Assembly: GCA_963676915.2 (NCBI GenBank)
Contig: CAXXVK010000013.1
Coordinates: forward strand, 30,609 to 94,608
Direction: 5' to 3'
Length of the DNA stretch: 64,000 bases
Source of the DNA: Myxococcota bacterium
GTDB taxonomy: Bacteria > Myxococcota_A > SURF-8 > G963663525
The notes under the pieces are model-generated. The model was not told where the DNA came from. It saw nothing but the letters and a program-made list of their open reading frames with translations, and ran no database searches. The translations under genes were made by a program, and so were the position numbers. This document shows, one piece after another, positions 1 to 64,000 of the stretch; positions within the stretch are counted from its first letter, which is position 1; each line of letters opens with the position of its first letter.

Positions 1-207
1 CATGAAAAGTGATTGGTTTACAATCTGAAATGCTTGTTTTTGCAAGATATCATTTTGCTGTCACCACTGAAGTGTTTTACAGCAAACGAATCAAATACAA
101 ACAAATACCGCTAATATGGATTGAGAATATCTTTGAAGAAGAATAATAATGATTAACATAATATAAGAATGTTTTCAAGAAAAGCTTTTAGAAATCAAGA
201 AATCGTT

Positions 208-268
208 TAGAAGCCACCCATAAAATAGTGGCAGAAAGGCGACAGGAGGTATTTTGGGATGGCTTGTA
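208..268 (+). repeat. Internally deleted copy of the ~160-bp palindromic intergenic element 'family 1'
   Basis: TAGAAGCCACCCATAAAATA and TATTTTGGGATGGCTTGTA are inverted repeats around GAAAGGCGACAGGAGG. They match the reverse complement of both ends of the elements at 25081-25248 and 44814-44970. The copy lies ~147 nt upstream of murA, in the same relative orientation as the other copies have to their downstream genes. Confidence 0.6.
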
Positions 269-414
269 CTCCTTCCTCCTCCGAAAAACTGGCGCTTGCC
301 TTTCCCGGTGATATAGTACAACCTTGTGTCGGGTCGGCGAAACATCGCCGGTTCCTTGCACGGTACGAAAAAAGCGGACCGATACTTCGGTGTCGATAGA
401 ACATAGGAAAAAGC

Positions 415-1692
415 ATGGAAAAGCTCGTGATACAGGGCGGTTACCGTCTGGAAGGCTCGGTGCGGATCGATGGCGCGAAAAACGCCGCGCTGCCGATTTT
501 GTTTGCTACGTTGCTTAACGCTGGGGAGAGCGAAATCCACAACGTTCCCGATCTCTGGGACATTTCGACGGCCTGCAAGCTGCTGTCGATGCTCGGGGCG
601 AAGGTCGAGCGTAAAGGCAATGTGGTGTGGGTGGATTCCGCCGAGGTCAACCACCTCGAAGCCCCTTACGAATTGGTGAAAACCATGCGGGCCTCCGTGC
701 TGGTACTCGGACCGCTGCTGGCGCGCTTCAACCAGGCCAAGGTATCGCTGCCGGGAGGCTGCGCCATCGGAGCGCGTCCGGTGGATCAGCATATTCGCGG
801 TTTCGAAACGCTTGGAGCCGAAGTGTTGCTGAAGCACGGCTATATCATGGCGCGTGGGCGCGGCTTGCACGGCGGGCGCGTGGTATTCGATATGCCGACC
901 GTAGGAGGCACCGAAAACCTGATGATGGGCGCGGTTCTGGGGGAAGGAATCACCGTGCTGCAAAACTGTGCCAGAGAGCCGGAAATCATTGATCTTGCAC
1001 GCTTTTTGCGGGCGATGGGTGCGAGAATCAGCGGCGAGGGATCGAGCGATATCGTCATCGAAGGCGTCCCGAAGCTTAACGATGTCCGCTACGAAATCAT
1101 GCCCGACCGCATCGAGGCGGGAACCTACATGGCCGCCGCCGCCATGACCGGCGGGGATGTGACGCTAGAGCGCATCCGCGTCGACGATCTGCGGTCGGTG
1201 ATCGACAAGTTCGAGGCGGCGGGAATCACCATCGACGAACTCGACGGCGACGGCACCCAAAGCCTTCGGGTGCGGCGGCCCGGGTTGCTAAAAGCAGTGG
1301 ATGTCAAGACTTTGCCCTATCCGGGGTTTCCCACCGACATGCAGGCCCAGTTCATGGCGATGATGACCGTTGCCAAGGGTCAGAGCCTGATCAAGGAAAC
1401 CGTGTTCGAAAACCGCTTCATGCACGTGGGCGAGTTGGTGCGGATGGGCGCGGACATCCGCCTCGAAGGCAACACGGCAGTGCTGCAAGGTGTTGAAAAG
1501 CTTCAGGGTTCCAGCGTTATGGCTACTGACCTTCGCGCCTCGGCGTCGCTGGTGCTGGCCGGACTTTGCGCCGAAGGCTATACCGAAGTCAACCGCATCT
1601 ACCACCTTGATCGGGGATATTCAGGACTAGAGGACAAACTCAACGCCATGGGAGCACATGTCGAGCGTCACAAAATGGACCGCAAACACTGA
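415..1692 (+). CDS. murA: UDP-N-acetylglucosamine 1-carboxyvinyltransferase
   Basis: 425-aa [28 protein letters not shown] and the active-site region [16 protein letters not shown] are diagnostic MurA motifs. Confidence 0.95.
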
Positions 1693-1947
1693 CGTATATT
1701 CAGTGGATAATGGCTATCGATGCACGGCCACTCTTCGTGCGGATTTCCGGGATGTTTTTGGTGAAATTTTGATAAAATAACGTGAGTTTGGAGGAACGTA
1801 GGCAAGCCTATGTGACCTCAAATTCACGTCATTTCACGTCAAAGCCTACGAGTTTTCAGCACAACGTCTGCGAAAAACGTCGCATTGTGCCGGAAATCCA
1901 ACCCTTTGTGCCGTAGTTTTCCATTCAGTATAGCATGGAGCAAACCA

Positions 1948-3509
1948 TCATTCGGCGTGACGTTCGAGCAGTCGGATGACAGCTTCTCGCAAAATTTCCT
2001 CGGTATGCAGACCGGCGGAAAAATACTCCTCGTAGTAGTCCGGGTGTTCGCTGGAATGGATGTCTTCGTATGGAAGAATATAGCCGATTTCGTTGTTGGA
2101 GAGGCCGAATTCCATCAGCAGGTGACCCTCGGGCAAGGAACTACGATAGCCCGTGATGGCCGGGTATTCTTTGACGCCGTATTCGCCGCCGGATTTCTCC
2201 GTCCAATCGTAGCTCGATGCCGGACGACCTACGCTGGTTTCGGAAAGCGCTTCTCCCGGCAGGGTGATCATGTGCATCGTTCCGATCCTAACATATTGAA
2301 TTGTATAGGGAAAACAGCCGCCGAAACCGCAGTACTCTTCGTTGTCCGTGATCATCTCGTCGTATTAAGGTTCGAGGATGCCGAGTTCGAAAGCGGTGAC
2401 GAAAACGATGTTGTCCATGGGAATTTCGATGTACTCGGAGTCCAGTTCGAAGGCATCGTCCATTTTCGGTGCATCGGCCAGTGCTTCGAGAGCGATTTCC
2501 GCGAGGATGTAGCCGAAGCTCCATGTTTTCACTTCGTTTTCTTCTGTGACCAGCACCGGCTGGCCGTCTTCCGAAAACCGGTTCTCCCGACTCGGTGCGC
2601 TCGGGAACGTCTACGCCGAGGGTGGTCATCAAACCACCCACCGTGCCGCTGAAATACACACAGGTGCCGCCGAGTTCCTCGTCGATTTTCTTTCGGGTCC
2701 AGCGGGGGAAATCGGCGCTGTAGACTTTGTGCGTGATCATACATTCGGGATGATTGTGCCAGTTGAGCATCGTTGCGACCGTCTGGCCGTTGAGATCGTC
2801 GAAGCGTGCCATGGTGAAGTGGTCGTTCATGATGTAGGGGCGGCGGGAATCCGAGAGCAGGTTGGGGTGGTTCGACTCGGGGACGTTGATCGTCGTCTCC
2901 GTGGCGTAGACCTCCACCGGCACCATGTTTTCCGACAACTCCACAATGAGATCAACCAGCGTTTCTACAAGAAAATCAATGTATTGCGGGCAACGTCCGG
3001 TGGTGAAATCCCCCGCCCCCCAAATACCTACGGAATCGGGGGCGGTGTGAGTATGGGTCGAGGAAATGGTGACATGCGTCCGATCGACGCCCAACGCTTC
3101 GAGGCGATCCCAAACTTTATCCACATCGGAGACGACCCAACCGACGAGATCCATTGACACCAAGACGGCGTGCTCGCCATTTTTTTCCAGCACGAGGGCG
3201 CGGGCTTCCAAATCGTCGTGGGTTTCTTCGGGACGCCGGTTGCTGCTGGTCTCCCCCGATGAAACATGGTCGCAAGGATGGTTTTCGGAGGTCGGCGTAA
3301 TCGTGCGGCTTCCGGCAGCGACATACAATTGACCGTCGCGAGGATTTTGGAACAGCCCGGTGGCTGGCAACATCTTCTTCCATGTCCTGCACGTCCACGC
3401 TGTCGTTGTCACCCGGAGTGACATCCGACGCGCCGGAGTCGTCGCTCCCGCAACAGGGAAGAAAAAGCAGGAAGAGAGAAAAAACGAATAAAACCAAGGC
3501 GTTCGGCAT
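1948..3509 (-). pseudogene. Neutral/alkaline ceramidase-like hydrolase lipoprotein, disrupted by two frameshifts and one in-frame stop (or by sequence errors)
   Basis: The lipoprotein signal MPNALVLFVFSLFLLFLPCCGS is in one frame (to ~3385). The ceramidase-type core HDDLEARALVLEKNGEHAVLVSMDLVGW..ISSTHTHTAPD is in a second frame. The continuation EDGQPVLVTEENEVKTWSFGY is in a third, with the shift near 2571-2577. An in-frame TAA at 2362-2364 precedes YDEMITDNEEYCGFGG. Confidence 0.7.
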
Positions 3510-3696
3510 CGGAAGACCTCTTGTGAAGACGAAAAAGTACAGGCTACGAAAACGCATCAACACTATACCAGATGCGACCGTATTACAAAATGACAGAAAA
3601 CTGCCAGAATTATTGTTTTGGGTGTTGGGACGGGTAGGGGGATGGCTTTGTGTCGTTGTGTCGGGTTGCTCTCTTCACAAATGGAAGCGGTCGTTT

Positions 3697-3719
3697 GGAG
3701 CAGGATGCAATCCTGCTCC
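3697..3719. repeat. Hairpin GGAGCAGGAT-GCA-ATCCTGCTCC (10-bp stem), repeated at 7419-7437
   Basis: Perfect inverted repeat 8 nt below the stop of lipoprotein paralog 1. The same core AGCAGGATGCAATCCTGCT recurs above the paralog array. No T-run follows on either strand. Confidence 0.7.
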
Positions 3720-3726
3720 ATCTAAG

Positions 3727-4820
3727 TTAGTCTTCGCATTCACTTGCCAAAGTTATCGATCAATCCTTCGAGCAATGTCACGGCTTCGGAAGAACCATTT
3801 ACCCAAGAATCTCCGATATAGTAATCTCCTCCGGCATTGATATCTGCCAATCGGTTATCACTCCAAAGGCAATTGAACTTGGAATACAAATAATCACCCA
3901 AAGGGTAGCCTTGCATGTAAATGAATCCCCCTGCTCGTTATCGCAGTTCTCCTTTAGATTCAAAACAGGTACTTCGGTACATTTTGCTTTCGAGCTGATT
4001 TGTCCAGTCTGAAAGTTGCGTACCGGTCAGTGTGCCTGTGCAATTCACGGCGTTCGATGCGTCGAATCCTTCGGAATACTCACGCAGGAGAGACCAGGAG
4101 CCTTCTTGGTTGATCGTAAGTCGCTGGGTAAGGCCGATCGTTTTGTCAAAGTAGCTGTAATCGATGGCTGTTCCATCAGCTATTGGAGTGTCGATTTCGC
4201 ACGAGTGAGGAAGTGGCGCTCTCAAGGCGTCGATTTCGTCTTTTAAATAATTCATATAAGCGCATCGGTGGGTGAAGTGGACAAATATCATCGTCGGTGT
4301 TTATGTAGTATGTTCCTCCATCGCCATCATAGCAGGCTGTATAATCCCATCCAAAATGTCCGCACAAATGATCTGTCGATGGAATGTATTTGACTGCAGC
4401 GTCAAGGATGCCGTTGAATTGTTCTTCGGTCATTTTACCTGCGTATCGGATTGATTCGGAGCCTGGATCTACTCTCCCATATCTATCTTCTTTGTAAACC
4501 AGTTCGTAGCTGTAATCTTTTTCGATCAACAGCATGGCATGTCGATCACGCATACCTTCGAAGGCCGCTTGACCTTGAGTCCAATAATCGTAATACAGCA
4601 GAAATTCCTCCGGGTAGGCGTCTTCGGTTGGGCAGTTGGAAGATTCGAAGTTGCTGATGTCCCATTCCTTTACGTCGCTATCCGCTGAATCGCCGGAGCC
4701 ATCCGTATCGCCTTCGTTTTGTAGATACCCGCCTTCGTCTTCATCGACGCAAGAGAAAAGACCGCATGCCAAAACCAACGCGAGGAGGATAAAAACCGGA
4801 TAGTGCGTTTTGCTTTTCAT
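3727..4820 (-). pseudogene. Tandem lipoprotein paralog 1 (frame-disrupted)
   Basis: Near-identical DNA to 6006-7235 over most of its length, with the same signal peptide MKSKTHYPVFILLALVLACGLFSC. The frame is broken by an extra T at 4286 (GACAAATATC vs GACAAAATC in copy 3) and by a C5 vs C6 run at 3927-3931. It ends TLASECED*. Confidence 0.75.
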
Positions 4821-4869
4821 GATTGGTTCCTGTCTGATAGACGTTTTACTCTCCCAGGGGGGGCAGCTC

Positions 4870-5948
4870 TCATTCTTCACATCGACTTGCCAAGGTTCTA
4901 AAAAGTCTTTCTATCGACGTCACGGCCTCGGAAGAACCTTCTCCTAAATAAGTAGAATCCAGACGTTCATCAATCCAGAGACAGTTGAACTTGGAATAAT
5001 AATATCCTTCATAGCCATCAGGATCATCTTGAAGGTAAATGGATCCGCCTTGCTCGTTATCGCAGGTCTCTTTGGATTCGTAACAGGTGCTTCGGTACAT
5101 TTTGCTTCCAAGGTCATCCGTCCAGGTTTCAAGCTGCTTCTCCGTCAATGTTCCGCTGCAATTCACGGCGTTCGATGCGTCGAATCCCTCGTCATACTCA
5201 CGCAGGAGAGACCAGGAGCCTTCTTGGTTGATCGTAAGACGCTGGGTAAGGCCGATAGATTTGTCATAGTAGTAGTAATCTATTGCCGTATCGTTGGCTA
5301 CAGGAGGATCGGCTTCGCACGAGTGCGGAAGTGGTGCTCTCAAGGCATCGAATTCATCTTTTAAAAAATTCATTAAAGCGCATCGGTGGGAGAAGTAGAC
5401 AAAATCATCGTTAGTGCTTAGGTAGTACGTTCCTCCGTCACCGTCATAGCAGGTATGTAATCCGAAATGTCCGCAGAAATGATCTGTCGATGGAATGTTT
5501 TCGTCTACAATATCAAGGATGCTATTGAATTGTTCTTCGGTCATTTGGCCTGCATATCGTATGGATTCCAAAAGCTGATTTGCTCTCGAATTTTTATCTT
5601 CCTTGTATATCAGCTTGTAACTATAGTCTTCTTCGACAAACAGCACTGCACGCCGATCATACATACCTTCGAAAGCCGATTGACCTGCTGTCGAGTAGTT
5701 GTAATAAAAGAGGGTTTCTTCCGGGTAGGCGTCTTCGGTTGGGCAATCGGAAGATTCGAAGTTGCTGATATCCCAATCCTCTATGTCACTATCCGCCGAA
5801 GGGTTGGAGTTATCTGAATCGCTGGAATCATCCGAATCGCCTTCGTTTGTAGATACCCGCCTTCGTCTTCATCGACGCAAGAGAAAAGACCGCATGCCAA
5901 AACCAACGCGAGGAGGATAAAAACCGGATAGTGCGTTTTGCTTTTCAT
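4870..5948 (-). pseudogene. Tandem lipoprotein paralog 2 (frame-disrupted, more divergent)
   Basis: Same signal peptide and domain order as copies 1 and 3. There is a single frame break at 5846-5848 (T3 here vs T4 at the equivalent site of copy 1). The rest is open to TLASRCEE*. Confidence 0.75.
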
Positions 5949-6005
5949 GATTGGTTCCTGTTCGTTTGACGTTTTGCTCTCAAAGGGTGGAGAGGTCGAT
6001 AGCGA

Positions 6006-7235
6006 TTATTGTTCACATTCGCTCGCCAAAGTTTCGATCAATCCTTCGAGCAATGTCACGGCTTCGGAAGAACCATTTACCCAAGAATCTCCGATATAGT
6101 AATTTCCTCCGGCATTGATATCTGCCAATCGGTTATCACTCCAGAGGCAATTGAACTTGGAATAAAAATATTCGAAAGGGTAGCCTTGCATGTAAATGAA
6201 TCCCCCCTGCTTGTTATCGCAGTTCTCTTTTGATTCAAAACAGGTGCTTCGGTACATTTTGCTTTCGAGCTGATTTGTCCAGTCTGAAAGTTGCGTATCG
6301 GTCAGTGTGCCGGTACAATTCACGGCGTTCGATGCGTCGAACCCTTCGGAATACTCCCGCAGGAGAGACCAAGAGCCTTCGTTGGTAACCGTAAACCGTT
6401 GGGTAAGGCCGATCGTTTTGTCAAAGTAGCTGTAATCGATGGCTGTTCCATCAGCTATTGGAGTGTCGATTTCGCACGAGTGAGGAAGTGGCGCTCTCAA
6501 GGCGTCGATTTCGTCTTTTAAATAATTCATATAAGTGCATCGGTGGGTGAAGTGGACAAAATCATCGTCGGTGTTTATGTAGTATGTTCCTCCATCGCCA
6601 TCATAGCAGGCTGTATAATCCCATCCAAAATGTCCGCACAAATGATCTGTCGATGGAATGTATTTGACTGCAGCGTCAAGGATGCCGTTGAATTGTTCTT
6701 CGGTCATTTTACCTGCGTATCGGATTGATTCGGAGCCTGGATCTACTCTCCCATATCTATCTTCTTTGTAAACCAGTTCGTAGCTGTAATCTTTTTCGAT
6801 CAACAGCATGGCATGTCGATCACGCATACCTTCGAAGGCCGCTTGACCTTGAGTCCAATAATCGTAATACAGCAGAAATTCCTCCGGGTAGGCGTCTTCG
6901 GTTGGGCAGTTGGAAGGCTTGAAATCGTTGATGTCCCACTCTTCAGCATCCTCGTCTGACGGATCGCTATCCGAAAGATCATGGTCGGGTACATCCGCAT
7001 CACTGTCTGTACTGTCTAGTTCCTCCGTATCCCCTCCATCAAGGGATTCGTCTATCTCTTCCCGTTCTTCCGCATCGCTTCCATCAAGAGGTTCGTCCAG
7101 TTCGGCCTGTTCTTCCGAATCGCCTTCGTTTTGAGGGAGATGGCCGCCGCTGTCTTCATCGACGCAAGAGAAAAGACCGCATGCCAAAACCAACGCGAGG
7201 AGGATAAAAACCGGATAGTGCGTTTTGCTTTTCAT
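6006..7235 (-). CDS. Tandem lipoprotein paralog 3 (intact), secreted Cys-containing protein of unknown function
   Basis: 409-aa ORF with signal peptide and LVLAC lipobox-like site and a long Asp/Glu-rich linker. Conserved Cys motifs are DHLCGHFGWDYTACYDGDGG, HRC, HSCE, NCTG and STCFESKENC. No family recognised. Confidence 0.8.
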   Translation of the reverse strand: MKSKTHYPVFILLALVLACGLFSCVDEDSGGHLPQNEGDSEEQAELDEPLDGSDAEEREEIDESLDGGDTEELDSTDSDADVPDHDLSDSDPSDEDAEEWDINDFKPSNCPTEDAYPEEFLLYYDYWTQGQAAFEGMRDRHAMLLIEKDYSYELVYKEDRYGRVDPGSESIRYAGKMTEEQFNGILDAAVKYIPSTDHLCGHFGWDYTACYDGDGGTYYINTDDDFVHFTHRCTYMNYLKDEIDALRAPLPHSCEIDTPIADGTAIDYSYFDKTIGLTQRFTVTNEGSWSLLREYSEGFDASNAVNCTGTLTDTQLSDWTNQLESKMYRSTCFESKENCDNKQGGFIYMQGYPFEYFYSKFNCLWSDNRLADINAGGNYYIGDSWVNGSSEAVTLLEGLIETLASECEQ

Positions 7236-7340
7236 GACTTGTTTCCTGTCATTTCAGGGGGACGGTGATTTCCGGATGAAGGTTTTTTGTGCGTCAAATC
7301 ACTCAAACGTTATTCAAGAAGTAACATGATATGTCTATCT

Positions 7341-7409
7341 CGTCTATTTTAGACGAACTCGGATGTTCCTTTTCCAGCTTTCTCTCAAATAATTACGATA
7401 TACGTGGTC
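7341..7409. repeat. 69-bp intergenic repeat, copy 1 (core GTTCCTTTTCCAGCTTTCTCTCAAATAA)
   Basis: Aligns without gaps to 7861-7929, roughly four-fifths identical by eye, with a nearly perfect 30-nt core. It sits upstream of paralog 3 on the minus strand. Confidence 0.65.
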
Positions 7410-7418
7410 TTTTGATGA

Positions 7419-7437
7419 AGCAGGATGCAATCCTGCT
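7419..7437. repeat. Second copy of the AGCAGGAT-GCA-ATCCTGCT hairpin
   Basis: Same sequence as 3699-3717. It lies 21 nt below the stop of the 7458-7670 gene and ~180 nt above the start of paralog 3. Confidence 0.7.
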
Positions 7438-7457
7438 CTATTGAGAGTACGAAATGG

Positions 7458-7670
7458 TCATTTCAGTTTTTTCGTAAGGAATACCCAAACGGCGATCAGA
7501 CCACAGGAAACGAGAGTCACGATGAGGGGGTCGGTGCTGGCATAGAGGGCACCCATCATCAGGACGCTGAAAAAGAAATGAAACAGCTTTTTTTGGCGCC
7601 AGCCGTATATCATGATACCCGAGGCGATAAGGCCGAAAAACGTGGATACATAAAGATATTCCGGAGTCAT
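7458..7670 (-). CDS. Small hydrophobic membrane protein (about 70 aa, 2-3 TM segments)
   Basis: MTPEYLYVSTFFGLIASGIMIYGW..LMMGALYASTDPLIVTLVSCGLIAVWVFL is strongly hydrophobic, and AAAGGGA lies upstream of the internal ATG. The longer ORF to 7751 is less likely. Confidence 0.5.
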   Translation of the reverse strand: MTPEYLYVSTFFGLIASGIMIYGWRQKKLFHFFFSVLMMGALYASTDPLIVTLVSCGLIAVWVFLTKKLK

Positions 7671-7860
7671 GCTAGAAGTCCCTTTGGGATTTGTTTCAAA
7701 ATCAACGGTACTCTTATAAACGTGAAAATCAACGGTTTTATTCCAGGTCACGAAAGACGAGGTCGTCTAGGAGAGGAGGACGACTCGTATTTGTCTCGAT
7801 GGGGTAGGAATGTATCCTGCTTTATCTTCGAATGTCGCTTTGGCTATCAATTGTCTTGCT

Positions 7861-7929
7861 CGTCTGTTTTGTTTGACCTCGGAGGTTCCTTTTCCGGCTT
7901 TCTCTCAAATAAAAACTTTGTACGTGGCC
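7861..7929. repeat. 69-bp intergenic repeat, copy 2
   Basis: Matches 7341-7409. It lies between the divergent small membrane gene and tmk. Confidence 0.65.
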
Positions 7930-7984
7930 AAAACGTCGGGAATGCTGTATAACCGAAGAACTCTTGAAGCATCCGGGGTACGGC

Positions 7985-8635
7985 ATGAATCCGAAGCATG
8001 AAGGAAAGGCTCCTTTTTTCGTATTGGAAGGCATCGACGGCGCAGGGACGACCACCCACGCTCGGCGGCTGGTGGCGTTTTTGCAAATGCAGGGGTTGGA
8101 TTGTCTTCCCACCGCCGAACCGACAGACGGTCCCGTCGGGCGGCTGATCCGAGAATATCTGGCGGGAAAACATACCGAGGATTCCGGCGAGGCGGTAGGG
8201 CTGGACCCTACGGTCATGACGCTGCTTTTCTGTGCCGACCGCGCCGAGCACCTCTCTCGTCGCGTGCTTCCCGCTTTGCATAGTGGAACGGCGGTGGTGT
8301 CGGATCGCTACTATTATTCGACCGTCTGTTACCAGTCTGTGGGTTGTGACGCGGATTGGGTGCGCCAAACCGCCGCCCATGCACCGCGTCCCGATCTGAC
8401 TCTGCTGCTCGATGTCGAACCGAAAACGGGACTCGAACGGGTGGGGGGACGTGGAAACCCGATGGAAGCCTACGAAAAACTCGATTTTCTCGAGCGAGTA
8501 CGGGAGAACTATCTTACAATGTTTGCCGACGCTCCCGAGGTGCGGGTGCTCGATGCCGGACGACCGCTTGAAGAGGTCGCCGCCGAGATCCGTCAACAGG
8601 TCGAATCCTGGCTGAAAGAGGCGAAACGTGAGTGA
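7985..8635 (+). CDS. tmk: Thymidylate (dTMP) kinase
   Basis: P-loop FFVLEGIDGAGTTT, TAEPTDGPVG and DRYYYSTVCYQ motifs. Start is ATG at 7985, or the upstream TTG at 7964. Confidence 0.9.
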   Translation: MNPKHEGKAPFFVLEGIDGAGTTTHARRLVAFLQMQGLDCLPTAEPTDGPVGRLIREYLAGKHTEDSGEAVGLDPTVMTLLFCADRAEHLSRRVLPALHSGTAVVSDRYYYSTVCYQSVGCDADWVRQTAAHAPRPDLTLLLDVEPKTGLERVGGRGNPMEAYEKLDFLERVRENYLTMFADAPEVRVLDAGRPLEEVAAEIRQQVESWLKEAKRE

Positions 8636-10793
8636 ACGAAGGGAATATCTGGAGGCCGCAGCGCGTGAAAGCGCCGAAGCTCTGATGGGTCTGCGCCTGA
8701 GTACGGTCAAAGGCGATTTTGGCAGCCGCGAGCATTATCGGGCGGTTCGTCAGGACGTGCTGGCCGCGTTGACCCATCGGCTGGGTCTGGTCGATGGTTT
8801 TTTACCGGGACCGCTTAAAGACGTAGCCGACATGTGGCCCGAGGATCTCACGTCCGACGAAGTACGCCTGATTCACGAAATCCTGCTCGATCTCGTGCCG
8901 AAACTGGGCGATCCTTCGCAGTTGCAGCAGAACTCGGTCGAGCGCAAAGGGTTCGGGGCGTATTTCACACCGAAAGAGGTGGCCCGAGAGTTGGCCGAAT
9001 GGGCTTTGGAACCGCTGCTGGAGCGATTCGAGAGGGCGGAAGCCTCTGAGCCATACGAAAAATTATGTAAGGATTTCAAGGTGTTCGATCCCTCGATGGG
9101 AACCGGTATGCTGCTCGATGCCGCTCGGGAAACCATCGTGGACCGAATGACGGAAATCCGCGAACTCGACGCAAACGACCCACTGCGAGACGAACTTCGT
9201 AACCTCGTTCATCGAGATGTTCTCCATGGAGTGGATTTGGATGCCGCCGCCGTGCAGACAACGCGACTGGCGCTACGTTTGCGGCCCGGTAAACCTTCCC
9301 TGAGCGATCCGGGTGTTCATTTCTGGGTGGCCGATGCTCTGCGCGACCTCGTGCCGATGAGCGGCGAGTTGCTCGAAACGGCCAAAGCTCGGGATGAGCG
9401 ACGAGGTACGTTTCAGGCGGTGTTGCTCAATCCTCCTTATCTTCCCTGGTGGGTGATTCGAGAACGTCGTCCCGAACTGCTTCGACGCCGTTTCGGACCG
9501 ATGGAATTTCACGCCAGACCGTCCCATAAGGACGCCCATCCCAACGCTTACCTGTTTCACCTGGTTCTTGCGCTCGAATTGCTGGCTCCAGGTGGGAGGC
9601 TTGCGGCGATCGTACCCCAGGAATGGCGTGAAGAGTCCAAAGCGGCACCGTTTCGCGATTACCTCGAAGCGGCTTGTCGTTCGATCAAGCTGCATGTTTT
9701 TGCAGGAGACGCTCAGTTGTTTTCCGCCATGGGTGGACCGGTGGGAACCAACTCGCTGCTGTTGTTCGCAGAGCGAGGCGAGGGACCGGCGAAGGTTACG
9801 GTGGTTCGTCAACAAGGCGAAACCCAGCAAGCCACGCAGGAAAGTCTTGGTGGAAAAGACGACGCTTTTTCGGACTTTTTCGATCTTTTGCCCGAAGAAG
9901 TCGTTCCCCTGCGCGATGGTTTGGCTTTTGCCGTCGGTGGCGGGCATCAGCCGCCGGTGGATGAACTGCCGGACTTCACGTTCTCACGCGAGGAGTTGGG
10001 ACCGATTTCGGAGGACGAACTGTCGTTTTTGTATCCTGCGCTCTCGGATGCGAAAAACATCCGCCGGTACCGTATCGAACCTTCGGAGCGTTTTTGGGCT
10101 ATTCTCAATCCGTTGGGAAATTTCGATTACGCTCGGGAAAAAGCACCGAAGCTGCTCGATGCCATTGCCGCGAGGAAAAATATCTCGGGTCAGGAGGACG
10201 GGGAATGGTGGAAGTTCCCCAACGTAAGGCGGGTTGACGAGGTGTTGAGCCGTCAACCGAAGTTGCTTACGCCTCGTACGGCGGAACACAATTCGTTCGC
10301 ACTGGATGAAAACAAAGGGTATCAGATCAAAGGAACGAACTCCTGGATTCGTCCACGAGGGCGGCATTCGGTGTATTTTCTGCTTGCCGTGTTGAATTCT
10401 TCGGTGTTGGACGAAGCAGGGAACTTGCTGGGGCGCAGTTATCACGGGGGAGGACATCGCCTTTTCACGCCTGCCGAGTTGGGTGTTTTTCCGATTCGCG
10501 ATATCGATTTTCCCGAAACCGCACAAGAAAACGATTTACGGACGAAACTCTGGAAAAAGTGGAAGATACCTCTCGGACAGGGAAAATCCATTGGCGTGCG
10601 GCGGGAAATTCACCGATTGTGCATGGAAACCAATCCGCCATGCGGTTCTTTGGCTGCCGTACATGACGTGTTGGAATTTTTGGCCCGACAGCTCGTCAAA
10701 GCCTATCGGCTCGACGATCCACCGGAACAATTGGTGGATTTTTGCGAATCACTGATCGATGACATTGTTCGTAGTTTGTACCGAGTTCGATAA
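8628..10793 (+). CDS. Gamma-class N6-adenine DNA methyltransferase with TaqI_C-like target-recognition domain (no cognate endonuclease seen)
   Basis: Motif X GAYFTPKEVA, motif I VFDPSMGTGMLL, motif IV LLNPPYL, and a C-terminal YFLLAVLNSSVLD region. The GTG start overlaps the tmk stop (GTGAGTGA). Confidence 0.8.
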   Translation: MSERREYLEAAARESAEALMGLRLSTVKGDFGSREHYRAVRQDVLAALTHRLGLVDGFLPGPLKDVADMWPEDLTSDEVRLIHEILLDLVPKLGDPSQLQQNSVERKGFGAYFTPKEVARELAEWALEPLLERFERAEASEPYEKLCKDFKVFDPSMGTGMLLDAARETIVDRMTEIRELDANDPLRDELRNLVHRDVLHGVDLDAAAVQTTRLALRLRPGKPSLSDPGVHFWVADALRDLVPMSGELLETAKARDERRGTFQAVLLNPPYLPWWVIRERRPELLRRRFGPMEFHARPSHKDAHPNAYLFHLVLALELLAPGGRLAAIVPQEWREESKAAPFRDYLEAACRSIKLHVFAGDAQLFSAMGGPVGTNSLLLFAERGEGPAKVTVVRQQGETQQATQESLGGKDDAFSDFFDLLPEEVVPLRDGLAFAVGGGHQPPVDELPDFTFSREELGPISEDELSFLYPALSDAKNIRRYRIEPSERFWAILNPLGNFDYAREKAPKLLDAIAARKNISGQEDGEWWKFPNVRRVDEVLSRQPKLLTPRTAEHNSFALDENKGYQIKGTNSWIRPRGRHSVYFLLAVLNSSVLDEAGNLLGRSYHGGGHRLFTPAELGVFPIRDIDFPETAQENDLRTKLWKKWKIPLGQGKSIGVRREIHRLCMETNPPCGSLAAVHDVLEFLARQLVKAYRLDDPPEQLVDFCESLIDDIVRSLYRVR

Positions 10794-10854
10794 AGTAAGG
10801 AAATTCGCTTTTGAAATGTCGTATTTAGGGTGACTTTCGGAGGTGTAGCAAAAC

Positions 10855-10883
10855 TTGACCCTTCGAGAACATCCAACTACAAT
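10855..10883 (+). promoter_or_regulatory. Sigma70-like promoter TTGACC-17 nt-TACAAT
   Basis: -35 at 10855-10860, 17-nt spacer, -10 at 10878-10883, ~100 nt upstream of the J-domain gene. Confidence 0.5.
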
Positions 10884-10980
10884 GTTCACGGACCACAATG
10901 TTTTCTAACGTATACATTCCCTGGAGAATGGGTGGCTTGGGGGAAAAGCTTCTCACGATGACAGGAGTTTGGGTGATACT

Positions 10981-12219
10981 ATGAACGTAATGATTACCGA
11001 AGAGACGCAATTGGAGATTCGCGGCGGGATACAACTGGACAAGCGTAAGCTGTCCCCGCAAGAAGGCTTTTTGCTCTCGCGAATCAAGGGGCCGACAACC
11101 GTCAAAGAGCTGTACCGGATCAGCATGGTCGATCAGGATGCGACCGCGACGATCATCAAGCGCCTTGTGGACAACGGTATTTTGCAAAGTGTCGGGGGAA
11201 ATGCCGCTCAAGGACCGGGTGGTGTAGGACGGCGGGGAGCGCCGAAAAAAGACGAATACAACGGGTTCATTTTCGACCTTCAGTTGATGCAGGAAGATGT
11301 GGATCTGACCGTCGATCAGCGCAAAGACATCATTTTCACGCACCAGAATATGGAAGGAAAAACTTTTTTCCAGGTTCTAGGCGTACCCTACGATGCCGGT
11401 GCAGCACGGGTGAAAAAGGCATTTTTAAGCAAAAGCAAAAAATACCATCCCGACCGCTTTTTCCGCCGTCGTCTGGGTAGTTTCGAGCGGATGATCAACG
11501 AAATTTATTCTTCGCTCAGTCGCGCACAGTTCACGTTGCTGGACCCTGTCAAAAAGCGTGAATACCTCAAAAAACTGGAAAAAGAGGGTAAGCTTACCAA
11601 TTCCGATCATTTGGAAAACCTTGAAAAAGAAGAACGTGCTCGCCAGCAGAGGATTCGTGATGCGCTGAAAAACCGTCGACTGAAGCGAAATCCGTTGATG
11701 GAGAGAGTTAAAAAGGCCAAAGAATATTACGAAGCCGGTCGTATGGCGGTCGAGAGGGAAAACTACCTCGCCGCGTTGAACAATTTCCGGTTAGCTTCGT
11801 CGTTTGACCCGCACAATGAAATCTATCGTGCCAAGGTGGACGAGGTTATCGATCGCGCCAACCTGGAGCGTGCCCGCAAGATGTTGCAAAAAGCCCAGAT
11901 GGGACAAACTTACAATAGGGACGATTTTCTCGACCAATACGAAGAAGCGGCAGATCTGGGACAGAAGGATCATTCGATCCAGTTTGCAGCCGCCCAGGCG
12001 TTTCTGGAAAACGAAATGCCTGCCAAAGCTCGTACGTATCTGCGAAGGGCCGTGAAACTGGCTCCGAAAAACATCGACTACAAGATGATTCTCGGAACCT
12101 TGCTGTTGCGTACTAAAAAACGGCAGGATGCGGTTGAACTGTTTGAGGAAGTTCTCAAACTAAAACCGGGTCACGATCGGGCCAAAGAGTTGCTGAAAGA
12201 AGCGAAGAAATGGTTCTAG
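10981..12219 (+). CDS. J-domain (DnaJ-like) co-chaperone with C-terminal TPR repeats
   Basis: J domain FFQVLGVPYDAGAARVKKAFLSKSKKYHPDR (HPD motif). The C-terminus has TPR-like repeats (YYEAGRMAVERENYLAALNNFRLA, LRRAVKLAPKNIDY). Confidence 0.8.
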   Translation: MNVMITEETQLEIRGGIQLDKRKLSPQEGFLLSRIKGPTTVKELYRISMVDQDATATIIKRLVDNGILQSVGGNAAQGPGGVGRRGAPKKDEYNGFIFDLQLMQEDVDLTVDQRKDIIFTHQNMEGKTFFQVLGVPYDAGAARVKKAFLSKSKKYHPDRFFRRRLGSFERMINEIYSSLSRAQFTLLDPVKKREYLKKLEKEGKLTNSDHLENLEKEERARQQRIRDALKNRRLKRNPLMERVKKAKEYYEAGRMAVERENYLAALNNFRLASSFDPHNEIYRAKVDEVIDRANLERARKMLQKAQMGQTYNRDDFLDQYEEAADLGQKDHSIQFAAAQAFLENEMPAKARTYLRRAVKLAPKNIDYKMILGTLLLRTKKRQDAVELFEEVLKLKPGHDRAKELLKEAKKWF

Positions 12220-12421
12220 AGGTGCAACGAAAACGCCCGAACGGTTTTTTCATTGCCATGAAGCCTCCAAATGTAGTAAATCATTGCAGAAATGAATGTT
12301 TCGAATCGATAGAGATACCGTGAACATTCGTGGATTCGATCATTTTACGAAAAGATCTGTATTTTCACCCGGTTACAGTAAGTAGACATCAATCGGGTAG
12401 CCTTGGTTTTGTGGGGTAGGC

Positions 12422-14308
12422 ATGAGTCCAGTTATCGGTATTGATCTGGGAACCACCAATTCTTGTGTGGCATACATCGAAGATGGTGTGCCCATCGTGA
12501 TTCCCAATAAAGGGGGCTACAAAGTTACGCCTTCCGTGGTGGCGGTAACTCCGGCCAACAAGCGTCTCGTCGGACAACCGGCGAAACGGCAGGCCATCAC
12601 CAACCCCACCAATACAGTTTTCGCCATCAAACGTCTGACGGGTCGCATCTGGGGATCTCCCCTTGTGGAAGCTGCCCGGATTTCCAGTCCTTTCGACCTC
12701 GTGGAAGGTCAGAATCACGACGTGCGCGTCAAGATGATGGAGAAGGTTTACTCGGTTCCCGAAATCCAGGCGATGATTCTTTCCGAATTGCGTCAGGTTG
12801 CCGAAGACCACATCGGCGAGCCGGTCAACCAGGTTGTCATTACCGTCCCAGCCTACTTCAAGGACGCTCAACGACAAAGCACCAAAGATGCCGGTAAAAT
12901 CGCCGGGTTGGACGTGCTGCGCATCATCAATGAACCCACAGCGGCAGCGCTTGCCTATGGATATGGAAAGAGACTGAACAAAAAAGTCGCCATTTACGAT
13001 CTTGGCGGCGGTACCTTCGATATTTCGATTCTTGAAATTCACGATGGTGTGTTCGAAGTTCTTACCTCCAATGGTGATACTTTCCTTGGTGGCGAAGATT
13101 TCGATGCCCGTATTGTTGACTGGTTGCTGGATGAGCTGGAAGAAGCTCATGGCATCGATCTGCGCGGCGACAAAATGGCCACGCAACGTCTTAAAGATGC
13201 TGCTGAAACCGCAAAGATTGCGTTGTCCAGCTCCGAACAAACCGACATCAATCTTCCCTTCCTGGCTTCGACTCCCGAAGGAGAAGCGCTGCACCTCGAA
13301 CGCAAGCTTTTGCGTTCGGAATATGAAGAAATGGTCGAGGATCTGGTGTCTCGCACCGTGGATATCTGCGACCGTGCCTTGCAGGACATCAAGCTGAAAA
13401 AGCGCCAGATCGATGAATTGATTCTCGTCGGTGGCCAGACGCGAATGCCTTTGGTGTTCAACTCGGTCAAAGGCTTTTTCGGACGCGGACCCCTCAAGTC
13501 GCTCAATCCCGACGAAGCTGTTGCGCTTGGAGCAGCCATTCAGGCCAACATGCTCGTAGGGCAGGGGCCGATGGAGGACGAAACTACCCCATCGAAAAAG
13601 GTTCAGCAGCCTCGCAGCAATGCACTTTTGCTGGATTTGACGCCACACTCTTTGGGAATCGAAATCAGCGGTGGATACTACAAGGAAATCGTTCCGAAGG
13701 ATTCGCCGATTCCAATCAGCCGACACCACATTTTCACCACGGAACGCGACAATCAGGAAGAGGTTGACATCATCGTGGTGCAAGGTGAAGAAGTTTCCGA
13801 TGGTTCCGGCGAGAAAGGAAAAGTCCACAACTTCAACGTGCTGGGCGAATTCCGACTGACGAATATCAAAAAAGCGCCGCGTGGTGAAACCAAGATCAAG
13901 GTGTTTTTCGATATCGACGCCAACGGAACCGTCACCGTCTCGGCGATGGACATGGATACCGGCGATGAGCAGTCGATTATCGTCAATGCCGACTCCTATC
14001 TCTCCGATGGCGAAATTACCCAGATGATCGAGGACAACCGGGCGCACCTTTTGCAACGTGAACAGGAAGAAGCTCACAAACGGGCGGTGCACAACGTTCG
14101 TCAGAATCTCAAGTATATTCGAAGCGTTTTGCCTGCCGTGCGACCTCATATGGAGAGCACATCCTCTCGTCGCCGCGCCTTGGAGCAGATCGAGTACATG
14201 ATGTCCCGCGCTGACGAAGCTCTGGCCAATCAGGACACTTCGGTCCTGCTGGAACTCGAAGATTTTCTGGAAAAAACCAAAAACATCCTTCGCAAAGCAC
14301 AGAAGTAA
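12422..14308 (+). CDS. Hsp70-family chaperone (DnaK paralog)
   Basis: GIDLGTTNSCVA, VAIYDLGGGTFDIS and ILVGGQTRMP ATPase motifs plus a substrate-binding domain; 628 aa. Confidence 0.9.
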   Translation: MSPVIGIDLGTTNSCVAYIEDGVPIVIPNKGGYKVTPSVVAVTPANKRLVGQPAKRQAITNPTNTVFAIKRLTGRIWGSPLVEAARISSPFDLVEGQNHDVRVKMMEKVYSVPEIQAMILSELRQVAEDHIGEPVNQVVITVPAYFKDAQRQSTKDAGKIAGLDVLRIINEPTAAALAYGYGKRLNKKVAIYDLGGGTFDISILEIHDGVFEVLTSNGDTFLGGEDFDARIVDWLLDELEEAHGIDLRGDKMATQRLKDAAETAKIALSSSEQTDINLPFLASTPEGEALHLERKLLRSEYEEMVEDLVSRTVDICDRALQDIKLKKRQIDELILVGGQTRMPLVFNSVKGFFGRGPLKSLNPDEAVALGAAIQANMLVGQGPMEDETTPSKKVQQPRSNALLLDLTPHSLGIEISGGYYKEIVPKDSPIPISRHHIFTTERDNQEEVDIIVVQGEEVSDGSGEKGKVHNFNVLGEFRLTNIKKAPRGETKIKVFFDIDANGTVTVSAMDMDTGDEQSIIVNADSYLSDGEITQMIEDNRAHLLQREQEEAHKRAVHNVRQNLKYIRSVLPAVRPHMESTSSRRRALEQIEYMMSRADEALANQDTSVLLELEDFLEKTKNILRKAQK

Positions 14309-14320
14309 GAGGCGTGAACC

Positions 14321-15529
14321 TTGGTTGAGCTTGACAACCTGGTGAAAGCGAACCACCTGACGCCGGATCAGGCCGAAGCAGCGCAGAACGCAAGCCCTAA
14401 AAATCCTCGTTTCGCTTTTCTGTGGATTTTACGGCAAGGCTGGATGCAAGAAGATGTTCTTCGCGAACATTTTGCACAATGCACCGGTCGTTCGAGTCTT
14501 TCACTGGAGGAAATCCGACGAATCCATCCCTCTTTGCGCGAAGTGCTGCCGCCGGATTTGATCGTGCATTTTCGCGTGCTACCGTTGGATCTCATCAAAT
14601 CCAAACTGACGCTTGCGCTTTCGGTGCCGCTATCGGAGGAAGCCGTAGAGGATTTGGAGTTTTTTACTGGTTATACGATCGAGCAGATCGTGGTGAAGGA
14701 TTCCGAGTTGGTTCGTGCCATCGAATTTCATTTCGCCTTGCGTCTTGAATCGTTTGTGCGAACGGTCAAAGATATCGCGGAGTTGTCTCAAGAACAACAG
14801 ATCGAGACAGAAGACAAAGCCTCGACGCAAGAACCGGAAGTTGCCTCCACTTCGGATACTCCGAACCCCGAGGACACCGCTGGATTCCAGAATGAAGATT
14901 TCAGCGATCTCCAACGACAGATTTCGGATTTGACGATGGAATCGGGTCAATCGGCGGTGGTGTCGGTGGATTCGATGGAAATTCCGGAGGTCGAAGACGG
15001 CGAGGAAGACGAATACGAGGAATACGAGGAAGAATTCCTGCTGCCGACGGAAGAGTTGGGCGTTCAACTGGCCGAAGCGGAAAATCGCGGGGAAGTCATC
15101 GAGATTTCGATGGACTGGCTGTTGAGGTTTTTCGAGGACTCCCTATTCTGCTCGATCAAGCAAACGGTATTGGGTGGATATATTGGCAAAGGAAAGAACC
15201 TCGATAAGGAGATGGCCAAAAAGATTCAGGTCGATTTCGGTGGAGACGATGCTTTGCAGGAATTGATCGAGAATCGTACCTCGCTGATGAGCGAATCTCC
15301 AAGCCCGAAACTCGCCGAAGTGGCGGTGTTGGCCGGATATCCCGGAACGACTCCTTTGGCTGTCCTGCCTATCGAACTCAAAGGCCGCGTGATCGGGCTG
15401 TTTTTCGGCCTGTCTCCCCTGGAAGAGGATCTTACCGACGACGAGGAAGAATGGGCCGAGGTCGCCGAGCAAATCGCCGCTGCCATCGAAGTTCAAATTC
15501 TTGCACAGAAAATCGGGGTGGGGTCGTAG
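14321..15529 (+). CDS. T2SSE_N (GspE/MshE N-terminal)-domain protein with acidic linker and GAF-like C-terminal domain
   Basis: LPPDLIVHFRVLPLDLIKSKLTLALSVPLSEEAVEDLEFFTGYTIEQIVV fits the GspE_N fold signature. Two MshEN-like helices precede it. A Glu/Asp-rich linker follows, and the C-terminal LAVLPIELKGRVIGLFFG is GAF-like. TTG start 12 nt after the hsp70 stop, with AAGAGG upstream. Confidence 0.55.
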   Translation: MVELDNLVKANHLTPDQAEAAQNASPKNPRFAFLWILRQGWMQEDVLREHFAQCTGRSSLSLEEIRRIHPSLREVLPPDLIVHFRVLPLDLIKSKLTLALSVPLSEEAVEDLEFFTGYTIEQIVVKDSELVRAIEFHFALRLESFVRTVKDIAELSQEQQIETEDKASTQEPEVASTSDTPNPEDTAGFQNEDFSDLQRQISDLTMESGQSAVVSVDSMEIPEVEDGEEDEYEEYEEEFLLPTEELGVQLAEAENRGEVIEISMDWLLRFFEDSLFCSIKQTVLGGYIGKGKNLDKEMAKKIQVDFGGDDALQELIENRTSLMSESPSPKLAEVAVLAGYPGTTPLAVLPIELKGRVIGLFFGLSPLEEDLTDDEEEWAEVAEQIAAAIEVQILAQKIGVGS

Positions 15530-15628
15530 TAGAAAACTCCTTTCGTTTTCCACCCTATCCCATCATTGCCGATTCGTAACGTTTTCGGGTAGACTGGAGC
15601 GGTTTGAATCGACAAGGAGGATTTTTGC

Positions 15629-17533
15629 GTGGAGCGGCATTCCCCGATATTCGATACCCTCGAAGCGGTTCGGCGTGTACGACCGTATGCGTTCAGCGAT
15701 TTTTACCGTCGTGGACGACCGGTGCGCCGCACTCCGGAGCCTTCTCCACCTCAAGTATCGTTTCTGCTGCTCCAACGCTGTTCTTTGGGGTGTCGGTTCT
15801 GCTTTGCAGGGTCCGCATTGAAAAGGGGAGGGGAGGTGTCGTTTGCGCGTCTCAAGCCTTTGTTCGATGCCTGCCGTAACGTTCCCCGCGCCGTGATGCT
15901 GGGGGGAGAACCTTTCGAACATACCGAAATTCTTGAGATTTTAGACTATGCGATGCAATGCTTCTCGCAAGAAGTTGAAGTCTATACCAACACGGCGCAT
16001 CTGCCCGATACATTGGACGAACTAAACACCTTCTTGGAAAACCTGGGGGATGGTCAACGCAAACCTCGTCTCGTATTGACCATGGCGCTTGACCGTTATC
16101 ATGCCGAACGCCTGGGAGAAAAACGCTGCCGGGAGCGTGTGCGTCAGTGGTTGGAATTGCGGGAAAAGTACGGTCGCAAGGTGCGTTTCAATCTTACCGA
16201 CGAAGCATTTCAAAGTGAAACTTACCTGTCTCGATTCGCCGTACGAGATGTGCTTGCCGAATTTTCGCCGGAATTGGCCGATTTCTTTTTCTCGCTCGAC
16301 GATGCAAAGGACATCGAAGAGACGTTTTATTTCAATCCGGTGCAACGCCAGGGACGGCGAAAAGCCGCCGACGGTGACTCCGTACCGCTTCGGTTAAGCG
16401 AGATCGCTCGAGGCGGGGATTTGGTGATTGGTCCCGATCTCGGGGACACTTCCGAAACTCCCCCGTTGGCGCTGTTCGATTCTCTCAATTCCGCGTGGGC
16501 CTCGCCGCCACCGGCTTTCAGTCGAGTGGCGCGATTGGAAGGGGAGGGGGCGAAGGATCTGGCGATTGCCGTACGAACGGCCTTTCAGGAAAGGGCGTTT
16601 TTTACGTCAATCGATCAACCTGAATCGGGTGAGGATCAAGTACAAGCCATAGATTTTACGAGAGAATGCCTTGCTTCCATGCGTCTTGCGGCCTCTGATT
16701 CCGCTACTTTGTGGTGCCGTATGGCCGAGCGACTGTTTCGTGTGGCTTGTGATGTTGGGGAACTGACGCCGGAGGCGGCGTCCTGGACTGAAACCCAGCC
16801 GTTGCCTTTGCCTGTTTTGCATGAATTTACGGCATTGTTTATGAAAAACCATCCCGATACCGTGTCGGAATGGATTGCATCGTTTGTCAATGAACGTCTG
16901 GAAGAAACGGGAAGTGGAACCGAACCCTTGGCTCCGGTGCTGGAGACTCAATGGCTCGATCTTGAGGCGATGATTCCTTCTGAAACGCCGATTCGTTTGC
17001 CGATGCGTCACATCTGTATCGATACCGGGTTGGGATATTTTCCCGGTGAAAGCAGCCATCCGTTGCGTGTCGAAGCCTATGTCTTACCTGAACACCGGAT
17101 TCAGTGGCGTTTTCCGGGATTTCGTTCTGCTCGCGAAGGGGAGAGCGCTGCCGGAGACGGTCGCTTGTGGCTACGTTTCTGGAGACTGGTGGTAGGTGAA
17201 GCGTTTTGGCGTGTCGTGGTTCCTGTGTGGCGAGATGCGTTGGTTGATCGATATGGTAAGGAAAATCCAGCGTTGGTGTCGTGGCTCGACGAACTGGCTT
17301 TGGAAGAGGTGCCGGGAGAGGGACTGTACCGGCAATCGAGCCGCGATTCCGGCAGAATGTTTCGCTTGTTGGCTTTCGAACCTCGGCGAGGGGGCATTGA
17401 CTGGATGAACGTCGATCTCCTGCGTGCGCTGCTGAACGATCCTGGCGAAGGATGGGACGCCGACAAACTGGCATTGTTTCTCGACGGTTTGCGGGCGGCT
17501 CTGGATCGGGCCGAACGGAGGAAACAGGCATGA
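15629..17533 (+). CDS. Radical SAM protein with long uncharacterised C-terminal extension
   Basis: CSLGCRFC (CX3CX2C) near residue 51 and the VMLGGEPF GGE motif. About 380 C-terminal residues have no recognisable motif. AAGGAGG lies upstream of the GTG start. Confidence 0.7.
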   Translation: MERHSPIFDTLEAVRRVRPYAFSDFYRRGRPVRRTPEPSPPQVSFLLLQRCSLGCRFCFAGSALKRGGEVSFARLKPLFDACRNVPRAVMLGGEPFEHTEILEILDYAMQCFSQEVEVYTNTAHLPDTLDELNTFLENLGDGQRKPRLVLTMALDRYHAERLGEKRCRERVRQWLELREKYGRKVRFNLTDEAFQSETYLSRFAVRDVLAEFSPELADFFFSLDDAKDIEETFYFNPVQRQGRRKAADGDSVPLRLSEIARGGDLVIGPDLGDTSETPPLALFDSLNSAWASPPPAFSRVARLEGEGAKDLAIAVRTAFQERAFFTSIDQPESGEDQVQAIDFTRECLASMRLAASDSATLWCRMAERLFRVACDVGELTPEAASWTETQPLPLPVLHEFTALFMKNHPDTVSEWIASFVNERLEETGSGTEPLAPVLETQWLDLEAMIPSETPIRLPMRHICIDTGLGYFPGESSHPLRVEAYVLPEHRIQWRFPGFRSAREGESAAGDGRLWLRFWRLVVGEAFWRVVVPVWRDALVDRYGKENPALVSWLDELALEEVPGEGLYRQSSRDSGRMFRLLAFEPRRGGIDWMNVDLLRALLNDPGEGWDADKLALFLDGLRAALDRAERRKQA

Positions 17534-19695
17534 ATCTTCCGAAAATCCGCATTGCAACGGGAGGATGCTCGAATGCTCTGTGTGCCGTTTGCACTCAGCG
17601 GGGGCGAGTGGCTCCCCGACCTGTAAAAGATATTCTGGCCGAAATCGAAAGCGCCGCCGACAATGGTGCGAAGGATATTTACTTCGACGATCACGAGCCG
17701 CTTTCCCATCCTGAAATCAAAGCGATAGTAGCGGCTTGTGTGCGTTATCGGTTGCGTTTTATTCTTGCTGCGAGTGGACGTGTGCCGCTTGTGCCGAGAA
17801 CGCTGGATAATCTTCGAAAACTCGGTTTGAAAGCAGTAGTTTTTCGTTTAGCAGGATTTCACCCGGAGGTGGGGCAACTCGTCTGGGGTGATCGGCGCGT
17901 GGGAGAACATGCCGAAAGTGCGTTGCGGACAATTCTCGATAGCGGGTTGCCTTGTGAAGTGGAATGTCCGGTAACTCCCGACAATCGTGGGACGCTCGAC
18001 CGCAGTCTTCTTGAGCTGGAACGGTGTTTCGGCCTTAAGGGAAGGCTTGTGGACTTTGACGGACGTTTTACCGAAGACATCACCCGTGCGGAGAAGCGCG
18101 TGGCAATCCGGCGGGGTGAAAATACCCCGGTACGCACCACTTGCGTTCGTTTCCATCCCGTAAGGAGCGAGGAAACGTTCGAGCCTTCTCAGTGTCCCTA
18201 TCGTTCACGGGAAGATTCAGGTGAGTATGGTCCGAAATCTGCGTGGATAAGATTTCCCGATGGTTCTTGGAAGCGATTCGAAACCGATGAAGATGTTTCA
18301 CTTCATCTGACGGTGGCCAAAAATCTACGTGGTCGGATGCTGCTCCATGCGTCGGAGAGAACGTTGCCGGTAAGGCTCGACGACACTTGCAAAAGCTGCC
18401 CGCGCCTTGTGCGCTGCGGTGCGGCTTTTGTTCCCGACGATTCCCCGCACGAAATTTCCGACAAATCCGAGGAAGCTTGTTCGGCTCGTTTCGATGCGCT
18501 TCGAGAGGCTTTATCGAAGCATCCCGAGCGGCTGGAGGTCGCGGGAGCGTCTACGGTCTGTCATGCTGTGGAAGAAGGTGCGACGATTCCCGACATTGTG
18601 GAAGAAGCGTCGCTGGAAACCTGGGAAGTTGTCGATATCGCTCGCCAATATGGCTATGGTGTCGTGGATTACGACCTGGACCGCAACGTGTTCGATGGTT
18701 CCTGGCGGCTAGTACTTGGGGAAGATTCGCCCGCTTTGCAACGTGCTCCGGGGGCGCTGGCCGTGTTGCAGCTTTCTTCGGCTTGTGTCAACCGTTGCAT
18801 TATGTGCAGCCTGCCGCAGATGTTCCACGGACAATGGGTGTCCAGCGAACATTCCGTTCGTCTGCTCGAAGAACTTTACTTGTTGGGCTACGATACCTGC
18901 GACATTTTCGGCGGTGAAATAACCTTACGTAGCGATTTCGTCGAACTGCTGCGTTTCGCTAAGGAAATCGGCTTGCGGGCGACCTTCATCAGCTCGGGAT
19001 ACAACCTCGATCGTGCGCGTATCGATACTCTGGCCGAAGCTGGGGTGGACAAATGCACCCTCGCGTTGGATTCCCTCGATCCCGGACTTCACGATGCGAT
19101 CAAGAATCGGCCGGGCATCCACGAGCAAGCCATGCGTGCGATTCGTGCCGTGCTGGACAATGGCCGACTGCCTCTCGAAATCAACACCGTAGTGCTTACA
19201 CAGAATGTCTATGAACTTCCCGAACTTCACAAGGCGTTGGCGAAGATGGGTATCCGGCGTCATCGGCTGTTTTACTGCATCGATGGCCTGTTCGGGATGG
19301 GAGATCCACCCTATCTGACCTACGACCAGGCCTTGGATTTCATCCGGGAGGTGCATCCGAATCTGATGCGCTTGAGCCAAGAGAACGGAACCCTGATCGA
19401 CTGGTGTCCGCCGGTGGAGTTTTCACGACCCATCGAGGAAGAAGCGCGGAGGCTAAGTAAGGGAATTTACACGGATGATAGTGTATCCTGCACGGCTCCG
19501 GGAAAAGAAATCTACGTGATGGTGGATGGTTCGGTGTATCCCTGTGTCAACCCGACGATCTGGCGGCACGAGGCCGTAGGCAAAGTGGGGAGGGATCGAC
19601 TGATCGATATCGAACGCGGCTTCAAAATGCAGGAGTTTTGTCTAAAAGCCGGACATCTTCCCGCTTGTGCCAATTGCATTTCGAAACGAAGCTGA
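17530..19695 (+). CDS. Double radical-SAM-core protein with SPASM/twitch-like C-terminus
   Basis: The ATG overlaps the upstream stop (ATGA, 17530-17533). The N-terminal core is GGCSNALCAVC (CX4CX2C). There is a central CKSCPRLVRC. The second core is canonical, ACVNRCIMC plus FGGEITL. The tail is CTAPGKEIYVMVDGSVYPC ... CLKAGHLPACANC. Confidence 0.7.
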   Translation: MNLPKIRIATGGCSNALCAVCTQRGRVAPRPVKDILAEIESAADNGAKDIYFDDHEPLSHPEIKAIVAACVRYRLRFILAASGRVPLVPRTLDNLRKLGLKAVVFRLAGFHPEVGQLVWGDRRVGEHAESALRTILDSGLPCEVECPVTPDNRGTLDRSLLELERCFGLKGRLVDFDGRFTEDITRAEKRVAIRRGENTPVRTTCVRFHPVRSEETFEPSQCPYRSREDSGEYGPKSAWIRFPDGSWKRFETDEDVSLHLTVAKNLRGRMLLHASERTLPVRLDDTCKSCPRLVRCGAAFVPDDSPHEISDKSEEACSARFDALREALSKHPERLEVAGASTVCHAVEEGATIPDIVEEASLETWEVVDIARQYGYGVVDYDLDRNVFDGSWRLVLGEDSPALQRAPGALAVLQLSSACVNRCIMCSLPQMFHGQWVSSEHSVRLLEELYLLGYDTCDIFGGEITLRSDFVELLRFAKEIGLRATFISSGYNLDRARIDTLAEAGVDKCTLALDSLDPGLHDAIKNRPGIHEQAMRAIRAVLDNGRLPLEINTVVLTQNVYELPELHKALAKMGIRRHRLFYCIDGLFGMGDPPYLTYDQALDFIREVHPNLMRLSQENGTLIDWCPPVEFSRPIEEEARRLSKGIYTDDSVSCTAPGKEIYVMVDGSVYPCVNPTIWRHEAVGKVGRDRLIDIERGFKMQEFCLKAGHLPACANCISKRS

Positions 19696-19716
19696 TTACC
19701 GCGAAAAATCCCAGTG

Positions 19717-20418
19717 TCATTTTCCCGAAAAGCGATACGTTTGCCCGGCTTCGTCGAGGGTGAACGTTTCGCCTAACGGACTTTCCTGTTCCTCAGGATC
19801 GACCAGCCAGGCCCGAAGCGTGCGACCCACGGGAAGGTTTTCGCCGAGACAGGTAACCACGCTGTCACCTTCTGTTTCGGGTAGACAGGCGAAAGAGGGC
19901 AGCCGAAAGCCGGTTTCCACATCGTCGAAAGCCAACCTCCAGTCCGAGGCATTTTCCAAGGAAACTTCGGCTTGCCCGGTTTCGAGTGCTTCGACCACCA
20001 AAACCGCTTCGTGATTTTCACCCTCGGCGAGATCGATTTCCAACGGTTCGTCGGGGGCGTAGCTTTCGAGGCCGCCTTCGGTCATTCGAAACAGTATCGC
20101 CGTGACTTGTCGCGCCTTGCCAGCATCCACCGACAGCGATACGTCGAGTGTCTCTTCCGTGTCTTCTGCGGTTGTGGAAATCTGCGCTGTGGCTGCTTCC
20201 GTCATGTCGTCGGCATCAACCGATACCCAGAGCCTCGAAGCGTAATCCCACTGGGAGGTCGAAGTTTCTTCGGTGCCGCCCTCGAAACGTTTCAGAGAAG
20301 GAGTGTTTTCGGTTGTAATGACCACCGCGACACCCGCCGGTGCAGGTTGGCTGTCAATGAAACATCCTGGAATCACAAGAGAAAACAAAATCAACAGTAC
20401 GATGAATGAAGGTTTCAT
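19717..20418 (-). CDS. Lipoprotein, unknown function (last gene of the TPR/beta-barrel operon)
   Basis: Signal peptide MKPSFIVLLILFSLVIPGC with lipobox; 4-nt gap to the upstream gene. Confidence 0.7.
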   Translation of the reverse strand: MKPSFIVLLILFSLVIPGCFIDSQPAPAGVAVVITTENTPSLKRFEGGTEETSTSQWDYASRLWVSVDADDMTEAATAQISTTAEDTEETLDVSLSVDAGKARQVTAILFRMTEGGLESYAPDEPLEIDLAEGENHEAVLVVEALETGQAEVSLENASDWRLAFDDVETGFRLPSFACLPETEGDSVVTCLGENLPVGRTLRAWLVDPEEQESPLGETFTLDEAGQTYRFSGK

Positions 20419-20422
20419 GACG

Positions 20423-21187
20423 TTACCTCACCTCTACGCGGACGTGCAGACGTGCCTTGCCGCGTTCGATTTCCACGCCCCCGTTTTCACCGCCGACATC
20501 CCCCGCTTCCGAGCCTCCACCACCGGAGTCGAGACAGATTGACTCACCGCCTCCACCGCCGCTTTCCTTGCTATCACCGGAGCCGCTGGAGCCTTCACCG
20601 GAACCGGCGGTGTTCGAAACCGTGATGTCGGGGGGCGTTTCAAAGGCAAGGGGAGCCATCGCGGATGCAGGCATAAGGGAATCGGAAAACGCGATGGTTC
20701 GTGACGTATTTTCTACCGGTTCCCAGCCTGTTTCGCTGTGATACCAGCAGGTGGGAGTTTCTTCCGTGCGATATGTTTCACCATCTTTCGGGGTGAACGA
20801 GGAGTTTTTTTCAAGACAGATCGACGATTGAGTAGTAGTGCGTTCGATGCTTGCAACTCCCTGAAAATTCAAAGGAAGTTCTTGATCTTTTGTTCCTAGA
20901 ACTACGAGAACGGATTCCTCTGGGGCGGTTTGCAGGATCAGTTGCCCTTGGTTCAGATGAACGCCTTGTTTCAGGGCTATGTTGCTTTGCGCTTCCACGT
21001 CCACGATGGCACGACCCGGAAGCAGCAGACGGAGCCGGGAGTTTTTACCCGTGGAGACGTTTTGTACTTCCTCCGTGGGTTTGCAGGCTCTTTCGTCACA
21101 ATGGGTCGGTCCTTCCGACGCCGTAACTCTCCAGTTCGTCGAAGCTATCGTGCTGCACACGAAAAGGCTGAGAATCCAGGCTACCAT
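20423..21187 (-). CDS. Secreted protein with FecR-like segment and Gly/Ser-rich tail
   Basis: N-terminal hydrophobic signal. LLLPGRAIVDVEAQSNIALKQGVHLNQGQLIL resembles FecR-type domains. It overlaps the upstream gene by 7 nt. Confidence 0.55.
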   Translation of the reverse strand: MVAWILSLFVCSTIASTNWRVTASEGPTHCDERACKPTEEVQNVSTGKNSRLRLLLPGRAIVDVEAQSNIALKQGVHLNQGQLILQTAPEESVLVVLGTKDQELPLNFQGVASIERTTTQSSICLEKNSSFTPKDGETYRTEETPTCWYHSETGWEPVENTSRTIAFSDSLMPASAMAPLAFETPPDITVSNTAGSGEGSSGSGDSKESGGGGGESICLDSGGGGSEAGDVGGENGGVEIERGKARLHVRVEVR

Positions 21188-22731
21188 GATTGCCTCCAGG
21201 AGAACAGCAACGACACCGTGTGCCGTGAGTAGTCGTAAAATGAAACACTCGACAGGTTGGTAACGAGGTTGTAATTCAATCCCACTTCGAAATCATCCAG
21301 GAAGGGATAGGCCGCTCCCGCACCGCCGGAGATGCGGTGGTCCTTGCGTTTTTGTCCCCAGGATACGGATTCGTCCGAATGAAAATGGTCGATGTATTCG
21401 TAACGACTCCAGAAATTAAGTAAAAAACCTCCGGGGATCGAGGCGGACAATCCGCCGAACGGTCCTAAGCTCCAGCGGTCGTAATCGGCGCGGCGCGCGT
21501 CTTCGAAGCGCCCGGTCATTTCGAGGAAGAATTTCAGCTTCTGGTCCAGGAAGAAAAACGATTGTCCAAGCGAGCCGTTACCGGACCAGTTGTTTCGACC
21601 CAACAAACGGTAGAGGTTCCGTCCGAATCCGCCTCGTACCGTGGTTTCGCCGAAATCGTCTTCTTTGATCAACCATTTCACCCAACCCGAGTGAGTTTCA
21701 CTGTAGAGATAGAGGCTGTCTTCGTCGGCTTTCGAGCCACCGTCCAGGAGACTTAAAGCTCCAGTATATCCGGCGTAGGCTTCTTGGTCTCGCCCGAATC
21801 CGTGAAAGCGATGCCGGTAGCGAGCGCTCCAAGCACCGGATGTCGATGAAAAATCATTGGCCGGATCGGTGAAATAGGTGCTTCGATTAAACGACAGATC
21901 CACTCCGGCTAAATGGCGAGGAGTCCTTAAGGGAGAAAACGCCAGCGAAGCTCCCGTCGTAACGGCCGGAGATCCGGGACTTTTTCCTTCACCCAAAGGT
22001 TGATCGTCCGGTTGTTGCACGACATTGGAATCGTACTGCAACCCCAGCGTGATGCGCAGGTCGAGCCACGGGTCCGCCGCACCGTCACCATAGGTTCTTT
22101 CCAGTAGTTGCCGGGTGGCTTCATGGAATCTCGGATCGCTCGATGGATCGTCGAGAAAACGGGTGAAGGCGTTGCGTGCTTCGCCCTTGTCCCCTGTAAA
22201 CAGAAAGGTTTGTCCTTTATAGAAATCCAGCAGAGGAAAATCTTTTGAGGATTTTTTCGGGATTGCACGAAAATGGGTCAAAGCCGTTTTGGGATCGCCC
22301 AATTCCATGGAAGCCAATCCCATCAGATAATTCCAGCGATTGCGATCGGTTGGCAACGAGGGAGACAGCTTTTTAAGTGTTCGCAGCGCCCAGGTGTTTT
22401 TTTTCTGCGCCAAAAACGCTTCGGAAAGACGGAACGAGATATCCAGTCGTTCGGGAGCGAGGCGAGTGGCACGATAAAGTTGTTTTTCGGCAGCTTTCCA
22501 TTCACCTCGGCTGGCATACATTCGGGCCAGCGATAAACGGGCGTTCAGGCAGGACGGATCGGCCTTCAGTGCCGTTTCATACGCTTCGATAGCGGCGGTC
22601 GTGTCGTTGGAATGCTCAAGGTACGTTCCTTGTTCGCTCCAAAACGCGCACGTTTGCGCCCAAAGGGGAAAAGGTACGCAGAAAATCCACAAGATCCACA
22701 GGTACAGGTACGTTCGTTTCACGGGCGTCAC
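21181..22731 (-). CDS. TPR-repeat outer-membrane beta-barrel protein (DUF560/Slam-like architecture)
   Basis: Signal peptide ..PFPLWAQ and about five TPR-like repeats. These are followed by ~290 aa of alternating-hydrophobic strands ending LLFSWRQSW, an aromatic terminus typical of outer-membrane barrels. Confidence 0.5.
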   Translation of the reverse strand: MTPVKRTYLYLWILWIFCVPFPLWAQTCAFWSEQGTYLEHSNDTTAAIEAYETALKADPSCLNARLSLARMYASRGEWKAAEKQLYRATRLAPERLDISFRLSEAFLAQKKNTWALRTLKKLSPSLPTDRNRWNYLMGLASMELGDPKTALTHFRAIPKKSSKDFPLLDFYKGQTFLFTGDKGEARNAFTRFLDDPSSDPRFHEATRQLLERTYGDGAADPWLDLRITLGLQYDSNVVQQPDDQPLGEGKSPGSPAVTTGASLAFSPLRTPRHLAGVDLSFNRSTYFTDPANDFSSTSGAWSARYRHRFHGFGRDQEAYAGYTGALSLLDGGSKADEDSLYLYSETHSGWVKWLIKEDDFGETTVRGGFGRNLYRLLGRNNWSGNGSLGQSFFFLDQKLKFFLEMTGRFEDARRADYDRWSLGPFGGLSASIPGGFLLNFWSRYEYIDHFHSDESVSWGQKRKDHRISGGAGAAYPFLDDFEVGLNYNLVTNLSSVSFYDYSRHTVSLLFSWRQSW

Positions 22732-22873
22732 TCCGGTTTCGAATCACTTATTTTCCCTGTTGTACCGCTCTTTTGGGTGGCTTTCAAGCGGGAAATGGGG
22801 GGAATTTGACCGGAATACGATACGCTCTCGTGCGTTGTGGCAGATGATAAGAAAAACCGTTGTCGGTGAGATT

Positions 22874-23293
22874 TCAGGAACTGTGGTGTTCGAGGTATTT
22901 GTCTTCGTTAGAGCGCGTTGGCATCGTCAGGAGCATCAACACGACGGACCAGACACCGAAACCGAGCAAATAGGCGAGGTCGGCTCCCATGATGTAAAGA
23001 ACCAATCCGTATATGGCTATGGACTCACTCAAAGCCCAGCGAATAATGAGATAGCTCGTGTACGGCAACCGTCCAAAGAGACGCCCGGCCAGTAAAATCA
23101 CCCCCGTCATACCCATGGAAATCGCAGTCAACGCCATCAACAGCGTTTGCACGAAATTTTCGTCGCCAGCGGGAAAATCGCCGAACGTCCTCAACACGAA
23201 ACCGGCGGCGAGATAAAGAAACACCGAAAGGGTTAGTGTACCCCAGACGACCCACATCCTCGTTCGCATGGCATGATCGGTCGGTGTTTCCAT
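22874..23293 (-). CDS. Integral membrane protein (about 4 TM), unknown function
   Basis: 139-aa hydrophobic ORF, 3 nt downstream of the preceding gene. Confidence 0.5.
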   Translation of the reverse strand: METPTDHAMRTRMWVVWGTLTLSVFLYLAAGFVLRTFGDFPAGDENFVQTLLMALTAISMGMTGVILLAGRLFGRLPYTSYLIIRWALSESIAIYGLVLYIMGADLAYLLGFGVWSVVLMLLTMPTRSNEDKYLEHHSS

Positions 23294-23296
23294 GGT

Positions 23297-23818
23297 TCAA
23301 TCCTCCTCGGGCGGCTCTACGGGCGTGGTTCCACGAATTTCACTGGCGCTTTTGGTAGACTTTTTTTTGGCGGCGCTGCTTTTGGCGATGCGTCCCGTTT
23401 GAATCCCATCGGTCATCATCTGCGAGGTGGATTTTTCAAATTCTTTGGCATCGATTTCAGGGACGCGAATTCTGGAACGCTCGTTTTTGCGTTCTTGGAA
23501 TTCTTTTTCCTCCGCACGGAACTTTATCAACACGCGAAACGCTACGAAGATTGCTGCACCGACCTGAATGGCCATCCAAAGCCAGCGCAATCCCAATGAC
23601 CAGGATACGAAAATCGTACCGATGTTGACACCTACAACGCCGCAAATCAGAGCGAATTCGAGTTCTAGCCCGTTGAAGGCGTAAAAGATATAATTTTCCG
23701 GCGTAAGTTTCAATAACGTGCGAATCCGATCTCGTACTGGGGCATAGTTTTTATATCCGAAAAATCCCGCAGCAACTCCCAGTGCGATCGAAATCAGGGT
23801 GCCGATGAAGCTGCCCAT
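23297..23818 (-). CDS. Membrane protein with charged C-terminal tail, unknown function
   Basis: 173-aa ORF with three hydrophobic segments followed by a Lys/Glu-rich tail. Confidence 0.5.
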   Translation of the reverse strand: MGSFIGTLISIALGVAAGFFGYKNYAPVRDRIRTLLKLTPENYIFYAFNGLELEFALICGVVGVNIGTIFVSWSLGLRWLWMAIQVGAAIFVAFRVLIKFRAEEKEFQERKNERSRIRVPEIDAKEFEKSTSQMMTDGIQTGRIAKSSAAKKKSTKSASEIRGTTPVEPPEED

Positions 23819-23948
23819 GCTCCTCTCCTTTTCTACGGAAAATCAGTTTCATTTATTCATCGAAAAAGGCGGGAAGACACCTCTTCCCGCCTGAAAGCAC
23901 GTTCCTTTGCGTCACGCTCTCGTGATGAAACGAAAGAACGTTTACACG

Positions 23949-25022
23949 CTACTTGACGCGGAAGATATTGTAGCTGGCTTTGCCACCCTTGATTTTCAAC
24001 ACGGCGGCCAAACCCTTCGAGACTTTGCCGTCGTTCATTTGCCAGGGGTCGGAATCGGCAGCGCCGGGGTTGAGGTAGAGTTTGTCCGAAAGGGTGCCTT
24101 CGGCTACGACACTTTTGAAATCTCCGGCCATGGCTTTGCTTCCGGCTTCTTGAATGTTGGAGAAAATGCCGAAGTTGATGTTGTTGGATTTGAGGAATCC
24201 GGTCAACTTGGCATCACCCACGTTTCCACCCTCGGCAGCGAAATCGATGGCGGTTTTTCCAGTGCCTTTCGGTGCGGCATGACCCAACAAGACGGTGTTG
24301 CCTTTGGCACCTTTTCGCCATGTACCCAGTTGTCCCAGTTCCTTCGCGGTGTAGACACAGCCCGGTTTGTTGTGCATGAAATTCGTGTCGTAGTAACCGG
24401 GAAGGGTCAGAAGATCCACATCGTCGGTGACGAAATAACGGACCTTGTTGCCGTTGATCAGGTTCGGATAGGTTCCCGCCAATTCACCGAAAGCTTTGTC
24501 GAAGTCGTCGGCTTTTTCACGGTTTCCAACGATCACGAAGGTCAGCAGACCTTTTTTGCCCAAGAACGTGAGGATTTTTTTGAGATCGTTGTACTTTTCA
24601 CCGGAGTCGCCACCGACCAGCACGGCATCCACTTTGTTTTCGGCGAACCAGGCGAACATTTTGTCCAGCCCTTTGTACGTGGCGTCCAGATCGGTTTTGA
24701 TGTTGGCCAGCACACCGAAGGTGAATTCGCTGTCGGCATCGTTATCCAACAGGGAAAGTTTATTTCCGTTGAGTTGGTATTTCTTTCCACCGACCGTAAA
24801 GGATTTCGCGGCTTTGACATCTTTACCGAAGCAGGCATTGGCAAGATCGAAAGCCGGAGCTTTCGCTTCTTCTTTTTTCGGTTCTTCGACCTTTTTAGCC
24901 GCTTCCTGCTTGGCTTTTTCGTCCTTTTTCTGCTCGAGTTTTTCCCGATAAGTCTGACCCTGGCAGGCGGTCGTCAGGAGAAATGCAAGAAGCATCAGCA
25001 TCCATAGCATTTTTTTTGTCAT
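23949..25022 (-). CDS. Metallophosphoesterase-like lipoprotein
   Basis: Signal MLWMLMLLAFLLTTACQG. Motifs VLVGGDSGE, VIVGNRE and LLGHAAP resemble calcineurin-like phosphoesterase signatures. The start is taken at the internal ATG 25022 (MTKKML). Confidence 0.55.
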   Translation of the reverse strand: MTKKMLWMLMLLAFLLTTACQGQTYREKLEQKKDEKAKQEAAKKVEEPKKEEAKAPAFDLANACFGKDVKAAKSFTVGGKKYQLNGNKLSLLDNDADSEFTFGVLANIKTDLDATYKGLDKMFAWFAENKVDAVLVGGDSGEKYNDLKKILTFLGKKGLLTFVIVGNREKADDFDKAFGELAGTYPNLINGNKVRYFVTDDVDLLTLPGYYDTNFMHNKPGCVYTAKELGQLGTWRKGAKGNTVLLGHAAPKGTGKTAIDFAAEGGNVGDAKLTGFLKSNNINFGIFSNIQEAGSKAMAGDFKSVVAEGTLSDKLYLNPGAADSDPWQMNDGKVSKGLAAVLKIKGGKASYNIFRVK

Positions 25023-25080
25023 CGTTTCGTCCCTTTCCGAATAAAAACGGTCGTTTCCACGATATGAGGCTTGTTGATCA

Positions 25081-25248
25081 TTGGAAGCCATCCTAAGAAT
25101 ACTCTCCTGTCGCCTTTCGGATACTTTCGAGCAACTTCGCTGCCGGTCTCGACTTGAAAGACTTCCGGTATTTCGCGTCTCACCAACGACGAATTCGTCT
25201 CGAAATCATCTCGAAATCCTCGGTCGGTATTATTAGGATGACTTCTAG
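25081..25248 (-). repeat. Palindromic intergenic element 'family 1', full-length copy A
   Basis: ~22-bp imperfect terminal inverted repeats (TTGGAAGCCATCCTAAGAATAC / GTATTATTAGGATGACTTCTAG). It aligns end to end with 44814-44970, which has an 11-nt internal gap relative to this copy. It contains the palindrome GACGAATTCGTC and lies ~60 nt upstream of the 25022 start codon. Confidence 0.75.
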
Positions 25249-25385
25249 TCGTTTGTCTTCTCGCAGTATACCCAGTCCTTCAACCGAGTAAAGTATTTTT
25301 AGGCCAACATTTCCATGGAAATGGTTTGGCGAAACACAACACTCTCGGCAAAAAAACTTCAGATTTCCTGAAACTTATGCGGGAA

Positions 25386-26528
25386 TCAGCTAAACCACTC
25401 CAGAACGCGATCCAAAAAGCCCTTTTCTTCTTTTGTCTGGATTTTTCTTTTGCAACAGATCTCGTCGAATTTCTTCAACAAATCCTTCATTTCGGCATTG
25501 ACTTTTTTCGGCACCAGGATGTGCACGCGGACGTGCTGGTCGCCTCGGCCATAGCGTCCCAGGCGAGGCATTCCTTTGCCTTTCAGCCGGAAAAGTTGGC
25601 CCGAAGCCGTGCCCTTGGGAATGTCCAGCTCGGCTTCGCCATCCAATGTCGGAACCGTCACCTTGCCACCCAACACGGCCTGGGTGAATGTAATCGTAGT
25701 ATCCACAACGATATCTTCGTTTACGCGACGGAAGGTATCGTGCGGTTTGAGATTGACAACCACGTACAGGTCACCTGCCGGTCCACCTCCGCTGCCGGAT
25801 TCGCCTTCGCCACGCAGTTTCAGGCGTTGCCCGTGGTCGATGCCTGCCGGAACGTTGACGGTCAAATTGCGCTTGTGCGACTGGTACCCGGTGCCGTGGC
25901 AGTCCGAACATTTGTCACGAACGACACTTCCGCGCCCCTGGCAGGTGGGACAGGTCTGGGACATCGCCAGAATACCGTGCTGAATCCTGACGTGGCCCGA
26001 TCCGTGGCACATGGAACAGGTTTCGGGGCTGGTTCCCGGCTTCGCACCGGAACCGTCGCAGGTCTGGCAGGTTTCGCGCCGAGGCACCTCGATTTCTCGT
26101 TCTACACCTTTGGCGGCTTCTTCCAGGGTCAATTCCATGTCGTAGCGCAGATCATCTCCGCGCCGTCCTCGGGAACGTCGCCCGAAACCTCCGAAGGCAT
26201 CGCCGAAGAAATCTCCGAAAAGGTCGCCCAGAATATCGCCCAGTCCTCCACCGGCGGCGAAATTGTCGAAATCGAACCCACCGAAACCGGGTTGGCCGTT
26301 GGCGGCGTGACCATAGCGGTCGTACATCTGGCGTTTTTGAGCGTTGGAAAGCACTTCGTATGCTTCGGCGGCTTCCTTGAATTTCTCGGCAGCCTGGGGA
26401 TTGTCCTTGTTGCGATCCGGATGGTATTGAATCGCCAGTTTACGAAAGGCTTTTTTGATTTCGGTTGCGTCCGCCTCCCGGCCAACGCCGAGAACCTCGT
26501 AGTAATCTCTTTTCTGTTCCGCTGCCAC
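25386..26528 (-). CDS. dnaJ: Chaperone DnaJ (type I, with zinc-finger domain)
   Basis: [33 protein letters not shown], a G/F region and four CxxCxGxG repeats. A likely GTG start at 26528 gives [10 protein letters not shown]; the ORF is open to 26570. Confidence 0.9.
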
Positions 26529-26648
26529 CTGATCAACCCTGCCTTCCTGAACGAATGGAGTGCCTAACACACACCAAGACGACTCCTCCCCAAAAGATGC
26601 TCTATATCAATAAGTCCGTCCGCTGGAGAAGCAAGAAAAAAACGTAGG

Positions 26649-26868
26649 TATCCATCCGGGTGCATCACAAAACGTAGGGAATTGGCCCAACAATATTGAA
26701 TCATTCATTCATTGGGTTGTAGCGGCGAGGCGTAAGCCCGCCGAAAAGGGAGATTGGGGGCATAAAAGCAACTTTCAAAAGGCAAAAACGGCGGGCTTAC
26801 GCCTCGCCGCTACGAAAAAAGAGGATTTTACGAAAGTCGCACTATTTTGTGATGCACCCTATCCATCC
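26649..26868. mobile_element. MITE-like element: 202 bp (26658-26859) with 15-bp perfect TIRs, flanked by a 9-bp direct repeat
   Basis: TIRs are GGGTGCATCACAAAA (26658-26672) and TTTTGTGATGCACCC (26845-26859). TATCCATCC lies immediately outside both ends (26649-26657 and 26860-26868). An internal 25-bp perfect inverted repeat spans 26719-26743 and 26789-26813. No ORF. Confidence 0.75.
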
Positions 26869-26993
26869 CGAAGAGAGTGAATTCTTTTGTGGGAAATTTA
26901 CGAAATGGAGAGAATTCCTGACCCGGCATGAAAGGGTATCGGACTGAAAACCAGCCTGACCGGGTTTTCTTTATCCGTGAATCCGATGAATTA

Positions 26994-27290
26994 TCAATTC
27001 AATGGGGATAGAGAAACGACTTTGTCTGGTCCACCCAAAAAGTCCGGGACGCGGATCGTTGCCCCATCGTTAGTTTCGGTAAAGGACATCACCGTTCGTG
27101 CAAAGGCTTCGATATCCGCCCGATAACCGCACTTTCTGCAACGCACGAAGGTTTCGCCCTCGGAAGTTTCCAGCGTATACAGCGCGTAACTTTTGCAATC
27201 GGGACATTTGTACTCTTTGATGTACGGCTTGAGGCTTTCCGTCCACGGGAAAATTTTCTTTTGGGCAGGTCGCTTCGGACGTTGAGGCAT
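26994..27290 (-). CDS. Small zinc-ribbon protein (98 aa)
   Basis: CPDC ... CRKC four-Cys ribbon with a basic N-terminus, 93 nt downstream of the AbiEi-like gene on the same strand. Confidence 0.55.
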   Translation of the reverse strand: MPQRPKRPAQKKIFPWTESLKPYIKEYKCPDCKSYALYTLETSEGETFVRCRKCGYRADIEAFARTVMSFTETNDGATIRVPDFLGGPDKVVSLSPLN

Positions 27291-27383
27291 GGTTTCTCCA
27301 TAGTCGTGACGAAAACTTGAACCTCGTTATACTCTTTTTCTTTTGGGAATCAAAACATTTAAAAAGAAGGAGAAGAAACTTGC

Positions 27384-28235
27384 TCAGTAGCCTGCAAGTT
27401 CTTTGGGCACGATCAATTTCCAATCTCTCACGAGGGTGCCGCCCCGTTGTCCGGGAATCAGATACCGGGGTTGAGCGGGAAGGCGGTTGCGGAAAGAACG
27501 GAATTCGTCGGATCGACGATCGAACAAGCGTTTTCTGGAGTTGAGATACCAGCCGACCTTGGCGGTCGTTGTCGGATTGTCCAACGAGTCGAGATATTCG
27601 ATCGTTTTATCCAAGTCGATTGTAGGAAGACGATCCAACAGCGGAGAAACGCGCTTCCAACCTCCACAAAGTCTCAGGCGGTCGAAGACATCGACCAGCG
27701 AACGTTCCATATTGGTGACGCAGACATCGAATCCCATCCAGTCCGTAATCTGGGTAAAGGAGGTTTGCTTGTCCTTTTTCAACAACGAGGCAGGAACTCG
27801 ACAAGGAGTAAGCTGGATATCTTCGAAATTCGCCGGGCGGATTTTTTCTTCGGAAAGGAAAAACACTTTGTTCCAACTGGGGATGGGCGTTCCGGTGTGG
27901 TATTCGAGCGCCGTTAGATACGCGATAATGGCATCCGAAGACATTCGGGAAGCCGCCAGCCCGAGATCGACGAAGCAGGAATCCGGGCTTTCACCTGGAG
28001 GAACGGAATAATACAACTCACGGCGAATGCGTCCGATGCGTCCTTTGATGCGCAGACGTCTTAAGTACGCGTCGATGGCGTCCCGGCTACGGGGTTTTTC
28101 TTCTCGCAGTACCGCTGAAAATTCAGCAAGCGAGAATATCCGGTGTCTTTGCAAAAAGTCCTGGATCATCATGGCTTTGACGCAATGTTTGAATATGCAA
28201 TATTTATATAGTAAAGGATTTGGCGAGAGTGTCAA
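27384..28235 (-). CDS. AbiEi-family (type IV TA antitoxin-like) transcriptional regulator
   Basis: IFSLAEFSAVL..AYLRRLRIKGRIGRIRRELYYSVP (wHTH), AIIAYLTALEYHTG, VTNMERSLVDVFDRLRLCGGW and TTAKVGWYL follow the AbiEi/COG5340 pattern. The probable start is MMIQDF at 28172. Confidence 0.6.
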   Translation of the reverse strand: MTLSPNPLLYKYCIFKHCVKAMMIQDFLQRHRIFSLAEFSAVLREEKPRSRDAIDAYLRRLRIKGRIGRIRRELYYSVPPGESPDSCFVDLGLAASRMSSDAIIAYLTALEYHTGTPIPSWNKVFFLSEEKIRPANFEDIQLTPCRVPASLLKKDKQTSFTQITDWMGFDVCVTNMERSLVDVFDRLRLCGGWKRVSPLLDRLPTIDLDKTIEYLDSLDNPTTTAKVGWYLNSRKRLFDRRSDEFRSFRNRLPAQPRYLIPGQRGGTLVRDWKLIVPKELAGY

Positions 28236-28319
28236 TAGGGAAAGACGGAATATGAAAAAAAGCCCAAAATCGTGCCGAAACTATGCGTTTTGTTGGGTTT
28301 GAGAAGGTCTAACCCGGAA

Positions 28320-28496
28320 AATTCATGAAAAACCTGCTGCGACTTGAAAATCCTCGATCTTTCACTCGTTTCCCGATTTTTTATACTCAACATACTGTCA
28401 AGTATGCTTCCGTTAAAAAATCGTTCCAACTTTGCGAAATATCATCGGTTTTCAGCGTCTCGCGACGATTTCTCATGAATGTTCCGGGCTAAATCG
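28320..28496. repeat. Intergenic element 'family 2', copy A
   Basis: Ends are AATTCATGAA ... TCTCATGAAT. The 44-nt core CTGCGACTTGAAAATCCTCGATCTTTCACTCGTTTCCCGATTTT (28337-28380) differs at one position from 42533-42576. The right-hand ~45 nt are also similar. Confidence 0.7.
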
Positions 28497-28544
28497 ATAT
28501 CAACTCTTTGGCTATCTTTTTCGTAAACCCCGGTTCTTTTTCTG

Positions 28545-29564
28545 TCATTGACAAAATCCAACCATTCCATAAGCATAGGGCAGAACCGAACAATTAGAAC
28601 CGGGGCAACATTGAGGCAAACCCCATCCACAGGCCGGTGGATTTTCACAATGACCGCAATAAACGCACATTGGAGCGGTTTCAGCCGTGCAGCAATGGTC
28701 GATAGGGCAGGGAGGACAGTCAAATATCGGTAGGCAACCCATATCAGGATCGCATCTCTCTCCGGGGGGACAACCGTCTCCACAGGGGTTGCATGATGGT
28801 TTGCAACGGCCATCCGTACAGCATTCGTAATTGGATGAACAATCGGAGTCTTCCTCGCAGATATCTATGCAACAAAATTGATCGAACCCTGGGCTTGAAT
28901 CACAAACCTGGTGGATTGGACAATCCGCATCCACATAACAACTCGTACACTCTGTATCACAGAGACATTGGCCGTAGGTAGTGGAGGCTCCATCTACGTC
29001 ACAGGTGCAGCCCGTTGGGCAATAGTTCCCAATATTAAAGCAAAATTCGGTACAAACGCCTCCTTCCGCATCCGGTTGTTTATCGCAGAACTCTTGTATA
29101 TTGCAGTCCACGTCGTTTTTGCAAAAACCATCGATAAGCTCACAAGTGCCTGAATCTTCACAGGAAAAACCAAGCGGGCATTCCTCGCCCGGTAGGTCGC
29201 AGAAGTTGCGGCAGACGCCTTCCGAATCGCTGGGATTGTCCCGGTGGCAGTATTCTAAACCTTCCAGGCAATCGTCGTCTTGGGTGCAGAATTGAGAAAC
29301 CGGTACTTCTTCCTCCGTTTCGGTCTCAGAGATATCCTCGTTTTCGATGTCCTCTAAAACGTCGATCTCGTTGCTTTCACCAGCATTGGTATCGCTGGAA
29401 TCTACTGTGTCGTCATCGGCATCCGGGGAAGAATCATGTGCTTCACTCGCCTCATTCCAATCACTGTCCGTTTCGTAGAAGATATCAGTTTCGATACTGC
29501 AACCGAAAAGGACTAATGTACCGAAAGAAAAAAGCAATGTCAGGATGTGGCGTTTAAGGTTCAT
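28545..29564 (-). CDS. Cys-rich repeat lipoprotein with acidic linker
   Basis: Signal MNLKRHILTLLFSFGTLVLFGC and an Asp/Glu/Ser-rich linker. These are followed by ~250 aa with repeated C-x-D-D-x-D-C / FCD type modules (>45 Cys). GAGGA RBS lies before ATG 29564. Confidence 0.75.
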   Translation of the reverse strand: MNLKRHILTLLFSFGTLVLFGCSIETDIFYETDSDWNEASEAHDSSPDADDDTVDSSDTNAGESNEIDVLEDIENEDISETETEEEVPVSQFCTQDDDCLEGLEYCHRDNPSDSEGVCRNFCDLPGEECPLGFSCEDSGTCELIDGFCKNDVDCNIQEFCDKQPDAEGGVCTEFCFNIGNYCPTGCTCDVDGASTTYGQCLCDTECTSCYVDADCPIHQVCDSSPGFDQFCCIDICEEDSDCSSNYECCTDGRCKPSCNPCGDGCPPGERCDPDMGCLPIFDCPPCPIDHCCTAETAPMCVYCGHCENPPACGWGLPQCCPGSNCSVLPYAYGMVGFCQ

Positions 29565-29758
29565 GGCATCATCCTCTGGTTGTGCATCATGGGATATTCG
29601 ATTATTCATAAGACGATATGGTGATGTCTTTTTATTCCTTCATTTTCACTCGTTCGAGTTCAACCGATTTCCAAACAACGTTTGAAAAAGGAAGACATCG
29701 TTTGACCGTTCCCACCGAAATCTCTTGCTTCTCCTCCATGGTAGGTTAAGATGGTCTC

Positions 29759-30607
29759 ATGATCAAGACGAAAGAAAAGGGGCAACACCTCCGAATCGTT
29801 GTCGGTATCGTCATATTTCTTGCTTTGGGACTGCTTTTCCCGCTGGCGTCTTCGTATGCCGGATGGTTGACGCCTGTCAACGGTCCCTATCGTCCGCAGG
29901 TTCTGGAACAGGTGAAAAACCAGCTAATGGCTGCTCCAGCTCGTTGCACGAAACCGCCGGTCGTGATTTTCGATCTCGATCACACTCTTTTCGATTCCAG
30001 ACCAAGAATCTGGCGTATTTTGCAAGAATTCGCTTTGACGCTCCCCGAGTCGAAAAAAGACCAGCGTCAAATCATTCAGGCTTCCAAAATGTCGGATATT
30101 TCCTATCTGGTCATCGAAACGTTGCAACGGATTGGGATAAAGGATCCACAAACGATCGAAGACGGATTGAAATTCTGGATCAAGCATTTCGCCCACGAAG
30201 GGCGATGCAGCCAGGACGGTATCATTCCCGGAGGACCGGAGTACGTCAATAGGCTGCATAAGGCCGGTGCATTCATCGTGTACCTGACCGCCAGGGCAAA
30301 AGATTGGGAACTCGTTTGCACGGTAGACAGCTTGAAGAAAAACGGCTATCCGATCGGCGTGGCCAATACACAGCTCATCATGAAACCCGATCCCGAGCAG
30401 CGAGCCGTCGAATATAAAACCGAAGTTTTTAAAGATATCGACAGTATGGGCTGCGTTGTCGCCTGTTTCGAGAACGAACCGAAAAACATCAATGCCATGG
30501 CGCAACAATGGCCGGAAGCCGTTCATGTTTTTCTGGATACCGATTTCGACCCGCGCCATCCCGTCAAACTATTGGACTCCATCCAACGGATTGCATCCTA
30601 CGAGTAA
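29759..30607 (+). CDS. HAD-superfamily phosphatase-like protein with N-terminal membrane anchor/signal
   Basis: HAD motif I VVIFDLDHTLFDS and a hydrophobic N-terminus; 282 aa. Confidence 0.6.
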   Translation: MIKTKEKGQHLRIVVGIVIFLALGLLFPLASSYAGWLTPVNGPYRPQVLEQVKNQLMAAPARCTKPPVVIFDLDHTLFDSRPRIWRILQEFALTLPESKKDQRQIIQASKMSDISYLVIETLQRIGIKDPQTIEDGLKFWIKHFAHEGRCSQDGIIPGGPEYVNRLHKAGAFIVYLTARAKDWELVCTVDSLKKNGYPIGVANTQLIMKPDPEQRAVEYKTEVFKDIDSMGCVVACFENEPKNINAMAQQWPEAVHVFLDTDFDPRHPVKLLDSIQRIASYE

Positions 30608-30624
30608 CATCCCGAAAATGTTGA

Positions 30625-31206
30625 CTATTTCTTTTTAAGGATTGCTCGCCAACCGGTTGCGTGGGGAACATGACGACGTGCGCTTTTCCACTCGTGCACC
30701 CGTTCGACCGAGTAGAAAAGATCGGGGTCCAAGGTCATCGCCCAAGAAACGAGCTTGCGGATTTTCTTTCGTTCGCAGATCGCAAACAGCATGGTGGTCG
30801 GTCCGCCAAAGCCTTCTCCCGAAAACGTCGTAAGCACCTGGCCTTTTTCCCGCAATTTCTTGGCGATTTGGTTGCCGTGTTGCTGGGAGATGATCCGAAG
30901 CACCGATTTTCCCAGCGCCAGTTTCTTTTCAAGCCAGACACCTGCGGCATTACCCGTCGCATAACCACCGGCATAGGCAAGAACTAGCACCAGGCTTTCG
31001 TTGATTCGTGTAATCACTTGCGCGACAGCTACCACCCAGACGAGCACTTCGACAAATCCCATGCTCACGGCCATGACCGTTAATCCCTCGACGATGGCAA
31101 GTGTTCGAACCGTACCCAAGGAAACATCCACGATTCGGAGTGAAAAAATAACGAGAGCCAAACCCCAGATAGGCAGTTCATTAATGAATTCCATAAGATC
31201 CTCCAT
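30625..31206 (-). CDS. UPF0316/DUF2179 family membrane protein
   Basis: RIVDVSLGTVRTLAIVEG, AYAGGYATGNAAGVWLEKKLALG and DPDLFYSVERV match the UPF0316 pattern. Confidence 0.65.
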   Translation of the reverse strand: MEDLMEFINELPIWGLALVIFSLRIVDVSLGTVRTLAIVEGLTVMAVSMGFVEVLVWVVAVAQVITRINESLVLVLAYAGGYATGNAAGVWLEKKLALGKSVLRIISQQHGNQIAKKLREKGQVLTTFSGEGFGGPTTMLFAICERKKIRKLVSWAMTLDPDLFYSVERVHEWKSARRHVPHATGWRAILKKK

Positions 31207-31434
31207 TTTTCTTCGACGTGAACCGTTCTCAAAAAAAATAAAAAAGAGAACGACAACCCAAAGGGGCCATGCCCATGCCATTCGAGCGGGAGCAAGTCAA
31301 GGATTGTTTTCTTTTTTTTTAAAATTCTGCATTTGACCCTTTTGCCGATCAGATGAGCCTCTTGCCTGAATCCCGAAGATAAATCTTCAAGGTACGGACC
31401 GGAAGGTCCGGGAGACTGTGCAAACTATTGAAAA

Positions 31435-31471
31435 CACAGCCTTCCACGCTTCGCGCGTAAGACTATGGCAC
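31435..31471. repeat. Degenerate copy of the hairpin element found after fusA
   Basis: CACAGCCTTCCACGCTTCGCGCGTAAGACTATGGCAC vs CACAGTTTTCCTCGCTTCGCGGGGAAGACTGTGGCAC at 33834-33870, about 30 of 37 identical. The left stem arm is missing here. Confidence 0.5.
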
Positions 31472-31719
31472 ACATGGGTTTTATAAAAACCATCAAGATC
31501 CTGATTTATGCAAAAGCCACGGATGTTCTTCGTTGTTCAGCTTACAACAATGATTGCATCAGGGGCGCTTTGAATAATTCGAGAAAATGAATGCATAAAA
31601 TGCAAATTTCATTCAAAATATGAAAAAATGAAGAAATTTAGGAATTCTCCTTGACTATTTGCTCACAATCCTTTTGTGTAGCAACCCTCTTTTAGCCCGT
31701 GAATACGGAGAAAAACATT

Positions 31720-33792
31720 ATGGGGATCAAAAAGGCGAGAAATATCGGGATCGTCGCGCACATCGACGCCGGAAAAACCACGGTGACGGAGCGAATCCTG
31801 TTTTATACCGGTGTGAATCGTACTATCGGTGAAGTTCACGACGGCAAAGCCACTATGGATTTCATGAAGCAGGAGCAGGAGCGAGGCATTACCATCGCTT
31901 CGGCGGCAATTACCTGCGAATGGAACGGACATAAAGTCAACATCATCGACACTCCCGGCCACGTGGACTTCACGATTGAAGTCGAGCGTTCCATGCGCGT
32001 GCTGGACGGTATTGTATCCGTTTTTTGCGCGGTGGGTGGTGTAGAGGCGCAGAGTGAAACCGTTTGGGGACAGGCCGACCGCTACCAGGTGCCGCGTATC
32101 GCCTTCGTGAACAAAATGGACCGAGCCGGCGCGGATTTTCACGATGTCGTGAGTCAACTCAACGATCGTCTCAACGCTGGCGCGACTCCCTACCAGTTGC
32201 CCATCGGTGCAGGGGATGATTTTCGCGGCGTGATCGACCTGATCGACATGGAAGCCATTCAATTCGGCGACAATTCCATGCAACGGACGCCGATTCCTGA
32301 TGAACTTCGGGAAGAGGCCGAAACGTGGCGCAACAACATGCTCGAACAGCTATCCGAATACGACGATGAAATCGCGGAATTGTACCTGGACGAAAAACCT
32401 GTACCCAAAGAGTTGATTCACTCGGTAACGCGCTTTTGCGTGCTTCGTTCGCTGTTTACGCCTGTGTTCTGCGGCGCGGCCTATAAAAACATCGGTATTC
32501 AACTGCTTCTGAATGCCGTATGCGATTTCCTGCCCAGTCCGCTCAACGGTGGGGCGATTGTCGGAGAGGATGTGGACGATCCTTCGGTTACGATCACCCG
32601 GCACCCGAAACCTTCCGAACCGTTTTCGGCGTTGGTTTTCAAGATCATTCACGATCCCTTCGTGGGTCAGCAGACCTTCGTTCGTACCTATTCCGGTATT
32701 TTGAAAACCGGTGACACCTTGCTCAATGCAACTACAGGAAAGAAAGTTCGTGTTGCGCGAATCTTCCGTATTCACGCCAAAGACCGTAAGGAAATCAAAG
32801 AAGTGGGACCGGGCGACATCGTTGCGCTGATCGGCCTGAAAACCACCCACACGGGACATACGATCTGCGACAAAGATGCACCGCTCGTTTTGGAATCGGT
32901 ACGGGTACCCGAGCCGGTGATTAGTGTCAAAGTCAGCACTGCAACGCAGAAGGAAAAAGACAAGTTGTTGGATTCACTGCGCAAAATGGCGCTTGAAGAC
33001 CCGTCTTTTTCCGTGCGTCAGATGGAACGCGCCAACGAAACGGTGATTGCCGGTATGGGTGAGTTGCATCTCGACGTTATCGTGGATCGTCTGAAAACGG
33101 AGTTCAATGTGTTCGCAGAGGTGGGGCAGCCGTCCGTTGAATATCGCGAGACGATCACAAAACCCTGCCAGCACGAAACGAAATTCGCCAAGCAAACCGG
33201 TGGTCGTGGTCAATACGCGCACACGATCCTGCAGTTGGAACCCAATCCGGGTGGCGGATTCGAGTTCGTAAATGCCGTGGTTGGCGGCAATATTCCCTCG
33301 GAATACATTCCTTCCGTCAAAAAAGGCATACTGGAGACGATGGACCGAGGCGTCCTGGCCGATTATCAGACCGTCGATGTGAAAGTTACACTGTTGGACG
33401 GAAGTTTCCACGCAGTGGATAGTTCGGAAATGGCGTTCAAAACCTGTGGCGCGGTTTGCTTTAAAGAGGCGTTCAAGAAAGCAGATCCGCAATTGCTCGA
33501 GCCGCTGATGTCCCTCGAAATCGCCACTCCCGACGACTTTATCGGTGATGTCGTGGGTGACCTCAACCGACGACGCGGTAAAGTGCAGAACATGCGCCGT
33601 TTCCGTAAGGGAAGCCAGAAAATCACGGCTGAAGCTCCCCTAATGGAACTGTTCGGATACGCTACGATGATTCGTTCGCTATCCTCGGGTCGGGCGAATT
33701 ATTCGATGGAACTCAAGCAATACAGTCCCATGCCGAAAGCGGCTCAGGAAGTGGCTTTGAAGGAAGCTAAAGAACGGCTTGCCAAAAAATAG
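31720..33792 (+). CDS. fusA: Translation elongation factor G
   Basis: [32 protein letters not shown] and NKMDR GTPase motifs, with full EF-G length. GGAG RBS precedes ATG 31720. Confidence 0.95.
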
Positions 33793-33829
33793 GAAGCCTC
33801 TCGTACAAAATCTGAAAAGACATTTCAGT

Positions 33830-33870
33830 GTGCCACAGTTTTCCTCGCTTCGCGGGGAAGACTGTGGCAC
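33830..33870. repeat. Hairpin (10-bp stem GTGCCACAGT / ACTGTGGCAC) between convergent genes
   Basis: Perfect inverted repeat with a 21-nt loop and no T-run. It may act as a bidirectional terminator or REP-like element. Confidence 0.5.
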
Positions 33871-33906
33871 GCGTGATTTACCCCCAAAATTAAGAAGTCG
33901 CTTGCA

Positions 33907-36219
33907 CTATTCCTGCTTGACGACTACCGCTTCTCCTTCGGTCGCTGTGATTTTCTCGCTTCCATCGAGAGATAACGTGGTTCCTCTTGCCATCAGGAAC
34001 AGCTTTGAGTCACCTTCCAACGTTACAAGTGATAACTCCGCGTCGGTCGCAATCTGTACACCGTTGGATAGATCCAAGGTGCCTGGTGCGTCGGTGTCAC
34101 GTAACAACACGAGGTCTTTTCCTCCCGAATGCGTGATTTCCCAGGCGGCTACGCCTTTGCTTACCCCGTTGACCGTGATCTTCGTAACGGTTAACGGCGC
34201 TTCGGGGGAACCTGCTGTCGCCAAGGTTTTATAGGGTGCCGCCACGGCGAGAAAACCGGGGGCGATGGCCTCGACTTTGCCGTCCATTACACCGTGATTG
34301 GCTTCATCTCCTTCGATTTCATGAACGTGCGGAGCTTCGAACTCGAAATAGTAGGGTTCTTTCAATGTCAGGTTTTCGTCGGTTGTCGCCAGAAACACCT
34401 CGACGCCAGCCTTATCACGTTCCCATTTTCCGGAAATGTCACCTAATTCCCATAGGTTACCCGTGCCATGTCCGGCATAGCCATGCAGCCGCCAGGTGTA
34501 ATGTCGTGCTTCGGTGGCGGTTGTAATAACGCGATCGGCTACGATGGCGTATCGATTGCGTACCAGCATAACGCTACGTTGGGTTTGCGATACTTCAAGA
34601 TCTTGCCAGGCTTCAACGTAAGCTAGATTTTCGGAAAGGTATTCGTTTTTCAAAAAGGCGTCCGCGTCGCCGAAGTTGGTCAACATCCCTTTCGGCTCGA
34701 CCGGTTCTTCCTCAATCGTCAGCAGGTTGTGGGAAGCCGCCTGAGCGGTAACGGCGTTGTTCATCATGTTGGGCTTGTAATAGCCGGTGTCGATCAGCAG
34801 GTATTCCCCATAAGCGGAGAACGTAAACGACCCGCCGTCCACATGGTCGTGGATCGCTTTTCTGGCCGATCCATGCTCGGCGGTGACCATCAGCCACATG
34901 TCATCCGTATCCCAACCGGAGCGGAACACGGATTGTCCGGCGGTTTCCATCACTCTATGGGTCCACTCGGGAGGCTGGGCATCCGGGAGTTCGGGAGCGT
35001 AGGCCAGATGCTGGATACGCAGGTCCATCCCACCGGACATATTCAAGTTATCGTTGTGCCAGTCCCACACCAGATCTTCGCGATCCATGTATTTCGCCAT
35101 AATCGCGCCGCCGTTGCCGTCCCTGATTCCGCTATCCTCCAACGGAGGGCGTCGACCGTCGGGCATTCGCAGCGTCAAAAACCAGTCTACGCTTTTCTGG
35201 AACGGCTCTCCGAACATCGGGTTGTCGAAAACGAAGGCTTCCCCGTCTACACAGCCGTGGTTGGTCCAGGGGTCCGCATCGTTGCGGTTGATGCAGTTTT
35301 TCGTGAAAATTCGGGAGGTTCCAATGCGATTGTGCCAGGCATGAAACAGCGCCAGCGAAGGAGCGAAAGCGAAACGATAGTATAGAGAACCTTCGGAAAC
35401 GCCACCGTCCTCCTGCACGTACTGACCGTTTGGACCCCAGAGGTAATCCAGTTCGGAAAATGCCCAGTCCGCCCATTTACGCGCTTCTGGATGTTCGGGA
35501 AAGCCCAGTGCTACCGTGCCGATAGAGCAAGCCGTGCGAATAGGGTGGTTGTTCTGGGTGTAGAAAATGAACGAGCGGTTGAAGTCGTTTTCAATGTAAT
35601 CGATGTAAAAAGCATCGATAATCGTGGTCAGTTTGTCTTCGGCTTCCTGCGCTTCATCTTCGGGAATCATCTCCGCTCCTACGAGCAGATCGAGAGCGAA
35701 GGTGTAGCACATGACAATCGAGGGCATACGAATGTTGATATCGCTGTCTTCGTGGCTGGCGTAGTTGTCGGAAAGTTGCTGGAAAAAATCCCGGGCTTTG
35801 GTCGCATAGGTTTCGTCGTCGAGTAGCCACGCCAAAAAAGCGGCAGCCAGAGCGGTTTCTCCGTTTTTCTGCTCGTCGCTGTCGAACATGTCCGGTTCAG
35901 ATAAATCGCGGTGATCCCGTGTGGCAACATCTTTGATTTCTTGAAGAATCTGTGCAAACGGCTCTCGCTCGATTCGCTCCAGGATGACGGCTTTGTCTTC
36001 GGGACGTACGATCATCGTTGGTGCAATATCGGGACGAGGTGGCAGACCTTCGCCGATGCTTTCTTCCTCTTCGTTTTCCATGGCTTCGGTATCCGTGAGT
36101 TCCACATCCCCATCGCCGGGAACGATATCGGCGGGGGAGGCGTCGTCGTCGCAGCCGAGCGAAACGGCGAAAATCAGTAACAGACCGAAAATATGGAGGA
36201 AATGGAAAACGTGCCGCAT
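33907..36219 (-). CDS. Heparinase II/III-like (polysaccharide lyase-type) lipoprotein
   Basis: Signal ..LIFAVSLGCDDD. HDHVDGGSFTFSAYGEYLLIDTGYY matches the heparinase II/III C-terminal signature; 770 aa. Confidence 0.6.
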   Translation of the reverse strand: MRHVFHFLHIFGLLLIFAVSLGCDDDASPADIVPGDGDVELTDTEAMENEEEESIGEGLPPRPDIAPTMIVRPEDKAVILERIEREPFAQILQEIKDVATRDHRDLSEPDMFDSDEQKNGETALAAAFLAWLLDDETYATKARDFFQQLSDNYASHEDSDINIRMPSIVMCYTFALDLLVGAEMIPEDEAQEAEDKLTTIIDAFYIDYIENDFNRSFIFYTQNNHPIRTACSIGTVALGFPEHPEARKWADWAFSELDYLWGPNGQYVQEDGGVSEGSLYYRFAFAPSLALFHAWHNRIGTSRIFTKNCINRNDADPWTNHGCVDGEAFVFDNPMFGEPFQKSVDWFLTLRMPDGRRPPLEDSGIRDGNGGAIMAKYMDREDLVWDWHNDNLNMSGGMDLRIQHLAYAPELPDAQPPEWTHRVMETAGQSVFRSGWDTDDMWLMVTAEHGSARKAIHDHVDGGSFTFSAYGEYLLIDTGYYKPNMMNNAVTAQAASHNLLTIEEEPVEPKGMLTNFGDADAFLKNEYLSENLAYVEAWQDLEVSQTQRSVMLVRNRYAIVADRVITTATEARHYTWRLHGYAGHGTGNLWELGDISGKWERDKAGVEVFLATTDENLTLKEPYYFEFEAPHVHEIEGDEANHGVMDGKVEAIAPGFLAVAAPYKTLATAGSPEAPLTVTKITVNGVSKGVAAWEITHSGGKDLVLLRDTDAPGTLDLSNGVQIATDAELSLVTLEGDSKLFLMARGTTLSLDGSEKITATEGEAVVVKQE

Positions 36220-36360
36220 GGAAATTCCTTGGTTTCGAGAAACAATTCATGTCTTGCAAAAACCGGAGATACGAAGTGCCGGTTTATAGAAAAACATGCT
36301 GGAAAATCTTAAGGTACCAACTTACGGCGAACATCGAAATATTGCAAAAAAGAGTTCGGT

Positions 36361-37239
36361 TCAGTCTTTAAACGCTTCCAGCGCTCGTTTGTTGCAGGAT
36401 ACGATGTAGTCTCCGACGTTGCAGCCGATCATTTGTGCCACTTTGTTGCATTTTGCCATGAATAGGAAGAAAACGGGACGATCCACGTCATCTTCACATA
36501 AAGATTCGAAATTTCCCTGTCCTTTGGCCAGCACGAGATCCGCTTCCGCCCATGCCTGCCGGAATTCTTTAGAGCTTTGTTCGAGCAGAACACCGGGGAG
36601 GTCTACCCCGGTATCGACGATGCGAGCTACCATCTCCATACCGACGGTTCGAGCGTCTTTACGTGTGATGTCGTTGAGCACCGGAGCGCCCCGAACGGCG
36701 AACGTAACTTTTCCTTTAGGGAGATGGGAGATCAGGAGTTTGTCGAAGACGATTTCCCCTGCATTATCGCCGATGTAGAGGATTTTATCCGCTTTGCTTA
36801 GTGCATGTTGTAATAGCTCGGAACGATCGATCGCAAAGCCTGCATCGGCGACATTGGCAATGGTTTCGAGCACTTTTTCGGCGCTCAGTTCCGGGTGTGC
36901 TCCCAGGTCGATGATGTTTCCTGCCACTGCCAGTTGCAACGCTTCTTGAAAATTTTCGGCTTTTCCTTCAGGGAAACGTTCGGACAGTATTTGTGTCATC
37001 CAGCGGTTGGCTTTGTCCTTCGCTTCGGCGAACAGATCGGAACTTCCTGTTTCTTCACGAAGAATCCGTTGGATGTGCTGGGCCATCAAAGTCGTTCCTC
37101 CGTATTCTTCGAAATGCGACAACGTTTCGAGCACACGGACCATGGTTTTTCTCGTGGTGGAGTCGTCGAGAGACAGCACTCGGGAGGTCGAAAGTACCTG
37201 ATTGACGAAGCAGGGAAGACAATCCAGAGCGATTTTCAT
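36361..37239 (-). CDS. DUF89/ARMT1-like damage-control phosphatase family protein
   Basis: MKIALDCLPCFVNQVL start, YIGDNAGEIVFDKLLI and AKGQGNFESL motifs typical of DUF89. Confidence 0.6.
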   Translation of the reverse strand: MKIALDCLPCFVNQVLSTSRVLSLDDSTTRKTMVRVLETLSHFEEYGGTTLMAQHIQRILREETGSSDLFAEAKDKANRWMTQILSERFPEGKAENFQEALQLAVAGNIIDLGAHPELSAEKVLETIANVADAGFAIDRSELLQHALSKADKILYIGDNAGEIVFDKLLISHLPKGKVTFAVRGAPVLNDITRKDARTVGMEMVARIVDTGVDLPGVLLEQSSKEFRQAWAEADLVLAKGQGNFESLCEDDVDRPVFFLFMAKCNKVAQMIGCNVGDYIVSCNKRALEAFKD

Positions 37240-37297
37240 GATGGTTCCTTTCTATGCAGCACTTTTCAGCGGTAAAAACGCAGTGATTTCGGTGAGT

Positions 37298-38323
37298 TTA
37301 ACTGGAAGAACCGTTTTCGGGAGGTTCCCACGCACGATTTCTGAGAGGTGCAAGAGCTTGCAGGCGTTCCAATGTTTTGCGAATGCCGTCTTTCCTGAAA
37401 TGGACGAACAACAGGCCGAAAATCGAGGTAAGAACTACTTGATTGACATTGAGTACCACACTGGCGGCAAAGGCATGGGCTTTGTCCAAATGAAAGATCG
37501 ACAACGCCATTACGACGGCGAATTGGTGCACGCCTACGGCTCCCGGTGTGGCAGGAAGGATCGAACCGAGTGATACGAGCGAAATGGCCATCAAGGCCCA
37601 GGAGTATCCTGCCTCGAAACCCAAAGCACGGAAAATCATGAAATAAAAGGTGGTTTCAAGCGTCCACTGAATGAAGGAAAGCAAAAAAGTAATTGAAAAC
37701 ACAGAAGGTTTCGCTACGGTTCGAATTCCCGTTACAAATGACGATACGATGCCTTGAAGGCGTTGGCTCAACGTATCGGACAACCAGCGAGTCAGCCATC
37801 TGACCGTAGAAACGATCCGATTCGGAGCCAGCGCCAGCAACACGATGATCAGAACTCCTATGGAAAAACCGGAAAGCGCCGTAATTTGGACGCCTTTCAA
37901 AATCGGAGAATCGGTTCCCGACCACGTAAGAGCCAGACTGAGAAACAGGGTGATGACAAGGCCGTCAATCAATCGTTCGAGCACTATAACGGCCAGCATG
38001 GTTGAAAAAGGAGCTTGGGTTTCGACCGAGCTTTGCTGAGCTCGAAAAAATTCTCCCAAACGCGCGGGCAGAAGGCTGTTGATCGTCAGTCCCATAAAAA
38101 CGTAGGGAATCGACAAACGGGGAGGGAAAGGATGAATCGCACCGACGAGGGTTCCCCAACGTATTCCACGAATGCAGTGACTGGCCAGGTATACAGGGAT
38201 AGACGCCAGCCACATGGGGATATCGAGTTGGGTGATGGTTTCGTATGCAAGATCGAAACGGATGTTTTTCATGGCCAGCCACAGAAAAAAGACCATGATC
38301 AGTAGCGGTAAAAGCGCTTTCAT
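37298..38323 (-). CDS. UPF0104 / lysyl-PG synthase TM-region (flippase-like) membrane protein
   Basis: 341 aa with about 8 TM segments. IPVYLASHCIRGIRWGTLV is the characteristic motif region. Confidence 0.6.
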   Translation of the reverse strand: MKALLPLLIMVFFLWLAMKNIRFDLAYETITQLDIPMWLASIPVYLASHCIRGIRWGTLVGAIHPFPPRLSIPYVFMGLTINSLLPARLGEFFRAQQSSVETQAPFSTMLAVIVLERLIDGLVITLFLSLALTWSGTDSPILKGVQITALSGFSIGVLIIVLLALAPNRIVSTVRWLTRWLSDTLSQRLQGIVSSFVTGIRTVAKPSVFSITFLLSFIQWTLETTFYFMIFRALGFEAGYSWALMAISLVSLGSILPATPGAVGVHQFAVVMALSIFHLDKAHAFAASVVLNVNQVVLTSIFGLLFVHFRKDGIRKTLERLQALAPLRNRAWEPPENGSSS

Positions 38324-39077
38324 TCCCCGGCTTTCTTTGAAAAAGATTCCGTGCGTGAAATTCGTAACTTTCGTGAACCGATTCCATCATATTCGCCTCA
38401 TGGGTTGGGTTCAAGGAGAGAATCGACTTTCAGTATGAAAAGGTGGTGAAGTTCCGGATGTATTTCTCTTTTTAAATGATCGAGATCCTTAACAGATAAA
38501 ACGTGTTTCCTGGGCTTTTCTTTAAATGAGAAAACGTTCCGAAACGACGAGATTCATATGTTTCAAAAGTTGAAAAATCGGAAAATTCTGGCAATTTCCA
38601 TGTTTTATGCTCTCTTGAGACAAATGAAACTTGACTTTTGTTTTCAAGATATGGTTTACTTTTATTACCTCGTCGAGGTTGTTCCGTAATTCGCTTTGCC
38701 TTTTGGCTCTCATGGAACGAACCGGTGGCGCGAGGTATAAGTGACAGGATGACGGTTTGCTTTCGAAAAAAATAGAATGGTTCGGGCTTGAAAGCCGGAC
38801 AGCTCAATTGACGGATATAGCCGCTTGGCTACAGTCACTGGTATCTTTTCGTCGGCGTTACGTTTCTGAAACGCCTCAATCTGCCCACATCGTTGCAACT
38901 ACCTGGGAGTACTGCCTTGTTTTATTTAAAAGGCAAGTCTTTACGGTGGTTTGTAGATAGTCTTGAAAAGGAAGAGTCGAACAAAACCATTCCTTACAAA
39001 ACGTCGAAATATGTTGATTGGCCATGGGCATACTTTCGATAGAATCCGAACCATGGCGATGCAAGGAGAGAATTGCA

Positions 39078-39398
39078 ATGAACATTTATGTAGGAAACCT
39101 CAACTACCAGATGACCGACGACGATCTGCGTGCCGCTTTTGAAACGTACGGTGAAGTCGAATCGGCGAAAATCATCGTCGATCGCGACACGGGACGTTCG
39201 AAAGGCTTTGGCTTCGTAGAAATGCCCGATCGTGATGCCGCTATGGCCGCCATCGAGGCGATGGACGGCAACGATCTGCAAGGTCGCAACGTCAAAGTCA
39301 ACGAAGCTCGTCCTCGCCCGCAACGCAACAGCCGTGGCGGCGGCGGTGGATACGGCGGAGGCGGCGGATACGGTGGAGGCGGCCGCAACCGCTACTGA
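39078..39398 (+). CDS. RRM-type RNA-binding protein with Gly-rich tail
   Basis: RNP2 IYVGNL, RNP1 KGFGFVEM and a C-terminal GGGGGYGGGGGYGGGG. AAGGAGAG RBS. Confidence 0.85.
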   Translation: MNIYVGNLNYQMTDDDLRAAFETYGEVESAKIIVDRDTGRSKGFGFVEMPDRDAAMAAIEAMDGNDLQGRNVKVNEARPRPQRNSRGGGGGYGGGGGYGGGGRNRY

Positions 39399-39425
39399 TC
39401 GCCAACGAGCGATGTGAGTTTTCAG

Positions 39426-39455
39426 CCGGAGGATGGCCTATCCTCCGGTTTTTTT
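39426..39455 (+). terminator. Rho-independent terminator
   Basis: CCGGAGGAT-GGCCT-ATCCTCCGG followed by T7. Confidence 0.85.
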
Positions 39456-39465
39456 CGTGCTTTTT

Positions 39466-42324
39466 TTATGCTTTGATATGCGCGAGTGCTTGTTGTGCTC
39501 GGGAAGCTACGTCGGCGTTTTTATCTTTCGCGGCACGTTTCAATAGCGCAATCGTTTCTTTACGATTTCCCAACGTTCCCAGTGCAACGCACAGGTTGGA
39601 TTTGATTTTTTGAACGGTTTCGTCCGAGGATTTCACAAAGATTCCCGACCATTTCGTTTTATACATGGCGGCCAGTCGGCGAGATATACTCAACTCGAAA
39701 TGAGTACGCATGCCTTCATCGATATTCTCCAGGCGTGAAATCGCTTGTAGCGTTTTTACGAGGATGTCGGTGTCGTCTTTGTCGCTTTGCTCGTCCAGCA
39801 CTGAGAGATAGTAGCGCAACAGCTCCGTTTTTGAACTTTTGGCTTTGGCAAGGTAGTTTAGCGCCGTCATTTTCACGGTCTTATCTTCGTCGTTCAAGGC
39901 GTCGATAGAATCGTTTTCGCAAAACTGCGGTTCGATGGCTATCATGGCTTTCAACGCTTCCCTACGAACGATAGCATTTGAATGGTTCAGCAGGGACCGA
40001 ATGCGGTTGAACGATTCGTTTTTTCCTGTTTTTGATAAAATCACCAGGCAATTGCGTAAAAAGTACCAACTGTTTTCCTTGTTGGACAATTCACTGTGAA
40101 GAAATGGGATCGCGATGGAGCCGATTTCCACCAGGGAATCGACGAGCAGCTTTCGAACCCAACGGTTATCGTGGTTGTTTAGTACATCCAACAGCCACGG
40201 AACGGCGTACTCTTTCAAGGAAACGAGCAAGGCCGCAATGGAACGGCAGCGATCACGGTTTTGGGGATCGAAACCGTTACGTAATTGCGCAAGTACGGCT
40301 TTTCCGGCTAAATATTCGAACAATTTCCTTGTGTTATCCTGTGTGAAGGTATTGCCCGTTTCCATGTGTCGTTGGGCAATATCCACGATACGATGAATGA
40401 GGTCGTATTCTCCTTCACGGTAAAGATGCGGAATCATGCGGCGCAAAAAGCGAACTTCTTCGAGTAGTTCGAAATCTTCCGATGGGTTGTCGAATTTAGC
40501 CAAATGTTTGTCAGGTTGGACGATAAAGGCTTCGGCTCTTTTCAGATCCTTGACGCCTTCTTGCAGGCGCAGGGGCAAGACATCGAAAAGAACCAGTTTT
40601 TCGTTGAACAGCAACTCCAGGGTGGCGTCGGCTTCCGGGTTTTCCTGTTTGCCCAGTCTTTGGACCAGGTGTTCCAGAATACCGGTCATTGCGTTCTTTT
40701 CCCTGTGGAGAGCTTGTTTTCGACTGGTTCTTTGCTCTTTATCCAACTGTTCGTCGAGCGTATGGGAACGATCGATCAGTTTGTGGGAAAAGGATGTCAG
40801 AATTTCGGGATCGATGGAATCCACCAAACCACGTTCCACGTCCCGTTCCTCGAAGCCCATCTTTTCTTTCAATTCTTGCATCACGAGATCGGCGTTGAGC
40901 AGCACCGCCAGGAGAAACGAAGGATTGCTCAATGGATACAAAGTATCTTTGAAAATCTGAAGCTTGATTTGCTGGAGTTCCTCCTCCGTTGCCTGACGCA
41001 ACAGCGGAATGACTTTCAAGTCTTTTCGCAGTCTGGAGAGAGTCAATTCGGCCTGCCAGGGAAGGTTCCGGTTGGAGGCAATGAATTCCTCGTCGAAAAT
41101 GACTTTGACTTCATAGATTTCGTTTTCGTTCAGCATCCTGCTGAACTGCTCTCCTTCCTGAAGTGCATTGGCCTGGTTGGGATTGTATTCGCTTAAAAGG
41201 TCGATGAAGCGGTCGAATTTGGCTTCGTTGATGGTACGTTTGATCGAAAACGACAACAAACAGCGGCGGTTGAGGTATTCGAGAAATTTCGGCATATACA
41301 TTTCGATCGCGCCCAGCGGCATCGTTTCGCGGGCGGAAATCATTTGTTTCGTCAAGCCTTCGATCAACAAATCCTCGCTTTGGGATTGTCCTCGGCGAAC
41401 GAAACTGATGCTCATGCGGTTTTGCAGCATTTTACGGAAAAAAGCATACAATCCACGACGAGCCTTACGTGTTTCAGGGTGTTTGGGATCTGCATAATAC
41501 CCGGAACGCTGAACGGCTTTTGTGAAGAAAATCAGGAAGGCAAGAATATTTTGTCGTGCTTCGGTAGCATTTTCAAAATCGGAAAAGTTGCTTGAGGTAT
41601 CTGGAGTTAGCGCAAGTGCCTTGGCTTCGTCGGGTAGCGCGACGTCTGCCAGCTTTTCATCGCTGGGAGCATTTCGCGCCAGCAAGGCACGAATCATGGT
41701 CTGCTGTTCGGAAAATGATTGCGACTCCGCCGCTTGCGGGGCGGAAAGAACCGTTCGGGTATCCTCAGGCGGTGTGGGAAGGTCGAAATCCTCGGTGCGA
41801 AATGTTTTTGCCGCTGTCGGTGGAGAAGAATCCAGAACAGGGTGCGACGACTCAATAGACAATTCGGAGGAAGGTGGATCATAAAGCTTTGCAATGTCTT
41901 TGGATAGCTCTAGACTGAAAACGCTTTCCTCGTTTATCGCTGTAAAATCGTCCGGGATACTGGCATAGCGATGGCTGATAATCACTTGCTTGATCGTACC
42001 GATTTGTTCGGTTGTCAGCAAATCGAGATGAAAGAGAGAAAATGCGTGCGATTTTCCTGGGGTGGAGATTACGGATCCTATTCTGGCGCAGGTCTCGAAA
42101 TCCTTCCCATTGGGAAGCACGAAATGGAGGTGTTTCCATTGCCCCGTCTTTGCTTGAGGGCTGGTCGGAATGACGAAAGTATGGTGGTCCAGATACCGGA
42201 TTTTGAGAGTTTCCAGCTCTTCGATGGTTTGGATAACGATCGTAAAAACCGGCTCGCTGTACCAGTTGGAACGTTCGGATATCGGACCGTAAAATATCAT
42301 CGTACCCATTACCTTCCAGTGCAC
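39466..42324 (-). CDS. Large HEAT/ARM-repeat protein, unknown function
   Basis: 952-aa ORF. The C-terminal third has HEAT-like repeats (NHDNRWVRKLLVDSLVEIG, NHSNAIVRREALKAMIAI, DKNADVASRAQQAL). The N-terminal domain was not recognised. Confidence 0.55.
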   Translation of the reverse strand: MHWKVMGTMIFYGPISERSNWYSEPVFTIVIQTIEELETLKIRYLDHHTFVIPTSPQAKTGQWKHLHFVLPNGKDFETCARIGSVISTPGKSHAFSLFHLDLLTTEQIGTIKQVIISHRYASIPDDFTAINEESVFSLELSKDIAKLYDPPSSELSIESSHPVLDSSPPTAAKTFRTEDFDLPTPPEDTRTVLSAPQAAESQSFSEQQTMIRALLARNAPSDEKLADVALPDEAKALALTPDTSSNFSDFENATEARQNILAFLIFFTKAVQRSGYYADPKHPETRKARRGLYAFFRKMLQNRMSISFVRRGQSQSEDLLIEGLTKQMISARETMPLGAIEMYMPKFLEYLNRRCLLSFSIKRTINEAKFDRFIDLLSEYNPNQANALQEGEQFSRMLNENEIYEVKVIFDEEFIASNRNLPWQAELTLSRLRKDLKVIPLLRQATEEELQQIKLQIFKDTLYPLSNPSFLLAVLLNADLVMQELKEKMGFEERDVERGLVDSIDPEILTSFSHKLIDRSHTLDEQLDKEQRTSRKQALHREKNAMTGILEHLVQRLGKQENPEADATLELLFNEKLVLFDVLPLRLQEGVKDLKRAEAFIVQPDKHLAKFDNPSEDFELLEEVRFLRRMIPHLYREGEYDLIHRIVDIAQRHMETGNTFTQDNTRKLFEYLAGKAVLAQLRNGFDPQNRDRCRSIAALLVSLKEYAVPWLLDVLNNHDNRWVRKLLVDSLVEIGSIAIPFLHSELSNKENSWYFLRNCLVILSKTGKNESFNRIRSLLNHSNAIVRREALKAMIAIEPQFCENDSIDALNDEDKTVKMTALNYLAKAKSSKTELLRYYLSVLDEQSDKDDTDILVKTLQAISRLENIDEGMRTHFELSISRRLAAMYKTKWSGIFVKSSDETVQKIKSNLCVALGTLGNRKETIALLKRAAKDKNADVASRAQQALAHIKA

Positions 42325-42516
42325 CCACGGAGAGACACCCCCCTTGTGGATTTCTGGAAATTGCCGAGAAAACGACCGCCTTGGTGTACTTTCGCCTTGT
42401 CTTCAATCAATACTCGGTCGCCAATTCTTAAATATAAACGAAATGGAGAACTTGCACAACTAGAGAACGCTACGAAAAATCTTCTGTTTTCATCAAAATA
42501 CGTTGCTAGCCTGCAT

Positions 42517-42693
42517 AATTCATGAAGTATCACTGCGACTTGAAAATCCTCGATCTTTCACTTGTTTCCCGATTTTCATCCTCCACAGACTGAAAAGGTT
42601 GCCTGCGGGTGAAAAACGCTCTAACTTTGAGAAAAGACTACGGTTTTCGGCCTATCGCTACGATTCTCATGAATTATACGGGCTAGGGAATCG
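42517..42693. repeat. Intergenic element 'family 2', copy B
   Basis: Aligns with 28320-28496. Its right end overlaps the stop codon (42683-42685) of the upstream minus-strand gene. Confidence 0.7.
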
Positions 42694-44767
42694 TGCGAAA
42701 ATCGAGATTTTCCAGTGTTTTCCTTAGTTTCTCGGTATTCACCAATTTTATGATTAACGAATCTGCTCGTTTTATTCGTGAATCCACTTCAGGAAAATCT
42801 TTTTCGTCACACAATTCCGAAAAATAGGAGCCGTAATAACCGAGTTCCAATTGCAGATCTTTTCCTTGAGTGCTGAAACAGAAAACAAGGTGCGTTACAT
42901 TTCTTCGGATGAAGATTTCCAACGCGGTTTTTCGATCGTAAGCATGGATGCCGTAGGCGCTGTTGTAGCTGTTTTCCGATGGAAGTATCAGGATTTCAGG
43001 GGTATCGGGAAATGCCAATATTTGGCTGCCGTACAGGTTCACCGCCACGGTTTCGTTTTTGGGAATATTTTTGCGTACCCACGCTATTGTTTCCTCAGAA
43101 ACCGTGCCGTCGAGCCTGGGAACACCTTTGGTTACGTTATGAACGCCCAAAATGAAAAAGGCTACGGCACAGAGAAAGATTAACCAGTCCAAGAAGTTTT
43201 GCACAGTATGTTCATCGACAACATTGTTGAAGAGGATCACCAACCGTTCTGGAAGTGTTTTTAATGCAAAAGTGAAAGATATTATAAGAAACGGTAGTAC
43301 AGGCAAAACAAAGCGGTTGCATACTTCGTCCAGTCTTGTACTGGAGGCGGAGAAGGAAAACATCAGGAAATAGGCTAAAGGAAAAAGTGTCAATATGAAC
43401 GAGACAAAGGTGCGTCTGCTGATGAACAGAAGCAGAAGATACAAGAAAGCACTTCCCCAATGTCCTAGAGACAGGTTCAATGCCGAATTCGTAGTGTTCA
43501 CAAGTGCTGCAAAAGCCGAAAGGAAAGTGTCCCCCGGTTGTCCTTCCAGGGAATGACCGAGCATGGTTCCTGCAAAAAGGAGATTGCGCAAAGGCAGCAC
43601 AAAACCCAAAAGGGCAATGGTCGTTCCTACAAGAAGGATAGACGATCTCTTTTCGGAATCCCTGTAAAATGCAGATGCAAGCAATAATGCAGCGAAAAAT
43701 ACGTTTATAACGCCGATATACTTTATCCAAAAGGGTAATACGATGCCTATACCAAGGAGTACGGATTGAATACGTCCGGGGCTTTGTCCTTTAGGTAAAG
43801 AAAATACTGTAAAAGCACTGTAAAAGGAAAGAATAGCGAAAAACGTCAACAACATGTCGCCCATGTTTACGACGTGAGAAAATGTCAAAACCGCCGGGAA
43901 CGTAATTAGAAGCCACACGCCGAAAAAACCTGGTAAAGTTCCGGATATCTTTTTAGCAAAGGCATAGGTCAGTGTACTGGTGCCGGAGAAAGCCAACAAC
44001 GAGACAGCCCACCCTGCGATGTACGTTTTAAATCCGATGAGAGAAAAGAAGGCGATGAGCAGGGGATATCCAGGAGGACGTTGGAAATTTCCGCCGAGAC
44101 CGTTTCCGTCCAGTATCTGTAGTGCTTGCCCCAGGTAACCCCAGGATGCCTTGCTCATGGATGGCAGCCCTCGGGTCGCAAGTAGTGCTAAAACCAACGA
44201 AACTCCGAAAACGATTGCCAATTCCCAACGAAAGTGCTTTTTCGAGTCGTTTCGTAAGAAAGTCACCAAAGATGGTACGCATGATGCCAGTGTATGCATC
44301 GCATTGTTGACGGAGCGTATATTGACAAGACTGTTGAACAGAAGAAACAGGAAAAGAATCGGAAACAGATTTTGTAGAAACCAAAGAAGTAAAACATTGG
44401 AAACATATGTTCTTAGGACGATCAAAGAGACTGTGCCGACAACCAGGACCAAAGAACCGGAAAGAAAATGTTTTTGTAGAAAATTTCCCAAAGGACGTCG
44501 CTTGATGGCAAAAACAAGGCAGACCATCACTAAAAGGAAGAAGGTAACGAGAGTGATGTCAGTACCGAAATCGCTTGTCGTTCCATCTTCTGAAAAAATC
44601 CGGAGGAGAGTAAATACAACGTTTTCGGCACTCGAAGCGAGAAATATTGCAAGTGTTCCAACGGCCAACAAACCGGTTGCTTCCGGTTGATTGAAAACCT
44701 TCTCACCGAAAAATTGCACTACTTTACCAAGTTTTCCATCCATGCTGTGGGAGGAATCATCCTTCAT
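42683..44767 (-). CDS. Polytopic membrane protein, GT-C (ArnT/PMT, GT39-like) glycosyltransferase candidate
   Basis: 694 aa with more than 12 hydrophobic segments, a QRPPGYPLLIAFF loop motif and a soluble C-terminal domain. Confidence 0.45.
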   Translation of the reverse strand: MKDDSSHSMDGKLGKVVQFFGEKVFNQPEATGLLAVGTLAIFLASSAENVVFTLLRIFSEDGTTSDFGTDITLVTFFLLVMVCLVFAIKRRPLGNFLQKHFLSGSLVLVVGTVSLIVLRTYVSNVLLLWFLQNLFPILFLFLLFNSLVNIRSVNNAMHTLASCVPSLVTFLRNDSKKHFRWELAIVFGVSLVLALLATRGLPSMSKASWGYLGQALQILDGNGLGGNFQRPPGYPLLIAFFSLIGFKTYIAGWAVSLLAFSGTSTLTYAFAKKISGTLPGFFGVWLLITFPAVLTFSHVVNMGDMLLTFFAILSFYSAFTVFSLPKGQSPGRIQSVLLGIGIVLPFWIKYIGVINVFFAALLLASAFYRDSEKRSSILLVGTTIALLGFVLPLRNLLFAGTMLGHSLEGQPGDTFLSAFAALVNTTNSALNLSLGHWGSAFLYLLLLFISRRTFVSFILTLFPLAYFLMFSFSASSTRLDEVCNRFVLPVLPFLIISFTFALKTLPERLVILFNNVVDEHTVQNFLDWLIFLCAVAFFILGVHNVTKGVPRLDGTVSEETIAWVRKNIPKNETVAVNLYGSQILAFPDTPEILILPSENSYNSAYGIHAYDRKTALEIFIRRNVTHLVFCFSTQGKDLQLELGYYGSYFSELCDEKDFPEVDSRIKRADSLIIKLVNTEKLRKTLENLDFRTIP

Positions 44768-44813
44768 CGGTTTCGAACTTCCCCCTCCTTTTGAGGCAAA
44801 GATTCAAGATCAA

Positions 44814-44970
44814 CTAGAAGCCGTCCTAAAAATACACTCCTGTCGCCTTTCAGTCGATTTCGTCGCCGGTCTCGACGTGAAAGACTCCCGGTATTCCGCG
44901 TCTCGCCAACGACGAATTCGTCTCGAAATCACCTCGAATTCCTCGGTCGGTATTTTTGGATGACTTCTAG
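44814..44970 (-). repeat. Palindromic intergenic element 'family 1', full-length copy B
   Basis: TIRs are CTAGAAGCCGTCCTAAAAATAC / GTATTTTTGGATGACTTCTAG. It is collinear with 25081-25248 and lies 47 nt upstream of the 44767 start codon in the same orientation. Confidence 0.75.
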
Positions 44971-45165
44971 ACAAATGAATTTCATATCTTTTTATCCGTT
45001 TTTGGGTTGTTTTTCGAGGAATTCCCTTTCATTTCCATTATGCGTTAGGTGGAATAAATCGGAAATTTGGGTTGAATGGTTGCTAACCTGTTGAAATGAC
45101 GTAGCTTTTAAAGAAAAGCCAATGGTGATATTTATGGCAGGAAAAACCATTTCATGGGTACGGAC

Positions 45166-45194
45166 TTGACACTTCTGGGGGGGAGGTCTATGAT
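45166..45194 (+). promoter_or_regulatory. Sigma70-like promoter TTGACA-17 nt-TATGAT
   Basis: Consensus -35 at 45166-45171, a 17-nt spacer, and -10 at 45189-45194. The riboswitch P1 starts ~14 nt downstream. Confidence 0.65.
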
Positions 45195-45204
45195 TTGACT
45201 GTTT

Positions 45205-45354
45205 CGTGTTACGGAAAGGGAAGTCTGGTGAAAATCCAGCGCGGTCCCGCCGCCGTAAGTGAGGACGAAACCAGCGTATAAGCCACTGGAACGATGTTCT
45301 GGGAAGGTGCTGGGAGTAGGATGAATCGCGAGTCGGAAAACCTGCCGTAACGTG
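45205..45354 (+). promoter_or_regulatory. Cobalamin (B12) riboswitch aptamer
   Basis: P1 GTTACGG/CCGTAAC, AAAGGGAA, GGTGAAAATCC, GCGGTCCCGCCGCCGTAA, GCCACTGG..CTGGGAAGG and the B12 box GAGTCGGAAAACCTGCC appear in the canonical order and spacing. Confidence 0.9.
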
Positions 45355-45566
45355 TCCCGAGAATGTGTTTCTTCCCGAGGAGGGAGAGCGATTGTCGCCC
45401 AATAGCACAAAACTGACTCGCTTCGAACCGTATTGCAGATAGAACTGTCATCCGAAGGAACCGGTACATTTTCGGGCTAAATTTTTCGTGTGTTCGGTTT
45501 GTAGAAGCTTTTGCGTTCTGCTTGGTGAGTTGTACATTTTTCTGATTTCTAATGAGGAGGTTCCTT

Positions 45567-47327
45567 ATGATGGCGTCACGCTTTTTCACCAGTTTTGCCG
45601 TTCTTGTGTTTCTCTCGTTTGTACTTGCCGGTTGCGGGGGTGATGATGAAGAAACCACCACAAATCTCTGCGAGAACGTAGATTGCTACGACAACGCCAC
45701 TTGCGACACAACAGACGGCTCCTGTGTCTGTGATGACGGATATGAGAACTGGGTGGATGGCACGGGCTGCACTGAAATCGTCACGGATCTTTGCGAAAAC
45801 GTAGATTGCTACGCCAACGCCACTTGCAACACAACAGACGGCTCCTGCGTCTGTGAGGTTGGCTACGAAAACTGGGTGGACGGCACCGGCTGCTCGGAAA
45901 TCGTGACGGATCTCTGCGAAAACGTAGACTGCTACGACAACGCCACTTGCGACACAACGGACGGCTCCTGCGTCTGTGATGACGGATATGAGAACTGGGT
46001 GGATGGCGCGGGCTGCACTGAAATCGTGACGGATCTCTGCGAAAACGTAGACTGCTACGACAACGCCACTTGCGACACAACAGACGGCTCCTGTGTCTGT
46101 GATGACGGATATGAGAACTGGGTGGATGGCGCGGGCTGCACTGAAATCGTCACGGATCTTTGCGAAAACGTAGATTGTTACGCCAACGCCACTTGCGACA
46201 CAACGGATGGCTCCTGCGTTTGTGATGACGGTTACGAAAACTGGGTGGACGGCACGGGCTGTACCGCGATTGAAGACCTGGAAGTCATTGGGGAATTTAT
46301 CGATGATTGGGATACCCGTCATACTGTCGCCAATGATCTGTGGACGATGGGCGAGGGCGACGGCGCGAGCTTGTTCCACATTTCGCAGTATGACAACGAC
46401 GCGATGTGGTTGGTAGCACAGAATGACTCGAACAATGCCTGGAGTGCGGACCTTTGGAGTCGCTTCGACTGGACGTGGTACGAAGGTGAGTTGTGGTACT
46501 GCCAGACGGCTTATGGTGCGGCTACGGAAACGGATGCTGTTGCGACGGCGGCTGCGGATGCAACGGACCCTGCGACGACGGGTTGTGGAAACTACCCTTG
46601 GACGAAGTTGATGCCTTGGCCTGTGCTGGCGTTGGTGGGCGAGTACATCGACAACTGGGATACCCGCAACACGGTGGAATACAATGCGTGGACGATGGGC
46701 GAGGGTGACGGCGCGAGCTTGTTCCACATTTCGCAGTATGACAACGACGCGATGTGGTTGGTAGCACAGAATGACTCGAACAATGCCTGGAGTGCGGACC
46801 TTTGGAGTCGCTTCGACTGGACGTGGTACGAAGGTGAGTTGTGGTACTGCCAGACGGCTTATGGTGCGGCTACGGAAACGGATGCTGTTGCGACGGCGGC
46901 TGCGGATGCAACGGACCCTGCGACGACAGGTTGTGGAAACTACCCTTGGACGAAGTTGATGCCTTGGCCTGTGCTGGCGATTGTGGGAGACTACACAGAC
47001 AACTATGGATATGCTCATTCCATCACCTACGACACGTGGACGATGGCCATGGGTGCCACACCGAGCAATTTTGATATCACGCAGTACGACAATGAAGAAA
47101 TGTGGGCGGTGGCACAGAATTACGCCGACAATCCTTGGAGTGCAGGACTTTGGAGCCGTTTCGACTGGACGTGGCACGAAGGCGAGTTGTGGTACTGCCA
47201 GACGAACTATGGAGCGGCGACGGAAGCCGATGCTTTGGCGACAGCGCCGGCGGATGCTACGGACCCCACCACAACGGGGTGTGGTGGGGCCTATCCTTGG
47301 TCGAAACTTACTGAAATGGAAGACTAA
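45567..47327 (+). CDS. Riboswitch-controlled repeat lipoprotein (5 EGF-like Cys repeats + 3 Trp-rich 116-aa modules), unknown function
   Basis: GAGGAGG RBS 6 nt before ATG 45567 and the signal FAVLVFLSFVLAGC (lipobox). Five copies of LCENVDCYxNATCDTTDGSCVCDDGYENWVDGxGC are followed by three copies of a module with WTMGEGDGASLFHISQYDNDAMW..FDWTWYEGELWYCQ. Confidence 0.85.
   Translation: MMASRFFTSFAVLVFLSFVLAGCGGDDEETTTNLCENVDCYDNATCDTTDGSCVCDDGYENWVDGTGCTEIVTDLCENVDCYANATCNTTDGSCVCEVGYENWVDGTGCSEIVTDLCENVDCYDNATCDTTDGSCVCDDGYENWVDGAGCTEIVTDLCENVDCYDNATCDTTDGSCVCDDGYENWVDGAGCTEIVTDLCENVDCYANATCDTTDGSCVCDDGYENWVDGTGCTAIEDLEVIGEFIDDWDTRHTVANDLWTMGEGDGASLFHISQYDNDAMWLVAQNDSNNAWSADLWSRFDWTWYEGELWYCQTAYGAATETDAVATAAADATDPATTGCGNYPWTKLMPWPVLALVGEYIDNWDTRNTVEYNAWTMGEGDGASLFHISQYDNDAMWLVAQNDSNNAWSADLWSRFDWTWYEGELWYCQTAYGAATETDAVATAAADATDPATTGCGNYPWTKLMPWPVLAIVGDYTDNYGYAHSITYDTWTMAMGATPSNFDITQYDNEEMWAVAQNYADNPWSAGLWSRFDWTWHEGELWYCQTNYGAATEADALATAPADATDPTTTGCGGAYPWSKLTEMED
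45666..46280 (+). repeat. Five in-frame tandem 123-bp (41-aa) repeats
   Basis: CT(C/T)TGCGA(G/A)AACGTAGA recurs at 45666, 45789, 45912, 46035 and 46158. Confidence 0.9.
46281..47324 (+). repeat. Three in-frame tandem 348-bp (116-aa) repeats; units 1 and 2 are nearly identical in DNA
   Basis: Off-frame ORFs 46423-46611 and 46771-46959 translate almost identically, giving a period of 348 bp. The third unit is diverged. Confidence 0.9.
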
Positions 47328-47368
47328 ACAGACCTGATATTCGATGGCACGCTTACCCATCGACCCTT

Positions 47369-47413
47369 GATCCCCCGTAATCTATGACGCAGGTTGCGGG
47401 GGATCCTTTTTTT
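47369..47413 (+). terminator. Rho-independent terminator
   Basis: GATCCCCCG ... CGGGGGATC (9-bp stem, 19-nt loop) followed by CTTTTTTT. Confidence 0.7.
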
Positions 47414-47426
47414 ATCGGAAATCGAA

Positions 47427-48047
47427 TTATGTGGGGAATTTTTCGTTGGTCCAGGACTCTGGAATGGGCCACATGTTGTGGTTTCTCAGTCGGTAGGCGA
47501 AATCCCGAATCAGTGTACCCAGGGCTTCTTGATCGGTATCGACGTTTTCGAAATACATCAACGCCGCCGCTTCGAGAAACTGAAGACTATCGAGTCTTTG
47601 AACCGGGCTACTGAAACGCTTTTCCGAGATTTCCCATAAATTCCGGCCTTCTTTGGATGTTACGACGTTGGCCAGCAAATCCACTTGGTCTTCAACCGAG
47701 ACGAAAAGTTTCAATTTGGTTTCGACATACCAGCGCACGAAAGCCGAGTCGTATCGGTCGTCGATCAGGTAGCGGGTCAGTCGTTTCCTGCCGATACCGA
47801 AATCGTCGTCATTTTCGGAAAGCATCACCCGGAAGTAATGCCTCATCGTTACCGGAAGGTTCCGAAAGTGATGGTTTTCCTGTTGGGCTTCGACCATGGC
47901 GGCAAGATCGTCGATACCCCGAAAACTCGTTGCTCCCAAAGTCTGCGCCTTGACTACCATCACCAGAACGACGAGCAGGCATACCGCCCATAACTGAACG
48001 TACCACAGCGTGGAATGCTTTTTAGCTGGCGATTGTGAATCCATCAA
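47427..48047 (-). CDS. Membrane-anchored/secreted hypothetical protein
   Basis: 206-aa ORF with one N-terminal hydrophobic segment. The start overlaps the stop of the upstream FG-GAP gene (ATGA). Confidence 0.5.
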   Translation of the reverse strand: MMDSQSPAKKHSTLWYVQLWAVCLLVVLVMVVKAQTLGATSFRGIDDLAAMVEAQQENHHFRNLPVTMRHYFRVMLSENDDDFGIGRKRLTRYLIDDRYDSAFVRWYVETKLKLFVSVEDQVDLLANVVTSKEGRNLWEISEKRFSSPVQRLDSLQFLEAAALMYFENVDTDQEALGTLIRDFAYRLRNHNMWPIPESWTNEKFPT

Positions 48048-50102
48048 TTCAATGCAAGGGGCTGGAAGTCGATATAATCATCGCCTTCGGTGATTTTCAA
48101 ATGGAAGTTTGCCGGAACGTCGTGCCAGGTTTGTACGGTAAGGTCCGAATTCGGCCAGCGAACCTCCAACTCATCGATAGTGCAGTTCGTTCCCAACCCC
48201 ACTGTCAGGCTCAATTCTTTCATGATCCCCATATGACCGTATCCGGCTTCCACCCATTCGGTCTGGGTCCGGTCGCCGGTGGTGACTTTCACCCGAGCAC
48301 CGATGGCGCTGCGGTTGGCGAAACCTTCGCCTTTGCCTTCGAGGGTGATACGTACCGCATTGGATTTATTACCGACATCGTTACGATAGATATGCACTTC
48401 CGGGGTGCTCCAAGGTCCGCCACGCATCGTGCTGGAACCCACGACGAGGTCCAGGTCGCCGTCCCGGTCGAAATCCGCCGCCGAAACTCCTACGGCACGT
48501 TCGTGCATGGTTCCACTCTGTGAGGCGATATCACTGAAAATTCCATCGTCGGTTTGCCGGAAGAGCAGGCCGTAGGTGTAATCGTAATCGCTGCTTCCGA
48601 TATACAGGTCGGGATAGCCGTCGAGGTCGAAGTCCCAGCGCATCGCCGAGATGTCGCCTTCATTCCATCCGCCGGGGATATCGTGATCTCGTGTCAGACC
48701 AGTGGCTTCCCGGCCGGGGCGTTCGAAGACAACGTCATCACCACTGGAGGCGTTAACCAGCAGTTGAGAGGGATCGGAAGAACCTCCAGCCCACCAGTGA
48801 GCGATTTCGGCATTGAAAAGGTCGGGCAGACCATCGCCGGTCCAGTCGCCGCAGACCGTCGAAAACGTGTTGCCCCCGAGACGCCAGGGTGTTTCCTCGC
48901 TTGAAGACCAGTAGGCAGATGGGCAGCTTATCGACGGAGAGTCCGGAACGGGAGTGCAGTTATTCGTTTGCTGACAATAACATAGATAATATTGGTTGTC
49001 GGTGAAATCCTCGTTGTCGTCGCTGGCGAAATTCGAGCTGAGGGTTTCGTTGTTGTAAATGTTGTCCCGCCAGACGTACAATTCGTTGAAAGCTCGTCCG
49101 TAGCTGCTGCCAATGAGGTCGGGCGTGCCGTCGTCGTTGACGTCGCAGACCGAAACGCCGTAGGAGGTTCTGTGGCTGTTGGCGTTGGCGACATCCGTTG
49201 CAGAAGTATAAACGCCATAGGAAGCCGTTACGTCTTCGAAAGCTCCACCACCCAACCCACGATAAAGCCGGTTGGGGAGATTCACTCCCGAGCCGTAATA
49301 CGTAGAGAAAAAGCCCACCCAAAGGTCTATAAGGCCGTCGCGGTCGAAATCGAGGAACGAGGCTCCCACGGTGGTCCAGGGTTCTTCGGTCGTCGTATCG
49401 GAAGGTTCGGCAGCGCGAAGTTCCCTTCGCCATCCCCAAGCAGGATTTCCGAGCGGTCACCCGTGTCAGCAGGGTCAGCTGTGGGATTGTTGTCGGGATG
49501 TCTGCCGGAAAAGGCGTCGATCGTGCCGTTGTTGTCGATATCGGCGAATACGGCAAGCTGGCACGCGCGGCCATCGCCGCCACCTCGGATTGCCGTAAAT
49601 CCCGAATCTTCGGTAACATCGACGAATTCTCGTGCCTTTGAATCGTCTTCTCGGGGGCGATTGAGCAGAATCCTTTTGTAGAATTTAGGCGGGTCGGCGT
49701 CGAAATCGTCCCGGTAGTTGTTGTTGGTCTTATGGACGACGAGGTCGGGGTAGTCGTCGCCATCGATGTCTATCGTGCCGATTCGTTGCCATCGACGGCC
49801 AATCCGTCACGACCGATTCCGTAGTTGTCTGTTACCAATGTGAAATACGGGCCTTGACCCAGGGTGTAACCGTCCTTGCATTCTCCTTCGGGGAAGATTT
49901 GCGGGGGACGCTCCGTTTCCTGGTTATCATCCGAGGATTCGTCCAAGATTTCTTGGTCCATATCTCCAGGCTCGTTGTCTGTAACGTCCGAATCGGAATC
50001 GGCTGGAGTCGTATCGGAACCGGAGTCTTCACCGCATCCCCAAACCAAGGAAGCGAAGAGCGCGAATAAAGTGACGAGAATGAAGTATTTTTTAGTCGTC
50101 AA
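48044..50102 (-). pseudogene. FG-GAP/VCBS-repeat + ASPIC/UnbV (CRTAC1-family) lipoprotein, frame-disrupted twice (or sequence errors)
   Basis: TTG start with AAGGAG RBS and signal ..LFASLVWGCGED. FG-GAP motifs include IDIDGDDYPDLVV, FADIDNNGTID, LDFDRDGLIDL and ADFDRDGDLDL. The C-terminal region is ASPIC/UnbV (GARVKVTTGDRTQTEWVEAGYG). Frame changes occur near 49778 (GG run) and near 49404-49417. Confidence 0.7.
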
Positions 50103-50226
50103 GATCTTCTCCTTCGAAAACCGGAAATTTGCACGCCAAACGCTTGGATTTTAAACGGAAATGCTCGCGTATGCAACAAACGGAGGATCTTGGCGTAACC
50201 TTTTGGGTTTTGACTTGTCTTTTTCT

Positions 50227-50261
50227 AAAAAAAGAGTCCTTTGGCCGAAACCAAAGGACTC
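50227..50261 (-). terminator. Rho-independent terminator of the SHMT-GcvT gene
   Basis: On the minus strand: GAGTCCTTTGG-TTTCGG-CCAAAGGACTC followed by T7. Confidence 0.8.
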
Positions 50262-50298
50262 GTAAAGATTCTAGGAGATTGCATTCAAACGTTGAGGA

Positions 50299-53200
50299 TC
50301 AGTCGCCTTCCGAAGGAACATACCCGTTGTCCGCTTTACGCATGGGGAAGCGTGTAACGATGTCCGCCGGGATCGGCAGGATCGTGCGTTTTCCGGGTTC
50401 TGTCTCGCCGGGTTTCATCGAGCCTTTCGCTTCCGGTACGATGGCAATCGGACTTTCTTTGGCAAAGCGTGAAAGTACGTAGGCTTGACCCTACCTGGAA
50501 ACGTCGGGGATCGTAAGCGCAACTCGTAACCACACCGATTACGGTGCCGTTTTTCGCCACAACCGTATCTCCCGGGTGCAAAGGTTTTTCGCCGGTTCGA
50601 TCCACGAGGAAACGGACGACTTCCATCGTGCGTTTTTCGTCTTCGTTGATGAATGCACGACGGCCGATGAAAAACGGCTTGTGCAGTTTCACATACGAGG
50701 GAAATCCTGCTCCGGCGGGGGAGATCTGCTGAGGACCGTTCAGTTCGTGCCCGTACAATGGTAAACCGGCCTCGGTGCGTAAGGAATCGCGTGCTCCCAA
50801 ACCGCAGGCAGCGACGCCCAGAGGTTCGCCGACTTCGAGGAATTTTTCCCAGAGCATGACAAGTTTTTCGGGATGCACGAGAATTTCGTAGCCGATGCTT
50901 TCTCCCGAATAGCCGGTGCGTGCCACGACCGTATCCGCACCTTGCAGCATGACTCGGGTCAGGTGGGTTCGTGGCAGGATTTCCAAAGCGCGGGCCTGTT
51001 TGGGATCGTCGCAAAGCTGCATCAGCACCGGCAGGGACGCCTTTCCTTGGAAGGCGAGATCCACGCGGCGGTCGTCACCCCATTGCGGATCTTTCAGGTT
51101 GCGCAGATCCACTTCTTTCAAGCGTCTACGCGCCGGGATTTCATCGTCGATTTTGACAAGATTCCGGTTCACGGCCTGGAGCCACGACCAGTCTTCGTCC
51201 TCGTTGGAAGCGTTGACCACCATCAGGTAGTCTTCGTCTCCCACATGGTAGATCATCACGTCGTCGATAACCTGTCCCTTGGGGTCGAGCAGGTAGGAGT
51301 AGAAAGACTGTCCGATGGGGAACCAGCGGACGTAATTGCTGGTGACCAGATCAAGGAAATCCGTTGCGCCCGGTCCTCGAATACCGAATACACCCATGTG
51401 CGCCACGTCGAACAGTCCGGCGGTGTTGCGAACGACCTGATGTTCTTCCAGAATCGACGTGTACCAGACCGGCATATCCCAACCCGCGAAGGGAATGATT
51501 TTTTTGGAGTGCTGCTTGTGCCAGTCGTACAGCGGAGTTTTCTTGGGTTCTTCTTCCTCGGCCAGCCAGACGAATTCAGGCAGGGATTTTTGTGCTTCGG
51601 GAGTGTCTTTCAAGCGAAGCTGACCCACGAAATATGGTTTGTAAATCGCGAAAGCTTCCGAATCTTTCTCGTAGATTTCCGCGATATCAAGCACGGGCCG
51701 TTCTTCGGCATCCCAGACCGGCCAGCCCCAGTTTTGTCGTAAACCATTGCACGTTTTGGGACAATCGAACACGAAACCTTGCACCAAAAGCTTTTCTCCC
51801 ACGACTTTTCGTGCCGTTTCGGGCAATGCTGCAACATTCCAGTTGCCATTGACGGAAAGCACGACGGATTCTTCGTCAAGTCCTTCCAAGGCTTTCGTCA
51901 GACTCGTTTCGGCATTTTCCCCGGCAACGAGGAACAGCGACACTTTCTCGTCACCGAACATCGCGAAATCATCGAAGTTTTCGACGACCACCGGACCTTC
52001 CACTTTCATACGAATGTCATTGGGTTCGAACAGCAAATAGCCGTCGGCATGTCCGCGCAGCCATTCGGTGACCTGTGGAACGTTGGGTGGATTGGAAAAC
52101 AGGTAGAATCCGTTGTCGCGTTTGTCGTTGCGTTCTGCGATGCGCTGGACCAACACGTCATCGACAAGCTTACCGTGATTGTCGAACATGTAGGTTCGCA
52201 ACGTTTCGCCGGGAAGCAAACGGCTGAGATCGGCGGAAACGAGGTTGGAAAGATAGGCTTCCACTCGCGGACCGGTCAGACGGAACAAGCATTGTGGGGG
52301 GAGTTCGTGAACCACGGCCTTTGCTTTGTCCTCGACGTTTTTCTTGCAACCGCAACGGACGGGAGTGGAGAAATGATAGTGCGGGTAGCCGTTGGGGGCG
52401 TCGCTTTCCCCGTCTAGAGAAGATGCCAATTCGGCAGTGCGATCTTTGAGTTCCTCCAGGGTTTTCCAGTCGATTTTTCCACGAGGAAGCGTGCCGGTCA
52501 GACCATCGTAATGGAACGGCTCGATGGCCTTGAGCGTACTGGCGATGATCGAGGCCAACTCTTTGATGCCTTCCTCGGTGATGCCTCTTTGGGTGATCCA
52601 CGGAGTTCCCAGTCGTACGCCGGTAGCCAGGGCGGTTACATCGTCGCCTGGAAGTGTGTTTTTGTTGGCTACCACTCCGACCATTTCCAGCATTCTCACG
52701 GCGATTTCACCCAAAAGACGTTCTTTACGGGCGTTGCGGATCGTCTTGAGATCGATCAGCATCAGGTGGGTGTCGGTGCCACCATAGGCTAGCGTAAGTT
52801 CTTCGTTTTTCAACGAATCCGCCAGCAGAGCCGCATTGCTGACGATGTTTTGTTGCAATGTGCGATAGGCCGGAGTCTTGGCGATTTCCAGCACGGCGGC
52901 GATACCGGCGATATTGTTGATATGCGGTCCTCCCTGCTGGCCGGGGAACACAGCCGAATCGATAGCCTGCGCCTTGTCTTCATCGGTGGTGAGGATTACT
53001 GCGCCACGCGGACCCATCAACGTTTTATGGGTGGTGAATACGGTAACGTCTGCATAACCGACAGGCGACGGATACGCACCACCAGCCACCATTCCAGCCG
53101 GGTGGGCGATGTCGGCCATCAGCACGGCACCTACTTCGTCGGCGATTTCCCGAAGTTTCGGCCAGTCCGGTGCGAAAGGATACGAAGTGTAACCACCGAT

Positions 53201-53842
53201 AATCATTTTTGGTCGTGCTTCTTTGGCCAATTGAAGGATATCGTCGTAGTTCAGTCGACCGGTTTTGCGGTCGATTCCATAGGACACGATTCGGTGCTGT
53301 TTTCCGGTGGAGTGGAATTGGCTACCGTGGCTGAGGTGTCCACCCTGCATCAAGTCCATTCCCATCACGGTTTCACCGGGACGAACGAACGCATCGTAGA
53401 TAGCCAGATTGGCGGCAGCGCCGGAAAGCGCTTGAACGTTGGCGAAAATCTCATCTGCCGGAACGGCTTCGTTAGCAAAAGCTTCGGCGGCTCGTCTGCG
53501 GGCCAGTGCCTCGACGAGGTTGATGTAATCCGTTCCTTTGTAGAAACGGCGGTCGGAATATCGCCGATACCCGATAATCTGCATCGGCAAGTCGGCCAGT
53601 TCGTCTTCGTTCTGGTGCGTGGTAAACGAAGGCGGGTAGCCTTCGGCATATAAATTGGTCCACGGCGAATCCAGCAGCCTTCGAGCGGCGGGAAGACAGA
53701 TCGATTCGGAAGGGATCAAAATGATTCGACGTTGCTGGCGTTCTTCCTCTAAACGGGTCAATTGATTCAATATAGGATCGACCCGAGACAAATTACGTTG
53801 AAAAAGAGACTGGAGCGATTCCGAGGATTTACGTGTGGCCAT
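50299..53842 (-). CDS. Fusion protein: serine hydroxymethyltransferase domain + GcvT-like folate-binding domains (one frameshift near the 3' end)
   Basis: N-terminal SHMT motifs are LIPSESI, GGHLSHG and the PLP-Lys motif TTHKTLMGPRG. The C-terminal aminomethyltransferase motifs are TPLYDWHKQH, AGLFDVAHMGVFGIRG and ARDSLRTEAGLPLYGHEL. A middle GcvT/YgfZ-like segment lies between them. The frame shifts at the CCC run 50489-50491, and the alternative frame continues GQAYVLSRFAKE...SEGD*. AAGGAG RBS precedes ATG 53842. Confidence 0.8.
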
Positions 53843-53933
53843 TAAAAAACTCCTTCTAGGGGACATGTTTGGAAACAACAAATTTGGCAAACCAAACAGA
53901 TAGCACCTAACATACTATGGGACGAATATCAAT

Positions 53934-53969
53934 CGAGACGATTCAAATTCACGATAGAAAATCGTCTCG
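53934..53969 (-). terminator. Hairpin (10-bp stem CGAGACGATT / AATCGTCTCG) downstream of the CCA-enzyme gene; no T-run
   Basis: Perfect inverted repeat with a 16-nt loop, ~45 nt after the stop at 54015. Confidence 0.35.
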
Positions 53970-54014
53970 ACTGAGATTCCTGTTTCGAATGGGAGATTCG
54001 AGGACGAATCAAGG

Positions 54015-55292
54015 TTAGAATTTGCGGCCTGCAAGGTCTTCGATTTCAAGATGGTGTAGCAGCCACCGCCAGGCATCTTGTCGGGTACGGACCCAGCCGT
54101 CCCATTGGGCTTTTCGTAATTTTTTCAACAAATATTTCAGTTCAGCTGAAGAAATCGTTACCCCGCGAGAGCGGATTTCCTGTGGAGATAACAGCCGTGG
54201 CGGTGCTCCTCCGTTCAACGCTTCGTGCAATCGACCGATTCGGAGCCAGTCGCCGACGGGGTAGCCGTGTATGCGTCGTCGGGCGTATTCGATAGCCCAG
54301 GCATCGCGGAACCCTTGCTGGAGATGCACTCGGGAGCGCTCGTTGAAAGTCAGAGAGTTCCAATGGGACATTTTCAGCGACAGACGAACGAGGCGTTCCA
54401 GATCCGTTTTTTCTCGCATGGTTAAGTGAAGTCGCTGACCCGTCCACGCCAGATCTTTGTCGGTATAGAAGCCACTGGAAAGATGAAGCCATGCCAGCAT
54501 GGAAATCATTCCGGGGCGCAGGCGCTCCATTCCGCTAAGGACGGCAGGGGAAGTCATCGAGGCGATTGGCGACCGTGACCCCATCAGAGTTCGCCAGATT
54601 CCCGAAACCTGAAGAAGCATCAACGAGCGTTTCGATACCCGATACTGGAAATGCTTTTTTACTTCTTCGTGAATGCGCTCGATGGCGACGTCCAGAATAA
54701 GATTCGAATGCCTGCGCATCGCCAGCCAGGTCCGAGGTTCGATTTTCCAACCGAATTGCACTGCGAAACGAATGCCTCGCATGATTCGAAGAGGATCTTC
54801 CTTGAATCGGATGTTCGGATCGCACAGGGAACGAATGATGCCGTTGCGGATATCCCGAATGCCTCCGACATCATCGATGACTTTTTGTCGGGCGGGATCG
54901 TAATAAAGGGCGTTGCAGGTGAAATCCCTACGGAAGGCGTCTTCTTGACGGGTTCCATAGACCATTCCCTTGGCGACCTGCTCTTTGCCGTCTACGAAAC
55001 CTTTGGCTTTGCCTTTCAGATTGTCGGCACGGAATGTGGAAACTTCGACGTAAGAGGGTCCGCCGAACACCAACACCACACCGAAGATTTTCCCCACCAG
55101 TCGAGTGCGTCGGAAAAGAGCACTGATCTGGTCGGGTGTAGCGCTGGTAACCACATCCACGTCATGGGCTTCTCGTCCCAACAGCAGATCGCGTACCCAT
55201 CCGCCGCAAAAATAGGCTTCGTGACCGACGGAAGTCAGATCGTTAACGATTCTTCGTGCCCAGGGATATTGTGAGGAAGGATGCTTCGCCAT
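54015..55292 (-). CDS. tRNA nucleotidyltransferase (CCA-adding) / poly(A) polymerase family protein
   Basis: YFCGGWVRDLLLGREAHDVDVVT head-domain motif, RRDFTCNALYYD and PLRIMRGIRFA. Confidence 0.8.
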   Translation of the reverse strand: MAKHPSSQYPWARRIVNDLTSVGHEAYFCGGWVRDLLLGREAHDVDVVTSATPDQISALFRRTRLVGKIFGVVLVFGGPSYVEVSTFRADNLKGKAKGFVDGKEQVAKGMVYGTRQEDAFRRDFTCNALYYDPARQKVIDDVGGIRDIRNGIIRSLCDPNIRFKEDPLRIMRGIRFAVQFGWKIEPRTWLAMRRHSNLILDVAIERIHEEVKKHFQYRVSKRSLMLLQVSGIWRTLMGSRSPIASMTSPAVLSGMERLRPGMISMLAWLHLSSGFYTDKDLAWTGQRLHLTMREKTDLERLVRLSLKMSHWNSLTFNERSRVHLQQGFRDAWAIEYARRRIHGYPVGDWLRIGRLHEALNGGAPPRLLSPQEIRSRGVTISSAELKYLLKKLRKAQWDGWVRTRQDAWRWLLHHLEIEDLAGRKF

Positions 55293-55515
55293 GTATGTAA
55301 AAACTCGTGTCTTTTCCTGTCGTTTCGCTTCAATCTCTTCAGCGGATCGATCCGTTGATCGTCGCTTTATGATTTCGGAGGGTCAGAAAACCGAAATCTT
55401 TAAAATTTCTCCATTCCGTGGCATTGACCGTAAAAATCTTGCCAGTGGCAGAGTTGATTTCATATATACTCTTTTGTCGTTGGAAGCAAACAAGCGCCAA
55501 AACAAAGGATAATCG

Positions 55516-56391
55516 ATGTTAAAAAGCCTGATTATTTCCATGCGTCCCAAGCAGATGGTGAAAAACGCCTTCATCTTCGGGCCGCTTGTCTTTTCCAACA
55601 ATCTTTTTGAGTTACCGAAACTTGCCACTGCAGGTGCAGCATTCCTATCGTTTTGTTTTCTAGCCGGTGCTGTGTATCTGCTTAACGATGTCGTGGATCT
55701 CAAACGGGATCGGGAACACCCGGTCAAGCGGCATCGTCCTATTGCCAGTGGCAAACTTCCTCCTGCCGTAGCTTTGGTGGCCTGCGCCTTTTTCGCTGTG
55801 GTATCTATTGCAGGTACATATCTACTGAATCCAGTTTTAACTGTGATTCTAATGATTTACTTGATCAATAACATCCTGTATTCGTTCCTTATCAAGCGAT
55901 ATGTTTTGCTCGATGTCGGTTCCATCGCATTCGGTTTCGTTCTTAGAGTACTGGCCGGAGCGGTCGCGATCCAGGTGGACCCGTCGCCATGGCTGATTAT
56001 CTGCACGATGACGCTTGCTTGTTTCCTTGGATTTGCCAAACGCCGACACGAGCTGGTGCTTCTCGAAGACAACCGAGACAACCACCGCGCCGTGCTTAAA
56101 GAGTATTCGGCCCAGCTTCTCGATCAATTGCTGATGATCACCGCCGCTATGGCGATTATCACTTACGCCATCTATACGATTTCACCGGCAACGGTGAAGC
56201 ATTTCGGGACCACGCATTTGATTTACACCGTTCCTTTTGTATTATATGGCGTTTTCCGCTATCTTTACCTGGTTCACGTTCGTTCCGAAGGCGGCGATCC
56301 GGCCAAAGTGCTGTTGGGCGATATGCCGATGATTGTCAATATTCTGTTGTGGCTGGCAAGTTGCCTGCTTATTGTCGAGGGGGTCGTGTGA
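55516..56391 (+). CDS. UbiA-family prenyltransferase, decaprenyl-phosphate phosphoribosyltransferase-like
   Basis: MRPKQMVKN and YLLNDVVDLKRDREHPVKRHRPIASGKL (NDxxDxxxD motif), with about 8 TM segments. Confidence 0.75.
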   Translation: MLKSLIISMRPKQMVKNAFIFGPLVFSNNLFELPKLATAGAAFLSFCFLAGAVYLLNDVVDLKRDREHPVKRHRPIASGKLPPAVALVACAFFAVVSIAGTYLLNPVLTVILMIYLINNILYSFLIKRYVLLDVGSIAFGFVLRVLAGAVAIQVDPSPWLIICTMTLACFLGFAKRRHELVLLEDNRDNHRAVLKEYSAQLLDQLLMITAAMAIITYAIYTISPATVKHFGTTHLIYTVPFVLYGVFRYLYLVHVRSEGGDPAKVLLGDMPMIVNILLWLASCLLIVEGVV

Positions 56392-56759
56392 AAGCGCATT
56401 ATTTCGTTCTGATTTTCGCCTTGATTGCCAATGCCGTGGCCAATATTTTAATCAAAGAAGGTATGAAGGCCAAGGCTGTCAGTCTTTCTCAACCGTTGGA
56501 AACCTTTCAGCAAATCGTGCTCAACCCTTTTGTGGTTTCCGGGGTGTTTTTCTTTGGATTGGCTTTGGCGGCGTATTCATTCGTGTTGTCGAAAATTCCG
56601 TTGTCGATTGCTTATCCGGTCATGACTTCGGCGGGTTTCCTGATCGTACTGGGATATTCGACCATAAAATTGCAGGAATCTTTGACCCCTTGGCAAATTG
56701 CCGGAGTTTTGTGTATTCTTGCCGGAATCATCATGGTTGCCGGAAATATGAACGGCTGA
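56388..56759 (+). CDS. Small 4-TM EamA/SMR-like transporter
   Basis: The GTG start overlaps the UbiA stop (GTGA). 123 aa, with four hydrophobic helices. Confidence 0.5.
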   Translation: MKAHYFVLIFALIANAVANILIKEGMKAKAVSLSQPLETFQQIVLNPFVVSGVFFFGLALAAYSFVLSKIPLSIAYPVMTSAGFLIVLGYSTIKLQESLTPWQIAGVLCILAGIIMVAGNMNG

Positions 56760-56813
56760 CCGTATAAACGTTAAGAAACGCCGCTTTGTGCGGCCTTGAA
56801 AATACGAGGGATC

Positions 56814-58370
56814 ATGTCGGACCAAGATCAATCTCGAACGAAAGAAACGGAATTGCCGGACGAATCGACTGCGCAGCCTGAGTCCGTCGAGGAAACAGTA
56901 GTCGAGGAAACCGCAATCGAGGAAGACAAGAAAAACGAAGAAATTTCAGATGCTTCGGAAGAGACTTCCATTGAAAATGAGGAGGGCGAATCCGCCGAAT
57001 CCGTCGAGGAAACTCCTTCTTCGGAAAAAGAAGAAACACCGGCATTGGATGGCGAAACGCAAGATCCCGGAGAGGATACGGAAGATCCCGGAGACGATAC
57101 GGAAGAATCCGAAGAACCGAAAGTTCAGCAGCAGATTCTTGCTCGGATTCGTTTTCGTCCCGCAGGAGAACCCTGTCTGGTAAATACGGGCGGATATGCC
57201 CTGCAACCCACGCAGAAAGTCGTGGTGGAAATTGACCGCAGCTTGCGTCTTGGTTATGTGTTGGAAGTTGGCAGCGAACCCAAAGGAAATACGGACAATC
57301 TGCCTAGGGTCGTTCGAATTGCCAACAGCAAAGACGAACACCTGGAAGAGGAAAACAAAGAGCGTTCCCGCGATTCTTTTCAAAAGGCTTTGGTCGAAAT
57401 CGAAAAACTTCATTTGCCGATGAAGCTGATTGAAGTCGAATACCTTCATACGGGTCACAAAGCGATTTTCTATTTTAGTGCGGATGGTCGTGTGGATTTC
57501 CGCCAGCTTGTGCGCAACCTTGCGCATCAATTGAGGATTCGTGTCGAAATGAGGCAGATCGGCATCCGCGACGAAGCAAAGATCGTCGGTGGGATCGGAC
57601 CTTGCGGGCTTCAAACTTGTTGCAGTTCGTGGCTGACCGACTTTGTACCGGTTTCCATCAAAATGGCAAAAGAGCAAAATCTTTCGCTGAAACCTCAAAA
57701 AGTCTCGGGATTATGTGATCGCCTGATGTGTTGTCTTTCCTACGAATCGTCACATTATCGCGAATTGCAACGCGGACTGCCTAAAATCGGGAAAAAAGCG
57801 GACACATGGAAGGGCAGGGGAAGGCTTCTGGAAGTCAACATTGCCAAACGAACCATGCGTTTCGATTTGGAAGGGGGCAAGGGACCGTTTATTTGCAGTG
57901 TGGAAGATTTCAAAGCATTTAAGGAAGATCCTGAGAATTTCACTCCACCTCAAGAACATGACAACGAAACCCAACGTATCGACGAGCAGCTTCGCCATAC
58001 ACCCAGTCTTCGAGAAGAAGCGGCTAACGGGATCACAAAAGGAGATAACCCAAAAAAACCTTCTCCCCAAAAAGGTGGGAAAAAACGCCAGGGCACAAAA
58101 GACGATTCCTCATCCGATGGAAAGCCCCAATCCCGTTCCCGTTCCAGAGGACGGAGGCGCCGTAAAAAGAAACCGGCTGGGGGACAAGCATCCGCAAACG
58201 CCAAACCGAATCAAAGTGGTCAAAATTCAACATCTTCTGGTGGTTCCGAAGGGCAGGGAAAGTCCTCGAAGCCGAATCAACCCGGCAGTGGGCACAAAAA
58301 ACCGAAACCTCCTCGGTCTCGTCGAAGGCGTCGTAAGCCAGCCAAGCCGAAAACGGACAAACCAACGTAA
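56814..58370 (+). CDS. PSP1 (RicT/YaaT-like) domain protein with acidic N-terminal and Arg/Lys-rich C-terminal extensions
   Basis: PSP1 core FYFSADGRVDFRQLVRNLAHQLRIRVEMRQIGIRDEAKIVGGIGPCGLQTCCSSWL and GLCDRLMCCLSYE. The N-terminal ~110 aa are Glu/Asp-rich, and the C-terminal tail contains SRSRSRGRRRRKKK. Confidence 0.8.
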   Translation: MSDQDQSRTKETELPDESTAQPESVEETVVEETAIEEDKKNEEISDASEETSIENEEGESAESVEETPSSEKEETPALDGETQDPGEDTEDPGDDTEESEEPKVQQQILARIRFRPAGEPCLVNTGGYALQPTQKVVVEIDRSLRLGYVLEVGSEPKGNTDNLPRVVRIANSKDEHLEEENKERSRDSFQKALVEIEKLHLPMKLIEVEYLHTGHKAIFYFSADGRVDFRQLVRNLAHQLRIRVEMRQIGIRDEAKIVGGIGPCGLQTCCSSWLTDFVPVSIKMAKEQNLSLKPQKVSGLCDRLMCCLSYESSHYRELQRGLPKIGKKADTWKGRGRLLEVNIAKRTMRFDLEGGKGPFICSVEDFKAFKEDPENFTPPQEHDNETQRIDEQLRHTPSLREEAANGITKGDNPKKPSPQKGGKKRQGTKDDSSSDGKPQSRSRSRGRRRRKKKPAGGQASANAKPNQSGQNSTSSGGSEGQGKSSKPNQPGSGHKKPKPPRSRRRRRKPAKPKTDKPT

Positions 58371-58579
58371 ATTTTTACAGGAAAGTGCCTTTTTCTTCAT
58401 TCGTTTCGGACATTTGCTTGCCTGCTTCGGAATTCGTGAGTAAACTGGCGTTTCTCTGAATCACGGATTGCAAAGAGTTGTACGTTCTATCGAAACTTTC
58501 GAAAAAAGTGCCAATAGAAGACAACTTGAAGAATAAGGACTAATTTTTTCTATCCGATCACGAAATAGCAGGTCACGCG

Positions 58580-58972
58580 ATGTCTCAAAAACCAGGTGAA
58601 ATCAACGCTTTGTTGGGTAAAGGCAGTGAGTTTGAAGGTAAACTGCTTTTCGAGGGTACGGTCCGAATCGATGGAAAGTTCAAGGGAGAAATCAAATCCA
58701 GCGATACCCTGATTGTTGGGGAAGGCGCAAAAGTCGAGGCGGAAATCAGCGTCGGACGCCTTATTTCCTACGGCGACATTTCCGGGAACATCGTGGCCAA
58801 TGGAAGCATCAACCTCCATGCTCCTGCCGTGATGAGCGGTTCGTTAAACACGAAAAGTTTGACTATCGAAGAAGGCGTACGTTTCGACGGTTCCTGTCTC
58901 ATGGGTGAAAAAGGTACGGCTCAACCTTCAACTTCCGCCAAAAAAGATGCTAACGGTTCGAAAAAGTCCTGA
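58580..58972 (+). CDS. Bactofilin (polymer-forming cytoskeletal protein)
   Basis: GKGSEFEGKLLFEGTVRIDGKFKGEI..LIVGEGAKVEAEI..ISGNIVANGSINL beta-helical repeat pattern. Confidence 0.85.
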   Translation: MSQKPGEINALLGKGSEFEGKLLFEGTVRIDGKFKGEIKSSDTLIVGEGAKVEAEISVGRLISYGDISGNIVANGSINLHAPAVMSGSLNTKSLTIEEGVRFDGSCLMGEKGTAQPSTSAKKDANGSKKS

Positions 58973-59265
58973 TCATTGATTGGTAATCTTGGCAATTAAT
59001 GTATGGTCGGGTGAAAATCACCGTTACCACAAATATGTTCAATAGAAATTTTCTACGGTAAAGCGAAACCGCAATACCAACTGTTTGCATTCGTTTTTTA
59101 CGAATCATTTCAACTGGTTTGTTCCTTTCTCTTTTTGTTTTTACTCTCCTGCAATATTCAATTCAAATGCAGAGAATCCCCTTTCCGGGTCGTTCCATGC
59201 GTTGACATCCTCTCTGTGTCGGGATACACCCTTAGACACCATATTATTTCTGGAAAGGCGGAAAG

Positions 59266-60144
59266 ATGATCAAAAGTATGACGGGTTACGGAACAGGGAG
59301 CGCCACGATGGGCGATACCCAGGTGTCTGTCGAGATCAAAGCTGTCAACAGCAAGTTTCTCGACGCCAAACTGTATTCTCCCCCGGAATTCCACGGCTTG
59401 GAGATGGAAATCAAAAAGTACCTGAGACAGTCGATCAGTCGAGGGCGCGTGGAAGTTTTTCTCAATTACGACGGGGATTCCATCGATTCCGGTAAAAAAC
59501 TGATGGTGGACTGGGCATTGGCGGAGCAGTATTACAAAACATATCAAAGCTTCAAAGAACGCTTCGGTATCCATCAAGATCCTAATTTGTCCATGCTTAC
59601 CGGTGCCAAGGAAGTCATCACGGTTTCCCGAAAAGGCGCCGATCCTGAGGCGACGTGGAAAAAGCTATCCAAGGGCTTCGATCAGGCCCTTCAATCGCTG
59701 GATGAAATGCGCCGTGAGGAAGGCAAAGCGCTGGCCATCGATTTGGCAGGACGCTGCAATCTTATTCGCGAAATGACACAGAAAATCGCGAAATTGGTGC
59801 CGGAAACCATCGATGCGTACCGCGAAAAACTGGAGGAGCGCATCGGAGCCATCGCCCCGGCGGAATTGGATCAAAACCGACTCAATCAGGAAGTCTGCTA
59901 TTTTTCGGATCGCTGCGATGTCAGTGAAGAAATCACGCGTCTGAAGAGTCATATTCAGCAGTTTTTGAAATTTCTCGAAGCCAGCGATCCGGTCGGTCGG
60001 CGCTTGGATTTCCTGCTCCAGGAAATGAATCGGGAGACCAATACCATCGGTTCGAAAAGCAGCAACGCCGAAGTTTCCCATATTGTCGTAGATGTCAAAG
60101 GCGAGTTGGAGAAACTTCGGGAGCAGGTTCAGAACGTGGAGTGA
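59266..60144 (+). CDS. YicC-family stress-induced protein
   Basis: MIKSMTGYG start, VEIKAVNSKFLD, and the C-terminal RLDFLLQEMNRETNTIGSKS. Confidence 0.85.
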   Translation: MIKSMTGYGTGSATMGDTQVSVEIKAVNSKFLDAKLYSPPEFHGLEMEIKKYLRQSISRGRVEVFLNYDGDSIDSGKKLMVDWALAEQYYKTYQSFKERFGIHQDPNLSMLTGAKEVITVSRKGADPEATWKKLSKGFDQALQSLDEMRREEGKALAIDLAGRCNLIREMTQKIAKLVPETIDAYREKLEERIGAIAPAELDQNRLNQEVCYFSDRCDVSEEITRLKSHIQQFLKFLEASDPVGRRLDFLLQEMNRETNTIGSKSSNAEVSHIVVDVKGELEKLREQVQNVE

Positions 60145-60150
60145 TGGAGT

Positions 60151-60786
60151 ATGGAAACGAAAGGTCAATTGTTCGTGGTTTCCTCGCCTTCCGGCACGGG
60201 AAAAACCACGTTATGCAACGCTGCGTTGAATTCGCTGGAATGGCTTAAGATTTCGACAAGTTACACGACAAGAAAACCGCGTGGAGACGAACGAAACGGC
60301 GTGGAGTATTATTTCGTCGAGGACGACGAATTCGACCGGATGATCCGGGACGATGAATTTGTCGAATGGGCCGAAGTTCACGGTAATCGTTATGGAACGT
60401 CCGAGAAGAAACTGCGAACTTTGCTGGAAAACAGCCGTGGCGTGCTATTCGATATCGACGTTCAAGGTGCGGCCAATCTGAGAAAGCGTTTTCCTGAAGC
60501 CGTGCTCATTTTCATTCTTCCGCCGTCCATGACGGAATTATCGCGCCGTTTGCGCGAACGTAAAACCGATGATCCCGTTGAAATTCAGCGGAGATTGCGC
60601 GGTGCGCTCGACGAAATCGAGCGAGCGAAACACTACGATTACCGCGTGGTCAACGACGATCTCGATGATGCCATTCGCCAGATGCTTGCGATTCTTACCG
60701 GTCAGCAGGAAAAAGCCGAGAATCTACAGGAAGATATCGACCGGCTTTCCAAAGAATACCATCGATTGTTTTCGGAATCACCATGA
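60151..60786 (+). CDS. gmk: Guanylate kinase
   Basis: P-loop SSPSGTGKTTL, TTRKPRGDERNGVEYYFV and EWAEVHGNRYGT. Confidence 0.9.
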   Translation: METKGQLFVVSSPSGTGKTTLCNAALNSLEWLKISTSYTTRKPRGDERNGVEYYFVEDDEFDRMIRDDEFVEWAEVHGNRYGTSEKKLRTLLENSRGVLFDIDVQGAANLRKRFPEAVLIFILPPSMTELSRRLRERKTDDPVEIQRRLRGALDEIERAKHYDYRVVNDDLDDAIRQMLAILTGQQEKAENLQEDIDRLSKEYHRLFSESP

Positions 60787-62954
60787 ACGACACCAATGTC
60801 CAGACAGAACGGAAAGCGCTCATCCGCGAAATTCGCTCCAGCGGTCGAGCGATCGACGAAAAGCTGATCCATAAAGCTTCTGAATTTGCCGTAGGTTTGA
60901 AGCGAAACCGCTACGATCTTGCCTGTTCTTTCGCAGTGGCGCGAACTCTTGTCAAACTGAAAGTGGATAGCCAGGGATTGGCCGCCGGACTACTTCACGA
61001 CGTTCTGTTACACGAATTGACGGATGAAGAAACCCTTCGGGAAAAATTTTCCGAAACGATAGTGAACCAGGTCAAGGAAGTCACGCAGGTTCTGAAAATC
61101 AACCTGCTCGAAACCCGGCATTCCAAAAAGGAAAGTTTCAGAAAAATGCTTCTGGGACTGGCCAAGGATCTTCGGGTCGTCCTTATTCGGCTGGCACATG
61201 CCTTGTACTGGATGGAGCATCTTGACCGATTGCCGGAAGAGTTGAAACTTCGGGTGTCGAGGGAAACACGTGATGTGTTGGCCCCGATTGCAGGACGTCT
61301 CGGAATCCAATGGATACGTATTCAACTCGAAGACGCCGCTTTCGAGGTGCTTGAGCCTAAGACGTATCATGAACTGAAAGACGCGATCGAAAGCGATCGT
61401 TCGAAACGAAAAACCTTTGTGGATCACATACTTGGGGATCTTCAAGCTATGGTGCATCCTGTGATTCCCAATGCGAAAATCTACGGGCGCGAAAAGCATC
61501 TGATGTCCACGCATCTGAAGATGATTCGCAAGAAAATCCCGCTGGATGAGGTTTTCGACCGGCTGGGGTTCCGTATTCTGGTCGATGAAGTGGGTGAATG
61601 TTACCAGGTGATGGGGATGATCCACTCCAAATGGAAACCGCTTCCCAGGCAAATCAAAGACTACATCGCCGTACCTAAACCCAACGGTTACCAGTCATTG
61701 CATACCATCGTTCAAGGACCGAACGACCAGATCCTGGAAGTACAGATCCGAACCCGGCAAATGCATGAAATCGCCGAAAACGGTATTGCTGCGCACTGGA
61801 ATTACAAAGAAGCGGGCGTTACTTCGGCGGCGGAAAAAGAGCGTGAAAACGTAAACTGGCTACGAACGATTCTCCAAGCCAGTGGTGAGGAAAATCCTGA
61901 CGACGGTTTGCCGCTTTCGATGGATCTTTTCGCAGACAAAGTGTTCGTTTTCACGACGAGAGGCGATGTTCGGGAATTGCCGAAGGGTGCTACTCCCATC
62001 GACTTCGCGTTTGCGATTCACACCGAATTGGGCGAGCGCTGTGTTGGAGCGAAAGTCAACGGGCACATCGTTCCATTCGAGCATGAGTTGGAGAACGGGG
62101 ATGTTGTCGAGATCCTGAGTCGAGCCAATCAACGACCGAAAAAAGAGTGGCTGGAATTCGTAAAAACCCAAAAAGCCAAAGCGAAAATTCGGTCGTTTTT
62201 ACGAAAAGCCGAACGCGAACGATTGGCCGAACTTGGCAGAACGGAACTCGATCAGACCTTCAGGCGTTGGAAACTCAATTTCTCGCGTTTCCTCAAACGT
62301 GGCGAATTGAAAAAGGCGCTGGAAAAATACAAAGTCAATACCCCCGAAGAACTGATTGCCCTTGTTGGTGCGAATAAGGTTCAGGCCGAGGATGTCGCTT
62401 TGGTGTTTTTGCCGAAGGAGTCACTCGAAAAAATCGAGCGACAACGCCGGGAAGAGGAAGATCGGCGTCTGAAAAAGGCAAAAGTCAAAGCCGAACGAAG
62501 GAAAAAAAGCAGCAAGAGCGGCGTTCGGGTTTCCGGCATGAAAAACATGCTGGTCAGCTTCGCCAAATGTTGTCATCCCGTTATGGGAGATAATATAAAA
62601 GGCTATATAACCAGAGGTAGAGGAATTACCATTCACCGCAGCGATTGCAAACGACTGCCAGATCTGGAAGATTCACGTATCGTGCAAGCTGATTGGGAAA
62701 CCGAAATCGGGGTGGAACTTCCGGTACGGTTGCGGGTTATTGCAGAAAACAGCCCTGGAGTGCTCTCGCAACTTTCACAAACCATGACTCGTTGGGGGAT
62801 CAACATCGCTTCCGTTCGGGGAGACGTGAACCATTCCGAATGGATCGGAAAACTCGATTTTGTGATCATGGTGTCGGAGTTGTCACAGGTCGGGCAGTTG
62901 ATCGCCGATCTGAAAAAAGAGAAAAATGTCCACAATGTGTTTCGTATCGGTTAG
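60783..62954 (+). CDS. rel: Bifunctional (p)ppGpp synthetase/hydrolase (RelA/SpoT homolog)
   Basis: HD region LLHDVL, synthetase motif YIAVPKPNGYQSLHT, TGS (GDVRELPKGATPIDFAFAIH), and a C-terminal ACT-like domain. The start overlaps the gmk stop (ATGA). Confidence 0.9.
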   Translation: MNDTNVQTERKALIREIRSSGRAIDEKLIHKASEFAVGLKRNRYDLACSFAVARTLVKLKVDSQGLAAGLLHDVLLHELTDEETLREKFSETIVNQVKEVTQVLKINLLETRHSKKESFRKMLLGLAKDLRVVLIRLAHALYWMEHLDRLPEELKLRVSRETRDVLAPIAGRLGIQWIRIQLEDAAFEVLEPKTYHELKDAIESDRSKRKTFVDHILGDLQAMVHPVIPNAKIYGREKHLMSTHLKMIRKKIPLDEVFDRLGFRILVDEVGECYQVMGMIHSKWKPLPRQIKDYIAVPKPNGYQSLHTIVQGPNDQILEVQIRTRQMHEIAENGIAAHWNYKEAGVTSAAEKERENVNWLRTILQASGEENPDDGLPLSMDLFADKVFVFTTRGDVRELPKGATPIDFAFAIHTELGERCVGAKVNGHIVPFEHELENGDVVEILSRANQRPKKEWLEFVKTQKAKAKIRSFLRKAERERLAELGRTELDQTFRRWKLNFSRFLKRGELKKALEKYKVNTPEELIALVGANKVQAEDVALVFLPKESLEKIERQRREEEDRRLKKAKVKAERRKKSSKSGVRVSGMKNMLVSFAKCCHPVMGDNIKGYITRGRGITIHRSDCKRLPDLEDSRIVQADWETEIGVELPVRLRVIAENSPGVLSQLSQTMTRWGINIASVRGDVNHSEWIGKLDFVIMVSELSQVGQLIADLKKEKNVHNVFRIG

Positions 62955-63078
62955 AAATCGAGGGAACAGCGATACAATGGCGCAATTTACAGCAAGTCGC
63001 TTTTTTTTTGTGGTAAAAGTTTCCAGGCTTTTAAAAATGCGGTATGCTGAATAAATAATCATCGTATTTGGAGAACGA

Positions 63079-64000
63079 ATGGCTTCCGAGATCGACATTC
63101 TTCGCCGTGATAACGAAAAACTGCGGCTGGAAAACGATTTGCTGATCGAACGCATTCGACAGTTGGAATCGGACGATTCCGGCTCTCGACAGACCATTCA
63201 GGGCTTGAGCATCATGGTCATTCAAGTGGATGAAGAGTTGAACATCCGCTATATCAACAGTACGATGGAAAAATTCGTAGGCTGCAATCGAGCGAAGCTC
63301 AACGGTTGTTCTGTCCACGAAATAGATGACACTTCGATGGGGCGTGGATTCATTCAACTGATGCTCGAAAAAGCCCGTGAAACCGGCGAAGAGTTGATTT
63401 CCGAGCAGGAAATTCACGCTGATGGTAAGCTACGCTACGTCAAAGTCACAACGACATTCGACAACAACGTAGGACAGATGTTGATCGAGGATCAATCCGA
63501 CTTCAAACGGATGGAAGCCTCTTTCAAGCGCTATGTTGCGCCAAAAGTTATCGACCAGTTGGCGAAATCCGGTTTCGACGTGTTCAAGCCGGAAAAATAC
63601 GAAATGACGGTGCTTTTCGCGGATTTGCGCAATTTTACTTCGATGAGCACCCGCCAACCGCCGGAACTCGTCAAGAAAATCATCGACCGTTTTTTGGGTG
63701 TAATGATGAAAACGATCATCAACGCCGATGCTACCGTGGATAAAGTGGTGGGTGATGAGGTCATGGCGCTGTTCGGTGCGCCGATCCGTTATCCCGATCA
63801 TGCGCTTCGGGCTGTCAAAGCCGCTCTCGAAATGCAGGAGGCGCACCGCCTCGTGATGCATGAATGGCAGGAAGCGGGTTTGGAACCGCTGAAAATGGGG
63901 ATCGGTATCAACAGCGGAGAAATGATCGTCGGGAATATCGGTTCCGAATTACGGATGGATTACACGGTTTTGGGTCATCATGTGAACCTCGGAGCACGCC
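63079..64000 (+). CDS. PAS-domain class III adenylate/guanylate cyclase (3' end outside the window)
   Basis: My own translation from ATG 63079 gives a coiled-coil, then a PAS-like segment (IMVIQVDEELNIRYINSTMEKFVGC). Cyclase motifs follow: VLFADLRNFTS, GDEVMALFGAP, GINSGEMIVGNIGS and DYTVLGHHVNLGAR. The frame is open to the window end. Confidence 0.75.
   Translation, partial: MASEIDILRRDNEKLRLENDLLIERIRQLESDDSGSRQTIQGLSIMVIQVDEELNIRYINSTMEKFVGCNRAKLNGCSVHEIDDTSMGRGFIQLMLEKARETGEELISEQEIHADGKLRYVKVTTTFDNNVGQMLIEDQSDFKRMEASFKRYVAPKVIDQLAKSGFDVFKPEKYEMTVLFADLRNFTSMSTRQPPELVKKIIDRFLGVMMKTIINADATVDKVVGDEVMALFGAPIRYPDHALRAVKAALEMQEAHRLVMHEWQEAGLEPLKMGIGINSGEMIVGNIGSELRMDYTVLGHHVNLGAR

Follow-up and report, generated by a model that had tools for sequence, protein, structure and literature searches.

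Genome mining usually presumes that radical-SAM (rSAM) enzymes with a SPASM or twitch domain mature a peptide encoded beside them, and the two-cluster SPASM domain is recognised by a motif of seven cysteines, CX9-15GX4C...CX2CX5CX3C...C. Of some 165,000 SPASM/twitch rSAM genes, the majority are without an assigned function (PMC9012708). Two described enzymes, BlsE (cytosylglucuronate decarboxylase) and BtrN (2-deoxy-scyllo-inosamine dehydrogenase), are composed of a canonical rSAM core followed by a C-terminal twitch, and the auxiliary cluster of BtrN, with its four Cys ligands, was proposed as an electron acceptor (PMC9012708). FO synthase unites two rSAM cores, either as two polypeptides encoded by adjacent genes (CofG and CofH) or as one fusion (FbiC); it generates two separate 5'-deoxyadenosyl radicals and acts on metabolites with no peptide gene involved (PMC11917521).

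In the window, a stretch of 64,000 nucleotides from a Myxococcota contig, we have analysed a pair of rSAM genes, g1 and g2 (Table 1), whose architecture recalls these systems. The C-terminal module of g2 is built like BlsE and BtrN, but g2 adds an N-terminal, rSAM-like module of 400 aa that has a four-Cys site of its own; g2 also appears to be tied to a second rSAM partner and lies in no antibiotic gene cluster. As in FO synthase, two rSAM cores are found in adjacent genes or in a fusion; yet FO synthase has neither SPASM/twitch clusters nor a third decayed barrel, both of which are features of g1/g2. The CofG and CofH models were absent from the 23 NCBIfam families matched by g1 and from the best 25 of the 48 matched by g2 (E<=1), and we regard the likeness, drawn by analogy, as one of way of working rather than of family membership. 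The SPASM-domain RiPP maturases (PqqE, SkfB, SuiB and AlbA) share the rSAM subgroup of g2 and are among its top sequence and fold matches, whereas our pair has no adjacent precursor, no detected RRE and one predicted C-terminal auxiliary cluster, and g2 is a two-module protein with an apparently obligate partner.

Table 1. Features of the g1-g2 pair (positions are those of the window).
Feature	Position	Strand	Basis or remark
Shine-Dalgarno-like AAGGAGG	15614..15620	+	8 nt before g1 GTG; read from sequence
g1, divergent rSAM protein, 634 aa	15629..17533	+	ORF call; GTG start
g1 CX3CX2C motif (CSLGCRFC), aa 51-58	15779..15802	+	motif search
g1 GGE, aa 92-94	15902-15910	+	motif search
g1 C-terminal domain, about aa 340-634	16646..17530	+	helical and beta-sheet, poorly conserved
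g2, 721 aa, two tandem rSAM-plus-auxiliary-cluster modules	17530..19695	+	ATG within g1 stop (ATGA)
g2 N-core, non-canonical CX4CX2C (CSNALCAVC), aa 13-21	17566..17592	+	motif search
DDHE in g2 N-core, in place of GGE	17686-17697	+	motif search
Middle auxiliary site of g2: C222 (18193-18195) and CX2CX5C C287, C290, C296 (18388-18417)	18193..18417	+	alignment
g2 C-module, canonical CX3CX2C (CVNRCIMC), aa 419-426	18784..18807	+	invariant in alignment
g2 C-module GGE, aa 461-463	18910-18918	+	invariant in alignment
Twitch-type auxiliary-cluster domain, aa 650-721 (C654, C672, C713, C716)	19477..19692	+	Pfam SPASM and BtrN alignment

The canonical combination of CX3CX2C and GGE is found in g1 and in the C-module of g2, while the N-core of g2 carries CX4CX2C and DHE instead. 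g1 matches Pfam Radical_SAM (PF04055) with 31.0 bits (cut-off 29.5), and its C51 and G92-G93-E94-P95 are invariant across 12 aligned sequences, with C55 and C58 near-invariant. Its C-terminal domain gave no Pfam match at E<=5 and the fold search no PDB match beyond the rSAM core, in agreement with a first, sequence-only reading in which this half could not be assigned; the AF2 model of g1 has a pLDDT of 85.2. That reading had also described g2 as having two rSAM cores and a C-terminal Fe-S tail, and both domains are indeed Pfam-significant with their motifs located. Whole g2 scores 115.4 bits against Radical_SAM, driven by the C-module (best stretch aa 415-565), the N-half alone still reaches 41.7 bits (aa 10-152), and the AF2 model of g2 has a pLDDT of 86.4 and a pTM of 0.88. 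The two-core architecture is found again in over 20 independent genomes or contigs and is thus no artefact of an assembly fusion.

The tail of g2, first read as SPASM/twitch-like, could be narrowed to one of the two. Pfam SPASM matches it at 28.1 bits (cut-off 21.5), the family profile matches the twitch region of BtrN (residues 165-235/185-255, E 3e-9), and the cysteines within CTAPG (aa 654), YPC (aa 672) and CANC (aa 713-716) each lie opposite a cluster-ligand cysteine of BtrN in the pairwise alignment. The seven-Cys motif of a full SPASM domain is absent, with these four cysteines, invariant or near-invariant in the family, the only conserved ones and the protein ending 5 residues past CX2C. 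Judged by its sequence, the tail is best called a BtrN-type twitch with one predicted auxiliary cluster. The central CxxCx5C motif noted earlier (CKSCPRLVRC, aa 287-296) was likewise found, in 21 of the 22 g2 homologues scanned, and was extended by C222 to a four-Cys site: in the 12-sequence g2 alignment C296 never varies, C222, C287 and C290 are near-invariant (at least 90%), and all four are invariant in an 11-sequence alignment of the N-half. These residues make up a second four-Cys site, at which a cluster would be bound.

Neither protein reaches any NCBIfam equivalog when checked against the curated families of characterised rSAM enzymes. The scores of the models, with their cut-offs, were 79.9/400 for BlsE (TIGR04466), 91.2/381 for PqqE (TIGR02109), 79.3/500 for AhbD (TIGR04545), 80.3/500 for NirJ2 (TIGR04055), 60.7/284 for MoaA (TIGR02666) and 102.4/395 for TIGR04053. 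The best PDB relatives of the g2 C-module are BlsE, PqqE and SkfB, and BlsE leads for g2 in the profile search (1e-29) as well as in the fold search (E 3e-15, TMt 0.75). Among the solved structures nearest to the two proteins, enzymes acting on sugars and nucleotides are plentiful (BlsE, DesII, MoaA, viperin, BtrN, SpeY and AbmM); since the peptide maturases SkfB, SuiB, PqqE and EpeE/YydG also rank high by sequence and by fold, fold similarity cannot part peptide from small-molecule substrates. A survey of the literature on tandem, dual or triple rSAM-domain systems returned nothing matching the g1-g2 family.

Of 401 Myxococcota genomes, 22 have homologues of g1, and the pair is found in a minority of the phylum, always together and sometimes fused. 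The two genes adjoin each other in every one of the 23 related loci examined; one clade has them as g1-g2 and the other as g2-g1, and in two independent assemblies, sisters in the tree, they are joined in a single ORF (1385 and 1339 aa). Start-stop overlaps are present in most class A loci. The translational coupling claimed at first sight is upheld by the ATGA overlap of our pair: the g2 ATG at 17530 is preceded by GGAGG 8 nt upstream, and the ATGA/GTGA overlap is the g2 start kept in homologous loci, unlike an alternative in-frame ATG at 17452. No hydrophobic segments were found in g1 or g2.

No substrate gene had been seen beside the pair at first reading, and our comparison agrees. The 99-nt gap upstream of g1 (15530-15628) contains no credible ORF on inspection, and an Rfam search for riboswitches or other RNA elements over 10700-20500 gave no match at E<=1; downstream, the neighbouring gene (19717-20418) is convergent to the pair. 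An all-against-all BLAST comparison of ORFs from 25-30 aa upwards, in 10 and then 20 loci, revealed no conserved third gene or small ORF, the only recurring sequences being shadow ORFs inside g1/g2 and generic response regulators. In one genus an Arg-rich ORF lies upstream of g2, but it was discarded as high-GC noise, its reading frame being unconserved. Intergenic space next to the pair amounts to 21-212 nt in the four closest loci, too little for a precursor gene. Genes flanking the pair across loci are mostly housekeeping, and a Pfam tally of 64 flanking ORFs showed no enriched family.

How far these observations bear on a peptide or protein substrate deserves consideration, as rSAM enzymes modifying proteins encoded in trans are known. 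The pair could be a maturase, RiPP-like or similar to anSME/QhpD, with its substrate encoded at another place in the genome. In fact, g2 falls in a SPASM/twitch branch rich in peptide maturases with PqqE, SkfB and SuiB among its best matches, EpeE/YydG and SkfB appear among the fold matches of g1, the large and fast-evolving C-terminal domain of g1 might serve for substrate docking, and SkfB is itself a twitch-type enzyme acting on a peptide. The RiPP-type setting that the first reading had led one to expect nonetheless lacks support, with no precursor, RRE, peptidase or transporter detected in any of the 23 loci and no PqqD match in full-length g1/g2 (E<=1) or in the g2 N-half and g1 C-terminal domain (E<=5). 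Moreover, the single four-Cys twitch cluster differs from the two-cluster SPASM typical of RiPP maturases, and the NCBIfam maturase models all remain far under cut-off. We consider a maturase acting at a distance possible, though rather doubtful, and a ribosomal peptide encoded beside the pair unlikely.

Another role, in modifying a nucleic acid (tRNA, rRNA or a DNA base) or in making a viperin-like antiviral nucleotide, would require no dedicated substrate gene, and viperin, MoaA and QueE-type enzymes are among the sequence and fold matches, with genes for a DNA methylase and an AbiEi-like protein close by in the window. Yet viperin_w_prok scores 34.7 bits with g2 and 16.9 bits with g1 against a cut-off of 180, and the PADLOC defence models gave nothing beyond weak pVip matches (5.8e-12 for g2 and 1.8e-7 for g1) that reflect the generic rSAM core; Pfam detected no RNA-binding domain of TRAM or PUA type in either protein, and the flanks of the other loci are housekeeping with no defence islands, which makes such a role improbable. 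A link to the gene set directly upstream (J-TPR, Hsp70 and MshEN-GAF) was also suggested at first; the pair might work with these genes, for example by modifying the chaperone or its client. Here the five genes share one strand, the 99 nt separating the MshEN-GAF gene from g1 hold no promoter-like or terminator-like site (counts were below shuffled expectation), and both the second genome of the genus and a closely related metagenome contig (94% identical) repeat the arrangement. The adjacency is missing from every locus outside the genus, however; the MshEN-GAF homologues of relatives lie on other contigs or far off, and one relative genome (G007) carries such a homologue without the pair. 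Comparative context thus largely refutes the link, and we hold it to be highly unlikely.

We therefore favour, with moderate confidence, an obligate two-subunit rSAM enzyme in which two SAM-cleaving cores are intact and which probably acts on a metabolite. In this enzyme g1 would contribute one intact SAM-cleaving [4Fe-4S] core, and the C-module of g2 a second intact core together with a BtrN-type twitch cluster held by four Cys ligands. The N-module of g2 would be a duplicated rSAM-plus-auxiliary-cluster unit, its four-Cys site kept in nearly all members; because its CX4CX2C is modified and lacks GGE in this genome, the N-core is likelier to act as a cluster-bearing scaffold or an electron relay than as a third SAM-cleaving site. 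Each intact core would produce a 5'-deoxyadenosyl radical, and the radicals would act successively or together on one substrate, a two-radical logic that we model on CofG/CofH and FbiC. The fully ligated auxiliary clusters may take up or pass on electrons, as has been proposed for the two-electron oxidations of the BtrN type. We infer complex formation, cluster binding and this division of labour between the parts of g1 and g2; a soluble metabolite of core metabolism (nucleotide, nucleotide-sugar or cofactor-like) is a speculative choice of substrate class.

Whatever the substrate, g1-g2 is a real but functionally unassigned family that forms no classical peptide-maturation cluster, and it offers a counter-example to the usual presumption of genome mining, being rigidly linked and sometimes fused with no substrate gene adjoining it in 23 loci. 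Being small and with well-defined parts, the family is a tractable target in the search for a new radical reaction, and also a way to ask about the roles of auxiliary clusters and decayed rSAM cores. Perhaps, and we propose this tentatively, the enzyme is restricted to Myxococcota and has three barrels and as many as five clusters, and its two SAM-cleaving cores, on different subunits, jointly couple or doubly oxidise a core metabolite to an undescribed, lineage-specific cofactor, lipid or nucleotide derivative. If this is true, living lineages would capture stages in the passage from an rSAM core to a non-catalytic, cluster-bearing domain.

Such stages can be seen across living lineages, where the third core ranges by degrees from canonical to lost. 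The N-terminal core, first described as non-canonical, indeed carries CX4CX2C, but it is better seen as a degenerating copy: its triad is canonical in loci L014 and L035-L037, some lineages have CX3CX2C with GGE, and it is absent from many others. Combining the tree with a motif scan, the triad was found in three separated clades and was missing between them; the N-core was, by this reconstruction, canonical in the ancestor and repeatedly lost since. The rSAM/SPASM-like family TIGR04347, which NCBI labels 'pseudo-SAM', parallels this loss, whereas g2 here still holds the triad in modified form and scores 64.6 bits with the TIGR04347 model (cut-off 525). As the Cys triad is retained across one clade down to about 45% identity, the N-core of this genome may still be catalytic. 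Its CX4CX2C/DHE form is under purifying selection; dN/dS is 0.22-0.30 for the g2 N-core, the middle domain and the g1 C-terminal domain (0.22 for the latter) and 0.07-0.10 for the intact cores.

As to the size of the family, many multi-domain matches seemed at first to point to a larger two-rSAM family, but they were judged generic, because no more than about 26 representatives (50% identity, out of 1.84 billion proteins) have the middle domain specific to this family. Back-translated patterns, which are narrow, hit 1 locus in the genome contigs and 3 in the metagenome contigs, while the genome homologue search recovered far more loci.

Both genes of the translationally coupled radical-SAM (rSAM) pair are as the sequence-only reading described them, and all the motifs it quoted were found at the expected positions. 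For g2 (721 aa), the start overlapping the g1 stop codon is preferred over an alternative in-frame ATG, since the overlap start, ATGA or GTGA, is the conserved form across homologous loci (the window, L001, L003, L014, L015, L018 and L032). The HMM searches proposed as a check returned three Pfam Radical_SAM regions and a SPASM match; g1 lies just above the Radical_SAM cut-off (31.0 bits vs 29.5), whole g2 reaches 115.4 bits with its best stretch in the C-terminal module (C-module, aa 415-565), its N-terminal 406 aa scanned alone reach 41.7 bits (aa 10-152), and the SPASM match covers the g2 tail (aa 654-716, 28.1 bits). The C-terminal ~330 aa of g1 gave no Pfam match at E<=5, and neither protein has a hydrophobic segment. 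All NCBIfam models remained far below cut-off, the best for g2 being TIGR04053 (score/cut-off 102/395) and PqqE (91/381), then NirJ2, BlsE and AhbD, and both proteins fall outside every curated equivalog family tested.

Positions of the features discussed (window coordinates unless a related locus, L, or genome, G, is named)
Feature	Position	Description
g1	15629-17533	634 aa; GTG start; AAGGAGG 8 nt 5' of start
g2	preferred start ATG 17530	ATGA overlap with g1 TGA; GGAGG 8 nt 5' of start
Alternative in-frame g2 ATG	17452	
J-domain/TPR protein, Hsp70, MshEN+GAF-like protein	10969-15529	tight set
DNA methyltransferase, Eco57I/N6_Mtase/TaqI_C type	8628-10793	721 aa; nuclease partner not in view; 76% identity in congener, same place, after thymidylate kinase
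Single-ORF g1/g2 fusion, G008	L017 1220-5377	1385 aa
Single-ORF g1/g2 fusion, unrelated metagenome contig	L042 7980-11999	1339 aa
Exo_endo_phos gene, genus g6	L016 13843-14916; L017 82-1245	overlaps g1 start
Very divergent tandem g2 paralogue and further rSAM gene, G004	L014 5789-8953	directly 3' of pair; paralogue 729 aa with rSAM at aa 435-590; further gene 323 aa
g1 fragment, G009	G009:C13:38255-38482	121 aa
Split g1, L039	G230:C54:24282-25621	over two frames

AlphaFold2 gave confident models from 12-sequence alignments (g2 pLDDT 86.4, pTM 0.88; g1 pLDDT 85.2, pTM 0.86). Against PDB folds, g2 matched BlsE first (E 3e-15, TMt 0.75), followed by SkfB, SuiB, DesII, PqqE, MoaA, anSME, viperin and BtrN, in agreement with the sequence matches of its family profile (BlsE 1e-29, PqqE 3e-24, SkfB 1e-18). 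For g1, only weak matches to the rSAM core were obtained (SpeY, EpeE/YydG and SkfB, E about 1e-4), with no PDB fold match for its C-terminal domain; its core and the g2 C-module show distant kinship (hhalign probability 58%). Both g1 and g2 thus belong within the radical-SAM superfamily, the C-module of g2 falling in its twitch subgroup.

The g2 tail had been described as SPASM/twitch-like, of which the twitch part can be retained and the full SPASM part cannot. Over the final 70 residues, the family profile matches the twitch region of BtrN (3e-9), with C654, C672, C713 and C716 facing BtrN cysteines in the pairwise alignment. Since these four are the only conserved cysteines in the tail and g2 terminates five residues past the CX2C, the tail is a twitch domain and falls short of full SPASM. 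Another set of four cysteines (C222, C287, C290 and C296) sits after the N-terminal barrel, in what we call the middle domain; the N-half alignment shows no exception at any of the four, while in the 12-sequence alignment C296 is invariant and the others near-invariant (at least 90%). We infer that this site may hold a second auxiliary cluster, and g2 therefore reads as a tandem duplication of a unit made of an rSAM barrel and an auxiliary-cluster domain.

The N-terminal core of g2 (N-core) is canonical (CNNxCxxC, with GGE 40 residues further) in one family (L035-L037) and several metagenomic representatives. In G004 the canonical triad of cluster cysteines is present without GGE, the window's clade has CX4CX2C with D/G-H-E in four members, down to 45% identity, and in the remaining lineages the triad is absent. 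As clades with the triad are interrupted on the C-module tree by clades without it, a canonical ancestor with repeated loss would be the simplest history, and the triad is evidently dispensable for the core function of the family. Comparison of the window with a contig 94% identical to it gave, by region, a dN/dS of 0.07 for the g1 rSAM core, 0.10 for the g2 C-module, 0.23 for the N-core, 0.30 for the middle domain and 0.22 for the g1 C-terminal domain; constraint acts on all regions of both genes and is strongest on the two intact cores.

Homologues of g1 and g2 were adjacent in all 23 related loci examined; g1 comes first in the window's clade and g2 first in the other. The two loci in which they are fused into a single ORF are sisters in the tree and come from independent assemblies; in L016, the sister genome of the fusions, the genes are separate and g2 starts 2 nt after the g1 stop. 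Taken together, the adjacency in all loci, the order swap between clades and the fusions bear the signature of an obligate complex.

A word-indexed search of 5.8 billion proteins gave 5-6 clusters each for g1 and g2, named at the fullest "MoaA/NifB/PqqE/SkfB family radical SAM enzyme" or "hypothetical". When 1.84 billion representatives were scanned in full with an HMM profile of the g2 N-half, 19 matches reached E<=1e-30. The middle domain specific to the family is present in about 26 representatives, and the other matches, generic rSAM domains without it, were rejected as family members. Full-length g2 was matched in seven of the ten genomes of the window's order (its own included) and g1 in the same seven, an eighth genome (G009) having a g1 fragment only. 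Across the phylum, g1 was present in 22 of 401 sampled genomes, spanning seven families. The G009 fragment and the split g1 of G230 could reflect gene decay or faulty assembly. Two genomes of family f19 fall in different clades of the C-module tree, G383 among f4 with order g1-g2 and G083 beside f26 with order g2-g1, and this split suggests that the pair has to some extent moved horizontally among members of the phylum.

The lack of a visible substrate gene was borne out, as no conserved third gene or small ORF was found when all ORFs from 20 loci, down to a minimum of 25-30 aa, were compared all against all. Around the pair, the four closest loci leave gaps of 21-212 nt. No family was enriched among 64 flanking ORFs tallied by Pfam, the flanking genes including GlnRS, IMPDH, DnaA/DnaN, NADH dehydrogenase subunits and LepA; Pfam scans of the pair and of flanking ORFs found no peptidase, exporter or PqqD-like element, and no Rfam element was found 5' of g1/g2. 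The lack of detected substrate, RRE, peptidase and transporter genes, the housekeeping genomic settings, the single predicted twitch cluster and the prominence, for both proteins, of sugar- and nucleotide-acting enzymes among the closest relatives favour a soluble metabolite of core metabolism as substrate rather than a neighbouring peptide, a reading to which we give about an even chance. Its serious rival is a peptide or protein encoded elsewhere, which the close relatives SkfB, PqqE, SuiB and EpeE speak for as well and which we consider possible, if doubtful; that the pair acts on nucleic acid or makes a nucleotide product seems improbable. The suggested association with the J-TPR/Hsp70/MshEN-GAF set directly upstream of g1 did not hold, this adjacency being confined to the window, a congener and a near-identical contig; in other relatives the MshEN-GAF homologues lie on other contigs or distant from the pair, and G007 has such a homologue and no pair. 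A functional tie of the pair to the Hsp70 set is accordingly given very little credence. MshEN-GAF homologues (27-32% identity) occur in most genomes of the order, independently of the rSAM pair.

We propose that g1 and g2 form a heteromeric enzyme performing two radical steps on one substrate, in which the g2 N-module would chiefly be a scaffold or relay that carries a cluster. The proposal draws on the likeness of the arrangement to FO synthase, the two intact, predicted SAM-cleaving cores sitting here on two subunits that are inherited together in every case and in some are fused, and on the role as electron acceptors in two-electron oxidations proposed for fully Cys-ligated auxiliary clusters (PMC9012708). 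rSAM enzymes with several cores are already known, and so are twitch enzymes. The novelty lies in the fixed arrangement of three barrels on two proteins, with its two four-Cys sites, in the confinement of this arrangement to a minority of one phylum, as seen from the genomes sampled within Myxococcota, and in the stages of decay that can be seen for one core, the N-core; literature searches turned up no description of this family.

The Exo_endo_phos (endonuclease/exonuclease/phosphatase) gene of genus g6 looks co-transcribed with g1; in L042 a 357-aa ORF occupies its position, the likeness being by position alone, and lineages other than g6 lack such a gene beside g1. Downstream of the pair in G004, the g2 paralogue, devoid of the N-core triad and of GGE, is accompanied by an additional 323-aa rSAM gene, and these extra genes are a local expansion of the g1/g2 system.

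What the first reader, a model, noticed from the sequence alone, without database searches (positions are those of the whole stretch)
45166..47413. Cobalamin riboswitch controlling a single orphan repeat lipoprotein: candidate new surface corrinoid-binding protein
Seen in the sequence: a near-consensus promoter (TTGACA-17-TATGAT) is followed by an RNA with all B12-riboswitch hallmarks. These are P1 GTTACGG/CCGTAAC, GGTGAAAATCC, GCGGTCCCGCC, GCCACTGG..GGGAAGG and the B12 box GAGTCGGAAAACCTGCC. The only gene between it and a terminator (47369-47413) is a 586-aa lipoprotein with an LAGC lipobox. It is made of five 41-aa six-Cys EGF-like repeats and three 116-aa Trp-rich modules. I see no resemblance to BtuB, BtuF, BtuG, cob/cbi enzymes, MetE or NrdAB. 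Established knowledge: B12 riboswitches almost always regulate corrinoid uptake, corrinoid biosynthesis or B12-independent isozymes. Inference: this protein is probably part of B12 acquisition, for example an extracellular capture protein analogous in role but not in sequence to Bacteroides BtuG. That would be an undescribed family.
Basis: partly seen in the sequence, partly recalled or inferred. Interest (0 to 1): 0.72.

Follow-up and report, generated by a model that had tools for sequence, protein, structure and literature searches.

The report
B12-riboswitch-controlled lipoprotein of a new family
A genuine vitamin B12 riboswitch controls one exported lipoprotein built from an uncharacterised small beta-barrel module, and relatives in many other bacteria sit behind B12 riboswitches and beside B12-type transporters, so it is probably a new kind of B12-capture protein, though binding is untested.

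Summary
Rfam finds one cobalamin riboswitch in the window (45174-45363, 91.2 bits against a threshold of 31.5). It lies behind an 11/12 sigma-70 promoter and ahead of a single 586-aa lipoprotein gene (45567-47327) that ends at a strong terminator.

The protein has a lipobox, five EGF-like spacers and three 116-aa Trp-rich modules. The module has no Pfam family and no PDB sequence relative. AlphaFold2 models it with high confidence (pLDDT 96) as an eight-stranded beta structure. Its only fold matches are weak, to lipocalin and avidin barrels.

Of 72 homologous loci with enough upstream DNA, 57 have a same-strand cobalamin riboswitch directly upstream, and four more fall just below threshold. 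Nine lack one but adjoin a BtuFCD-like importer. Seven have a TonB-dependent receptor downstream.

A second unknown domain ("X") is a frequent neighbour or fusion partner. The riboswitch, single-module and X gene order recurs in five independently chosen loci, including cultured Lujinxingia litoralis. The two families are remote relatives of the adjacent Leptospira genes LIC13354 and LIC13355.

The most likely function is corrinoid capture for TonB-dependent uptake. This is inferred, not shown. The window copy is an expanded version that lacks these partner genes.

The parts
45166..45194 (+). Sigma-70-type promoter, TTGACA-17-TATGAT
   Evidence: It matches 11 of 12 consensus positions. Both hexamers are conserved in ortholog L001 while the spacer diverges.
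45174..45363 (+). Cobalamin riboswitch aptamer (RF00174). P1 is 45208-45214 / 45345-45351 and the B12 box is about 45331-45347.
   Evidence: Score 91.2 bits against a gathering score of 31.5, E 2.8e-21, full-length model match 1-189. The region 45201-45399 is 88% identical to the L001 aptamer.
45364..45566 (+). Leader, or expression platform, with mechanism unresolved. It contains a conserved CUUCCC...GAGGGAGA-CGAUUGUCGCC segment (about 45371-45399) and the Shine-Dalgarno sequence GAGGAGG at 45554-45560.
   Evidence: Aligned with L001. No intrinsic terminator is present. The fold is no more stable than shuffled sequence, z 0.66.
45567..47327 (+). Coding sequence of the 586-aa lipoprotein, identical to library protein P0127
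   Evidence: The 594-aa ORF on the opposite strand (45576-47360) has no support and is treated as a shadow ORF.
45567..45635 (+). Lipoprotein signal peptide ending in the lipobox L-A-G-C (Cys23)
   Evidence: Read from the sequence. Of 107 Met-start homologs, 93 have a lipobox within the first 60 aa.
45666..46280 (+). Five 41-aa six-Cys EGF-like repeats, taken to be a spacer or stalk
   Evidence: Pfam hEGF 37.6 bits against a cut-off of 29.3, and EGF_Teneurin 25.8 against 24.3. Tandem Repeats Finder gives 123 bp x 4.9 copies. The repeats are 79-98% identical at the nucleotide level. Homologs carry EGF repeats or acidic D/T/G-rich linkers at this position.
46284..46625 (+). Trp-rich module 1, with the conserved His present
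   Evidence: Module HMM and repeat analysis. AF2 model of all three modules: pLDDT 94.3.
46632..46973 (+). Trp-rich module 2. It is 92% identical to module 1, and the conserved His is replaced by Asn.
46980..47321 (+). Trp-rich module 3, about 58% identical to modules 1 and 2. This is the module that matches LIC13354_fam.
   Evidence: AF2 single-module model: pLDDT 95.9, pTM 0.88, eight strands and one short helix. NCBIfam NF047669 E 1e-9.
47369..47413 (+). Intrinsic terminator that ends the single-gene transcription unit
   Evidence: A 15-bp stem with 8 G-C pairs, followed by a T-run. The DNA similarity to L001 runs through it.

Best explanation
**Shown.** The locus is a single-gene B12-regulon unit: promoter, cobalamin riboswitch, one lipoprotein gene and a terminator.

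**Inferred mechanism.** When intracellular adenosylcobalamin or another corrinoid is plentiful, the aptamer binds it and expression falls. Control probably acts on translation initiation or through Rho, because the leader has no intrinsic terminator. When B12 is scarce, the protein is made, exported, lipid-anchored at Cys23 and held away from the membrane by five EGF-like spacers.

Its three small disulfide-stapled, Trp-rich modules are modelled as eight-stranded beta structures whose weak fold matches are to lipocalins and avidins. They are proposed to bind corrinoids and pass them to a TonB-dependent outer-membrane transporter and then to a BtuFCD-type importer. That would be the role BtuG, BtuH and BtuJ play in Bacteroides, carried out by an unrelated fold.

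**Relation to other loci.** In other genomes a one-module version is co-transcribed with a second unknown exported domain ('X'), and in two of the five loci sampled through domain X also with a TonB-dependent receptor. The window carries an expanded version (three modules, five spacers) without these partner genes in 64 kb.
For: **The unit in the window.** The riboswitch is real and correctly placed. The aptamer and the promoter hexamers are conserved in ortholog L001.

**Riboswitch association across homologs.**
- 57 of 72 informative homolog loci have a same-strand cobalamin aptamer at or above the gathering score. The gap to the start codon is 13-320 nt in 55 of them.
- Four more loci have hits within 2.5 bits of threshold at the same position.
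- In about 470 kb of locus DNA, the only other riboswitch hits are two divergent ones in the same intergenic regions.
- The association holds across different aptamer types: full RF00174, shortened variants and RF01482. It also holds across proteins only 35-75% identical, from Myxococcota, Bradymonadia, SAR324 and rumen MAGs.

**Transporter neighbours.**
- Nine loci with no riboswitch hit adjoin a BtuF-like binding-protein gene: eight head-to-head (six of these also have the ABC ATPase in the sequence held) and L038 with it downstream.
- L074 has the riboswitch, the lipoprotein, the binding protein and the ABC ATPase on one strand.
- Seven riboswitch loci have a TonB-dependent receptor directly downstream.

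**Independent sample.** Loci were chosen through domain X only. All five with DNA (L081, L083-L086) show the order aptamer, one-module lipoprotein, overlapping X gene. Two continue into a TonB-dependent receptor.

**Protein features.**
- 93 of 107 homologs carry lipoprotein signal peptides.
- The model is high-confidence, with two invariant Cys and conserved Trp, Asn, Asp, Arg and His residues.
- A spacer followed by a binding domain mirrors BtuH2 (PMC13616437).
Against: - No binding, localisation or regulation experiment exists for any member of the family.
- The window has no TonB-dependent receptor, BtuFCD, domain X or Rieske partner within 64 kb.
- A 115-aa barrel is small for a 1.4-kDa corrinoid, and no solved B12-binding protein appeared among the fold matches (top 50 rows).
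- The adjacent ABC systems and TonB-dependent receptors score below every equivalog cut-off. They match heme and siderophore models about as well as B12 models.
- The only studied relative of the partner protein, LIC_13355, was reported as a laminin- and plasminogen-binding adhesin (PMC11891782). The best fold match, Tp0751, is also an adhesin.
- The 80 loci were found through conserved-motif patterns and are mostly MAGs with unreliable taxon labels.
Confidence: 0.6

Rival explanations
1. The protein processes corrinoids rather than simply capturing them. With a redox partner, it might handle the upper ligand or the cobalt oxidation state of scavenged corrinoids, by decyanation, dealkylation or reduction, or it might remodel or salvage incomplete corrinoids such as cobinamide before import.
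For: A small Rieske [2Fe-2S] protein is encoded directly downstream on the same strand in L081 and, by sequence clustering, in seven of the 80 loci. The two clearest examples (L002, L027) start with a Tat motif (RRQFLR) and a lipobox. A His is conserved in 87% of modules. The riboswitch evidence is the same as for the main explanation.
Against: The window has no Rieske partner. Most loci lack one. The module has no recognisable catalytic or metal-cluster motif and no enzyme-like fold match.
Confidence: 0.12
2. The protein is an adhesin or contact factor induced by B12 starvation. It would attach the cell, likely a predatory or scavenging Myxococcota or Bradymonadia bacterium, to prey, B12 producers or polymers, rather than binding the vitamin.
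For: The best fold match is the Treponema adhesin Tp0751 (TM 0.57-0.62). LIC_13355, a Leptospira relative of the partner domain, was reported to bind laminin, plasminogen and endothelial cells (PMC11891782). EGF-like repeats are common in adhesive proteins.
Against: Operon linkage to TonB-dependent receptors and adjacency to BtuFCD-like importers point to transport. LIC_13355 is also conserved in saprophytic Leptospira (PMC11891782), which argues against a host-specific adhesin. The Foldseek E-values are not significant.
Confidence: 0.1
3. The protein captures cobalt, another metal or a non-corrinoid tetrapyrrole. It would bind cobalt (B12 riboswitches also control cobalt transporters), heme or a metallophore for a TonB-dependent or type II ABC route.
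For: The neighbouring ABC and TonB-dependent components match heme and siderophore models about as well as B12 models: MxcH 123 bits, IsdE 61 bits, heme ABC ATPase 205 bits. The module has conserved His, Asp and Asn residues. From general knowledge, lipocalin-type barrels are known to bind heme and bilins.
Against: In this survey the family's regulatory link is to cobalamin riboswitches: no other RNA family reached Rfam's gathering score in the 80 loci. Protein-based regulators such as Fur were not looked for. From general knowledge, free cobalt does not normally use BtuFCD-type importers.
Confidence: 0.08

Closest known systems
Bacteroides surface cobamide-binding lipoproteins BtuG, BtuH, BtuJ (DUF4465/IPR027828) and BtuK (PMC12751083, PMC13616437)
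   Same: They are lipoproteins under cobalamin-riboswitch control that accompany a TonB-dependent B12 transporter and a BtuFCD importer. Their binding domains are held away from the membrane by spacer domains: PKD/Ig in BtuH2, EGF-like repeats or acidic linkers here. Genomes carry several copies.
   Different: There is no sequence relation (Pfam; PDB profile). There is no fold relation either: BtuG and BtuK are 7-bladed propellers, BtuJ is a jelly roll and BtuH is a novel globular fold, whereas this module is a ~115-aa eight-stranded beta structure. Other differences are tandem arrays of 2-5 modules and a different set of host phyla. Binding is proven for the Btu proteins and untested here.
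Leptospira LIC13354 family exoprotein (NCBIfam NF047669) and the adjacent LIC_13355 family lipoprotein (NF033170)
   Same: The similarity is remote but consistent. 56 of 83 modules hit NF047669, and domain X hits NF033170 at E 1.9e-14 to 2.2e-12. The gene order, a one-module protein followed by an X protein, is the same as in the Bradymonadia and Myxococcota operons, judging from the consecutive Leptospira locus tags. Both are exported or lipoproteins. The two Leptospira genes are co-induced about 3.7-fold in host-adapted cultures (PMC3953431).
   Different: All scores are far below the family cut-offs (25-54 bits against 120-130). No cobalamin riboswitch has been reported for the Leptospira pair; only btuB and LIC20135 have one in L. 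interrogans (PMC3953431). LIC_13355 is described as an adhesin (PMC11891782). The window protein has three modules plus EGF repeats and no X partner.
Lipocalin/avidin (calycin) barrels, for example Treponema pallidum Tp0751 (PDB 5jk2), the lipocalin LTBP1 and streptavidin
   Same: A small eight-stranded antiparallel beta fold. The best TM-scores are 0.57-0.62 with rmsd 3.8 A to Tp0751, itself a spirochaete lipoprotein. From general knowledge, this is a fold class known for binding small ligands.
   Different: Sequence identity is 7-16% and no Foldseek E-value is better than 0.2. None of the lipocalin or avidin matches is known to bind corrinoids. The Trp-rich LWSRFDW motif and the Cys-Cys staple are specific to this family.
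Surface-lipoprotein or hemophore relays to TonB-dependent transporters (TbpB, HpuA, HasA); this analogy comes from general knowledge
   Same: An exported binding protein that captures a scarce nutrient and hands it to a TonB-dependent receptor encoded in the same operon. TbpB appeared among the weak fold matches of the three-module model.
   Different: The ligands, regulation and domain families differ, and no homology was detected.

Membership tests
Rfam RF00174 cobalamin riboswitch | Covariance-model score at or above the curated gathering score, over the full model | tested here: met
   91.2 bits against 31.5, model positions 1-189 of 189, E 2.8e-21
Rfam RF00174 cobalamin riboswitch | Lies in the 5' leader of a gene on the same strand, between promoter and start codon | tested here: met
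   Promoter at 45166-45194, aptamer ending at 45363, start codon at 45567. The arrangement is conserved in L001.
Rfam RF00174 cobalamin riboswitch | Expression changes when corrinoid binds | not testable with these tools
   This needs a reporter fusion or in-line probing. The expression platform could not be resolved by computation.
BtuG / BtuK (beta-propeller B12-binding lipoproteins) | Seven-bladed beta-propeller domain, or sequence relation to solved BtuG or BtuK | tested here: not met
   No Pfam family covers the modules. The PDB profile search found nothing relevant. The model is three small eight-stranded domains, and no Btu structure appears among the top 50 fold matches listed.
BtuJ (DUF4465 / IPR027828) | Match to DUF4465, with the jelly-roll fold and the loop-6 Tyr motif | tested here: not met
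   No DUF4465 hit in Pfam, no PDB sequence hit and no jelly-roll match in Foldseek
BtuH | The BtuH C-terminal B12-binding domain (PDB 7BIZ) | tested here: not met
   No PDB sequence hit. 7BIZ is absent from the Foldseek lists.
BtuF (Peripla_BP_2) | Periplasmic binding protein fold, or a Pfam PF01497 match | tested here: not met
   No PF01497 hit in the window protein. PF01497 proteins occur as neighbours in 10 homolog loci.
NCBIfam NF047669, LIC13354 family exoprotein | Whole-protein score at or above the curated cut-off of 130 bits | tested here: not met
   38.9 bits for the window protein. However, 56 of 83 single modules match at E<=0.01 and match no other family consistently. This makes it a remote relative, not a member.
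NCBIfam NF047669 / NF033170 gene pair (LIC13354 + LIC13355) | A one-module protein encoded next to an LIC_13355-like protein | tested here: not met
   The window has no domain X at HMM E<=10. The pairing is present in L081 and L083-L086. Domain X is found in or beside 28 of the 80 loci.
Bacterial lipoprotein (signal peptidase II substrate) | N-terminal hydrophobic signal peptide ending in a lipobox [LVI][ASTG][GAS]C | tested here: met
   MMASRFFTSFAVLVFLSFVLAGC. 93 of 107 homologs have one by regular-expression search. No SignalP-type predictor was available.
EGF-like domain | Pfam score above the gathering score, with six-Cys spacing | tested here: met
   hEGF 37.6 bits against 29.3 and EGF_Teneurin 25.8 against 24.3. 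There are five repeats with six Cys each.
Calycin (lipocalin/avidin) fold | Eight-stranded up-and-down antiparallel barrel with a significant structural match to members | tested here: inconclusive
   The model has eight strands and one helix at pLDDT 95.9. The best TM-scores are 0.57-0.62 to the lipocalin-fold protein Tp0751, with lipocalins and avidins next, but every E-value is above 0.2.

The most novel reading that the evidence does not exclude
The Trp-rich module (LIC13354-like) and its partner domain X (LIC_13355-like), usually with a dedicated TonB-dependent receptor, form a previously unrecognised corrinoid-acquisition system. It would be widespread in Myxococcota, Bradymonadia and related uncultured lineages, and would use a new small-barrel B12-binding fold unrelated to BtuG, BtuH, BtuJ, BtuK, BtuF or the transcobalamins. 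By extension, the Leptospira LIC13354/LIC13355 pair, now described as an adhesin and a protein of unknown function, would be nutrient-capture proteins of the same superfamily.
Probability: 0.4. Interest if true: 0.8.

Novelty: new variant of a known kind. Interest (0 to 1): 0.68.

Why it matters
Accessory surface proteins that capture B12 are known in detail only from gut Bacteroidota. This finding points to an unrelated, sizeable family that seems to do the same job in other bacteria, many of them predatory or scavenging environmental lineages. The module family has about 1,400 clusters at 50% identity, and its partner domain has about 2,500 proteins.

If binding is confirmed, it would add a new protein fold for corrinoid recognition. 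It would also show that lipoprotein-assisted B12 scavenging evolved more than once.

It would give a function to two large sets of 'hypothetical' or 'cell surface' proteins. It would also prompt a second look at the Leptospira LIC13354/LIC13355 pair.

The idea can be tested directly. The minimal operon (riboswitch, a 157-aa one-module lipoprotein and a 226-aa partner) is present in the cultured bacterium Lujinxingia litoralis.

Tried and rejected
- **Foldseek with the three-module model** gave only non-significant multi-domain matches. The single-module model gave lipocalin and avidin-type matches with E > 0.2. The fold class is therefore suggested, not established.
- **PDB sequence searches** found nothing for the module (profile search) or for domain X (single sequences).
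- **Expression platform.** The predicted fold of the leader is no more stable than shuffled sequence (z 0.66). The leader has no intrinsic terminator. A CU-rich segment that might pair with the Shine-Dalgarno sequence was examined by eye and did not fit well enough to claim.
- **Exact-sequence lookup** of the window protein's contig found nothing, so the source organism is known only by similarity to a Myxococcota MAG (L001).
- **Partner genes in the window.** Searches for BtuF, BtuC, TonB-dependent receptor, Rieske, domain X and 'gene 4' homologs all found none.
- **First neighbour clustering** (ORFs of 100 aa or more, 50% coverage) missed domain X. It turned up only through a fusion protein.
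- **Literature searches** for this family, using riboswitch with lipoprotein, lipocalin or Myxococcota, found no description.
- **Shadow ORF.** The 594-aa ORF on the minus strand (45576-47360) was considered and rejected as a shadow of the repeat-rich plus-strand gene.
Full report
**1.

A scan of the whole 64-kb window against Rfam gives one hit at or above a gathering score. It is a full-length cobalamin riboswitch aptamer at 45174-45363 on the plus strand, with 91.2 bits against 31.5 and E 2.8e-21.

A TTGACA-17-TATGAT promoter lies at 45166-45194 and matches 11 of 12 positions. The only terminator-like site on this strand is a 15-bp hairpin at 47369-47405 followed by a T-run. Between them lies one ORF, 45567-47327, encoding 586 aa.

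The protein begins with a signal peptide that ends in the lipobox LAGC. Five 41-aa repeats with six Cys each follow, and then three ~116-aa modules containing 28 Trp in 350 residues. Tandem Repeats Finder reports the same repeats at the DNA level: 123 bp x 4.9 copies and 348 bp x 2.7 copies.

Pfam recognises only the EGF-like part and finds no B12-related family. The neighbouring genes are unrelated to B12. They include a divergent PMT_2-like glycosyltransferase, a HEAT-repeat protein, an FG-GAP/ASPIC protein and an SHMT-GcvT fusion. The rest of the window holds housekeeping genes.

**2. What the protein is.**

A search with two modules found 330 relatives. None has a functional name from its source and none has a Pfam family on the modules. 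They come mostly from MAGs of Myxococcota, Bradymonadia, Polyangia and 'Deltaproteobacteria'.

A profile of 83 single modules found 1,432 clusters at 50% identity among 1.84 billion representatives, 1,162 of them at E<=1e-10. The top hits carry 2-5 modules.

Across 255 modules, two Cys are invariant. The conserved positions are G, D, H (87%), W, A, N, N, the motif L-W-S-R-F-D-W, C-Q, A, A-D, G-C and W. Of 107 Met-start homologs, 93 have a lipobox. Between the lipobox and the modules they carry either EGF-like repeats or acidic D/T/G-rich linkers, so that region looks like a variable spacer.

AlphaFold2 models the three-module region at pLDDT 94.3 and a single module at pLDDT 95.9 and pTM 0.88, with eight strands and one short helix.

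Foldseek against the PDB gives no match at E<=0.001. The best superpositions are to the lipocalin-fold lipoprotein Tp0751 of Treponema pallidum (TM 0.57-0.62, rmsd 3.8 A). Lipocalins and avidins or streptavidins come next. A profile search of PDB sequences finds nothing relevant. The module is therefore a new sequence family, modelled as a small eight-stranded beta structure, possibly a lipocalin/avidin-type barrel. It is unrelated to BtuG, BtuH, BtuJ, BtuK or BtuF.

**3. The test that matters: do homologs belong to the B12 regulon?**

A scan of one genome per species returned 168 relatives, and the best 80 loci were kept. Rfam at gathering threshold found a same-strand cobalamin aptamer upstream of the gene in 57 of them. 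Eight loci are cut off too close to the gene to judge, which leaves 57 of 72. In 55 of the 57, the aptamer ends 13-320 nt before the start codon.

A lenient scan adds four hits within 2.5 bits of threshold at the same position, in L012, L014, L017 and L023.

The only other riboswitch hits in about 470 kb of locus DNA are two divergent ones in the same intergenic regions (L005 and L019). That serves as an internal control.

The association spans several aptamer types (full RF00174, shortened forms, RF01482) and proteins only 35-75% identical. This argues for maintained selection rather than a single inherited accident.

Nine loci with no riboswitch hit instead adjoin a type II ABC importer operon. 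Eight have it head-to-head and one (L038) has it downstream. Its components are a BtuF-like binding protein, a BtuC-like permease and a corrinoid-type ATPase. These are the best NCBIfam matches, and all fall below the equivalog cut-offs.

L074 has the riboswitch, the lipoprotein, the binding protein and the ATPase on one strand. Seven riboswitch loci have a TonB-dependent receptor directly downstream. Only L036 and L050 show neither a riboswitch nor an adjacent importer.

**4. A partner domain and an independent sample.**

One family member, P0125, carries an extra C-terminal domain. It is 41% identical (E 4e-30) to the lipoprotein behind the second, divergent riboswitch in L019. This 'domain X' has no Pfam family and no PDB sequence relative.

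Domain X is encoded in 28 of the 80 loci. It is usually directly downstream, sometimes just upstream of the riboswitch, and sometimes fused into the same protein. It forms a family of about 2,500 proteins. NCBI calls some of them 'cell surface protein'.

I then took loci selected only through domain X and contig length. All five with DNA (L081, L083-L086) show the order: aptamer, a 143-380-aa lipoprotein of the module family (one module in L083-L086), then the X gene with an overlapping start. The exception is L081, where X lies upstream of the riboswitch. Two of the five continue into a TonB-dependent receptor and a fourth lipoprotein.

Those receptors are homologous to the ones downstream of the multi-module genes.

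L083 comes from the cultured bacterium Lujinxingia litoralis. This is sequence evidence only. The hallmark motifs are visible in L083.

**5. Link to a named family.**

The window protein hits NCBIfam NF047669, 'LIC13354 family exoprotein', at 38.9 bits (cut-off 130). Of 83 single modules, 56 hit it individually and hit no other family consistently. Domain X hits NF033170, 'LIC_13355 family lipoprotein', at E 1.9e-14 to 2.2e-12 (cut-off 120 bits).

LIC13354 and LIC13355 are consecutive genes of Leptospira interrogans. Both are induced about 3.7-fold in host-adapted cultures (PMC3953431). LIC_13355 is an outer-membrane lipoprotein reported to bind laminin and plasminogen, and it is conserved in saprophytic species too (PMC11891782).

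The pair seen here is therefore a remote relative of that pair, not a member of either family. No B12 link has been published for the Leptospira genes. Only two cobalamin riboswitches are reported in L. interrogans, upstream of btuB and LIC20135 (PMC3953431).

**6. How it most likely works.**

*Shown:* the riboswitch, the single-gene unit, the lipoprotein signal, the modular architecture, and the family-wide linkage to cobalamin riboswitches, TonB-dependent receptors and BtuFCD-like importers.

*Inferred from established knowledge of B12 riboswitches:* expression is repressed when corrinoid is abundant. Only 9 of 46 leaders, and not the window's, have a terminator-like hairpin. The window leader's fold is no better than shuffled sequence. 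Control is therefore more likely at translation initiation or through Rho, but this is unresolved.

*Inferred from context:* the modules bind corrinoids outside the cytoplasm and feed a TonB-dependent route, as BtuG, BtuH and BtuJ do in Bacteroides (PMC12751083, PMC13616437). The EGF repeats would play the spacer role that PKD domains play in BtuH2.

*Tentative:* if the strands form an up-and-down meander, most conserved residues (D9, N49, N53, W60, A87, D94, G102-C103, W109, in the numbering of alignment A2) fall in or next to the odd-numbered loops. Those loops would lie at one end of the barrel, and the Cys pair would staple the long last loop to strand 7. I could not examine coordinates.

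In the window, modules 1 and 2 are 92% identical, and the L001 ortholog has more repeats (813 aa). Copy number therefore varies and the expansion is recent. The window has none of the usual partner genes within 64 kb.

**7. Rivals.**

- *Corrinoid processing with a redox partner.* A small Rieske protein follows the gene in L081 and, by clustering, in seven of the 80 loci. In the clearest examples it carries a Tat motif and a lipobox.
- *A starvation-induced adhesin.* This is suggested by Tp0751, LIC_13355 and the EGF repeats.
- *Capture of cobalt, heme or a metallophore.* The transporter components are not specific by score.

None of these explains the riboswitch link together with the transporter links as economically as corrinoid capture does. 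None is excluded either.

**8. Verdict.**

It is a new variant of a known kind: an accessory B12-capture lipoprotein built on an unrelated, uncharacterised fold, in different phyla, with a second unknown partner family. Corrinoid binding has still to be demonstrated.

Noticed in passing
L019 370-1386 (-); L081 7148-7714; L083 7001-7681; C-termini of P0125, P0133, P0135, P0163 and P0166: A second uncharacterised exported domain of about 200 aa ('domain X') carries the motifs SLGRGGSI, VEVSSDG and GFDLDAV. It has no Pfam family and no PDB sequence relative, and it is a remote match to NCBIfam LIC_13355. It is encoded beside, or fused to, the module family in 28 of 80 loci. In L019 it sits behind its own cobalamin riboswitch. 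The family has about 2,500 proteins, and NCBI names some of them 'cell surface protein'. It is absent from the window.
   Followed up: partly
L002 2293-2733, L027 4339-4779, L081 9151-9612 and similar positions in L011, L037, L041, L049, L052: A small Rieske [2Fe-2S] protein is encoded directly downstream of the module gene in L081 and in seven of the 80 surveyed loci. In L002 and L027 it begins with a Tat motif (RRQFLR) and a lipobox. An exported iron-sulfur partner in a B12-regulated operon has no explanation so far. The window has no homolog.
   Followed up: partly
L084 5723-6732, L086 5783-6747, L048 5866-6648; separately L064 1329-2816: Further lipoproteins without any Pfam family lie in the same operons. 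One follows the TonB-dependent receptor in three loci. Another, of 495 aa, sits between the riboswitch and the module gene in L064.
   Followed up: partly
window 42683-44767 (-) and 45666-46280 (+): The divergent upstream gene is a PMT_2-like GT-C glycosyltransferase (25.4 bits against a cut-off of 26.1). Each of the five EGF-like repeats carries an N-A-T sequon and a Thr-rich stretch. The lipoprotein may be glycosylated by its neighbour.
   Followed up: no
window 50336-53890 (-): A single 1,184-aa ORF combines a serine hydroxymethyltransferase domain (aa 111-449) with a glycine-cleavage T-protein (aminomethyltransferase) domain (aa 787-1058). This is an unusual fusion of two folate-dependent one-carbon enzymes.
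   Followed up: no
window 15629-17533 (+) and 17452-19695 (+): Two adjacent large radical SAM proteins, the second with a SPASM domain. This could be a peptide-modification or cofactor-maturation pair. No B12-binding domain was detected.
   Followed up: no
window 8628-10793 (+): A 721-aa protein matches Eco57I-type and N6 DNA methylase families, so it is probably a fused type IIG restriction-modification enzyme.
   Followed up: no
L004 (contig CALQBK020000289.1) and other locus titles: Several MAG taxon labels are implausible for this family. L004 is labelled 'Bifidobacterium breve' and is almost identical to a freshwater 'proteobacterium' locus (L003). Others are labelled 'Enterobacteriaceae' or 'Rickettsiales'. 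The taxonomic spread read from these titles should not be trusted.
   Followed up: no
L012, L021, L023, L024 (rumen and reindeer MAGs): These low-GC relatives have very short cobalamin-aptamer hits of 61 nt that span model positions 47-167. Their scores lie at or just under the gathering score (29-33 bits). They may represent a minimal aptamer variant.
   Followed up: no
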